Positions 1 to 56,739 of a stretch of DNA of 56,739 nt are shown in pieces (positions within the stretch are counted from its first letter, which is position 1; each line of letters starts with the position of its first letter). The position numbers and the translations under genes were made by a program. Source of the DNA: Macrostomum lignano (Eukaryota); the NCBI GenBank assembly GCA_002269645.1, contig NIVC01003702.1:1-56739 (forward strand), written 5' to 3'. Below the pieces are notes generated by a model that was not told the origin of the DNA, made no database searches, and saw only the letters and a list, made by a program, of their open reading frames with translations.

Positions 1-1139
1 CCTAGAGACACAGAAGCAGACACAAGCGCAGACCTAGAGACACAGAAGCAGACACAAGCGCAGACTAGAGACACAGAAGCAGACACAAGCGCAGACCTAG
101 AGACACAGAAGCAGACACAAGCGCAGACATAGAAGCAGACACAAGCGCAGACATAGAGACACAGAAGCAGACACAAGCGCAGACATAGAAGCAGACACAA
201 GCGCAGACCTAGAGACACTGAAGCAGACACAAGCGCAGACATAGAAGCAGACAAAAGCGCAGACCAGAAACACAGAAGCAGACACAAGCGCAGACATAGA
301 GACACAGAAGCAGACACAAGCGCGGACATAGAAGCAGACACAAGCGCAGACATAGAAGCAGACACAAGCCAGACCTAGACACAGAAGCAGACACAAGCGC
401 AGACCTAGAGACACAGAAGCAGACACAAACGCAGACATAGAAGCAGACACAAGCGCAGACCAGAGACACAAAAGCAGACACAAGCACAGACCTTGAGACA
501 CAGAAGCAGACACAAGCGCAGACACAGAAGCAGACACAAGCGCAGACACAGAAGCAGACACAAGCGCAGACACAGAAGCAGACACAAGCGCAGACACAGA
601 AGCAGACAAAAGCGCAGACACAGAAGCAGACACAAGCGCAGACATAGAGACACAGAAGCAGACACAAGCGCGGACATAGAAGCAGACACAAGCGCAGACA
701 TAGAAGCAGACACAAGCGCAGACCTAGAGACACAGAAGCAGACACAAGCGCAGACCTAGAGACACAGAAGCAGACACAAACGCAGACATAGAAGCAGACA
801 CAAGCGCAGACCCAGAGACACAAAAGCAGACACAAGCGCAGACCTTGAGACACAGAAGCAGACACAAGCGCAGACACAGAAGCAGACACAAGCGCAGACA
901 CAGAAGCAGACACAAGCGCAGACACAGAAGCAGACACAAGCGCAGACACAGAAACAGACACAAGCGCAGACACAGAAGCAGACACAAGCGCAGACCTAGA
1001 GACACAGAAGCAGACACAAGCGCAGACATAGAAGCAGACACAAGCGCAGACCTAGAGACACAGAAGCAGACAAAAGCGCAGACAAAGAAGCAGACACAAG
1101 CGCAGACCTAGAGACACAGAAGCAGACACAAGCGCAGAC
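1..1139. repeat. Tandem minisatellite, core GACACAGAAGCAGACACAAGCGCA (about 24-33 nt variants); runs off the left edge
   Basis: Directly visible; variants add GACCTAGA or GACATAGA. It explains the low-complexity ORFs at 97-1111. Confidence 0.98.
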
Positions 1140-1387
1140 CAAATACACACACATCAGTCAACACAAAGCCGTGGATGATCAAAAGATTATAAAAAGGTGT
1201 CATACGAACTAGAGCATCGTTACTAAGCTCTTTTTTCCGGCAAAACGCTTCAAAGCTGCCTAATACGCGTACAATTTTTAGATTTACACACCATAGGGCG
1301 CAGATGCGAGTGTTTGAAATGCAAACCCGGCCGGCATAAGGACGGAATATCGTTCACTCGACAGGGGCGAGAAGTGCAATCGGTAGA

Positions 1388-1440
<53 letters not shown>
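1388..1440. repeat. (GA)n microsatellite
   Basis: Visible agagagag run. Confidence 0.95.
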
Positions 1441-1441
<1 letters not shown>

Positions 1442-1750
1442 ACGGGCAGAGGAGAGAAAAAACTAGAGAGAGATAGCGTAAATATATAGGGAGAAAGTCG
1501 AACGGCGAAAGTTAAATTCAGCAGATTCGGCAGCAACCTCTCTAGACAGCTTCAAGAGTAATAAGTTATGCTTGCAGCTGCTACTGTTTAAATTGCTCTG
1601 GGAAAATGTCAGAACTTTTGGACACCCCAAGTAGTTACATAGTTCTAGTTATGAAAAGTTTGAACCAATTTTCTAAAATTTTGTCTCATTTTAAGCTGAA
1701 TACTGATATAAGTACAAAACATCATCACGTGATCATTCCATCAGCTTTTG

Positions 1751-2056
1751 GTGCAACCTGGCACACCTTAAGCGACATTGTCACAAAATCGGCGAGAGAC
1801 ATTACTGCAATTCCGCCGACTCCCCTGAACAGGCACACAAACGCGCGGATACGTACGCAGTCATACTTTATTTATCGTTAGGCATGTACACTTCACTTCT
1901 CTACACTTCACTTTTGGCCCTCAAGGCCGTTAATTGCACGAGCAGAGCCAAGCCGAGATTCCAATTTAACCCCAAAATTAATGTGACTGCACTTGGAATC
2001 GAGCCTGAGCCGCTGGTACATCAGAGCACCACGCTAGACCACTAAGCTACGCCCCC
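1751..2056 (-). mobile_element. tRNA-derived SINE, family A, copy 1
   Basis: Minus strand starts GGGGGCGTAGCTTAGTGG (A box) then GGCTCGATTCC (B-box-like); body closely matches 45371-45709 and partly 10809-10955. Confidence 0.8.
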
Positions 2057-2464
2057 AATTAAGGATTAAAAATTTCTAGGACAACTTTTCCATGCCCTTT
2101 CTGTAAGAAAAGGCCCATACGCCATTGCCTGAAATTATGTGCTGTTTTAACAAAGATTGGTTCAACAAAATCAAAACAGCAACACTACATAGTAAGCATA
2201 TGAAGAAGCCCAGTTGCTCCAAAAGTGATGGTTCTAGCCTTCTTGGCTTAGGGGAAGCAAAATACCGTCCCGAAATGCTCGCGTGCACAAATTGCAATCC
2301 AGAGGACAGGAAAATCTCCTAGAATGAAGGCAGGCAGGGAAGGGAAACAACATGCAAACCAGGAGGGAGCAGGGGATGGTGATGGGGCCAGGGAGAGAGA
2401 GGTTCGACCTGCGAAGCTTGGTAAGAACGGTGAAAAGTTTTCAGACCGACAGGCCATCTAAAAG

Positions 2465-2469
<5 letters not shown>

Positions 2470-2502
<33 letters not shown>

Positions 2503-2506
2503 TATA
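2470..2506. repeat. (TA)n microsatellite
   Basis: Visible. Confidence 0.95.
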
Positions 2507-2864
2507 CTTGTATGTCTACAAATGTCTATCCGGGATAGGAAGGATCGAGAGTCAGAAGCTGGTACGAACCAGCCGGACTGCCTAGCGGAATAAAAAATGG
2601 CGAAAACTGCCCCAAACCGCTCTATCGTCTCTGTCTCTAGGGAAGAAAGTCTTCTTTTATATGAATTCCAAAGCGGTTTCGCAGCTGACATCTGACATAC
2701 ATAGTAACTAAGATCTGCAGAATTGGATAGACATAATTTGACAGACCAAGCTTTCGGCATTCTTGTACTAGAGTATATGTAGAAGATAGACTAGCAATCT
2801 TATCCCTCCGTTGGGTCCATAGAAAGGCATATATAATACTGATTTACCTCAAGCATTACATCAG

Positions 2865-3115
2865 GCTTTCTAGCCTGATAGATCTGCTTCCACCTTACCA
2901 TAACATCTCAGCAACTCTCCCCATTGAGCCATGGCATCTCAGCAACCCCCCCTTTGAGCCATGGCATCTCAGCAACTCCCCCCTTTGAATTTTGGCATCT
3001 CAGCAACTCCTCTTTGAGCCATGGCATCTCAGCAACTCCATCCTTAAGCCATGGCATCTCAGCAACTCCCTCCTTAAGCCATGGCATCTCAGCAACTCTC
3101 CCTCCTTAAGCCATA
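2865..3115. repeat. About 30-nt minisatellite (AGCCATGGCATCTCAGCAACTCC core)
   Basis: About 8 units visible; related to the array at 42540-43035. Confidence 0.92.
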
Positions 3116-3779
3116 GCACGTCAATAAGCTAGAGATTCAAAATAATGGAAAACAGGCCCGAATTTAAATAAGACCCCAAGCTTTTCACCAAAGCAGCAAC
3201 TGTAGCCTTCTAAATTGACGGAATTAAAGACAGGCAAAAATTGAGATTCAAAGACAAAAAAGACAAAGCAAAGCATCAAAGCAAATCCAAAATCTAAGTA
3301 AAACTTAGACACAAGAGGCAGAGCTTACAAATCAAACGGTATTATTCATCAAAGTTAGCTGTATATAGTACATATTAAAGCCAGTGTCTAGAGGCTCCCT
3401 TTAAATGAAAATCTCTTTGAATCCCATCGCAGGAAAAAGCAAGCTGATGCTTTGAATCTGCTTCTGTCTGGATAGTCGTCAAAAAAATCAAGAAATTTTC
3501 CGAGACAAATTTTTCGATAAAAAAATTTCTTAATCATGGACGCTGTCGCTGCTCGTCCAGGAAGCTGGGCCCCTGGTAACTAGCAACAAAATTTAATTAA
3601 CTTCTAGACTGGAGGCTTCCTTCGGACTAGCATTTTTTCATCAATCAACCGACCTTCAACTGTAACAGCAGCAGCCGCCTAAAGGACTTGAGGCCACTCT
3701 TTGTCAGGCCATCGAGTCCTTTGCAATTCCATAACAGCAATCCTGCCTGCTCAAGGCTTATGTCTCAAATAATCTCCAC

Positions 3780-5010
3780 TCCATTCTCTTCTTATCTCAC
3801 CCTTCTCGCATTTCTTCAATTTATACGCTCCTCTCTCCTCTCCTCTGTCATCTCTTCTCTTCTCCTCCATTATCTCATCTCTTTTCCTACGTAATTCCCC
3901 TGTCATCTCTCTTCTCCTCTGTCATCTCTCTCATACATGCGCAACCTCCAAATTTCGGTCGGCCATGCGACTTAGTTTTAACAAAAATGCGACGTAGTTT
4001 TTGGCCAAAAATGCGACTTACATGTAAAAAAACCCAAAAGCAAAATTAACGCAACTTTGGGTAAACGGCAGGAGTAACTATGACTGTCTTATAAAGCCAA
4101 AATGCCTCGTCAGCTACTTAGTACTACTACTCGGTGTTTTTTCGGGTTGGCATTTTTGCGACTTCCTTGGTTGGCCGCCAAATCGGTCGGCCGGATCGGC
4201 CGACTCGGCCGACTGTTGCGCATGTATGATCTCTCTTCTCCTCTGTCATCTCTCTTCTCCTCTGTCATCTCTCTTCTCCTCTGTCATCTCTCTTCTCCTC
4301 TGTCATCTCTCTTCTCCTCTGTCATCTCTCTTCTCCTCTGTCATCTCTCTTCTCCTCTGTCATCTCTCTCCTCCTCTGTCATCTCTCTTCTCCTCTGTCA
4401 TCTCTCTTCTCCTCTGTCATCTCTCTTCTCCTCTGTCATCTCTCTTCTCCTCTGTCATCTCTCTTCTCCTCTGTCATCTCTCTTCTCCTCTGTCATCTCT
4501 CTTCACCTCTGTCATCTCTCTTCTCCTCTGTCATCTCTCTCCTCCTCTGTCATCTCTCTTCTCCTCTGTCATCTCTCTTCTCCTCTGTCATCTCTCTTCT
4601 CATCCGTCATCTCCTCTCTTCTATCATCTCCACTTTTCTCCTCTGTCATCTCTTCTCTTCTCCTCTGTCATCTCTCTCCTCCTCTGTCATCTCTTCTCTC
4701 CTCTGTCATCTCTTCTCTTCTCCCCTGTCATCTCTCTCCTCCGTCATCTCCTCTCTTCTATCACTTCTCTCCTCTTCTGTCATCTCTTCTCTCCTCCTCT
4801 GTCATCTCCCTCTCTTCTCCTCTAGCTATGTCATCTCTTCTTTTCTCCTCTGTCATCTCCTCTCTTCTCTGTTCTCTTCTCTCTTCTAATATCTTCACTT
4901 TTTTCTCCTCTGTCATCTGTTCTCTTTCCCCCCATCATCTCTTCTCTTCTCCTTCGTCATCTTTTTTCTCCTCTGTCCTCTCCACTCTTCTCTCTACTTT
5001 CCGCTCGCCT
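3780..5010. repeat. CT-rich 20-nt satellite CTCTGTCATCTCTCTTCTC(C), degenerate at both ends, interrupted by a MITE
   Basis: Directly visible; source of the S/L-rich ORFs 4102-5133 and 4226-4825. Confidence 0.97.
3932..4228. mobile_element. hAT-type MITE inserted in the satellite
   Basis: 14-bp perfect TIR CATACATGCGCAAC...GTTGCGCATGTATG; 8-bp TSD ATCTCTCT at 3924-3931 and 4229-4236 (8-bp TSDs are typical of hAT). Confidence 0.88.
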
Positions 5011-5420
5011 CTCTTTCTCTTTTTGACCCGCAGTCATGCGCTAGATTCTCAATCTAGCCACCAAAGTAAGAAAAATTACCGACCCCTGCTATACGACATT
5101 ATTTCCAAAATTCGTTTACTTCTGCTAGAATGACTCATACCTCTGCAAAAATATATGCATAAATGTACAGTACAGTAGAAGTTACATAATCTCAACTTAC
5201 CCATAGTTATTCTCAGGCTTGAGTTTTCGAGATTTCAATATAGTTGAAAAATTCTCGTCCATAAATAGTTTGAGCTTCTGACGCCATTCTTTCGGCTGAA
5301 ATAAAAATATAATATTTAAATATATGATTATATGAAACTCGAATCGATCTGAGAGAGTTTATTGAATTTAGGCTGTCTGGCTATAGTTGATAGATGCCAG
5401 ATTTTGATTTGCGTCTAGAT

Positions 5421-5820
5421 CAGGGATCGGCAAACTGCAGCCCGTCAAGCCTCTCTATCCGGCTCTTGGGTCCTTTTAAACTTCACAAATAGCAATCGGG
5501 GCTGCTCAAGGTTTTTGTCTCTTCTCAACTCTCTTCTCTACTCTTTGCCTTCTGCTCTCCTCTCTCCCACTTCTCTTCGGCCTCCCTCATCTCCTCTCTC
5601 CCTCTTCTCTTCTCTCAACTCTTCTCTTCTCCCCCCATTTCCTTTCTCCGTCTTCTTTCCTTTCTCATCGCCCCTCTCATCTAATCTGTCCTCTTAACTT
5701 TGCCTTTATCTCTAATCTCCTCTTTTTCTTCTCTCTCTCATTTGCTCTCTCATCTGACACGCAACCATGAGCTGGATTCTTTATCTGTCCCTTCAGGTAA
5801 AACAAATTTGCCGACACCTG
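5421..5820 (+). mobile_element. hAT/Charlie-like non-autonomous element with an internal CT-rich tract
   Basis: Ends CAGGGATCGGCAAA...TTTGCCGACACCTG; flanks GTCTAGAT and TTCTAGAT match the nTCTAGAn Charlie target. Confidence 0.85.
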
Positions 5821-6029
5821 TTCTAGATACATAGTGACATGGCTTGATTGACAGGTAGGATAAACCTTTGCCCGTGCCTTATCATTGATTGACGGCTAGT
5901 GTGTGGGGTTGGTGGATAGCGATTTTCTAAGATAGCTTTTCTAATATCCCAAAACAGAGTATATCGGGCATATAGGAATAGCATGATGCATGCAGTTTTA
6001 AAGTTTTCGACATATGTTGTGCAACCACA

Positions 6030-9000
6030 TCAGGGAGAAGACGCTAGGAGAGGGGAGAACAGGAAGAGTGGAGTTGTAAATGCGGCACAGACCTTGGCAC
6101 CGACAGCGGCTTCTTTCTTAGCTTTAGCGGCGGCTGCCGCTGCGGCAGCCACAGCCGCAGCTTCCTCGTCATCCGCGACAGCGTCTTCATCGTCGCTGGC
6201 TCCGAGGAACTCGTCGTCAGCTCTGCTATGGCCAGCAGTTGGCAGCCGGCCGGCAGTTCCAGGCACCGGGGCTGGCAGAGTCTCCAAGCGGACAACATGT
6301 AAATAGCCAATAGGCTGAGTCTGTTGATGCTTCATCATCCCTGACTGCTGCTTACGCTGAGCAGACTCAAAGTCTGGCAACAATGGCAGCCTGGCGTCCA
6401 ACAGTCGCATCTGTAGAATATCCGTCAAATTGATGCAAGCAGCGCCCAATGTTTTAAAGCCGAGATTGCGATATTTTCTACGGCGCTGCAGCATCACTAG
6501 CAGCGGATTGTCGCGCTTGATAGCATGGGGATATTGGATCTCTACTAGGATCCGACGCTCCTGAGCTCTGCAGCTGTCAGCATCGTCTGTACCAGCTGAT
6601 GGAGGCTGCGGCGGTGGCGGAATCTGCTGCGAACGAAGGGTTCGTTGAGCTGGCATCTTGATAGCCAGGTAGACTGGGACAGCTGGGGACGATGAGGATG
6701 CGGGAGCTGGCTGGCCACTTGGGTGATAATCAGACAGAGTTTCACTTGGCACAGCTCCAGTTCTAGCGCATGTTGATTGACAGTTCAAGCAGAGCTGGTC
6801 AATCTCCATGTGTAATAGCCTGTGTAGGTTGATTTGAATGCTTCATTTGGAGCTAAACCTACACTTGACTTTATTGCATATTCATGACAATATTTTGATA
6901 CAACATGAATTGTAATATGTTGTAAATGAAAACCAATGCATAAAAAATGTAACCTTTATCATCTTATTTATTAAAGACTATCTGCAAGAGTTGTTAGACT
7001 AAAAGATAATCATATAAATGCACATGCAAATTTTAGATAAAATATAATAGATATTCCCTAGAATAGTATATGATATAGTAATTTTTAATAATTATTTAAG
7101 ATGTTCATAAATTCTCTATCATAGTTTAAAGATAAAATACAAACTTTTTGTTGCATATTCCTTTAACTTAAAATAACTTGAAAACCTTATAGATAAATAA
7201 AGCAAGTATTCCCCATACTCAGGATCATGTCATGTATGCCAGAAATTTCCAGTGCACATTCGAGACAGCTGGCATACACTTGGCGCACAAAGTTTTTGAA
7301 AGGGTCTTCTGGTGTACACCTTGGCATATATACAATTGGTGCACCCTGCATGGCACACACACATGGCACACATGAGGAGGCTACTGAGGCTACACCATGG
7401 CTACTGCAAAAGACAAAATCAAAGAACAAGCGTGAAATTTTGTACAAAGTTTAACAATGATTTTGCAAATATATTATAATGACAATTGACAACCATTGAT
7501 TCATTTAAAATATTCTCTAAATTGTGTTTTTTTCTTCTTTTTCTTCTTTATTTATGAAATTAAAAACATAAATCTTCAAATGTTCAATTTATAATCTTTA
7601 CTTACAATTATACAAAACGTTACAACTTACAATATATCGTGATTTTGTGTATATCGCACATTTTTTACATTAGGATTAGGACTGGCGCACCTAGCACACT
7701 TGTGCATTTTGCCTGGCATACCTGGCGCACACCAAAAATGTTTTTGGGGTGGCTTCCAGCATACACATAGCATGATCCTGACTATGGAATATTCCCAATA
7801 TAAAAATATCTATTTAATCAAAAGGCACTTTTTTATTTAAAATGAAATAAGACTCAAGCTAAAATTGTCAATATAACTTGTTATTAAAATTTAAAGGACA
7901 ATATATGATCAAATTCTTAAATCCCCTTTCCCAATATTTATAAAACACAAATAAATCATCTTATTTAAAGGCCTAAGCAATATACCTAACATCCTAACCA
8001 ATAAAATAAAGTTAAAATTAGTTAAAACTATTTTGGGTTAAAACATTTGTAATATTTTGTATAGCTAAGGACAAATAACTGGCAATTTCCTAGATTTGCA
8101 CATTTGATTATTTTTTGTTTGAAATTGCGCATTTAAATTGGCATGTAGTCTATGGTCCTCATAGTCTATAGTCTATAGAATAAAGGTCTGAGGATAATAA
8201 GAGTGAAAGCAATGGCAAAGGGAAGGGATTATTAGCTGCGAATATCGAAGCTGCGAATATCGAAACTCAAAACATGGCCAGTAGACCTCCAGTGCCTACA
8301 ACAATTGTGCTGCCTACAACTATTGGGTGCAACACTACTACAGCATTTAATACCCCTTAATACCATTTAAGAAACAAACTATTGACATTACAAAAATTTT
8401 TTTTATATTTAACTACTAGTTCTTAATTTGTTCTGTTGCCCATTTGTTTTGGCATTATGTAAATGCGCAATTTCAAATGGAAAATAATTAAATGTGTGAA
8501 TCTAGGAAATTGCCCAAATAACCAATTATATAATACAATAAATAACTTTTTTCATTTTTATTGACCTAGTATATATGAAAATAGCATTTGACAAAATAGT
8601 TACATTAAAAAATAAATCACAATATTTCTTTGCCATTAGGCTATGATGTAGAACAAAAACCAATCTGGCAATGTTGCAGTTTGTTTTGCATAATTATTTT
8701 TACTTTTGAATATGCGCCAACAAGAGTAAACAAGACAAAGTTATGTCGCGAGTCTTATCATACATTTAGTGCAAAGGGAATGTGCCATCCATCAGATTCA
8801 GTAGCTTGGCAGCAGGTACAACCCACAGTCAGGAAGGTGGTAAATTCCACGCAAAATTGCAGTGCACACAAAGGAATTTTCTGGCGCACACGGCACACAG
8901 TGAGAGCAAAAAAATTTTTTTGTGTGCTGTCTGGCACACACGGCGCACAATGAGAGCAGAAAAAATGTGTGCCATCTGGCATATATACACACATGACTCT

Positions 9001-9916
9001 TGGCGCTGTTGCATTTGGCACACAGTCTATACATCTACACAGTAAAATCTTAGTTCACATGTAAAGTGTATTGTTTATATACAAATTATACAATCAATAT
9101 TATGACAATCATTATTTTATTAACGTAAATGAAAAATTCAAAAATACATAAAATTTAAATTTCAAAATATGATTCTTATTTTTACGATTAATACAACTAC
9201 TAGGCCTAATACAAGGCGCATTTCTTTTTTCTTGGTGCACATGCTGTTTTTACTTGGCGCATGGTGCACAATAAAAAAATTTTCTGTTGAGGCGCACATG
9301 GCGTACCTTCCTGACCATAGGGTACAACCTCAGCAGTTGTGGATTATAAATTGTTGTGCAGCTGGATGTCTTGCCATGACTTGCAAAATATTGTATATCT
9401 TAAGCAATTCTAGATTGGGAAATATTGAGCAGTGTAAAAGATTGCTGCCTTCATCCCTCACTAAAACTTGCCTAAAAGTGTCTATGGCCTTTTAGGATAA
9501 TGTGGCATGACAAGTCAGCACAAATTTAAACCCTCCATGACATGTTGGCATGTATTCAAAAGTAAAAATAATTATGCAAAACAAACTGCAACATTGCCAC
9601 CAATTCATTATAAAGAATTATTTGATTTTTGGTATGAACAATGACTCAAATTAGAACTATTTGAATAAAATATAAATTAAAAATCAATATACACTTTGAC
9701 ATACAGATGGGCAATAAGTAGTCCTTGAGTATACAATTGACAGGCACCAGAAAAGCTATAATCCAACCAAAAATTGTGAATGCGAATTATAAAAAATAGT
9801 AACATTTTATGTAAGGCCTACCTTGGAACAACTGATGGTGACGACTTCTCATTGTCCCAAAATGCTGAGATCCTGTCGCAATATGGCTTTTTTGCATTAG
9901 TGCTAGTCGAAGTCAT
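6030..9916 (-). CDS. PACS: PACS (phosphofurin acidic cluster sorting protein)-like: N-terminal cargo-binding/C2-like region plus acidic cluster; exons 9916-9822 and 6819-6030
   Basis: Exon 1 MTSTSTNAKKPYCDRISAFWDNEKSSPSVVPR resembles PACS LFATWEVDRSS..CVPR; phase-2 GT/AG joins it to RLLHMEIDQL...VYLAIKMPAQRTLRSQQI...IQYPHAIKRDNPLLVMLQRRRKYRNLGFKTLG (PACS QYPHFLKR..LQIMLQRRKRYKN..LGYKTLA), followed by acidic DEFLGASDDED. The 3' end is uncertain. Confidence 0.85.
7186..9605. repeat. Cluster of three imperfect inverted-repeat pairs (foldback/MITE-like relics) in the PACS intron
   Basis: Arms about 7186-7240 / 7757-7816, 8065-8145 / 8438-8520 and 8655-8722 / 9541-9605; recurrent TGGCGCACA motif. 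Confidence 0.65.
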
Positions 9917-10808
9917 CGTGGAAAAATTAATGCTTTTGGTTTAAAATTTGCTCTCTAACTGGTTAGTGCCTCATTAAATAATTAATCAGAATATAAATTA
10001 ATAATTTCGACCACTGCCCAGCACAAGGCGAGATATTATCTCAGCAACAAAGCGTGTACTTAAAGAGAAGCAATAATGTGCATGTATATGTATGAGAAAA
10101 TAAATAAATAAATAAAATTTATGTTTAAATGTTCAAAACAATGCCATTAGGCATAAACTGATATAGTGAAAAACGATGCTTTAACGTATCGTCGACTTTC
10201 ATGACCCGAAGTCCTGTCTAAAGTTTCTTAGAAAACTATTATTTAAAAAAACAGAATCACGTGGGTGGTCAGAAATACTAACTAATAAGGATAGTTTTTG
10301 TCAACATGAAAAAATAAAACCTTTAAAAAAATATTTTTCACACAAATGCAATTTTCATTACCTTGTCTGCTGTTATTACCGAAGTATTTGTTATGATAAA
10401 CAAGCCCGTTACGCGCACGTGTTTTAATCGCCCGGAGTTTTATTTTACGGATTTTACGGAGTAAGTTCTAATCCCGGCTCGATCGCTAACGTTCTTCAAA
10501 CCAGGTAAAGCACACCATTATGTACAATATGCACGTGTACTTGTACTTGTGGAATTCAAAAAGTTGTAAGTTTTGGAAGACAATTATAATGCTGCAAGCA
10601 AAAACGATCCAAAAAATTACTCTGATTTTGCTCTGAAAAGAAGATTTTGCCAGCTAATTTTAGTTAAAAGTACGTATAATGGACCGCCTGATATCGGACT
10701 AATATAGCTGCAGCAGTATGACACACACGTATAGGCCAAATATGCATTCCGAAGTCTATGCACCAGCCGCGGGCTCACAGAGGAATATTCTGGCTAAAAA
10801 GTAAGAAG

Positions 10809-10955
10809 TACAGCGGCCTTAATTTTATTTATCGTTAGGCATTTATTGCCCGAGCAGATACAAGCCGAGTTTCCAATTACTCGTAATTTGCACCAAATTT
10901 GAATCGAGCCTGGGCCACTGGTATATCAGAGCGCCACGCTAGATCACTAATCTAC
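10809..10955 (-). mobile_element. SINE family A, truncated diverged copy
   Basis: TTTATTTATCGTTAGGCA and GAATCGAGCCTG...CAGAGC.CCACGCTAGA shared with 1751-2056. Confidence 0.7.
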
Positions 10956-12138
10956 ATGTATAACCAGGGACTAACTCTTTATCTATCAAGGCATCGCTCA
11001 TCAGTATTGCATCTGTTCAGTCCAGACCGCGGATACTACTATTAGTAAGTGCGCAGCGCGTCGTAATTTATTTTTCAAGTAAATTTAAGTAAGTCAGCTG
11101 CTTCAAAGTCCATATAGGTTTAATTCCAGGCTCAATCAAATCGATTTGGGGGCCGCCCACAGAAACGCGCCTTTAACTGATGAATGCTTTTTAAATCTCA
11201 AACTTCATGGCATAGTTTAAGCGCATACTGACGGACAATGAGACACCCATACGACTAACAGAGGATAGACTTAGAAGCTACAGATCGAATAATCGATGTA
11301 ATATATAATCCACTGTGATAAACTAGCTCATTTAGTAGCGATTGGACAAAACAGTTGTTTAAAATTGAACCATCTTTACCACTGTGCAAAGATGCGTGAT
11401 TCGGCATAATCAGTTTGATTATAAAACTGTAGATTAATACGCAGGTAAAGAAAAGCCTGATAAGAGAAAGTTTACCTTTATTGCTTGTAGAGCTTTAAGA
11501 CTCCAAGAAATTCTACTGCTTCGTCAAATACTTGCTTTCTGAAAACCTTCAAACAGGCATTTTTTACATAGATTGTACTCCCCAAGACAATTATCATGAA
11601 CGGAGCATTGGTAAGGGGAATAAATTTGCAATAAAATCGGATAAACGCACGCACTGATGCTTTAGGAGTTGAAATTACCGACAAAATTAGTTTGAATTTT
11701 CAAACTATCGACGAGAAATTTAACTTAAACAGCAAGATAAAAAGCATTGGCTATAGACGAAATAGCATTGAAGTGTATGGTAGTGAGAAAATTTTGCATA
11801 GCTTAAAATTACGAGTAAATAAACATTATTCATATTGAATCATCAAGTTACAAACAGGTTGTAGCTCGTAACTCATCGACGAGCGTTCTATGTTGGTAAC
11901 TATAAGCTAAGCGAGATATTGGAGCATGCAGCGATAAAATTCATTTAATAAGCTGAACATTTGGAATAAGAGAAAACTACAATGTATTTACTGGTACGAA
12001 CTGGAATGCTTTAGGTCAGTCTGTCTTCGAATCTATACTTGTATAGGATCATTGTCGGTGCCCTGTTTGGTGAACTGAAGGACCAAATTAGCCTCTTCGT
12101 CGGTTGATGAAGCACCGGAATGACAAATTAATCCGATA

Positions 12139-13989
12139 CTAAGTCGTGCGAGCTCGCACTTGAATTAGCGGCAGTCGATGTCTTCCACCAAAATCAACGG
12201 CTTCAGAGTTTTCGCCGCGTCGGTGACCCTGCAGGCACCAGCTAGCAAGTCGCAGCAGCAGTTCCAGCAGTTCGACGATCCAGACTAGCGTAAGCCCCAG
12301 CCACATCGATAGCAACCCACCAATTTGGCTGAGCGTCGAGGCCAGAGTTCGTACTGGCTTGTCTCGCATTTGAACCACCGTGAAGTCTCGACGAGAGATC
12401 TTGAGCGTCAGAAAGCTTCGAGACACCAGACCGTGTTGCTTAACAAGCTCAGTTGCTTTAAGATTGTTGCCTGAAACAATCTGTTTTGCTACTTGGAGAT
12501 AAATTTGTTTGATTAGATTCTCTTCCATCTCAGCTTGATTGACCTTAGTTCCACCCGAATAATTGACAGCTGGTATTGTAGCGTTCCATTTCAGACCGGA
12601 TTCGCGCCACAGCTCACTCTGAAACAGATGCAGCTGCATGGACTCGCGCGGCCATCGAGCTTGAGTTGTCCAAGTGTCGAATGTCAGCGAGCTACAAGGC
12701 TGGGGACAAGCTATGCCATCATCAGTATCAAAGAGTCCCAATAGGCCGCACCGACTTCTCAGAGCGGCATGAGCCAAGCCTTCAGGCGTAAAATGGTTGA
12801 CATCGCCGTCCTGAAGGCGCTCACAGAATGCTGACGCGTTGGCCACGGAGTGAGGCAGAAATGCAAAAGTGCAACCACAGTGCCTCTCAATGTTGGCCTG
12901 TTGACGCGCTCTCTTGCACGCATCGCGGCTGTATCCGAAACTGTGACCAAGCAGACTTATGTGACTCGGAATCTCGTCTTGGCAACGTCCGTAGGGCGGT
13001 TTTAGCCTTGTCCAATTACTAGTGCTGAAACGGACTTCAGTCAGGGTGCCCGGGTAGACATTGAAACCTTCCTTGGAGATGTCGGGGAAGGTACCATTTT
13101 CGTGCAGGACCACTCGGGCCCCGGTGATCTGCGTGTTCGCGTCCATTGTGATGCAGTCGTCGCATGGCAGCCCGAGGTCGTGTCCCAAAAATAGGCGCAT
13201 CTCCATCTCAACTACGGGGTCAAGAATTTCCGAGCGCAGCGCGAACGCGTAACAGTTGAGCCGGTTCTGATCGTGCACTAGTCGCCAAAAGCCGAGCGAT
13301 TCGCAGGATGGACTGGACACGGGAGGTTCTCTCGACGGGTCCAGACTACGAACCAGCAGGTAGCAGCTGCGAATCAGATGGTCCTTAGAGAAGCCCAGGT
13401 TCGAAGGCGAATGCCCGTGCGGCAGATTGGCAAAGTAGCCATTGAGAGAAAACAGTCCAGGCAAGTAAGTTGCAACCAAACGACTTTTTTCCGACGAAAG
13501 GTTCAGGCGCTGAACACTGAATCGCGATTGCAGTACAGCGTTCCAGAACTTTCTCGGCGGTCGCCAACCGTTCTTATAGATGCGCTTCCGACCCTGAACT
13601 GACAGTGGAATCTGGTTGCACACCGTGATGGAAGGAAAGGCGGCGTCTGGACGCTCGGAGAACACAGGCATCTGGACAACGTCGTAGGCAAAGTAAAGCG
13701 AGACTATTTGGTAGAGATTCACTGAACAAGCTATTACAAGAGCGGTAACGCAGAATAGCCAAAGACAGCGTAACAGTCTTGAATCTGCTGACACAATTCT
13801 TGGTATTCCGCGAAGGCTCGTGTTCCGACAGAATCGCAAGAGAATCTCCTTGGCCTCCTCATTTTTCGTCTTCTCGTTTGTCGGGTCCAATTTAGACGTC
13901 GCTTCGTCTTCTCTGTTTTGATAGCTGACATTGGTTTTAATCTTGCTGTCGAGTTCGCTGTTAAAAGACGCTTCCGGAGCAGATGACAT
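12139..13989 (-). CDS. DEG/ENaC (amiloride-sensitive channel) family subunit, intronless, 616 aa
   Basis: FC..TSL(R)GIPRI pre-TM1, TM1, FPSITVCNQ, WTRLKPPYGRC, Cys-rich thumb (YS..AC...QQ.NI...CGC), CPQPC..ARWP, TM2 LSQIGGLLSMWLGLTLVWIVELLE. Confidence 0.95.
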   Translation of the reverse strand: MSSAPEASFNSELDSKIKTNVSYQNREDEATSKLDPTNEKTKNEEAKEILLRFCRNTSLRGIPRIVSADSRLLRCLWLFCVTALVIACSVNLYQIVSLYFAYDVVQMPVFSERPDAAFPSITVCNQIPLSVQGRKRIYKNGWRPPRKFWNAVLQSRFSVQRLNLSSEKSRLVATYLPGLFSLNGYFANLPHGHSPSNLGFSKDHLIRSCYLLVRSLDPSREPPVSSPSCESLGFWRLVHDQNRLNCYAFALRSEILDPVVEMEMRLFLGHDLGLPCDDCITMDANTQITGARVVLHENGTFPDISKEGFNVYPGTLTEVRFSTSNWTRLKPPYGRCQDEIPSHISLLGHSFGYSRDACKRARQQANIERHCGCTFAFLPHSVANASAFCERLQDGDVNHFTPEGLAHAALRSRCGLLGLFDTDDGIACPQPCSSLTFDTWTTQARWPRESMQLHLFQSELWRESGLKWNATIPAVNYSGGTKVNQAEMEENLIKQIYLQVAKQIVSGNNLKATELVKQHGLVSRSFLTLKISRRDFTVVQMRDKPVRTLASTLSQIGGLLSMWLGLTLVWIVELLELLLRLASWCLQGHRRGENSEAVDFGGRHRLPLIQVRARTT

Positions 13990-16510
13990 CGCTTTAGTTG
14001 AACACTTCAGAACTTTTAGACTTAAAATACAGACTTTTCATTTGTACTATGAGTATCGTCAAGTTTTATTGTGTAGCAGACTGTTGAGCATTTTATTCAT
14101 ACCTTCTTTTCTTTCTAGATGCGGGAACGACGGCGCGTCAATTTAAAAATCCTGCATGAGGGCTTCCAATCAGGGGAATCCCCATTGGTTCTTGAAATTT
14201 CATCTGCAGAGCTACTGCTGCATATTCTCCCCCAGCCTCCCGCATTCTACAGTCCAGTACATTTCATCCCCATCCCCTCACAAAATGCATTCAACCCATG
14301 CCAGTAAACGCTTCCTTCTCAAAGCGTTTACTTTGGCCAAAATTAATGAGTATTCAATCAAAGGCAAACAGCAGAATAGAGATTATTAATATTGCAAGCT
14401 CAGAAGTCCGACTATCTGGAGCACTGCATGCAGCATTGTCAGCCCTTCAACTCTAGGGAGAGGAGACAAGAGCATTTGTCCAAGCCAGTCTTTTGTTGGT
14501 TGTGAAACAGATAACATTAGTAGAAATTCAGGTTGTCAAGAGCATAATATAGAAACCTTGAATGAGTCTTAGAAGACTGCTAAAGAAAATTACTGATAAA
14601 ACCTGGCGACATGGACTTCTAGAAGTTATTATTTGCACAGAAATCTTGCTCCATGATCATGCGAACATATATTGTATGCAGTCCAGCCTAAGACGCGATA
14701 ACTCACTTAGCCTTGCTTGCTTAAGTCTGTCCCTCTCATAGGCACGACAATATATTTTACCACCTGAACGCATCTCATTTTCCTTTTCCCTTTTCTCCCT
14801 CGTCTCGCTTGAGTGTACTCATCAAACAAACAGACTTGATTTTGGTTTGCACTGAGGGGAACCTTCTGGCAGAAAGTCTGTTGATTTCAAAGCTGTAAAA
14901 TATTCTGAAACTAAGTTAAGCGTCACGTTGTGGTAGTAGTTGAACCTCATGGGTAAGGGGATCCCCAGATCAGTATGTTCGTAGCCTCGTACCCCAGAAA
15001 GTAGCAAAGAATTGTGTTTGAGCTTTTATGAACTATATAGACAGTTAAAACTGATAGCTGTTGAACTGCCAAGACAATGGACATTTTACCAATGCCTTGT
15101 AAGTTGATGATAAACAAATTTTCTTCTTCGCTAAAAGAGAGAGAAAGGCAGATTTTCTGACAAACCAATTGTAACAAAGTAATTATATTAAATACTTTAC
15201 AGAGAGGCAAATTTTTAGTGATTACAAAGCCTGAGAAAGAGATTCTGAGCTTATGCCTAACTTAGCTTCAAAGCAAATGCCGTCTGTCCATGGGTGACTC
15301 GAACTGCTTTGATTAAATTTGAACTACTTTAAGGTGCTTCTATGTATAATTATTAGTTGAAGATGACTCCAAACTAGTTCAATGCGACAATACTTGATGG
15401 TGACTGGCCCTTTGTGCGACTGTGCTATCGAAGTGTATCTTTAACTGTCGAGGTTGCTTCTACCAGAAGAAAATAATTTGAAGAAACCTAGCTATTATAC
15501 GTAGGTAAAACAGCATACCAGGAGAAGACAATGCAATAATCCTAAGCGAAAAAAACTCCTGTATTCCTGTGTTTTTTTGGCGCGCAGGTACTCATTTTGG
15601 AGCCCTAAAGCAAGATTATTGTTTTCTATAAAAAAGCATTGGCCTGTCCTCTCACAGCTTTTACTGAGGGGGGACACATATCCTTCCTGTTCCCCGATGG
15701 CGAAGGCCCCTGCAGTAATCTATGCATGCATTTAGAATTTCAATATTGCTATTTGAATGGCTACTGCTCCATAAAAGCAAAGCCCGAGGTCAATGGATAA
15801 AGCTCTGTCATATTCTACCTTGCATAGTCTATCGAACCCAGAGAAGCACAGCAACCCTTTAAATGCATTCCTGTGTATCCATGTTCGCATCTTATATTGT
15901 TCTGTTTACCCCTTGCCACTGTGTTGGTGGTAAACTCGTTTAAACTGCGGGTTGAGGTGGCTGGCTTGGCTGGGGTGGGTCAGTGGGATGCATGCAGGCC
16001 CAGGGTCGGTGTACTGGGGGCTGCTCAAGCGCGGGTGTTATTTATTTAGTCTTGTCTCCGCCTGTGAGTCTTTGGTTTGCTCAGATTCGCAACAATAAAT
16101 TCGTCTGCAAATTTTGGTTCGCGCAGAGGTTTGGTTTCGTGTTACCACTGTCTTGCCATTTTTTCCTTTCCCTGCGGTTTGATGATTTTCTGCTGCGAAT
16201 TTTCGTCTCTCGCGGAGATATTCGAATAGACCCTATATTTTAGAAAGCTAGCTAGACTCAGTAGCGTGCATGATGAGGGTAGAAACGCACAGTCATATTG
16301 CCGCGTGTTGAACAACAGGCCAGAGAAAATGTGCAGCAGCCTCTTTGCACAGGGTCTGTTTTCCTGCTTTTCTATAGGTCTCAGATTGTTCTTGAGAACA
16401 ATAGCTCTAGGAGTTCAAATAAAACGCCTTCTATTCAAAAGCAGGAAAAGCAGTAGTCGAACATTCCTTTTAGGCGGAGAACTTTTGCAGAGAAAAAGCC
16501 AATGTGAACA

Positions 16511-19500
16511 ATGCTGCCGATTTTGATTCTGATTGTTTTTCTGGCCGGAAGCAGTGAAGCTGCTGACACGGAGGTGAAGTCGGTGGAGTACTGCATCGTG
16601 GGCGCTGGTCCAGCCGGGCTGCAGCTGGCGTACTTCATGCAACGCGCCAAGAGGGACTACGTTGTGATCGAGAGGGCAGGCATCGCCGGCTCGTTCTTCA
16701 CGGTGTACCCGCGTCACGGCAAGCTGATTAGCATCAACAAGCGCTGGACGGACTCCTCTAACACCGAGTACACTCTGCGGCACGACTGGAACAGCCTTAT
16801 TAGCGACGATCCGAGTCTCCAGCTGCGGCACTACAGCAGCATCATGTTTCCACAAAAGGAAGTGCTCGTTAAGTACTTGAACGATTATAAAACCAAATTA
16901 GGCCTCAAAGTCGACTTCAACACCCCCGTGGCTTCCGTCGAGAAGCTCACCAGAGAGAATTTTCGCTTGAACACTACCGGTGCCAGGAACTACTCTTGCA
17001 AAGTGGTTGTTATGGCAACCGGTTTACCAAACCTACGAAAGCCAGACTTTGTGGGAGCTGAGCACACCGTCGGCTACGACAAGGTGTCCGTGAACGCGTC
17101 CGACTTTGAAGGCAAACGGGTGCTGATAATTGGTAAGGGCAACTCGGCATTCGAGACTGCTCAACACATTTACGGCAACACTCGGTTCCTGCACATGGCT
17201 GGAAGGCATGCCGTCAGGTTCGCCTGGAGCACGCACTACGTTGGAGACGTCCGAGCTGTCAACAACGAGCTGCTGGACACTTATCAGCTGAAGTCGTTGG
17301 ATGGCATGTTTGAGAGCGGTGAGTTGCGCAAATCAGCTAACTTAAGCGAGTCGTAAATGTGTTTTTGGATGCATTCCTTGAACATTTTAAGAATATGCTA
17401 TAAAGTACAGGTTTGGAGTTGCAGTCATGCGGGAGAGGCAGAAAACTCCAAGATTCCATTGCTACCTGGCATTTCAATATTTACCTAACCATCTAGAATT
17501 TGCTTAACCCTTCAGACTCTCCAGAATATAAATAAGAATTTTTAAGCCATTCCGCATCGCTAACAGTCGGTTAGGGAGAAAAAATCCTCATCGTTGAAGA
17601 GACACTTTTACTGAGGCTTGGCTATTTGCTTAGGTCACAGGTATTCTACAAAACTATGCAGTAGAATTTTATCAATCGCTTTTTTGATAAAAAACTTTGC
17701 TTATATAGCATTTTCATATCTTACACTCGTTATATCATTTATTAAATAATTTTATATTCGCAAATGGCACTCATTCAAAAGCCGGTGCGGAAATAATGCA
17801 GTAATTATTAAAGTACTCGTTGTTGCAAGTTGGCAAATCATATTCTTCTTCAGAACCTATGAGTATGAATTCTTGACAATTACAGATTCATTTTTAACTT
17901 TAAGATGTCACTTTCAAAGCACATTATTCACGTTATTCATTCCTAATATTACTATTGCCTTGACTTACCTGACAATAAGCGCCTAGCAAGGCACATCTGA
18001 ATGAAAAACTCAACAGGTTCTCTTATAGCTAGTTGATCGCCGATAAGCTTCATCGCGGGTGGTTGTTGAAAATCTATAGGCAAGCTTGCTCCAAAATCAT
18101 CCAGAATCCATAGGAATCTCCCGACGTTCAACTGGCGAGTTCTGTCTTCAACCGCCGGAGGGCAACCCTAGTGACGGTCTGGAGACCCGGATCAAGGAGC
18201 AGCAGTATTGCTACGACATTATCATTCGAGCCACCGGCTTCACCTGGGATGCTGACGTCACGGCGCCCCTGGGTCAGACGTCGACCCACCGGAAAAAGTA
18301 CCCGCGCATCTCCCACCAGTTCGAATCGTCCGATGTGCCCGGGATTTTCTACGCCGGCACGATGACGCACGGCTTGGACTTTCGCGAGGCTGCCGGCGGT
18401 TTTATTCACGGATTTCGCTACACGGCTCGAGCGTTGCATCGCTACTTGGAGAATCGTCGTCATGGAAACAAATGGCCGGGAACGCGGAGACCATTGATGG
18501 GTTTGATTGACGCGCTAGTGAAACGAATCAACGAAGGCTCTGGTACCTACCAGATGTTTTCCTTTCTCAGCGATATTGTTCTGGTGGACAAGTGAGTTTA
18601 AATGCTTTAATTATTACTATCAGTAGCGGAAGCCTCACCATAGCTTCTATGGTAGTATTGGAAAGCATGGCACCTTTTGGCTTCAATAAAGTTTCGCGCG
18701 ATTTACACCTATAGGATCGCGGTATCGCTGTAAATCCTGCGTACGACACCATTAAATCAGGTCATTTTTTCGATACCAACCTCCCTTAGCAGAATTGTGT
18801 CCGCGGGGTCTAAACAGAAATACTTTTTAGTTCTAATTTAATTGCTCGTTGGATCCTTACACTTTTGGAAAAGGATGGGAAGAGGAAAAGACAGGAGGTT
18901 CAGGAGGTTAGTTTTTTGCTCTAAATTTATCAACTTTTTTAAAACAGAGACCGAACGAGTTTCACCCTGCTAGAGGAAGTTCCATCCCGGACGCTTCACA
19001 TTCTGCCACGCATCACTGGACATCCAGTCGACGAGGGCACCGACGTGATCGTGTTCCAGTTCGAGTACGGCAAGAATTTCTCGGGCGCCAGAGCTGACAC
19101 GTTTCACGAGAGGCGTGCCGGCTGCGATATCGCTTTTGGCTACGAGTGCAACTTCTTGCACCCGGTGCTGTATCACTACAAGCGGCTGCCTAACAGTGAG
19201 CCGCTTCTCTGCTGACAGTAGTTATTGCAAAGTTCGAACCATGGGTGTATAATAGAGTGTAAAAACAGGTTCATAAGGATAAGTGGAGGAGAGAGTGAGA
19301 AAGAGCTTAGTTGAAAAGGAAAGCCTGAGAGTCTGATAACAGTCTGAGAAGGAGAGTCTAAAAAGGAGGAGAGTCTGAGAAGGACAGTCTGAGAAGGACA
19401 GTCTGAAAAGGAGGAGAGTCTGAGAAGGACAGTCTGAGAAGGACGGTCTGAGAAGGACAGTCTGAAAAGGAGAGTCTGAGAAGGACGGTCTGAGAAGGAC

Positions 19501-20397
19501 AGTCTGAAAAGGAGAGTCTGAATTGGACAGTTTAACAAAGACAGTCTGAGAAGGAGAGTCTGAAAAGAAGATCTGAGAAGGAGAGTCTGAAAAGAAGATC
19601 TGAGAAGGACAGTCTGAAAAGGAGGAGAGTCTGAGAAGGACAGTCTGAGAAGGACAGTCTGAGAAGGACAGTCTGAGAAGGACGGTCTGAGAAGGACAGT
19701 CTGAGAAGGACAGTCTGAGAAGGACAGTCTGAATTGGACAGTTTAACAAAGACAGTCTGAGAAGGAGAGTCTGAAAAGAAGATCTGAGAAGGAGAGTCTG
19801 AAAAGAAGATCTGAGAAGGACAGTCTGAAAAGGAGGAGAGTCTGAGAAGGACAGTCTGAAAAGGACAGTCTGAAAAGGAGAGTCTGAGAAGGACGGTCTG
19901 AGAAGGACAGTCTGAGAAGGACAGTCTGAGAAGGACAGTCTGAGAAGGACAGTCTGAGAAGGACCGTCTGAGAAGCAGATATTGCAAAGAATTCGTTGAA
20001 AAATGAAGAAAATTGGGGAAACTGTAAAAACCAAATAGCAGAAATAGTTGCGACATAATTTCATAATACGACCGTTCAACCGCATAAAACAGGACAGCAG
20101 ATGTTCAACGAGAGCCTGAAAACCAACAAGCTGAAGCTGCCTGAGCCTCATGCAACGCTGCATCTCATGGAGGACTTCTTCACCAACTTCCGTCAGGACA
20201 ATCACCTCGTACCTTTGGTCGCTTTCCTCGAATCCGCTCTGGGAAGGCCGCTGACGCCGCCATCTATGGAGCAGTGCCTGAGGCTGACGCTGCGTCACGG
20301 CGAAGCGCCAGAGTACTGCACCGAGGCAGCGAACAGGTGGTCCGCGGCCGAACTGATGAGCGGAGGGAGAGGCGCTACGGGCGTCTCCCGGGCTTGA
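16511..20397 (+). CDS. FOXRED2: FAD-dependent oxidoreductase domain-containing protein 2 (ERAD flavoprotein); exons 16511-17318, 18105-18591, 18948-19195, 20093-20397
   Basis: Signal peptide; IVGAGPAGLQ; YPRHGKLISINK; RHDWNSL; IIGKGNSAFE; YVGDVRAVNNELLDTYQLKSLDG; GFIHGFRYTARAL; EYGKNFSG..NFLHPVLY; HLMEDF. GT-AG phases (1, 2, 1) are consistent. Confidence 0.93.
19320..19975. repeat. 14-nt minisatellite GAGAAGGACAGTCT in FOXRED2 intron 3
   Basis: Visible, with internal higher-order duplication; source of the spurious minus ORFs 19176-20409. Confidence 0.97.
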
Positions 20398-21442
20398 TTG
20401 ATCTCGCAAGCTGCGAGCGTAATATTATTCTCCAACTTGGTTTTCATTTGAAGTTGAAAGCCAATATTAGTCTTTAAAGGCACAGACCCTATCAGAACAT
20501 AAAAGCACTTCGTTTTAATTTATGAAACTGGTGTTGGATCAATATTTACCTTCGTCTCATATTTACTTATTTTATTTAGTATTATATTGCGATACATATC
20601 ATATTTGCAAATGTGACTTAATCTCAATCATTAATTACACTCGTACCTTTCAATATAAGAAAAAATAAATCAGGATCACTCTAAAAAACATTTCTCAGAA
20701 CTGTTCTTGACTTACTGGTTGACCTGGAACTGCGCTCAAATGAAATGTATAGTTATTTTTGACAAGACACATTTTCTTTAGTATGCATAAAATATTATTT
20801 TAATCACACTGAAGGTCATAGATAGTGTTATTAAGCATCTGCGCAATAAATACAAATGGAAAAACCGCGGAATTGCCACGGTTTTTTCGGACCAACTACA
20901 TTGCTGATAAAGTGCTAGCTATCTAAAGAACGCATATAATTATGGAAGTTTTATTAGCTCCTTGTTTTAGGTAGCTAAGTGACTTCAAGAATAAAATTGG
21001 ACTTGAAACTCATCAAACTGAACTTTCGTACGTAATGTCTAAATATACTTTTACAGTACATTCAGCCTTATAAATATGCTCGGAAAAGCTGCAAGATCTT
21101 TCTCTTTTGGCTCGATTTCAATCAGTTTTTCCATCCTAAAGGATTCTGGTGCTAAAATTGGAGGATAAAATGTAAGAAATAATTGTCTTGATTGACTTGA
21201 TTTGAGTTCGTTGTACTATATTGATATTGAACCTACGTCTATTGTTGTTACAAGGACCTCTGCACAAGTTATTTCACTGGTCCTTGAGCGCTTATTGCGA
21301 AACTGTGCATTTCTGTTGCAAAGTATAACAAAGCATCAAAACTCTACAGTGCCTGGCTAAATGAGCGCTTTGAATTTACCTTTGACTTACACTTTAAGCT
21401 TTGATATGCTTTATTCAGACACTTTCTCTTCCTGCTTTTAAG

Positions 21443-23700
21443 GCCCAGAGGTAGAAAGCGTCGTCAATTAAAGTAAGTTTATTTGTTAAAAGTCAACTCT
21501 TTTTAATGGATTCAATTACAAAGCATAATTTAACTTACAGTGGTGATTCTAAGAGCCCAACAAAAGAAAGCAACACTGTAGAAGATTGTGGCGAAGAGTA
21601 AGTTCTGCTTAGCGCTTTCATTCTTGAGTAGATCGTAGTTTGAGTTCTGTAATCCCTGTGATAAAAAATATGTGCTTCAGCAATTCCAAACGAGACCCAG
21701 ACGAACTACCGTCAATTGAGCTTTACGAGCATCTGAACCAAGCTGGCATCAATGATCGAGGCGCCAGTAAACAGTGCCGAGCTGCAGACGGTCTGGAAGA
21801 TGCAACAAGACAGCTTAATTCGGATGAACGGCACTTAATCGGTTCGCTTGCTGAAGACTGGAGTTTGAGCCTCCTGACTGACCCTCAGGGAAATGGACTC
21901 GGCAAAGACAGCATCAAATGGCTGAGCTACATGATCGAGGATCAAGCTCATCTCGATGGTGATTGTCAGTGCAAGGGCAAGGCAGGACAGAGGCTACCAG
22001 TGCTAGATGGACGAGTTAAAACTTCTGGATCTATTGGTATGTGCTAAAATTTATGCAGCAAAGCCAACAATTCTTATTTAGGGACAAACACTGATATCTA
22101 AGTTAAAGAGTGAAAGTATTGAAATATTCTATTAAATAAATTTTTAGTCGATCCTGTGACGCTGAAACTTCCAAATAGTGGTTCGCGACCAAATCAGGAG
22201 ATACGCCAAGTCTACAAGTGCTGCAGCCCCCACAGGCCTGACAGAGTGCGATTGCTGCTTCCAAAAGTCCTTCCCTGTACTTCTGCTTGCACTGTTCTAG
22301 AGCTGGATACTGAATCGGGTGAATCGGGCCAACTGAAAGTGAGCTTCAAGCTGCAAGAGAAGCAGATCATGCGCAGACTGAGCACTATTCAAGGCCAGTT
22401 GTACGTGCTGCTTCTGCTCGTCTTCAAGCGTCTACTTCCAGAGGCACCAGGGAGTATCCGCAGCCTTAGGGCTTGCCACGCAAAAGCTTTGCTCTTCTTT
22501 ATGATAAGTGAGCATAGCAACGATCAAGAGAGCGCTTGGACTAAAGAGAAGCTAATCTCATTGCTGAAGGAGTCCCTTGGCCTGCTAGTAAGCTACCTTA
22601 CTGCCACCAAGACTCATGGCGATTGCATGCCGAACTTTTTCATGCCGGATGCGACACTACGTCTAAAATCTACGTCTAAAGCCGCTCGTATTGATTTTAA
22701 AAAGGAAAAACATCGCATTATTGAAAGGCTGCGTACACTCCAGAAAGATGTCTCACCGCTGCTAAATTTCGTGAAGAATCACGTCAGTGCGCGCGAATCG
22801 GACAGGGTATTCCAGTTGTTCACTGCGCTACCGATGGTGGAGCTAAATGATTTCGAAGCGTTCACTGGTGACGCCCTTCTCTATCTGCTTGTGCAACATT
22901 TGTTCAACCAGATCCCAAAGCTGCAGGTAGATGCTCGGAAGAAATTTCTTCAACACATTGAAAAGCTACGATCGCTCCCGAGCTCGTCTTCAGTCAGCAC
23001 TTGCTTGGCAATTATGGCTCGTCTCCGCCTGGATGACACAGAGAGCGCCAAAGAAAAACTGCAACAGGTCATGTGGCGACATGTGGAGCCCTGCAGATTC
23101 AACTTTCCCTGCGAAGTGGAACCAGACTTCAGCTTTCTGCCAGAGTTCACCCGGAAGCTAATAAAAATCACGCCCTACGGCAGTGGCAACATGCTGCAGG
23201 TGAATTTTCGCTCCCTGCTGATGAGTCTTCAGGCGGAGCTGCTGCCGAAAGAGCAGATATTTCTGAACGAGTGGCGCAGAGCGGTCGAGCCTGACCCAGA
23301 CATCGACGAGTTGTACGCGCTAGCTCACTACAGCAGAAATATTGAGCAAATTCGAAAATGTTCTAAGAAAATCTGGGAGCTATTAGATTGTGAGAATCGC
23401 GGTCTCGGCGATGCGCAGAAGCATTGGAGTGTCGCAAGAAAAGCGTGCTTCAATGGACTGTTCATGGTGACGATGTTAGCCGCTGCATTGGCCGCTCTAT
23501 CCAGAGTTCCCATCCTCATCAGTGATGGACCTGTCCTGGTAGGTGTAGCGGAAATTCTGATCTTCATTGTGGCTGCGTTCGCGTGTCTTCAATTATTTCT
23601 GCACACAAAGTTTGTGATCTGCCTGTTTTACAACACGCCGTCAAGATACCAATCGAATCAAAGGCTTATGCTGAGCATTTTTGCAATCTTGCCCATGTAA
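21443..23700 (+). CDS. Mab-21/cGAS-like receptor (cGLR)-type nucleotidyltransferase-fold protein with helical extension and C-terminal hydrophobic helices; exons (21443-21472, 21541-21597 putative), 21681-22036, 22148-23700; start not located
   Basis: LIGSLAE (GS..E motif), VDPV, LKVSFKLQEKQIM (WRLSF..E), LYVLLLLVFK, ACHAKALLFF (SYHLKT.LF), W..EKL, CMPNFFMPDATL (CPHYFIP..NL) occur in Mab-21 order; the 22037-22147 intron is in consistent phase 1. Confidence 0.78.
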
Positions 23701-24895
23701 GTTGCGATTCGTCATGTTTTGCATTTTAATAGTACAATTTCGATTAACAAAACAACGTTTTTTCTATCTATTGCAGTCTCTCCGTGGCTTGGTCAATTCT
23801 TTTAAATCAGCGATTCTTCCTTGACATTTCCAATATAATTGGCCAACGACTGTTGCCCGATTTGATGCGGTTTCGTCAAACGGCGGACAAGATCTTTCTG
23901 GAATTGGTTCTGGCTCTGACTTGAAACTCTTAAATGGTTGGCTCGTACTCAAGTATTTAATAATCGCACTAATTGTCTTGTAAGAGATTTTTATTCACCC
24001 AACCACACTAAGACTTTGCTTTGCAATCTTAAGAACTACGATAAAAGTACAGAAAATAAATTATTAGATTAGATTTTGGTAGGCGTAAAAAAGTAAAAGT
24101 GAGTGACCAATTAGCTATCGGATAAAAACTATCTGAAGTAGCCATTACAATGGGGAAATGGGCTCAACATCCTCTTTTAAATTTTAATGACTCAGAAATG
24201 AATGATCTTTTAGACCTTCATTGGTAGTAGCTAGTAATTGTACGAGTATATAAAGCTTTATTAATCCTGAATTTTAATATGACAGGTGCATATAGTTTGC
24301 CGTAAAGTATGCACTTTTTATGATTAGAGTACGAGTTATGATTAGAGTACTTATGATAAGTACGAGCTATAGTTAAAAGAAAGGAAAATCACAGAAATCG
24401 TTCATTTTTATTGCGCGTTTTTGGTTTAATTTCGTATCCAATGTAAAAGCTGTCAGCAGTAGAAACAATAGATTTGTTGTTTTACACTGTTATCACAGTC
24501 CTGCTTTATTTATTTAGTAAAGTTTATCAATAAAATTCACCAATGTATCATAAAATAATATTTTTAACAAAAAATTACGAGATTCTTGTTTTTCTCCTAT
24601 CAGGTTTTCAAATTCTCAACAATCTCTATATGCTTGTAAACAGATTAACGATAAACGGGACTGAAAGTATCGATATTTGAAATCGTGCCGAAAATTGCAA
24701 CTTTTTTTAATTTATCAATTACTACAGTAAAACACAAATTGTAAGGCTTAGCTATTTTCGGCGCCAATTTAAAATTCAAACAGCATATTTAGCGTTAATT
24801 ATAATAATTTCGTTAAAAAATTGTCTAGTTTCAACAAACACAACAACATGCACGTTTCAAATTAAATGAACGAGTAAAGCATATTTTCAATAACG

Positions 24896-27800
24896 TCAAT
24901 CAATGTCCGGAGCGCAGAGCAGAGCGGCGCCGCGCAGTCGCCACACGCTCTGCGGCTGCGTGGCCGGTAGGCGCACCGAGCAGACGAAGTTGGTGCTGTG
25001 GCCCGTGCTGGACAGCGCCCCGGCGCGTCTGGCGGTGCGGTAGACGGGACAGTCGTAGCTGAAGCTGGCCGAACCAACCGCTGTTGAGTCGGTAGAGTCA
25101 GCTGGGTCAGGGGTGCCGGTCTGAATTGAGAGTAAATGGCAGACGAGTGTTGATACTTTAAATCCAAATAAATAAGACAACAGAATTCAACAGATGTATA
25201 ATGCAGGAAATATGACAAAAATGAGCCATGTCGAACGTTGACAACATGACGAAAATTAAGTGTAATTTTAAGTTTTGAAAATATAACACAAATCAAGGTT
25301 ATCTAGTGTTGACAATATGACAATATGACACAAATTAAGGTTATCTAGTGATGACAATACGACAATATGACACAAATTAAGGTTATCTAGTGATGACAAT
25401 ATGACAATATGACACAAATTAAGGTTATCTAGTGATGACAATATGACAATATGACACAAATCAAGGTTATCGAACCATGATGATATGATACAAATCAAGG
25501 TTATCGAACGATGATGATATGATACAAATCAAGGTTATCCAACGATGATGATATGATACAAATCAAGGTTATCGAACGATGATGATATGATACAAATCAA
25601 GGTTATCGAACAATGATGATATGACACAAATCAAGGTTATCGAGCGATGATAATATGATACAAATCAAGGTTATTTAATGATGATGATATGACACTAATC
25701 AAGGTTATCTAATGATTATTAGACAAATTACACAAAGATATTACACAAATCAATGTTATCTAACGATGATGATATTACACAAATCAAGATTATTTAATGA
25801 TGGTATGACACAAATCAAGGTCATCTATAGCTACATCGAAGAGTTACATTACTAAGAGCTACATTGAAGAGGAGGAAAACAGCTATGCCCATTCCGTTGA
25901 TAGGATAATGATACGTACGCAGGCATAAACTCAAACAGGTTGTACAGTGACCCTGAATTTCTCATTTTCTGTTATGCACGTACACTCTTTGCGCCTTAGC
26001 CAGCCTAATCAAGGCCATGCATGGAATAAAACCCAACGACTTTAGCGCGAGATTCGGACTAACCTGACACGGCAGCATGTGCATAGCGGGCAGTTCGCAG
26101 AATCTCGAACCCGACGGACTCTCTGTGAGACCGCCGGCGCTCTCGGTCCAAGCGGCGCTGTCCAGCACCAAGCCGAACACGAACACTCCGTCGGTTGGTG
26201 TAGGAGAGCCAGACTGGAAGGCGAACTCCTCGACGCTGCCACTGCCAATCGGGGGACTGCTTGGCAGGACTCGATGACGGAACTCCAGTAGGTCGACCTT
26301 TTGTTTAACATTTAACAGATAAAACGATTAGTGAATACTGCTAACTAGGAACCTATTGTAACATAAAATACGTGTAACAACGGCACTTCTCCGTTATTTA
26401 CTCGTATAGCCATAATAGGGCCGTACTGTTTATAGCTTCTAGAACCGGTGAAGTCGCCTTGCAGGTTAACTCTAATGCTTTAGGAGAGGGTCTTTTAGCA
26501 TGGAGGTGTTTTAGCATGGAGGAGAGGGTGTTTTAGCATGGATATAGGGTGTTTTAGCATGGAGGAGGTGTTTTAGCATGGATATAGGGTGTTTTAGCAT
26601 GGAGGAGGTGTTTCAGCATGGAGGAGGTGTTTTAGCATGGAGGAGAAGGTGTTTTAGCATGGAGGAGAAGGTGTTTTAGCGTGGAGGAGAAGGTGTTTTA
26701 GCAAGGATATAGGGTGTTTTAGCATGGAGTTGTTGTAGCATGGAGGTGTTTTAGCATGGAGGAGAAGGTGTTTTAGTATGGAGGAGGTGTTTTAGCATGG
26801 ATATAGGGTGTTTTAGCATGGAGGAGGTGTTTCAGCATGGAGGAGGTGTTTTAGCATGGAGGAGAAGGTGTTTTAGCATGGAGGAGAAGGTGTTTTAGCA
26901 TGGAGGAGGTGTTTTAGCATGGATATAGGGTGTTTTAGCATGGAGGAGGTGTTTTAGCATGGATATAGGGTGTTTTAGCATGGAGGGGGTGTTTCAGCAT
27001 GGAGGAGGTGTTTTAGCATGGAGGAAAAGGTGTTTTAGCATGGAGGAGAAGGTGTTTTAGCATGGAGGAGAAGGTGTTTTAGCATGGAGGAGAAGGTGTT
27101 TTAGCATGGAGGAGAAGGTGTTTTAGCATGGATATAGGGTGTTTTAGCATGGAGGTGTTTTAGCATGGAGGTGTTTTAGCATGGAGGAGAAGGTGTTTTA
27201 GTATGGAGGAGGTGTTTTAGCATGGATATAGGGTGTTTTAGCATGGAGGAGGTGTTTCAGCATGGAGGAGGTGTTTTAGCATGGAGGAGAAGGTGTTTTA
27301 GCATGGAGGAGAAGGTGTTTTAGCGTGGAGGAGAAGGTGGTAGCATGGAGAAGGTGTTTAGCATGGAGGAGAGGGTGGTAGCATGGAGAAGGTGTTTAGC
27401 ATGGAGGAGAGGGTGGTAGCATGGAGTCAATCGGTGATGGCATGCGGTCACTCAGAATAAGCTGGCTCACTGGCACGCGAAGCCTCCTGGCCTGCGCCTG
27501 AAGCACGGCGGTGAGAAATCCTTGCGGAAAAAAGAAGGCCGGCAGCCAATGCGCGAACGGTTCCGGTCCGTGAGGAAACATATCCGGCTCCTTGAGCAGG
27601 CCGCTGCGCTGCTGGAAGTCGCGCACGAGTCGTTCGGCCCAGCCGGCAAGGAATCGAACCCGGGTGCGCAGATCGGCAGCCCAGGCGCTGAGGGATTTGC
27701 AGGACTCGTAACGCAGCCAGGCGGGCGGCACCCGGTTGCGCAGGAAAGCGGACAGGGCCGACTCTAGCGAGTCCGTCATCAGGGTGTCGCCGCGCAGAGC

Positions 27801-29224
27801 TAAACGTAGTTGCTTAAGGTCGCGTCGGACCTGACGCAACAAGTTGTCGTAGCGATCGATCTCCTGGCGCAGAAGCTGATGAAGCGCCGAGCCCAGCTTC
27901 CCGCTGGCGACGGTGCCGCCGCCAGTTCGTTGGGCCTCGAGCGCCATGGCTTTGGCCAGGGACTGGCGAGGGCCAAGTCGTTTGCGGAGATCCTCCGGTT
28001 CGAGAGATTCGCGTTCTACCGACTTCGGTAGCAGCTAAAAATGTGAGCAAGAAGATAGTGGTTGCTTGGTATGGTAAACTAACCGACTTCAGTACCAGTC
28101 TCACCCCCAGAATTTGTCATTTTAAGCCTGCCTGAAGTCGCTTCTCTCACTCGCCGCCTTTTAGCTGTCTTTACAAAACTTCTTCTCTTATTGAATCCCA
28201 CTACTAATGTACTGACGTCTTGTGCTCGCAGCACCTTCTGTCTTTTTGAACGAAGCGCGCCAGAGTTGCGAAGAAAAAGACAAATATCTTGATTTTTCTT
28301 AGAGGTTACTTTTTATGCTTATGCGTGTCATACATCCGTGTGTTTGTGTCCTCGAGTGGCAGCGCTAACACGCTCTAAGTGTGAAACATAATGATCGAAC
28401 AACTATGGTTTCAATATTAATATTTCATGGCAATTTTCTCAACACTCACCTGAGTCAAGTGCTCAATAACCTCTATAGCTAGAGCGTCGGCACCGCCGAT
28501 GGAGTCGACTGAGGTCGCAGACCCAGCCGCAGTGGTAGTGGCAATTCTCGGTTGCGCCGCTGCAACCACATCCAGCAATCGACGGCCGCGCGCTTCCATC
28601 GCCGCTCGCTCCGAGTTTGAGTCCATGCCGAACACGTCGGGTGGTTCCGCCTCCGGTAGCTGGTTAATGTAGGCTTGAGTCCAGTTGAATTCGGCTTCAT
28701 CCGGGAGGCTGGTAAGGCCGGTGGCAAACTGCCAGCCCGGTTGGAGGGCCTCCGGGCGCAGGAAGGCGCCTAAAACGGCTGCTAAGCAGCGACGATCGCG
28801 TTCGTCGGTGACTCGACCACCGTAGGCGATGTCTCCAACCAGGTGGCTCACGGCGGGCCAGTCCACTGTCGACTTGCCAGTCAGGTGAACAAGGGACACC
28901 TCCAGGTCGCTGTCATTGAATTCGTACGGCACGTTGAAGCCGAGACTGCCGAAGCGACTGCGCTCAAGCAGCACAGAGTTGAACAGGCACAGGGCAAACA
29001 CCAAGCGCCGTGTGTCCGGCGTTTGAGAGTCGAACCCGCGACTCGACACTAAGCCGGTACCGTCTGGCGCAAACGCCTTCCGCAAGAGACTCTTGACTCC
29101 GCGTGGCGTTTCGATGGCCACTTTGCAGGCCGCGTGCAGCACCGGGACAGGGAAGCTGGCGTCCGGCTTGGAGCTAAGCAGAAGCCGAAACTGCGAGTCT
29201 AGCTGCATCGTTCCGCGCTGGAAG
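24896..29224 (-). CDS. DNAH14: DNAH AAA6 lid and C-terminal exons
   Basis: [21 protein letters not shown]; YGGRVTD; [16 protein letters not shown]; GVFVFGLVL; CPVYRT...ALLC. Confidence 0.95.
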
Positions 29225-32200
29225 CTGGAAGAAGAAAATTTTCGTAGTGTTACTAACGAGCTATGTGATATTATACGAGCTATCAATGAATTCTCTCTGG
29301 TCGCTACGCTCCCCACGAATCGATGCTGGACTTTCTTCAAGTTTAGCATCGTCCATACTTTTCTTTACACGCAATAGATGCTCGTAGCAGAGTTTCAGAG
29401 CTTTTCTCGCTCAGCCTGTCTGCTTCAACCTGTCGCAAAAAAATCGTGCCGGTAAACTTTCCCTCCTGTTGTGTCCCTCCGTCGTACCTTAATTGTGCTG
29501 TTATCGACCTAGATATATTCAAATTATCGAACTTTATCTCTCGTGTCTGCCCCCTCCTTTAATTTGTAAACCCTATTCGTTTTTAATAAATAAAACCGTC
29601 TGGGCCTGTCTTGCCCCTGGCCATGCTAAGGTTGGATCGCGAAAACGCCTCATACAAAACAATCATTGTCTTTTTAATTTTTAGGGCACAACCAATTTCG
29701 AACATCAGTTTAGTTTATTTTGACCAATCTATAATATTAATAATAATATTTGAATATACCTGCCCTGATAGGTACATGTAGATGTGCAACCGACAGCTCA
29801 GCCGCAGCTATTGCGCGGCGCATCTGAAGGCTGCGTACGGCTGTTCAGTCCAAGGACTGGTGGGGTCGCCACACATCCTCAATTATCCCAGCTAATGCTG
29901 CTGGCACCCATTTCACAGCTGGGTGAACTGAAGCAATGCAGGGCTAATTGTTTTGCTCAAGAACGTAATTTTTTCCAGTGGGATCGGGAATCGAACCCCT
30001 GACCTTCAAATCATGAATCTAAAACCCCCTTTGACCATTCAATGCGATTATGCTACGACCATGCTACTACGTTCAAGTGCGTTGTAAACAATATACTTAG
30101 CTTTGAAATGGAACAGATGATCGAAACGGTTGAAGCGGATCAAAAACGCTATGCTAAATTTTGTGAGAAAGTTTTTTGAACAACTATGAAAAAGCATACC
30201 TATCAACCAGCTGCTGCAACCGCGGCATCCAAGAGGCGGCCAGATGGCAGTTCTGCAGAAACACCCATCGACCTTTGAGAATCTGGGCTTTACCGATTAG
30301 CTCCTCCGCCTTGGGTCCTTGGCCGCGTCCTAACGATACCATGTCCAGGTGGAGTGCCGACCCGCGCAAATCCGTGGCTAGTCGCATCAGCGCAGCGGTG
30401 GGATCGGCGCCCGGAGCCATCAGGAACAGAAGCGGCGTCTCGGCGCTAGCCGATTCAAAGGCCTCCCGTAGTCCTGCCGTATTCGTACCGGTGAATTCCG
30501 GCCCGAGTTGCCTAGCAACCAGATGACGCATGCTTGCTTCTAGCTGAGCCGGTCGAAGCAATCGAATCAGAAGCAAGCGTCGGAAATCGGGCAACTTTGA
30601 CCAATCAAAATGGGGCGTCAAGTTTGGCGGCTTCAGCATTAACTCGAAGGCGTCGTCAGCGTCGCGAAAGCTTTGCCATTGCGCCGTTGCCTGGCTGAAA
30701 CTGGCGCAAAGACCTTCGAATCCGCTAGACGGCGCTGACTCCAAACTGGCGCATGCTGCTCTGACTGATTCGGAAGGCCAGTCAATCTCAATAGGACTGT
30801 CGGTCGGAGCAGCGGCAGTTCCCGAGCTTGCCGTGGCGGAAAGACTCGCCAGCTCCGCGCCGTGCAGGAAGAAGTTCCAGTCGCGCTGAGGCAGCGGCTC
30901 AGCCGAAGTGCCGACGGAAGCGGCTGCCGGAAGTCGGTCGACAGCGCGCATAACAGCGGCGCAGAGAAGAAAAGCGAAGCAGAGTCGGTGTTCAGAGAAC
31001 AGCGCCAGGGTGACGGTTCGTTGCGTTGTCATGGTGACGTCGTGGATCATTTGACGCATCCGCTGCTCCAGCGATAGCGGCTGATCCTCGCTATCCTTGG
31101 AAGGCACTGCAGCGATGACGCGTCTGAAGCTGGACTCGAAAGTTGACAGACTGAACTGGTACATCAAGTTGATGGAGGGCAGGTCGGCGATCACGAAATA
31201 GATGACAGCGCCGCGTGTGGCCACTGGCAGGTAGACTTGGCGCGCAGCGCTGAGTTCGCGTTCGGTGGCGGCAGCTTTGGCGACACGCTCCGAGATCTCG
31301 GAGGACATTGAGCGACTCTGTTCGAGGGTGCGAGGCAGATCCTCGTCATCCAAGATGTGACGGGTAGAGCCTTGGAGCAGGCCTAGGGTGCGGTCTTCTA
31401 GTTCACGGAGGAGAGAACCGTCGCTGTAAAGTTAATTTTTTCGATTTATTAGATATTTATTAGAGGAAACTACAATGAAAAACAATTTAAACAGTATCGA
31501 TTTTACAACTCACCGAGCCAGAGACTGCAACAGCGCTGCTCTTTCTTGCTCGAGTTCGGGCCGCTCCTGAGCCACCACACAGGACAGCAGTTGCTCTTGA
31601 AGACCCTCAAAAGTCACAGAGAAGTTCACGATGTTCACTAAGATGCTGGCGGCAGGCAGAAAGTGGGGGTTATGCGTGGCAGAACACAAGTAGAGTCGGA
31701 AGCCATCGCCATAATCAATGTCGTTCTCGCCAACACGAATCAGCTTGTGCCCGCCCCTGTGGAAGATCTCTTTCCGCAGCACGGGGCCGAGAGTTGGGTC
31801 AAGAGATTCTCCCACGTCAAGCAAGACGACCGGCTCGCCAACTCGAATGGCTCGCTCCACAGTCTGTAGGAAAGCTGGGTCGGTTGCTCGGGCGAGTTTC
31901 AAGCTCGGCTCGAGACCCTGCAAAGTATTCAGTAGTCAGTCAAGAGTTGAGTAGGATTTAGATAGAAAGAAAGAATCAGTTATAATTTACCTGCAAGTAC
32001 CGAAGACCCTGCTGCTGCGGATCGATCATAAGACACCAGCGACGACTCTCGCGCAGTATCACGGCATTCTCAGCCGAGTTTGCGTCCCTAGCTAGGCCCC
32101 GATTCTGCCAGTCAAGCAAATCGTGCGGCGTGGTCTGGCAACCGACAAATGAGAAGCCGTCACTGAGTGGGATTCTTTTTTCTCTGCACAAATCGCACCA

Positions 32201-35200
32201 ACGCTGCGTGGCGGCTTGTCGATACGGAGCGGTCAAAGCGCCGAAATAGGCAACGGCCCCAGCCGATAGAAGCGTGTCACCCGACAGTGTCCTCAAGCGG
32301 AGCCGCAAACTGTCTATGGCCTCCTCCCAGCGCTGCCGCTCACCGCCCAAAGCCGCCGTGAGCAGTCCGGCTCGCTTCAGCCGAGCCCCCGTCTGCACCA
32401 GCCGCTGCTTGAGACTCTCGCGTTCCGAGACGCTGGCCTCGCAGTCGCGTTGCAATGCTGCGAGCTGTTGGACTATGAGACCGAGACGCTTCTGCTTCAC
32501 CTCTAGATTGCTTTTAGCAATGGCTAGGGCCTTTTTCGCCTCTTCAACTTTGCGCTGCTTTGGCACTATCATGTTCTGCACATCGTGATAGTGCTCCAGG
32601 GCCAATACCCAGGTGCAAATTGACTGACAGGCTCGCGACACCTGTCCAGCCTGATCAGGCTTAAAGCTAGCCTGTCGAGTAAATTTTTTCAACTGGCGAA
32701 ACACTTTTGGCGAAATGGCATCTTTGTCAAGCGATACCATGCGAGACAGGAAGTGCGGATCAGTCAACAGCTGCTTGCTCGTCTTCCAGGGGTTCTTGGC
32801 ATCGGGTTTAACGCCGAGAAGAACGCAAACTGACCCCATTACCTGGAGCACTAGATCTGGAGGGTTAGTGTACACCCGGACCTCAGAGATGTCCTGCTTT
32901 GACAGGGCGTCCAGTGCTCGGACAGCCTCCTGGAGTGCCGGTATTACAGAGTCCAAATCCTGCTGGCATTCAAAAGCGTAACGCTCGACAATCTCAGCCT
33001 CCTGCTGCATAACGGATTCTTCTTGAACTACAGTGAGGCGAACCTCCTCTACAGCTTGCTGGTCAAGTTGAAGATCAGCAAGCATTCGCTCAGTTTCTTG
33101 AGCTTTGGCTTCGATTTGCGGACCCAACTGGACAAGGTCCTCCTGCATTGTCACCACTAGACGGTCAGATTCGTCGAGTTGCCGAAGGCCGCGAGTAAGA
33201 CGATCCCTGAATATTTTAGGACGGTAAAAAGTGTTGGAAAAAATTGAATAACTACTTGAAATTCAGAAAATAAAACTCACCTGTTGCCTTCCAACTTAGT
33301 CCTGCACTCCAGCATCATTTTGCTAAATGTTTTAATAAACTCCATGTAGCTGCTAGGCGTGACATAGTACGGTCGCTTAGTCTCTTCGAAGAATCTCTTT
33401 CCAATGCCTTCCATATCCTGATGTAAAGTGACGCACGCTTTGCAGATCTCCGGTTTTAAAGCCTGTAGAAACCGCGAAAAATATGGAATGACTAGGAAAG
33501 AAAACATTCAACCTTTAATAAACAATGAGTAAACTTACTGTATCTGCACCAGCAAAGTCTTCCTGCTCAAAGTAGACTTCGGCCACGGAGAGCATGGCTT
33601 CCGGACTCCAAGGATCGAACCAGTCAATGGTGGTGCAGTTGATCAAGGATGGATTCGCTCGACAACGCTGTCTGAACCGATCGCCTAGCGGACTCAGTGT
33701 CAGCACCACGTGCAGGTTCCGACGCACCCGATCCAGAAAGAAGGCGTACAGTTCCTCGCGATTATCCTGAAGGCCAGCTGAACTGGCGTCGCCTTTCAAG
33801 TTGATGAGCACGCCTTCGAGCTCCTCGGCGTCAAATAGATCAGGAACGTCACCCGAGTTGAGAATCGAGTTCACATCTTCTAAGAACGATTCATTGACAA
33901 TATCGGCGTCAGTCAGAAGAAACACGGTGCCGGAGTTTTGAACCGCCGACCTGATGAAAGCCGATTTGAGGTCGGCACGGAAGTCCTGCAGCTGGTAGTT
34001 GCGAGTCAGTCTAAGTCGGGCGACCCTTGCACGGGCGATGCTCGCGGCCATGCGAACTGTTGATGTTTTGCCAGTACCGTCGATGCCGATCAGAAGCAGG
34101 TGGCCCCGAGGCTGGCCGAGCACGCGGACCGCTCGGACAATATGCTCCATGGCCTCCTTGAAGAACACGAACTGCTGGTCTCCGCCGCCGCCCGACGCTT
34201 CGTCGCCCGCCCCATCGACCTCTTGAACTCGTTGCTTCATGTGCAGATCCTCCAACGCTTGCCGGAGTCGGCGGAGATCCCGCACGGGTGCGTAGGGCGC
34301 ATTCTTGGCTGCTTCGTCGGCTGCGCCGGCTCCGCCACCGCGAGCACCAGATGTTTCGGCGGCTGAGGGGTCCAGGAAGCGAGCGAACATGAGTGTCTGA
34401 TCGCGCAACGCGTCTCCGGTCAGACGAAGCTTCAACTGTTGGCGCAGTTCGTCTGCCAGATGGGCAAAGAAGGTTTCCCTGTCCTCCGGGGTGCACAAGC
34501 GATCGTGGAGAACGCGGGTTGACTCGTGCACGAACAAGTCGATGCAGGCTTCGCGACTTGTCACAACCTGCATTTAGTAAGGAACGGTTGAATTGAGAAA
34601 TAAAGGATTAGCTGAGGAATGAGTAGTAGACTAAAAAGAGATTAGAATAACTATCAATCACCTTCTCGCTAGCCATGTAAAATCCTTCAACAACTTTGGT
34701 CAGATCTCTCAAATTGTAGGTATAGTGCAGCTTGGCTGGTGTCGGCTTTAGCGCTGCTCGAAGCCTGTAGTACAAATTGATGGCGCAGCTGACCATGTTT
34801 AGCATGAGGTCGCGGATTTCGGCGTGAAAGTCGTGATCCTGCAGGAATCGGCCGAGCTGCACGTGGTAGATGTGCTGCAGAGAGCGACTCGACGGCAGAG
34901 GCAGCGAGAGAAGACTGTAGAAAGGTATTGTACGATAATTATATTGATGTTCTAAATGGTTCTAATTAAAAAATAGGTAGCTCGTAGTTTTCAATCAATT
35001 TTGTTCTTTTCAAACCTGAAGTGCCGAAGCAGCCGAGGAGACACGGGGTGCCGTCCACCGCCAGACGGTCCGCAGGCGGCCAGCATCACCGTGTCAACAA
35101 TGCTGCGCCAGCTCAGCTTCTGCAGATCGTAAAATCCACCCAGATCGAGGAATTGTCGCAGCAGTTCTAGCGGAGCTTGAGTGCCGAATTCGTCAGGCAG

Positions 35201-38200
35201 CGGCATGTTCAAGTCGTCGACAAAGATCACCATTCGACGACCCTTTCGGGGACCGAGAACGTCGCGGCTGCGTTTGACAAGTCGGCCGGAGATTTGCGAC
35301 TGCAGCCGAGACGGTCGCGTTTGAGCAGTGAACTCGAATGTGGTAAACAGGAGGCTGTGCTCCAAGCCCTGTTTCTCCGTTTGGGCACCGTCTAAGAGAG
35401 TTTTAATTTAGTGTTAAGATATTACAGAAAAATCATTTTGATGATTTTTAGCTTCTTTAGTTCTTTCTGTAGTAAACTTTACTTGCTTCACATTAAATCG
35501 TACACTCGTACACCACCACTACACTAGAACTCCGACGAACACCTGCCCTAGCTCGTAAAAGTTGATTAATATTTGATAACATTAAAATCTAAGGGTCTAT
35601 AACGGTATGCTATCGAAAATTACTGTTTGTACCGCAAACAGAACACAAATCACTCGAATAAGTAAGTTATATTAACTGAAAGTCACGTCAAAAAATTAAT
35701 AGATGGTTATAAAGTGCTCAAATAAAACAATAAGAAAATGATAGTGACGCTACAGCTTTGAACACAAGGAAGACAACACTAACAAACTTTAATTGCATGT
35801 CTATTCAGGGGTGAAATTAAATTCGAGTATTGAGTAGCTGATGCTCTGCCTACTCAAATGTGCCGTAACTAAACGGGATTAAGTTTCTAGGAAACCCCAG
35901 ATTTACCCAAATCCAAGTCTTCGATGCTCGCGAATGGTCGAATTTCAGCTAGAAAATGTGCGACACAAATTACAAACGTAATAGCAAACTATTGTTAACA
36001 ACGCTGCTTTGAAGACAAACAAAAAAGCTGTCTAACATGCAACTTTGCCGCTCAAGTCTTACCATGGTTAGCAAAAGCACAAACAAACGATATGGTTCAG
36101 AATTAAAACATCGTTAAACGCTTCAGTTATTCTGGTTCTAGCTGTTAGGCAGAAACTTACACAGAAATGTTTGCTGATAAGCTGGAAACATTCGCAGATG
36201 CCAATTTACTGATTTGTACTTTTAAATTCATACTTTGACAGTATACTATGCATAAATACGAGCTATTTGTCCCTTTGTTCTTTGTGAAGACAAGAAGCCA
36301 TGATAAAAGCCATGAATGCTGCACAAGACAGATCAATTTTAAATCGAGTTGTCCCTACAATGCATTTAGAAATACATTGGAATATATTGTCTCACTACTT
36401 ACCATCTGACCCATCGTCATCACCATCGTTCGTCAGAGCTCGCAGACTCTCCAGCAGTCCTGCAGATTTCTCTGAGTAGCTTAACACCTGTCCGAGAACA
36501 GATTTGCCTTGCGTAGAGGCGCCGTTCGGTTCGGCCAACTTTTTCAATAGTGACCTTAAAAGGGCCGTTTTACCAACACCAGACTCGCCAACGAGTAGCA
36601 CTGGACTGCGACTGACCAGAAGCAGAGCAGTCAGGAAGGAGTACCGGATCGTGTCAACCGTGGCCACCAACTCCGGCTGGGTTGACCTCCTCGATACCGC
36701 GCCGCCGGAACTTCCGACACCTCCGCTGCCACCAAGAACCGAGGTGGCGCGTTCAACTAAGCTGCTGGAGCTCGGCACAAGGCTCTCCCAGGGCAAAAAG
36801 TTGCCAGATTCTAAATCGACAAAATAGCCGAAGATGTTGCGACTGGCCGATGGCAGGCGCACGCCAAGTGGAGGCTCAGTGTCGAACAACTCGTGCACCA
36901 GGTTGTCGAATTCGTCCGCCACGTCCTCCATCGGCCGTTTGCTGCCGCCGCCACCAGCGCCGCCGCCACCGGCACCTTTCAAATTGCTGATGTCGATGTC
37001 CATCTCTTCCTGACGGTTCAGATTTCCGCCAAAGGCCCAGGTGAAGGCGAATACGAATAGCTTGCCGAGAAGGTTTTTGAGCTCTTTAGGGTTCTTCTCC
37101 ATGTAGTAGAGCTGCTTTGCTCTGAGGGTTTTAGAGTGTTATATTTTTTTTACAAATCCAACTAGTTTCTAGAGAGTTCGTTAACAAGCAAAGCAATGCA
37201 CTTGAAAGCAGCCACTGTCATTCGATATTCAGTGTAAAGCAAAGACTATAGCGTACAAGAGGTAAAAACTAAAATCGAAGTTTAACAATAATAAACCAGT
37301 AGATGTGTTTTTCTGCTTGTAGCAGAGTGGAGTAGCTATTTTTTGAAGTACAAGAAAATCACAGAAAAGAAGAAGAAACAACTGAAACTCAGTAAAAGTA
37401 AAACTAGATTAAAAGTCCTCTGCGAACTCTTACAACTGTCGCATTTTTGGCTTTGGCGCTACAACTACACGACGTTTCTTGACTTGAAGTTGGCTGCAAA
37501 GCATGTTGACTTGGTTGTCTAAATACCAGCTGGTCGAAAAAATTGAAAAATAATTCTAGCTGTTTATTTTTAGTAAATATGAAATTCTTACTCAGCTTGT
37601 CCACCTGTTGTCGTCACTTCGCCAGCTCGACTGCCGGCACCTCCGCCTCCGCGACCTCCGACATCGGCAGCAGGTGCAGCGCCGCACCCGCCGTTGCAGT
37701 CGCTACGGCGTCTGGAGCGCCGAAACCGCCATGATCGGTCATGAAGTTGAGCATGGCTGACATCAGGTGACACAGAGTCTGCACCGGGCCCAGCTCCGGC
37801 GATCTGATCAGCTGGTGCTGCGGTTTCTCGCGCAGGAACGTCAGACCGCGACTGACACTGCGCTCCATCAGGTCCAGCAGGTGCTTGCGACCGCTCTCGG
37901 CAGATCTTTTGGCAGACGGGCGGCCCAAGTTCTCGCGAAGGGTCGCCAGCCCAGCTGCACCGGATCCATGTAGACCATGGCGCATCGGCTGATGGTTGCC
38001 GGGGACGCCTGGGCTAGCGAGTCCACTTCGAATAGCAGTCGAACTGATTGCGTGAGGGCGACACGCTCGCCTGAGGCCAAACAGAGCACCTTGGAGTCGT
38101 CCAGCACCGTGTTGAGATTCTCCACCCAGAGTGTGTCGACTGGGCCGTCCAGAACGAGCCAACGCCAATCTGAAGTTTTGCATTTGTTTTTCTGTCATTT

Positions 38201-40899
38201 CTAACTTGTGAAATAATGCCGTAAAAAATCTGACCGATGCAAACAGCATTCTGTTTACTTTAAAAACACGGCAAAGTTATTGAAATTAATTTTAATACAT
38301 ACATCAATCACAATTGTATCAATAACCATTGTCTTCACAGAAAGTCGCGTACAAGCTGTATTTTACGAGTGTATAAAAGTAGTTGCGCAAAGCATTTCCA
38401 AAGACCACTGAAAATTACCATGACATTCTAATCTATCGTATTTTGTGCTATCCTACGAGCAAACTTCCAACCAAGGACATACCAGCCTTATTTGGATATT
38501 TGAAGCCCTGAAGTTGATGTTTCTGACTGTATTTTTATTGCTAGAGTTTTGAAAACTTTATATTTGTCCAAAGTACGCAAATTGTTACATCCTGATAAAA
38601 TGGAAACTTCTAGTGGTCCATAAGCATGTCTTATCAAGCATCGATTTTAAAATTGCACACAGAAATACAACGAGAAGCTTCATCATTCATGCGTGAGTAA
38701 AAAAGTTTTTAACACAAAAACAGCAGTAAAAATAAATGAGGTACATGTAAATTTCGGCACCAACCTCTCACTATCTTTTCTGCAACTGAAAGTTGACAAC
38801 AAAAGTTTAATCGTTGAATACAAAAGAGAAGTGTTAGCTGTTACGATACTTGAACAATTTTTTAAGTTGATTACGTAGAATTATAAATCAACGTTACCTT
38901 GATAGGGTAGAATCTTCTCAGTCTGACCGCTAGACAGGCCACCGCCTGCTTCATCCTTCTTCGACTCTGCCGACTGCTTTCTGCCCTCGACGTCGCCTAC
39001 GCTGGCAGCGTCGTCCTCGCCTTCAACAGGTGTCGCCGAGCCGGCGTTCTCTGAAGACACTGCCGAGCCTTCGCGTGGAATCTGGCGTAGGGAGTTTTTT
39101 TCAAGGGTTGAATCGTACGATGTACACCCTGTGTGAGCCGGTGTGTGAGTGCGTGCCTGCGTACAGTATTGGCGTGCTTGTGTGTGCATGCTCTGAAGTC
39201 AGCGGAATGCACAGAATTGTCACAACACTGGCTATGGAACGACTTCGCCGAAGGCTCCTGCGAATATCTGCGTTTGTCTTAAAAAACAAAAAAAACTTTT
39301 TGTGCCTTTTAACAAAACCCATAGCACGAAAATGGTCCATATCAGTCTGTAACAGTTGTGCTATCTGACGCGAAAGGTGATGCGAACATAAATGTTACTG
39401 TACCATGACATTTGTGCCCGCTGGGCACTTATTCTTGCCTTTTAATGCCATACACTACATTTAAGCCCGCTTGCAGGAGTCACACTTACTTTAATGCAAA
39501 TTAGCGGGCAGTTAATGACATTCAACGCCCGATTGTCTATTTCAAACTTACTCTAATGCAAATTAGCGGGCAGTTTATGACATTTAACGCCCGATTGTCT
39601 ATTTCAAACTTACTCTAATGCAAATTAGCGGGCAGTTAATAACATTAACTGCCCGCTAATTTTGTCCCACTTTGTCAAGGACACAAATTTCTATGGCACA
39701 ATGTAACGATATATACCGATTTTTTTCGGCAGCAATTGCGTAAGCTGAAGCCGCGTAGCAATCCTTGATACCAAGTAGAGCAATTGCTGCCGAAAAAAAT
39801 CGGTACATGTCATTATTGTACCCTTTTGACTTCCCTTGTCTATGGCCCAGACATAGTGCGGATGCTGAGTATGAAATGCGATTGTTGCCGGAATGCGCTT
39901 TGAAAGGGTTGTAGAGATAATCAATCGTCTATGGCAAATTTAGTTGCTCTCTAAATGAAAGGGTTGTAGAGATAATTAATCGTTTATGGCAAATTTAAAG
40001 GACAGTGAAGACAGCTAGCCTGGCTGCCATGAGTTAATTCTCAAGTTGATTTTGAGCTTGAATTAATTCTCCTATTCGGAGTGCAAATAGGAAAAGTAGC
40101 TATGATTCGCTACGCAAACATTCCTGGCGGAGAAATATGTGGACTCTCCACGGACGAGTTGGCTTTTGTCACCCGAGAGTCGAGCACGCGCTACGTTCTG
40201 GAGATGGACAACCTGGATGCGTCGTCCAGTTCCAACGGGCTGCCTGAGCTAGGTAGCGAAGATCTGGAAAAGAGGCGAGCTGATGAAAGCACCCGAGGGC
40301 GGCCAAGACCTGCCGAGAAGCCTCTGTGGTGGTCAGTTCCACAACTGCACATTCAACTTTTACGGAAAGTAAAACAATTGATTCGATCGGTTTGTTCTTA
40401 AGAACTTTTTGTGACTATGAAACACTTTCGCCGTGTTGCTATTGTTGTTCCTTGTTTTGATAGCCAAATACATTCGTCTGAAATCCGGCAACAATCGAAA
40501 AAAGCCGACAAACAATTAAATTGTTACCGCAAGTATGAATGCCGGAAACCATAGACAAAAGGGAACAATGATAGTAATACCCATGCTTTGCGGGCGTTAA
40601 TGAGAAATCCTCGGCGCCCTCTGATTTTCCCATTGTTTAGCAATTTGACGATCATTATTTACATTTTTAGTGCAGAACAATCCATTACTACAAACAATGC
40701 ATTGTCTGTAGGATCGTCAAACAGAAAAACAATGCAAATAATCGTTGTCACGCACTGGGACCGCTGATTATTTATCCATTAACGCCCTTAAAGCATGGGT
40801 ATTAATGTACTATTATTGCATTACTAAATGCGGCACTTTGTAAGCCAAACAGATATATGTGAGGTTATTATTCTTACTTTTGGTGTTTCAGGTGACTGT

Positions 40900-40934
<35 letters not shown>

Positions 40935-43900
40935 TTGCTGTTGCTGCTGTTGTTGCTGATTTTCTGCTTTTGTAAACTTTCTAACAATATTAGCAACCAG
41001 ACCGTCTGTCCATTCAAACGTGTTTGGATCTGTGCAGCCAAACAGTTCGCCAAGTTGTACGCACTTCGGATTCAGAATCACGTGCTCAACGTGAGCTTTG
41101 CGCGGCTTCTGCGGGTTTTGTTCAGCGAAAAATTCTAATCATTTACATCCCTTTGCTACACACATTACAAAACTAAATTAGTTAATCTATAAATCCTACT
41201 GAGACGTAAGTAGTAAAGAATGACTCGCAGTCTCTGCACTGCAACTACTAACAGTAAAGTGTAGGCGGTTTCAGCGTTTTTAAAGCATAAAAAAGCAACT
41301 GAAGTCTAAGGAAAGCATTCCATTTCCTTATTTAGCTACTGGATTTCAAATAAAGTGTGAGGGGGTAAATAAAAGGCATGAAGTTACCGCGAGTGGATAA
41401 TTTTTTTGTATTAAAATAACCAATCATCTAAATAAAGTAAGCTGAATAAAAATGAATTCCGAATAAAACAAAATACAAGGACTCAATCTAGGCAAAAATC
41501 TCGGATACCGTTTCTTCGGTCCTGTTTCCTTCTGCTTCCTTTTTGCGCTCCTTCTGCTTTGCCGACAATCTCTTTGATCTTGCCGACTGTCGAGTTCATT
41601 GGTTGATTTGCGGTTTATCGAAGAAAAATATTGATTTTCTTTTGGAAACCATTAGATTCAAACTTAAAGGTCAAATTAGAAGTCAGCAGATCCCCAATTA
41701 CGAGCTAGAAGTCAGCAGATCTCCAACTAGAAGTCAGCAGATCTCCAATTAGAAGTCAACAGATCACCAATTAGAAGTCAGCAGATCCCCAAATTAGAAG
41801 TCAGCAGATCCCCAATTAGAAGTCAGCAGATCCCCAAATTAGAAGTCAGCAGATCCCCAAATTAGAAGTCAGCAGATCCCCAATTAGAAGTCAGCAGATC
41901 ACCAATTAGAAGTCAGCAGATCCCCAATTAGAAGTCAGCAGATCCCCAATTAGAAGTCAACAGATCCCCAATTAAAAGTCAGCAGATCCCCAATTAGAAG
42001 TCAGCAGATCCCCAAATTAGAAGTCAGCAGATCCCCAATTAGAAGTCAGCAGATCCCCAATTAGAAGTCAGCAGATCCCCAATTAGAAGTCAGCAGATCC
42101 CCAATTAGAAGTCAATAGCTCCCAGATCGCAAGTCGCAAATGCCCCAAATCAAAACCAAGTTACCAGACGTTCATCGCACCCAGAAGAGCTTACCTGCAC
42201 CGGAGTCTGGCTGGCTCTCCCAGCCGCTTCAGCAGCAGCGGCGGAGGCCGCAGCCTCAGCCCTAGAAACCACACTTGGCAACAGGCCAGAGCTTTGAACA
42301 GAATCAACCGTGTAGCTGTTTTGCCGCCGCAAGTTGGGCCAACAAGCATGACTCCGTGACGGACTAGCAGCTGCTTGTACAGCTGGTGCACTTTGGCCAC
42401 CTGGGACTCCCAGACCTGCAGGCCCAGCTCGTGGCAGCTCTGACGGATGGCCATCTGACAACAGGTTTTTTAGCGTGAAAATTAGCAATTGGACTGGCAA
42501 TCAGCGCCCTCTCATGGGGAGCCAACAAAGAATAGCTTCTGACCTGAGCCTTGATATCTCAGCAATTCCCTCAGTAAGCCTTGACATCTTAGCAATTCTC
42601 CAAATAAGCCTTGACATCTCAGCAATTCTCCAAGTAAGCCTTGAAATCTCAGCAATTCCCTAAGTAAGCCTTGAAATCTCAGCAATTCCCCAAGTAAGCC
42701 TTGACATCTCAGCAATTCCCCAGTAAGCCTTGACATCTCAGCAATTCCCTCAGTAAGCCTTGACATCTCAGCAATTCCCCCAGTAAGCCTTGACATCTCA
42801 GCAATTCCCCCAGTAAGCCTTGACATCTCAGCAATTCCCTCAGTAAGCCTTGACATCTCAGCAATTCCCCCAGTAAGCCTTGACATCTCAGCAATTCCAT
42901 CAGTAAGCCTTGACATCTCAGCAATTCCCCCAGTAAGCCTTGACATCTCAGCAATTCCCCCAGTAAGCCTTGACATCTCAGCAATTCCATCAGGAAGCCT
43001 TGACGTCTCAGAAATTTCCCTCTAAGCCTTGACATCAAGATAAAAATGTAATGAACAGATTCGTAGAGACATTATTAGAGAAAAGAAGCAGGTGAGTAGA
43101 GAAATAGGTAGACTAAAAGTATAGAGGGGAGAGAAAAGAAATGCCTTCTGCCTAATCAGTTTTAATAATGATAGGAGTTAGATTCTTAATCATTAAAATG
43201 TTTTTAAAAAAATCCTATATATAGAACATTATTATAGACACAATGCCATACAACCTAATTTACTTATCTTCACAATGAGAGTAGCTAGTGAAGAATGTAA
43301 TTCATGTGCAAGAAATTCTCTCGAAATGCGTTATTGAAGCATTCTGTGCATACTCTGTGATAAGTAGACTGAGAGAAGGAATGTTTGTTTAAATTGAAAC
43401 TGAAGAACACGAAAGAAAAAAATTGAATTCAAACGATCAAACAGGCCTTACGTCAAGATGTTCGCTCAGCTTATCCGGTGCAGAAAAATTCGGAAACAGA
43501 TCCGACATGATCGCTTCGAATAGTGGTACATCTTCGGCTACGAAGCGGGGCAGATTTGAGTCTCTGAGCGCCTGAATAAGTATATAGGCTTCTTGATCCT
43601 CGGTGAGCACACTGTGTCTACCTCTGCCTCCGCTTGCTTTGAGATCTGGCACTTCAATTAATCTGAAAGTGGAAAGATTTCAAGTAAAATATACTTTATA
43701 GATATTTGAATACTTCTGTGGCATAACGACTTTCGTGGCACTGCCATCGTGATAAGCATTTGATTTTACCAGTGAAATTTTAATTGCGTCTTTAAATAAG
43801 CAAGCAAATTTAATAAACTGTGATTGTTGCTATAGTACACTTTGAAAGCAAGATACATCTATCCGACTGTTTACTAAAAATGGTTCGCTGATTTCACAGA

Positions 43901-46900
43901 CAACACAGGAATTTAAAATTTTACTACAATAACTTGCGCTATCCAGAAAAAATCAACATGCACTACTAATAGTAATCAGTCAAATTTTATACTCGTAGTA
44001 CGTGAGAGGGCTACACAAAATTAGAACTTTAGAACCTATATAATTCCAGAGTTTAAAAGATCAAAATATTTGCTGAGGTTGATTGCAGATTAATTGCACA
44101 ACTTCGTAGACTTCCATGAGCGAAAATACCGAACGAATAATTTTGTCTCATCTGATATCTTAGAAGTTGTTATAACGAAATCAAATTAACACGATTAATA
44201 TCCATGTAGACAAATACATTTAGAGTTAAATTCGTAGCATTTTTGTGCATTTTTAAGGTTTAAAAACATTTTTCAACGATCATTATTATTCTTATTCTCA
44301 TTAAGTTAAAAACCTGTTCAGCAAAAAATGACATTTTTACTTTATAGTCATCGGAAGCCAATATATGCAATGTAATGATTTAATCAGCAAAGCTTAATCT
44401 GAACTGAAAAGCTTATAAACACTGTCAAAGTGTTTCTATTTTAATTTAAAGAAGCTTTTTGAAAAAAAATGGGATCGATGTTCACTAAAAATAGAGAATA
44501 CACAATAGAAAAAATATTTTTGTCTGTCTATGCAGCTGTCTGTCTCACCTGTACTGCGGCGATGCAAAGCTGAAAAAACATTCAGTGCATTAAAACAAAG
44601 TACATCGGATTTTCCACAACTTTTGTTTAAATTATAAACTGTTTAGATAGTTAAGCTAATCAAACTTCTGAACTTTTATTTTGCTTTGTCAGTCGAAAGG
44701 ATAAATTTTTATTTATTCGGATTTTACTTTTAGCAGTCATTATATAAAAGTTGAGTTAAATTATAGAAAGATTTTTGTGCAAATATTGAAACAGCAGCGC
44801 GTTTTGTGATTCGAAAATTCATGACGTGATTTGATTTGTGATCGAAATTTTGCTCGAAAAAACGTCGCATGCTACTACTCACGTTAAGTAGCACAAACTA
44901 GTAGGCAAATCGGGATGGTATTTTATCGCTTTTATCGACACGACGAATACTGGAAATAAAGCCAATTAAGGTTACATGAGAAATTAATAGTGTGTTAGCT
45001 AACTCTTTTACCAGGGAAATTTAGGAGAGAATGCAAACATACAATTTAATGAACTCCACACCCAATGCAACCAATTTTTTTTTTATTGTGGAATCCTAAA
45101 ATAGAAGGTGCATAATGTGTAGATATTTTTACAGGAAATTTGAGGTGCACTATTTAGAACTATTTGATATGAAAGAATGTCAAAAAACTACTTAGATAAT
45201 GGTGTTAGGTACAGGTGATACTGTACAATATAAAACTGGGTGCGACATCAAAGAAAAGTGTGCATGCATTACGACCGATAGTTACGTACAATGGTGAACA
45301 AATTAAAAATCTCATTCCTTCGTAAATTCTTTTAAACCATTGAGTACCCTTTTTTATTAAAGGCAGGGGGGTTTTGTGCACCCTGGTGCACTTTAAGCGA
45401 CATAGGCACACAACCGGCGAGAGGCATTACTGCCCATTCCGCCGACTCCCCTGAGCAGGCACACAAGCGCGCGGATGCGTACGCAGGCACACACTCACAC
45501 AGGAGTGTACAGCGGCCCTAACTTTATTTATCGTTAGGCATGTACACTTCACTGTGCCTTGGAGGGGGGGGTGGCTCTCAAGGCCGTTAATTGCACGAGC
45601 GGAGCCAAGCCGAGATTCCAATTCAGCCCCAAATTAATGTGACTGCACTTGGAATCGAGCCTGGGTCGCTGGCACACCAGAGCCTGCGCTACCGCTGGGC
45701 TACGGCCCCACATTGAGTACCCTTAGAGGGCTGCTCTTCAGCTAAAGGAAATCAGAAAAGAGTAATTGAATAAAAGGTAAAGGGTAATAACGCTTGGATT
45801 AAATCTGCAGTCTTACACAGACAGTGGATGGTCGCTTATGCTGAAAGTAAACGATACGCTCGTAGTGAGACGAGAATTCAAGGAAATTTGTTATAATTTT
45901 AGATAAATTATAACAAAATTATAAATTATTTCATTTGTTCGAAAGCGGATGTTTTCCAGCACCGAATTGAAGCCGCCAGAAAAAAATGATATTTTGAGCT
46001 TAGAACTGACTCAAGCTTAAAGATTTCGTTAATGCATTGGTAACATGAATAAAATACGAGCGTATATTAAAATTTCAACGCCTTCGTTGAAATTCGTGGA
46101 GTCATCGTCCCACCACTCCAGGGACCAATTTCATGAAGCACTGCTAGCTGCTATTTAGCAGCTGCTAGGCAGCTTTTGGTTTCTTGAGTCTAGCAGTCGA
46201 ACTCTAATTTTTAATAGTCTGCTAACTTTCGGCTTCACGAACTTAGCAGTCGGATGAGAGGTTTCTGAGCGATGTCTATGGTCGAAAGTCTTGGTTTTTA
46301 GCAGCTTGCTAGATCGCGGTTTCGTGAGCGTAGCAGTTCAGCTAAAATGATAAAACTTTTACTGGGGCCTATTTCATAAATCACTTGTCGGACAAATAAC
46401 AAGTGACAAGTGACAATTACGCAAAATAATGCGTTTCATAAAACAGCTACCGCTTGACAAATCGACAAGTTACAAGTGACAAGTGACAAGCAAAATTTGA
46501 CAAATTACAAGCGCTTCTTCAGGGTTTCGTCCATAGACATGCACTAAGCTGGATGCTTCTGTGTGAAAATACTTCCTCTTGTCTTGTGTTTTTGACAAGT
46601 CGCTGTGACACTTGTAGCTTTCAGACAACATCCAGCACCAAAGCGTTTATTTGTTTATTGTGTAGTTCTGTTTTCAGTTTTGTCAACGATAAGTAAGCGA
46701 ATTTTGTTTCAAGACAGGATATCTAACGTTATATGATTAGAATGATCAAATTGATGCCCTCAGGATTAAAATTGAACTCCGCTATGCCAGCGAGTGTCGA
46801 CCATAGACAGAAAATTTTCAGTCTCGCAAGCCTGATTTCCGTATCTATGATTAAATTGAAAGCTTGCAGTACCAACTAGGCCGCAAAAAGGAGTATAGCT

Positions 46901-49900
46901 TTTTTGCAGCTTATTTGGGCTTACGCGCATTAAATTCAATCCAAGATAGGTTTGCCAATGTAACGGAGCTTTTGGGCCGTATGCAGAAAGCTTAGTCCAG
47001 ACTAGCTAGTCCGGACTTGGGTAGTTCAGTCTATGGTCTATGGTCTAGCTACCCTAGTTCTGTCTATAGTAGACCGGTCTAACTTTGCGTTTCTGCATAC
47101 CAAATCCAAGTCCAGACTAGCTTTTCAAGACCGGACTACCCTAGACAGAGCTTTCTGCATACGGCCCTTTGTCTATGGTAGCAAGGCTGGCGCAGCGGCA
47201 TCCGATCCAGTCCAACAAGCATCAATTTGGTCCAAACGCTTGTGAGCCAATGGCAAACTCTTGCCTTCTCGCAACCGCCTAAGGGTTGTTGCGCACCGCT
47301 GGAATGTCAGCGTCTGTACCAGCAATTTCAGTCGCTTTTCCAGAGCTCTGCTGATAGTCCAAATCTGATAACCAACTGGAACTGTTCCTTCAACTGCTGC
47401 TGCATTTTCTGCAACGTCAAAAAGGATTCGGCTCAGTTGCATTAAGTAGCAGTTAGACCTGAGTCTCTAGCAACTTGCCTTGGCGATTGCCACCTTTCAC
47501 AGGCGACCTATGCCAGAAGTGGTTTCAACACGCTGATGGATGCTGTAAATCATCTTTCTTCTATATTCAGCAACCTTGCAATGTCCTTTGGGTGTTCACC
47601 TCTGTTGAGTGCTTTGATCACAAGCCAGTGGCATTCGTTCGAAAACCTAGCATGGTCCACAACTCTGGGGCTGATCTTGCTCCTCCGCAACAGTTGCAAA
47701 TAAAGCTATGGACCAAATTGATGCTTGTTGGACTAAATTAAGTGCCGCTGCGCCAGCCTTGCTACCATAGACAAAAGCTCCGTTACATTGGCAAACCTAT
47801 CTTGGATTAAATTAAATGCGCGTAAGCCCAAATGGGCTGCAAAAAGCTATATTAAAGCTGTGTATTAAAGTCCAAGAAGAACGCAGAGGCCGTCTTTAAA
47901 GCAAGTCTGTCTAAAACACAGATCCTAAAATTGTGCTCTGTGGTCTAAAGGCTGGGTTGATTTCATATGGTGTCTCAACCATAGACATAAAATTGAGTTA
48001 TTTTTAACACGAGTAAGGACCCCCATGTTTATAAAACCAAAATCGTTGACGCTTGACACTTGTCACTTGTCATTTGTCGACTTGTCACTTGTCACTTGTA
48101 GCTTTTTTATGAAATCGGCCCCTGCTAAAGTTTAGCATCCTCGAGAGGCGGCTAAGAATGGAGATTCAACTACTAGTATTCGACGCGTTTCAATTAGCCT
48201 CAATTAGCTAAATTGGTCCCACCGCTAAGGAAATTCTCGAGGAACCGAACCAGCTAGGGGTCGTGTGGCACGAAAAAGTCGGACACGCTGACTGCAAAGC
48301 TGCTTGCCCTAACTGTTAAAAACTATTCGTGAATTCAATTACGTAGATCCGTAGTAATTTTCAACAGGTTAAATTTGAAACAGCACTCACCCCTGCTGCG
48401 CTTTCATCCGCATCTGGCCGGCCATGACCAGGACGTACTTGATCGCTCGCATACCGAAATCGTAGTGATCCTGCTGCGACAGCTGCTTAGAGGTCAGCTC
48501 GTACAGATTGACAATCTTTCTAGACAGGATCTTCGCGGACCGGAATCCGCCAGAGAACAGCAGAATCTCGGCAATGAGAGCATAGTGCGGCACCATCATT
48601 GCGACTGGACGGAACAGAGATTTCAAATTGTCCGGCAGCTCCACCCGGCCAGCGTAAGTCGGATTCATCGTGATGAAGATGCCGCACGACGAGTCCAGCT
48701 TCACTTCGCGACCTTCGAATACGAATCGTTGAGCCAATTGATCTTTGGCAGCTTTGATTGTTTGCACCTGCGAGGCAACAACGCTGAGCACTTCAATGTC
48801 GATTCGATTGAACTCATCAAAGCAGGCCCAGCTTCCAGCCTGAGCCAGTCCGCTGAACAGTTTGCCCAGCATCTTGTAGTCCAGGCCTTCCGAGCAGTTG
48901 AACACAACGCAGTGCTTGCCCACTGACTTGGCGAGGTCTTTCACCGTCTCCGTCTTGCCAGTGCCAGCCGGGCCAGCCGGGCAGCCGCCCAGGTGGAGGC
49001 TCATAGCGCCTGTCAGGGTCAGGTAGCACCGGTCTGTCAGGGGCGTCAGCACCAGGCGAGGCGCGCAGCCAAGATACTCGTAGCCGTATTGGATTACTGC
49101 GTCCACCTGCAGGGCCTGGCACTGGTTGCTGACATCGTCCCATTGGTAGCGAAGCTGTCTGCAGAATGGAATGGGGATAAGTCTCTGGGTGTAGCTGGGA
49201 TTTTTTCGGGGGGGGGGCGCCAGCACCAAATGCATCAAGGGGCTTTAGCACCAAGGGGCTTTAGCACCAAGGGGCTTTAGCACCAACGGGCTTTAGCACC
49301 AAGGGGCTTTAGCACCAAGAGGCTTTAGCACCAAGGGGCTTTAGCACCCACCAAGGGGCTTTAGCACCAAGGGGCTTTAGCACCAAGGGGCTTTAGCACC
49401 AAGGGGCTTTAGCACCAAGGGGCTTTAGCACCAAGGGGCTTTAGCACCAAGGGGCTTTAGCACCAAGAGGCTTTAGCACCAAGGGGCTTTAGCACCAAGA
49501 GGCTTTAGCACCAAGGGGCTTTAGCACCCACCAAGGGGCTTTAGCACCAAGGGGCTTTAGCACCAAGGGGCTTTAGCACCAAGGGGCTTTAGCACCAAGG
49601 GGCTTTAGCACCAAGGGGCTTTAGCACCAAGGGGCGCCAGCACCAAGGGGCGCCAGCACCAAGAGGCGCCAGCACCAAGGGGCGCCAGCACCAAGGGGCG
49701 CCAGCACCAAGGGGCGCCAGCACCAAGGGGCGCCAGCACCAAGGGGCGCCAGCACCAAGGGGCGCCAGCACCAAGGGGCGCCAGCACCAAGGGGCGCCAG
49801 CACCAAGGGGCGCCAGCACCAAGGGGCGCCAGCACCAAGGGGCGCCAGCACCAAGGGGCGCCAGCACCAAGGGGCGCCAGCACCAAGGGCCAGCAAACTT

Positions 49901-52900
49901 TGTTTAAAAAGTGGAATTACTTTGCTCAAAAGTACAATTACGGTGCAATTGAGGCAATTTCTAAACACAACTCACTTTCTCCAGTTGAAATCCTCAGAGC
50001 TGGACACCTTATTGTCTGCCAAGCTGGTTAAGATGTCGCGATTGTGCACATTCACTATCAGCATGGCCTCGAGTGCAAGACGGATGTGTTCGCTGAGCGG
50101 CGCCGAAATCACCCCGGCCACCTGGTTGAGCAGCTGGACTGTACTCATGGAAAATTTCACGACACCTTTGTGTGGATCTGACGAGTTCAGTGCGGCATCG
50201 ACGCTTCGGGTGAAAATTATTTGAGTCTGGAATGAATTTTTGTCCTCTTGTTAGGTTATTGAAATCTTTGTTCGGTCTTTCTATTTGAAAGGTACACAAA
50301 CCTATGCGCCGTACATTGATAGGGTATCAGGGTCTCTAGATAGGGTGTCAGGGTCTCTAGATAGGGTGTCAGGGTCTCTAGATAGGGTGTCAGGGTCTCT
50401 AGATAGGGTGTCAGAGTCTCTAGATAGGGTTTCAGGGTCTCTAGATAGGGTGTCAGGGTCTCTAGATAGGGTGTCAGGGTCTCTAGATAGGGTTTCAGGG
50501 TCTCTAGATAGGGTGTCAGGGTCTGTAGATAGGGTGTCAGAGTCTCTAGATAGGGTTTCAGGGTCTCTAGATAGGGTGTCAGGGTCTCTAGATAGGGTGT
50601 CAGGGTCTGTAGATAGGGTGTCAGAGTCTCTAGATAGGGTGTCAGGGTCTCTAGATAGGGTGTCAGAGTCTCTAGATAGGGTTTCAGGGTCTCTAGATAG
50701 GGTGTCAGGGTCTCTAGATAGGGTGTCAGGGTCTCTAGATAGGGTGTCAGGGTCTGTAGATAGGGTATCAGGGTCTCTAGATAGGTTGTCAGGGTCTCTA
50801 GATTTATCTTGAGGGTCTTTTAACATCCTTGACTGTATAATACTATATAGGTCACTATAGATGGGGTGCCAAGGTAAATAGAAAGGATAGAAAATACTGG
50901 TCCCTCGGCTACTTTCCAGTGATTACGTCACTAGACTTTGAAGACTCACCACAGTCAGGATGACTTGACCAGCGTGATCAACCAGCCAGCTCTGCAGCTG
51001 ACTCACGCCCTTGCCAGCATAGCCTGGGTGCTCAGCGAGACCCTGGCGAATGTGCCTGGGCGATTTGTGTTGGGTATTGTGACGCATTAGATTCTTTCAA
51101 TGTCTGGAGGGGCTATTGTACTCAAACTACCACACGAATAGGTGGATCTCACGTCCCGGAATAGCCATCGTTAGCCATTAAGGAACTCAATTCTTGAGAA
51201 ATCTCACACTTTTTAAGATCTCGAACATTAGAAACTTCATACATCTTAAGAATCTCATATACTTTGATAATCACCCAGACTGAGAATAGGAATTCAACCG
51301 CTTGGAAATATCTCACCTTCGGAATCTCACAGTTTAAGAATCTCACACCTAAGGAATCTCACACCTAAGAAATCTCACACCTAAGGAAGCTCACACCTAA
51401 GGAATCTACCAACTTAGGAATCTCACACCTTAGGAATCTCACACCTAAGGAATCTCACACCTAAGGAATCTCACACCTTAGGAATCTCACACCTTAGGAA
51501 TCTCACACCTTAGGAATCTCACACCTTAGGAATCTCACACCTTAGGAATCTCACACCTTAGGAATCTCACACCTTAGGAATCTCACACCTAAGGAATCTA
51601 CCACCTTAGGAATCTCAAACCGTAGGAATCTTACACCTTAGGAATCTCCCAACTTAGGAATCTCACACCTTAGGAATCCCACACCTTGGGTAATCTCTCG
51701 CATTTAAAAAATTTTCCATAATAAGAATATCTTCAGTCATTCCTAACGTTAGGATAATGTTTGCTCAAAGCAAAGTACAAGCAATTATTTAAACAAAACA
51801 CTGTCCCAAAATTGCTCACTTCTTCACGGTGTCGAACATTCCGCCCTCGACGCTGCCAAGCCACTGCTCCACTGCGCCTCTTGCGCGCAGATTTCTGCAA
51901 TTCAGAGTGCATTCGATTTTAAAATCGTTTCGGTTTTAGAGCAAAAAAGCATTTTAGATGAATCTTTGTTGCTTGGACAGACTATGAAGACTGCTTTTAG
52001 ACGTAAAAACGCAGACCAAATGCTAATCTTAAGATAATATGACTTGTTACAATAATTACTGACCTATAGACGGATAGATGTGCAACCGACAGCTCAGCCG
52101 CAGCTATTGCGCGGCACGTCTGAAGGCTGCGTACGGCTGTTCAGTCCAAGGACTGGGGGGGGGGGGGGGTCACCACACACACCCTCAATTACCCCAGCTA
52201 ATGCTGGCACCCATTTTACAGCTGGGTGAACTGAAGCAATGCAGAGTTAAGTGTCTTGCTCAAGGACTCAAATTGTTCCGAGGGGGGTCGAGAATCGAAC
52301 CCCCGACCTTTCAGCCGTGAATCCGTGAATCATTCTACTTTAATTCGACGTCACAACTCACTTTGGCATGCTCATAATTTCCCCCTCAGCGCTGGCCATA
52401 TTGAACACTGTGGGCGGTTGCCTTGGCAACTGGCGAATGTCCAGCTGCTTTACGTTGCTGAACAGCTTCGGCAGGTGCGGCTGTACGGCATCCAAATTCT
52501 TGGCCTGCGCCAGGATGTCCAACAGTTCGTCGTTGCTAAGGAAATAAAATCTGGGAAAGATAAGTCGTTTAGTTTCCAGGTAGTCTTCCAGGCATTTCTG
52601 CACCTTGTCCAGCTGGATGTTGCACTGTTGAAGAGTTTCAAACGTGCCAGCGGAAGTTCCGCATCGAAGCGCGTTCGGTCGGTCGTCAACCTTGCGCATG
52701 AGCTCCTGCCACTGCTTGTCCACCCAGGCGAACGCCTTCGATTCTGCCGGCAGCTGGCGTTGAATATCGGGCGTGTGAAACACCTGCTCCAGGTAGAGCC
52801 AGTTCCTCTGGCAGGACATCCACTCGTCCAGGGTGCGAGAGAACAGGTTCAACCTGCGCTCCCACTCTTCGACTTGGTTGCGAATCGGTCCGACGTATCG

Positions 52901-55900
52901 CGATGACCGGATTGTGCCGACTGTAAGCTGCGATTCCTCTAGCTGCGCTTGGATGTCCTCAGCACCGGACACGATCCAGGTGCCGCGAGCTTGATGACTG
53001 ACAAGCCGGAATTCGGTGCTTTGCCAGAGCTCCACCACTTTGCGCAGCATCTGCTCCAGAGTGGCCTCGTTGCTAGCAGTTGTGGAAATCTCTTGGATTG
53101 TGTTGCGATGCCGAAGCACCTGGCGGGTTTTGGGGAAGAGGGGGTCGAGTTTGGAATTAACGTTTCGGTTATCCTGGATACATGATTCATCATGCATATC
53201 CAAGGCTCCTACATCCTCAATAGTTATCCCATCATCCAGTCATCTCATCCCGTCATTCATCATCTAATCAACCCATACTTCTATCATCCCATCCTCCAGT
53301 CATCCCATCATCCATCATCCCAGCATCCAATCATCCTATCATCCCAGAATCCCATAATCCCATCATCTAATCATCCCATCATCCCATCATCTAATCATTC
53401 CATCATCCCATCATCTTATCATCCCATCCTCCAACCATCCCATGCATCATCCCATAATTCTAGCATCTTCTCTTCCCAATCATCCCATCCTCCAATGATC
53501 CCATCCCGTCATTCCATTATGCCACATCAAACAAAAAATTAAGGCCAAACAACCATCGCGCATCATCACTAAGCCACCGCACTCACATTTGTCTCGATAA
53601 GATCCACCAAGGTCAACAGCTCATCCTGGCTGATATTCTTCTGCACAATGTCGTCAATATCTTTCCAATGCCGCGGCTTCAAATTTGGATTCCTAAGCGC
53701 CAGCACAACCGGCATCCCGGTTTTGAACTCCATCACCTCCTCCTTGAGGTGCGGCAGAACGTCGTTATGAGGCAGGCCTTTCTCTAGCATGAAAACTGTC
53801 TGGGTGAACTTGGCGACGCTCTTCTGTAGACTGTCCACGTTCAACTGGTGCAGTGGCGTCAGCTCCAGCTCCTTGTGCAGCTGGCGCCATTCCTCCAGGC
53901 TGTCCCAGAGTAGGCGGCGCAGCGTGAGGTCGCGCTCCAGCTCAGCCAGCTCCTGCTGAATCGCTTTGGCAGTGCTGCTGGCACCTCCGGAGTCTCTGTG
54001 GGCGGATGCGGGAAGCAAGAGGGTGGCATCTGGGGATGTGGCATCTGGGATGTGGCATCTGGGGATGTGGCATCTGGGGATGTGGCATCTGGGGATGTGG
54101 CATCTGGGGATGTGGCATCTGGGGATGTGGCATCTGGGGATGTGGCATCTGGGGATGTGGCATCTGGGATGTGGCATCTGGGGATGTGGCATCTGGGGAT
54201 GTGGCATCTGGGGATGTGGCATCTGGGGATGTGGCATCTGGGATGTGGCATCTGGGGATGTGGCATCTGGGGATGTGGCATCTGGGGATGTGGCATCTGG
54301 GGATGTGGCATCTGGGGATGTGGCATCTGGGATGTGGCATCTGGGGATGTGGCATCTGGGGATGTGGCATCTGGGGATGTGGCATCTGGGGATGTGGCAT
54401 CTGGGGATGTGGCATCTGGGGATGTGGCATCTGGGGATGTGGCATCTGGGGATGTGGCATCTGGGGATGTGGCATCTGGGGATCCTAAAATCCTAAAATC
54501 CTAAAATCTCAGATCCTGAGATGTGGGATCGAAATAAAAAAGTGGGATTTAGAATTATCTTGGAGCATTCACTCACTCGGAGAAGAAGCGAGCTTGTCTA
54601 GCCTGGGCCTGGCTGCCGAATCGCTCCTGATAGGAGGCGTAGCTGCGCGCTTTGATGCTCAGTCCGCCGACTTTCTCCTGGAGCTCGCGGATCGCTTCGA
54701 CCGCAGTTTTCTCTGCGGTCGCTCGACTTAGAAACATCGGCTGATTGACCTCCACTCTCAGGTCGGTGATCTCGTTCCTAATCTTGTTGATGAGGCTCTC
54801 CAGGTCAGCGCTGAAGCGTTGCACACTTTCTTCCTTCTTGGCCTCGTGGTACATGACGATGTTCTTCAATCGTTGGTAGCTCGGTCCCAGAGTTTTGTAC
54901 AGAGCCATGCTTTCGGCTTCCAACTGTACACCGAAATCTCTGGCGATGGTGAACATCCTATTAACAACTAGGAACTCTTTTTCCATAGCGGGCAGCTCGG
55001 CGGCCGTCTTGTTTAAGAAGGTCAAATGATCGACAAACTGTTCGACGTTGTCCGGCGTGATGTCCAACCGTTTCGATGCGTCGTGCACGTGGTTAAGCAG
55101 GGCAACGTTTCTGGCGTGAGCCTGCCGCGGCAGGATTTCGCTTATCTGTCCCAGCACTCGAGACGGGTGCGGCAGACACGACGAAGCGAAATCTTCGGTT
55201 GATACGCTAACAAAATCTACGCGCTGCTCTGGCACCATGGATTTCATAGCCGAAACGTGCTCGGTGAAGGTTAGCAGCGCCCGATGAAAATCTTCCGTCT
55301 GCCACGGACGCTTAGCGTTAGCCTTGTGAACGTCCAACTGCTTAGCTGTGTCCACCATGCCGCAGAAACGGATAAACTGGCGAGCGAAAGCGGCCACGTT
55401 TGACTCTGATCGGTCGACGGTGCTGCTCAGCTCCGACAGAGCCGCCTGATGCGCCGCGTCGCTGTCGAAGAGCAGCTGACGATTTGGCCAGGTCATTTCG
55501 CCACGAGAGTGGCCACCGTCTCGTCGTCTTTGTCTTCCTCATCGGCAACGGATTTGTTGTCGGCAGATGCGCCGGAAGCAGGTCTCGACTGCGACTGTCG
55601 CTTGTCGTATTTGCGATAGTCGAACACGCGCAGTCGGTCGCATTTTAGCAGGCTGGGCGCTTCGAGTGCGCATTGCTCGGTGGCTGAGACGAGCTCCGTT
55701 AGGCGCATTCGAAGCTCGGAATGCTCGGGCTTAGTGACCGGCAGGGCGCGAAGATCCTTGCTACCCATTTTCTCTTCTGGTGCGTCGTCCCCGTGTCTCG
55801 ACGCATTCTCGTTGTCATCGTCGTCGTCGTCCTGATTGTCGTCGGTCTCAGACGAGGTTCCATCGCTCCCATCGTCTTCGTTGACGTCTTCATCCTGTAG

Positions 55901-56739
55901 ATCGTCGTCTTCGTTAGCAGCGTTGCTGTCCGCGTCGGCAAAAGTTGAAGCGCCAACGCCGCCAAATGAAATTGACGATGAGGTGGCCGTGGTCTGCCGT
56001 CGACGTTGGCTGGCTTGGGCGGAGGCCGGCTCTGAGGGAGAGCAAGAAATACGGGTAATTTTTACTAAAACGTACTCTTAACATAACATAGCATTACCTA
56101 GCATAACATGACGATAACATAACCATAATAACAGTCGGACCTAACTTTTGCTTCCAAAGTATTAGTGAATACTGAAATTTTCTGCAATGAAACTATAAAA
56201 GACGAAAAGGAAAAACATAGACGCTATTGCTTACAAATGAAATATGCGCGCTCGTATGACATTTGTCCGTGAACCTTTGCCTCCAGAAAGTGTGCCAACC
56301 CCTAAAGCTAACTTAATGATGCGACAAAAAGCAATAATGCCTAGAATTAGGCTGAACACAACAAATTTTATTTATGAATAAATTTTTTTCGCGGGTAAAT
56401 GCCACTCAACAAATCGCCATATATTAAGCAATTTAATGAGACAATAAGTTGGCACAACTTTATTGTTTTACCATTTTTGTTTACGACACAAAAATAATAA
56501 GGATCGTAAATTTATTCCCAAAGAGAAAGCTTCTTTCTTCAAATCAACTACATCAGGCATAGAGATTATATGGATTATTATAGTCAATAAAACTCACTAT
56601 AAACGGCCCCTCTAGTATCAGCAGCGCGCCGCCGCTCAGCCGCAGATACAAAGTCGAGCTGCAGTCGCAGCTTCAGCGCAGCCTCAGGCGGTCGTGTGAC
56701 CTGACGCTGAGCTTTTACAGCGGCCAGCACGGCGTCAGG
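24896..56739 (-). CDS. DNAH14: Axonemal dynein heavy chain, most similar to DNAH14 (single-headed inner-arm type); 5' end lies beyond the window
   Basis: Exons (minus): >56739-56598, 56031-54577, 53995-53587, 53119-52362, 51894-51820, 51055-50950, 50226-49976, 49158-48391, 43662-43452, 42454-42195, 41586-41509(?), 41108-40878, 39081-38898, 38169-37592, 37493-37434(?), 37121-36403, 35391-35016, 34914-34662, 34567-33539, 33462-33281, 33206-31991, 31917-31514, 31423-30200, 29224-28450, 28034-27471, 26297-26064, 25120-24896, all GT-AG with matching phases. P-loops [32 protein letters not shown]; stalk/MTBD; C-terminal CPVYRT...GHSTNFV...RGAALLC. Dynein identity is near certain; the DNAH14 assignment rests on recalled signatures (WP...[29 protein letters not shown]...VSLGRGQ). 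Confidence 0.9.
25285..25830. repeat. 33-36 nt minisatellite ATGA(C/T)ACAAATCAAGGTTATC...GATGATGAT in the last DNAH intron
   Basis: Visible; variant switch from TAGTGATGACAAT to GAACGATGATGAT. Confidence 0.95.
26486..27425. repeat. Minisatellite: GGTGTTTTAGCATGGA core plus 0-6 nt variable linker
   Basis: Visible; a few linker types (GGA, GGAGAA, TATAG) recur in higher-order order. Confidence 0.97.
29780..30060 (-). mobile_element. CORE (MIR-like) tRNA-derived SINE, family B, copy 1
   Basis: Plus strand CCCATTTCACAGCTGGGTGAACTGAAGC...GAATCGAACCC resembles the antisense MIR core; GGTTCGATTC B box on minus; homologous to 52075-52345. Confidence 0.8.
30200..34567 (-). CDS. DNAH14: DNAH AAA4, stalk/MTBD, AAA5 and AAA6 exons
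   Basis: [11 protein letters not shown]; [12 protein letters not shown]; LMIDPQQQG; [14 protein letters not shown]; [13 protein letters not shown]. Confidence 0.97.
34662..37121 (-). CDS. DNAH14: DNAH AAA3 exons
   Basis: [12 protein letters not shown]; [22 protein letters not shown]; HYTYNLRDL. Confidence 0.95.
37592..42454 (-). CDS. DNAH14: DNAH AAA2 exons, with polyQ/acidic inserts and frameshifts
   Basis: [15 protein letters not shown]; LNPK..LGELFG..FEWTDGL; [28 protein letters not shown]; [13 protein letters not shown]. Confidence 0.92.
39480..39662. repeat. Three about 62-nt tandem units ending in a perfect 19-bp hairpin
   Basis: AAATTAGCGGGCAGTTAAT (39622-39640), AAC, ATTAACTGCCCGCTAATTT (39644-39662). 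Confidence 0.85.
40575..40804. mobile_element. Small MITE-like inverted-repeat element
   Basis: TAATACCCATGCTTT..GGGCGTTAATG at the left and its reverse complement at 40777-40804; TSD not clear. Confidence 0.55.
40896..40958 (-). repeat. Coding CAG/CAA repeat, 21 glutamines
   Basis: Counted from the sequence; lies inside DNAH exon 41108-40878. Confidence 0.93.
41690..42120. repeat. 22-23 nt minisatellite TTAGAAGTCAGCAGATCCCCAA
   Basis: Visible. Confidence 0.97.
42540..43035. repeat. About 30-nt minisatellite CAGTAAGCCTTGACATCTCAGCAATTCCCC
   Basis: Visible; related to 2865-3115. Confidence 0.97.
45371..45709 (-). mobile_element. SINE family A, copy 2
   Basis: Near-full-length match to 1751-2056, with a tRNA-like head on minus. 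Confidence 0.8.
46896..47849 (-). mobile_element. Internally deleted Tc1/mariner (ITm)-like element with about 141-bp TIRs and a decayed transposase N-terminus
   Basis: Arms 46896-47234 (interrupted by a MITE) and 47709-47849; TA flanks; broken reading [34 protein letters not shown]../[14 protein letters not shown]../[10 protein letters not shown] resembles a paired-like HTH. Confidence 0.75.
46974..47167. mobile_element. 194-bp Harbinger-like MITE
   Basis: 19-bp perfect TIR GGGCCGTATGCAGAAAGCT; TSD TTT; the opposite TIR arm of the host preserves the empty site GGAGCTTTTGTCTATGG. Confidence 0.9.
48391..49158 (-). CDS. DNAH14: DNAH AAA1 exon
   Basis: [20 protein letters not shown]; [16 protein letters not shown]; [10 protein letters not shown]; [10 protein letters not shown]. 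Confidence 0.98.
49235..49885. repeat. 16-nt minisatellite with two domains: GCACCAAGGGGCTTTA then GCACCAAGGGGCGCCA
   Basis: Visible; switch at about 49630. Confidence 0.98.
50318..50805. repeat. 21-nt minisatellite TCTCTAGATAGGGTGTCAGGG
   Basis: Visible. Confidence 0.98.
51320..51690. repeat. 16-nt minisatellite GGAATCTCACACCTTA with degenerate left flank
   Basis: Visible. Confidence 0.95.
52075..52345 (-). mobile_element. CORE (MIR-like) SINE, family B, copy 2
   Basis: CCCATTTTACAGCTGGGTGAACTGAAGCAATGCAGAGTTAAGTGTCTTGCTCAAGG...GAATCGAACCC; homologous to 29780-30060. Confidence 0.82.
52362..53995 (-). CDS. DNAH14: DNAH linker (DHC_N2) exons 53995-53587 and 53119-52362
   Basis: [11 protein letters not shown]; [13 protein letters not shown]; [16 protein letters not shown]. 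Confidence 0.95.
53205..53520. repeat. Degenerate CATCC(C/T)A-rich simple repeat
   Basis: Visible low-complexity tract. Confidence 0.85.
54021..54481. repeat. 15-nt minisatellite GGCATCTGGGGATGT with occasional 14-nt units
   Basis: Visible; source of the [15 protein letters not shown] ORFs. Confidence 0.98.
54577..56031 (-). CDS. DNAH14: DNAH exon: acidic tail insert plus stem; frameshift near 55496
   Basis: One open frame from acceptor 56032 to ...LVAK*, then shifted frame [13 protein letters not shown]...RFFSE with donor GTGAGT. Confidence 0.85.

What the first reader, a model, noticed from the sequence alone, without database searches (positions are those of the whole stretch)
21681..23700. 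Membrane-tailed, probably pseudo-catalytic cGAS-like receptor (Mab-21 fold)
Seen: the spliced product has Mab-21 landmarks in order (GSLAE; VDPV; LKVSF.LQEK; ACHAK.LLF; W..EKL; CMPNFFMP..TL). It continues through about 250 aa of helical sequence and ends in two hydrophobic stretches (GLFMVTMLAAALAALSRVPILI; PVLVGVAEILIFIVAAFACLQLFL). Known: cGAS/cGLR/CD-NTase enzymes need hG[GS]...Dh[DE]h plus a third Asp. Here the expected DxD position reads GKDSIKWL (21901-21924) and lacks a DxD pair, while the GS and third Asp survive; the conserved SYH is altered to ACH. Inference: a membrane-anchored pseudoenzyme, for example a nucleotide second-messenger or nucleic-acid sensor fused to a 2TM effector-like module. 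This would loosely parallel bacterial CBASS 2TM effectors but in one animal protein. I do not know a described cGLR with this architecture. It is the best candidate for an undescribed system in the window.
Basis: partly seen in the sequence, partly recalled or inferred. Interest (0 to 1): 0.78.

Follow-up and report, generated by a model that had tools for sequence, protein, structure and literature searches.

The report
Membrane-anchored inactive cGAS-like flatworm protein
This flatworm (Macrostomum lignano) gene encodes a relative of the innate-immune enzyme cGAS that has lost the residues needed to make a signalling nucleotide and carries a three-helix membrane anchor; it is an unusual offshoot of a large cGAS-like gene family in this worm, and its function has not been tested.

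Summary
The gene is real. The product is identical to annotated PAA50173.1 (713 aa, Macrostomum lignano).

It is a Mab-21/cGLR-fold protein. HHalign against reference cGLRs gives 98.8% probability; the top Foldseek hits are Sp-cGLR1 and MiD51.

The active site is degenerate. GS is kept, both metal-binding acids are replaced (S107, K109), and the base-stacking Tyr is Cys258.

The tail has three predicted TM helices plus an amphipathic helix. Part of it lies in a last exon beyond 23700.

The protein sits inside a large cGLR-like family: 74 clusters (50% identity) at E<1e-30, and all 30 clusters looked up are M. lignano. Most members have ankyrin repeats and an intact catalytic triad. Li et al. 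2023 cloned five. Among 155 representatives, only this locus and a ~93% identical second locus carry the TM tail.

Best reading: a membrane-tethered, non-catalytic sensor or scaffold, as MiD49/51 are. A direct sensor-pore role is possible but untested. I rate it a new variant of a known kind, of moderate interest.

The parts
21170..21171 (+). Coding exon 1: first two bases (AT) of a start codon split by an intron (AT|gtaaga ... ttttaag|G)
   Evidence: The annotated gene range starts at 21170. The six-exon splice reproduces P0001 exactly.
21443..21472 (+). Coding exon 2: encodes the basic N-terminal patch PRGRKRRQL. The region is disordered in the model.
   Evidence: pLDDT is below 50 for residues 1-23.
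21541..21597 (+). Coding exon 3 (GDSKSPTKESNTVEDCGE)
   Evidence: GT-AG borders.
21681..22036 (+). Coding exon 4: N-terminal helices and first strands of the NTase core (residues 30-149)
21841..21846 (+). G84-S85, the conserved NTase GS motif (retained)
   Evidence: Aligned with the GS of reference cGLRs. Near-invariant in the family.
21910..21918 (+). S107-I108-K109, in place of the family's D-I-D metal-binding pair (both acids lost)
   Evidence: hmmalign census, MAFFT, HHalign to reference cGLRs. The motif sits at the start of strand 108-119 in the model.
22148..23696 (+). Coding exon 5, a single 1549-nt exon. It encodes the rest of the Mab-21 domain, the ~245-aa family-specific helical domain, TM1, TM2 and the first half of TM3.
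   Evidence: Continuous ORF. Splice model.
22150..22152 (+). D150 of 'VDPV'.
   Evidence: HHalign aligns SIVDPvTLKL with the strand preceding SVDLV in reference cGLRs. In paralogs this column is Q/N/S-P.
22198..22200 (+). E166 (RPNQE): the position of the third catalytic acid, with a conservative D-to-E change
   Evidence: Lies on strand 165-173. 56 residues after K109.
22474..22476 (+). C258, in place of the near-invariant Tyr (family K-T/S-Y-H-A-K; cGAS S-Y-H, human Tyr436)
   Evidence: The role of Tyr436 is taken from PMC6529454.
22663..23397 (+). Family-specific alpha/beta 'helical' domain (residues ~321-565), shared with the ankyrin-bearing paralogs
   Evidence: Conserved across the family. 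Confident model, pLDDT 83. No significant PDB fold match.
23455..23520 (+). Predicted TM1 (residues 585-606, GLFMVTMLAAALAALSRVPILI)
   Evidence: KD 19-mer 1.99. Hessa sum +0.49, borderline. Helix 570-601 in the model.
23530..23631 (+). Predicted TM2 (residues 610-643, PVLVGVAEILIFIVAAFACLQLFLHTKFVICLFY)
   Evidence: KD 2.79. Hessa sum -1.6. Helix 610-642.
23665..23696 (+). Predicted TM3, first half (residues 655-665)
   Evidence: KD 2.35, Hessa sum -0.61.
23777..23924 (+). It encodes the second half of TM3 (to residue 675, 23807), the amphipathic C-terminal helix (691-712, 23853-23918) and the stop codon TGA (23922-23924).
23475..23476 (+). Candidate alternative 5' splice site (ACGAT|GTTAGC). 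Joined to the exon-6 acceptor, it would remove residues 591-664 in frame.
   Evidence: The junction GLFMVT|ILSVAWS appears in models P0003 and P0025 of the second locus. No transcript evidence was examined.

Best explanation
The locus encodes a 713-aa integral membrane protein. Its cytosolic N-terminal part is a cGAS-like (Mab-21/cGLR) nucleotidyltransferase fold followed by a ~245-aa domain specific to this flatworm family. Its C-terminus is three transmembrane helices plus an amphipathic helix.

Shown:
- The fold and the family membership.
- Both metal-binding aspartates (to S107 and K109) and the base-stacking tyrosine (to C258) are replaced, while GS and a Glu at the third acid position remain.
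- The tail shares an exon with the catalytic-fold domain, has coding-like composition, and is identical where covered in a second, ~93% identical locus.
- The protein is nested in a clade of ankyrin-bearing paralogs with intact catalytic triads.

Inferred:
- It cannot synthesise a nucleotide second messenger.
- It works as a membrane-tethered pseudoenzyme. It would keep the ligand- or partner-binding surfaces of the cGLR and helical domains, place them on a membrane facing the cytosol, and act as a scaffold, decoy or local sensor for the signalling of its catalytic paralogs. MiD49/MiD51 use a dead Mab-21 fold on a membrane in a comparable way to recruit a partner.
- It arose from an ankyrin-cGLR ancestor by loss of the ankyrin repeats and of catalysis, and gain of the tail.
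For: Gene model: the six-exon splice equals PAA50173.1 and the annotated range.

Fold and family:
- HHalign of the family profile against reference cGLRs gives 98.8%, E 5e-17, over 282 columns.
- Foldseek top hits are Sp-cGLR1 (6e-5), MiD51 (4e-4), MiD49 and bacterial CdnE, from a model with pLDDT 80.8 and pTM 0.78.
- The family profile hits only cGLR1, cGAS and Mab21L1 among PDB sequences.
- PF20266 is hit by 15 of 15 family members tested.

Active site: S-I-K replaces D-I-D, and 74 of 96 aligned family domains keep the full triad. C258 replaces the near-invariant Tyr.

Membrane tail:
- KD peaks of 1.99, 2.79 and 2.35; Hessa sums of +0.5, -1.6 and -0.6, against a minimum of +5.7 in residues 1-560.
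- Lys/Arg are enriched before TM1 and in loop 2, and there is no N-terminal hydrophobic segment.
- GC3 is 0.54 in the tail and 0.51-0.57 in the rest of the CDS, against GC of 0.24-0.37 in introns.
- Compared with the second locus there are 0 differences in 102 tail positions and 36 in 510 elsewhere. At the 7.1% rate about 7 would be expected, so P is about 6e-4.

Phylogeny: a long branch inside the 'DIDW' clade of ankyrin-bearing paralogs. No ankyrin exons lie upstream.

Precedent: MiD51 is a TM-anchored Mab-21-fold protein without catalytic residues (PMC3926961).
Against: - There are no expression, localisation or binding data.
- TM prediction rests on hydropathy scales and a low-confidence part of the model (pLDDT 45-70).
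- TM1 is borderline on the Hessa scale.
- No partner or ligand is known for any member of this family. The five M. lignano cGLRs cloned by Li et al. are not mentioned in their main text.
- The MiD analogy is by architecture only: the TM is at the opposite end and there is no orthology.
- The conserved tail could reflect gene conversion rather than selection.
- Models of the second locus splice out most of the TM region.
Confidence: 0.55

Rival explanations
1. One-protein sensor-effector. The dead cGLR domain senses a ligand (nucleic acid or other). Ligand-driven oligomerisation makes the TM tail disrupt or permeabilise the membrane it sits in. This would bypass a second messenger and parallel CBASS CD-NTase plus TM effector pairs.
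For: - In the same family, the three clusters fused to a caspase domain (P0013, P0162, P0014) have also lost the second acid (D-M-N or D-I-N) and the third acid. In those clusters and in this locus, a directly attached effector-like module coincides with loss of catalysis.
- The TM helices contain buried polar or charged residues (R601, E617) and a small-residue face (AAALAAL).
Against: - The tail shows no similarity to any known pore-forming or CBASS effector module.
- Other pseudo-catalytic family members (P0017, P0091, the P0135 group) have no recognised effector, although P0091 and the P0135 group were not domain-scanned.
- The correlation rests on very few lineages.
- Three TM helices with short loops are equally typical of a plain anchor.
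Confidence: 0.17
2. Membrane receptor for the nucleotide signals made by the catalytic paralogs. The dead active-site pocket would bind the product and the TM part would relay it, in a STING-like role.
For: - GS and one acid are retained.
- MiD51 shows that a dead Mab-21 pocket can still bind ADP or GDP (PMC3926961).
- cGAS and STING were reported lost in the parasitic flatworm S. mansoni (PMC4117786). The receptor for the many M. lignano cGLR-like enzymes is therefore unknown.
Against: - The Tyr that stacks on the base in cGAS is Cys here, and both metal ligands are gone. The canonical nucleotide pocket is therefore badly damaged.
- Whether M. lignano has STING could not be checked with the tools left.
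- No nucleotide product is known for any member of this family.
Confidence: 0.08
3. A non-functional or decaying paralog. In a fast-expanding family, one copy lost its catalytic residues and read through into formerly non-coding, T-rich sequence that happens to be hydrophobic. The tail would have no function.
For: - P0001 sits on a long branch.
- The active site is degenerate.
- The tail has no homologs outside this locus pair.
- No expression evidence was examined.
Against: - The ORF is intact over six exons with canonical splice sites.
- Where the partial models of the second locus cover the protein, they keep the same substitutions at S107, K109, E166 and C258, and an identical tail: 0 differences in 102 positions against 7.1% elsewhere.
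- GC3 of the tail matches the rest of the CDS.
- The fold core is predicted with high confidence.
Confidence: 0.12
4. Still an active nucleotidyltransferase that uses non-canonical residues, for example D106 and E166.
For: An Asp (D106) directly precedes the lost pair, and GS and E166 are present.
Against: - D106 is at position i-1 on a beta strand and should point away from the pocket.
- A Lys occupies the second metal-ligand position.
- The base-stacking Tyr is lost.
- D106 aligns with the near-invariant family Ser, not with an acid.
Confidence: 0.03

Closest known systems
Macrostomum lignano ankyrin-cGLR paralogs (e.g. PAA62074.1 = P0004; PAA93208.1 and PAA68676.1, cloned as #92-93 in Li et al. 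2023, PMC9980059)
   Same: They share the Mab-21 core and the ~245-aa helical domain, at 33-38% identity over ~550 residues. They come from the same species-specific family.
   Different: The paralogs have N-terminal ankyrin repeats, an intact GS / D-I-D / PAxD triad and Tyr, a charged C-terminus and no TM. This protein has no ankyrin repeats, S-I-K / E / Cys, and a 3TM tail.
cGAS and animal cGLRs (Sp-cGLR1, PDB 8gjy; cGAS)
   Same: Same bilobed NTase/Mab-21 fold and the same order of motifs (GS, acid strand, third-acid strand, RxSFS..E, SYH.K, W, P.FF).
   Different: The [DE]h[DE]h pair and the Tyr are lost. There is no zinc thumb. Extra helical domain and membrane tail. No enzymatic role is expected.
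MiD49 / MiD51 (MIEF2 / MIEF1)
   Same: Mab-21-fold proteins without catalytic residues, anchored in a membrane and facing the cytosol, that act as adaptors. They rank second to fourth in Foldseek (PMC3926961).
   Different: MiD proteins have a single N-terminal TM anchor followed by a disordered linker. Here there are three C-terminal TM helices. There is no orthology, because P0001 nests in a flatworm-specific cGLR clade. There is no sign of the Drp1-recruitment loop.
[quoted passage not shown]
   Same: Mab-21 family members, at least one of them (ITPRIPL1) membrane-inserted. Kuchta et al. note that only some Mab-21 members keep catalytic residues.
   Different: Different topology (single-pass for ITPRIPL1). 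There is no specific sequence relationship. None of them appeared among the PDB or profile hits here.
Bacterial CBASS: CD-NTase plus transmembrane effectors
   Same: Same NTase superfamily (CdnE and CdnG appear among the Foldseek hits). The idea of coupling this sensor fold to a membrane-acting module is shared.
   Different: In CBASS the cyclase is active and the TM effector is a separate protein with its own nucleotide-binding domain. Here there is one polypeptide, a dead cyclase fold, and no PADLOC match.
Caspase-fused members of the same family (P0013 = PAA59752.1, P0162 = PAA80948.1, P0014 = PAA93319.1)
   Same: Same core and helical domain. They also lack the complete triad (D-M-N or D-I-N, third acid lost) and are also fused to a non-ankyrin C-terminal module.
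   Different: Their C-terminal module is ankyrin repeats plus Peptidase_C14, not a membrane tail.

Membership tests
Mab-21 / cGLR superfamily (homology and fold) | Significant profile-profile similarity to bona fide cGLRs across both lobes | tested here: met
   HHalign of family alignment A5 against seven cGLRs taken from Li et al. Table S3 (A8): probability 98.8%, E 5.3e-17, 282 columns, P0001 residues 37-331.
Mab-21 / cGLR superfamily (homology and fold) | Predicted structure matches solved cGLR, cGAS or MiD structures best | tested here: met
   Foldseek against PDB: 8gjy Sp-cGLR1 E 6e-5, MiD51 4e-4, MiD49 0.016, then CdnE and CdnG. TM-score normalised to the target is 0.45-0.50. Model pLDDT is 80.8.
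Mab-21 / cGLR superfamily (homology and fold) | Pfam PF20266 (Mab-21_C) above its gathering score | tested here: inconclusive
   P0001 scores 19.7 bits against a cut-off of 24.1, E 9e-4. All 15 family members scanned hit PF20266 at E<=0.01, best 2.7e-7.
Mab-21 / cGLR superfamily (homology and fold) | Pfam PF03281 (Mab-21 NTase domain) match | tested here: not met
   No hit at E<=10 for P0001, and none at E<=0.01 for 15 family members. The N-lobe is recognised only by profile-profile and fold comparison.
Catalytically competent cGLR (motif of Li et al. 2023: h[QT]GS X8-20 [DE]h[DE]h X50-90 h[DE]h) | h[QT]GS | tested here: inconclusive
   P0001 reads L-I-G-S. GS is present and aligned, but Ile replaces Q/T. 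Close paralogs read M-T-G-S.
Catalytically competent cGLR (motif of Li et al. 2023: h[QT]GS X8-20 [DE]h[DE]h X50-90 h[DE]h) | [DE]h[DE]h metal-binding pair | tested here: not met
   S107-I108-K109-W110 in three independent alignments. The second locus has the same residues.
Catalytically competent cGLR (motif of Li et al. 2023: h[QT]GS X8-20 [DE]h[DE]h X50-90 h[DE]h) | Third acid, h[DE]h, 50-90 residues later | tested here: met
E166 (Q-E-I) lies 56 residues after K109 and aligns with the Asp of SVDLV in reference cGLRs.
Catalytically competent cGLR (motif of Li et al. 2023: h[QT]GS X8-20 [DE]h[DE]h X50-90 h[DE]h) | Synthesis of a nucleotide second messenger | not testable with these tools
   Needs a biochemical assay.
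MiD49/MiD51-type membrane-anchored Mab-21 adaptor | Loss of catalytic residues in a Mab-21 fold | tested here: met
   The feature is described for MiD51 in PMC3926961.
MiD49/MiD51-type membrane-anchored Mab-21 adaptor | Single N-terminal TM anchor followed by a disordered region | tested here: not met
   No hydrophobic segment in residues 1-560 (maximum KD 1.27, minimum Hessa sum +5.7). All TM segments lie at 585-675.
MiD49/MiD51-type membrane-anchored Mab-21 adaptor | Orthology or specific sequence relationship to MiD proteins | tested here: not met
   Sequence-profile hits in the PDB are cGLR1, cGAS and Mab21L1 only. P0001 nests in an M. lignano-specific clade.
CBASS-type transmembrane effector | Match to a known CBASS effector or other defence-system model | tested here: not met
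   PADLOC: 0 families at E<=1.
Integral membrane protein | Hydrophobic helices of TM length with favourable insertion energy | tested here: met
   Three segments with KD 1.99, 2.79 and 2.35 and Hessa sums of +0.49, -1.6 and -0.61. The model gives helices 570-601, 610-642 and 650-686. A dedicated predictor (DeepTMHMM) was not available.

The most novel reading that the evidence does not exclude
In this flatworm, cGLR-derived sensors may have been rewired to act without a second messenger, by direct fusion to executioner modules. One lineage is fused to a caspase and this lineage to a membrane-inserting tail. On that reading PAA50173.1 would be a single-chain 'sense and perforate' (or 'sense and signal at the membrane') immune protein. 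That would be an animal counterpart of the CBASS cyclase plus TM-effector logic, collapsed into one polypeptide.
Probability: 0.15. Interest if true: 0.8.

Novelty: new variant of a known kind. Interest (0 to 1): 0.5.

Why it matters
cGLRs are now seen as a major family of animal pattern-recognition receptors. Flatworms are usually cited as having lost the pathway (PMC4117786; PMC9980059 says 'most platyhelminthes').

This window shows one member of a very large M. lignano cGLR-like family: at least 74 clusters at 50% identity with E<1e-30, and all 30 clusters looked up are from this species. Surveys that select on an intact catalytic motif would exclude this member. It is catalytically dead, lacks the usual ankyrin repeats and is built into a membrane.

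If the protein is functional, it gives a tractable case of how a nucleotide-signalling sensor is turned into a pseudoenzyme with a new output. M. lignano supports transgenesis, which would help. Together with the caspase-fused paralogs, it suggests that domain shuffling around a cGLR core may be a general way of building immune-like receptors in this lineage.

If it is not functional, it is simply a decaying paralog in a fast-evolving family.

Tried and rejected
1. phmmer of the protein against PDB sequences gave nothing meaningful.
2. The search for homologous proteins with a 15-sequence family profile returned only the self cluster and its fragments. With the TM tail alone it returned nothing, not even the protein itself. 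Both are uninformative and are not evidence of absence.
3. I looked for other family members with C-terminal TM segments. Only P0041 and P0056 showed strong hydrophobic segments downstream of the core. P0056 is an old gene model fused to a neighbouring Delta/EGF gene, so I rejected it. P0041 (3379 aa) shows only ankyrin domains; I did not examine its segments at 2653-2778 and 3352-3371 further, and the model may be a merge. P0057, which has no such segments, is a model fused to a homeodomain gene.
4. I looked for ankyrin-coding exons upstream (18500-21700, + strand). There are none, only a minisatellite.
5. I folded the helical domain alone and searched the PDB. There is no significant match (best E 0.12, generic TPR-like hairpins).
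6. PADLOC gave no hit for this protein.
7. Literature searches for Macrostomum with cGLR, cGAS or STING found no paper. PAA50173 and the caspase-fused accessions are not in the held text of Li et al.'s supplements, but several of those files were cut when stored.
8. I considered that the tail might be a gene-model chimera. I rejected this because TM1 and TM2 lie in the same exon and ORF as the Mab-21 C-lobe.
9. I considered D106 or D150 as substitute catalytic residues. I rejected both on alignment and strand register.
10. The model's coordinates could not be read, so the active-site geometry was not measured.
Full report
**What is there.** The window is contig NIVC01003702.1 of the Macrostomum lignano assembly GCA_002269645.1. 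The finding sits on a + strand gene of six coding exons: 21170-71, 21443-72, 21541-97, 21681-22036, 22148-23696 and 23777-23924. All introns are GT-AG. Introns have GC of 0.24-0.37, against 0.43-0.51 in the coding segments. The spliced translation is identical to the deposited protein PAA50173.1 / A0A267DLJ4 (BOX15_Mlig002844g1, 713 aa). The start codon is split by the first intron (AT|gtaaga...ttttaag|G). The neighbours are unrelated genes: an ASC/ENaC channel on the - strand, a pyridine-nucleotide oxidoreductase upstream, and a dynein heavy chain downstream on the - strand.

**Checking the observation.** All quoted landmarks are present, in order and in frame, and GKDSIKWL is at 21901-21924. 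Pfam on the single sequence gives only a sub-threshold Mab-21_C hit (19.7 bits against 24.1), so stronger tests were needed.
- A profile of the core region found 233 proteins at E<1e-3 among 1.84 billion cluster representatives, 74 of them at E<1e-30.
- The family profile hits only cGLR1, cGAS and Mab21L1 among PDB sequences.
- HHalign of the family against seven cGLRs taken from Li et al.'s screening table gives 98.8% probability, E 5e-17, over 282 columns.
- An AlphaFold2 model built on a 51-sequence alignment (pLDDT 80.8, pTM 0.78; residues 30-565 mostly above 85) finds Sp-cGLR1, MiD51, MiD49 and bacterial CdnE/CdnG as its best PDB matches.

The Mab-21/cGLR assignment is therefore sound.

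**The active site.** Three independent alignments (MAFFT, hmmalign, HHalign) agree.
- G84-S85 is the GS motif.
- The family's D-I-D pair reads S107-I108-K109.
- The third acid (the family's PAxD, the reference cGLRs' SVDLV) is E166 in RPNQE.
- The family's near-invariant Tyr (K-T/S-Y-H-A-K) aligns with the cGAS SYH Tyr. Human Tyr436 sandwiches the base of cGAMP and of inhibitors (PMC6529454). Here it is Cys258.

Of 96 aligned family domains, 74 keep GS, both acids and the third acid. With two metal ligands and the stacking Tyr gone, and a Lys in a metal-ligand position, catalysis is very unlikely. The second locus has the same four residues, so the loss predates the split of the two copies.

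**The tail.** Hydropathy gives three segments: 585-606, 610-643 and 655-675. Their KD 19-mer peaks are 1.99, 2.79 and 2.35, and their Hessa sums are +0.49, -1.6 and -0.61. Nothing in residues 1-560 is better than KD 1.27 or Hessa +5.7. The model gives long helices at 570-601, 610-642 and 650-686, plus an amphipathic helix at 691-712, all at low confidence. Lys/Arg cluster before TM1 and in the TM2-TM3 loop, and there is no N-terminal signal-like segment. The cGLR part should therefore face the cytosol.

TM1, TM2 and half of TM3 are in the same 1549-nt exon as the Mab-21 C-lobe, so the architecture is not a merged gene model. GC3 of the tail (0.54) matches the rest of the CDS. Three partial models (P0002, P0003, P0025) share one set of substitutions and so represent a second locus. 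Against it, P0001 differs at 36 of 510 positions in residues 31-558, but at 0 of 102 covered tail positions; about 7 would be expected (P about 6e-4). This suggests constraint, although gene conversion is not excluded.

**Context: a lineage-specific family.** All 30 clusters whose members I looked up are from M. lignano; two weak hits on the Mab-21_C region only, from unnamed ENA records, are not counted. The usual architecture is N-terminal ankyrin repeats, the Mab-21 core and a ~245-aa helical domain. That helical domain folds confidently but has no significant PDB match.

Li et al. 2023 state that most platyhelminths have no cGLRs beyond Mab21-like proteins. They nevertheless cloned five M. 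lignano proteins for their screen, two of them from the subfamily closest to this gene (PMC9980059). None is discussed in their main text. Their selection required an intact catalytic motif, so this protein would have been excluded.

In a neighbour-joining tree, P0001 is a long branch inside the 'DIDW' clade of ankyrin-bearing, triad-intact paralogs. No ankyrin exons lie upstream. Among 155 representatives, a C-terminal multi-TM tail is confirmed only for this locus pair. Of the two other candidates, P0056 is a chimeric old model; P0041 was not resolved.

**How it most likely works.**
- Shown: the fold, the dead active site, the membrane tail, the cytosolic orientation by charge bias, and the derivation from catalytic ankyrin-bearing relatives.
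- Inferred: it acts as a membrane-tethered pseudoenzyme, that is, a scaffold, decoy or local sensor that uses the binding surfaces of the cGLR and helical domains. MiD49/51 use a dead Mab-21 fold on the mitochondrial outer membrane in a comparable way (PMC3926961). Confidence is 0.55.

The main rival is a direct sensor-effector in which the tail damages or signals through the membrane (0.17). It draws some support from the caspase-fused members of the family (P0013, P0162, P0014), which have also lost catalytic residues. A receptor for the paralogs' nucleotide products (0.08) is weakened by the loss of the base-stacking Tyr. A decaying paralog (0.12) is weakened by the intact six-exon ORF, the conserved tail and the coding-like composition. 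Residual enzymatic activity is unlikely (0.03).

**Comparison with the known, and novelty.** Membrane-inserted Mab-21 family proteins are not new. MiD49/51 have an N-terminal anchor and lack catalytic residues. ITPRIPL1 is a single-pass membrane protein. Kuchta et al. list 12 human Mab-21 proteins, including ITPRIP, ITPRIPL1, ITPRIPL2 and TMEM102, and note that only some keep catalytic residues (PMC2794190, PMC11357910). Ankyrin- and death-domain-fused cGLRs are known in corals.

Three things appear undescribed: a member of the cGLR clade proper with a C-terminal three-helix membrane tail, its pairing with loss of catalysis, and the parallel caspase fusions. I therefore rate it a new variant of a known kind. 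It is of moderate interest (0.5). Everything functional remains inference, and a hint of an isoform that removes most of the TM region (alternative donor at 23474|23475, seen in models of the second locus) needs transcript data.

Noticed in passing
Related proteins P0013 (PAA59752.1), P0162 (PAA80948.1), P0014 (PAA93319.1); not in the window: Three M. lignano paralog clusters fuse the same Mab-21 and helical core to C-terminal ankyrin repeats and a caspase (Peptidase_C14) domain with SHG and Q[AS]CR motifs. Their NTase sites read D-M-N or D-I-N, with the third acid lost. Direct fusion to an effector may therefore go with loss of cGLR catalysis.
   Followed up: partly
Family level (P0004-P0197): The cGLR-like family is very large: 74 clusters at 50% identity with E<1e-30. 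All 30 clusters looked up are from M. lignano. This contrasts with the usual statement that flatworms lost cGAS and cGLRs. Whether M. lignano has STING could not be checked.
   Followed up: partly
window 21170-21171 and 21443: The annotated start codon is split by a 271-nt intron (AT|gtaaga ... ttttaag|G). This is unusual. The true 5' end was not verified against transcripts, and I did not test whether a trans-spliced leader supplies the start.
   Followed up: no
window 23475-23696 (alternative donor ACGAT|GTTAGC at 23474|23475): Gene models of the second locus (P0003, P0025) join GLFMVT directly to ILSVAWS. In the window this corresponds to an in-frame 222-nt internal intron that would remove residues 591-664 (most of TM1, TM2 and half of TM3). 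The same models skip other internal parts of the long exon, so they may be artefacts.
   Followed up: partly
window 21443-21472 (residues 2-11): The N-terminus carries a basic patch, PRGRKRRQL, in a disordered region. It resembles a nuclear localisation signal or a nucleic-acid- or lipid-binding patch. Combined with a membrane tail, this raises the question of which membrane is targeted.
   Followed up: no
P0003 (A0A1I8J5N8) and P0025 (A0A1I8FS91): UniRef names these fragments 'GB1/RHD3-type G domain-containing protein' and 'Acyl-CoA desaturase'. Their sequences contain neither domain. The names look like annotation errors.
   Followed up: no
P0016 (A0A1I8GXZ3), not in the window: One family member carries two complete Mab-21 plus helical cores in tandem (residues 22-586 and 769-1324), reminiscent of OAS2/OAS3. 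Because it is an old gene model, it could be a merge of two neighbouring genes.
   Followed up: no
window 12139-13989, - strand: A single-exon 616-aa ORF is an amiloride-sensitive sodium channel (ASC/ENaC/degenerin) homolog (PF00858, E 3e-53).
   Followed up: yes
window 6030-6809, - strand: An exon-sized ORF matches the N-terminal C2 domain of PACS (phosphofurin acidic cluster sorting protein), E 9e-15.
   Followed up: partly
window about 16500-20400 (+) and about 24900-56739 (-): Upstream on the + strand is a 615-aa Pyr_redox_2/3 oxidoreductase gene. Its called range ends near 20397, and its long ORFs are at 16511-17356 and 18086-18595. Downstream on the - strand is a dynein heavy chain gene (AAA_7, AAA_8, MT, AAA_9 and DYN_lid hits) that fills the rest of the window.
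   Followed up: partly
window 19339-19979 and 25276-25827; also 97-985, 4102-5133, 42512-42976, 49621-49968, 50285-50826 and 53569-54504: There are minisatellites: a 14-nt unit in a 211-nt higher-order repeat at 19339-19979, and 31-42-nt units at 25276-25827. Several low-complexity tracts produce long spurious ORFs in all frames, for example the MPHPQ repeats at 53569-54504.
   Followed up: partly
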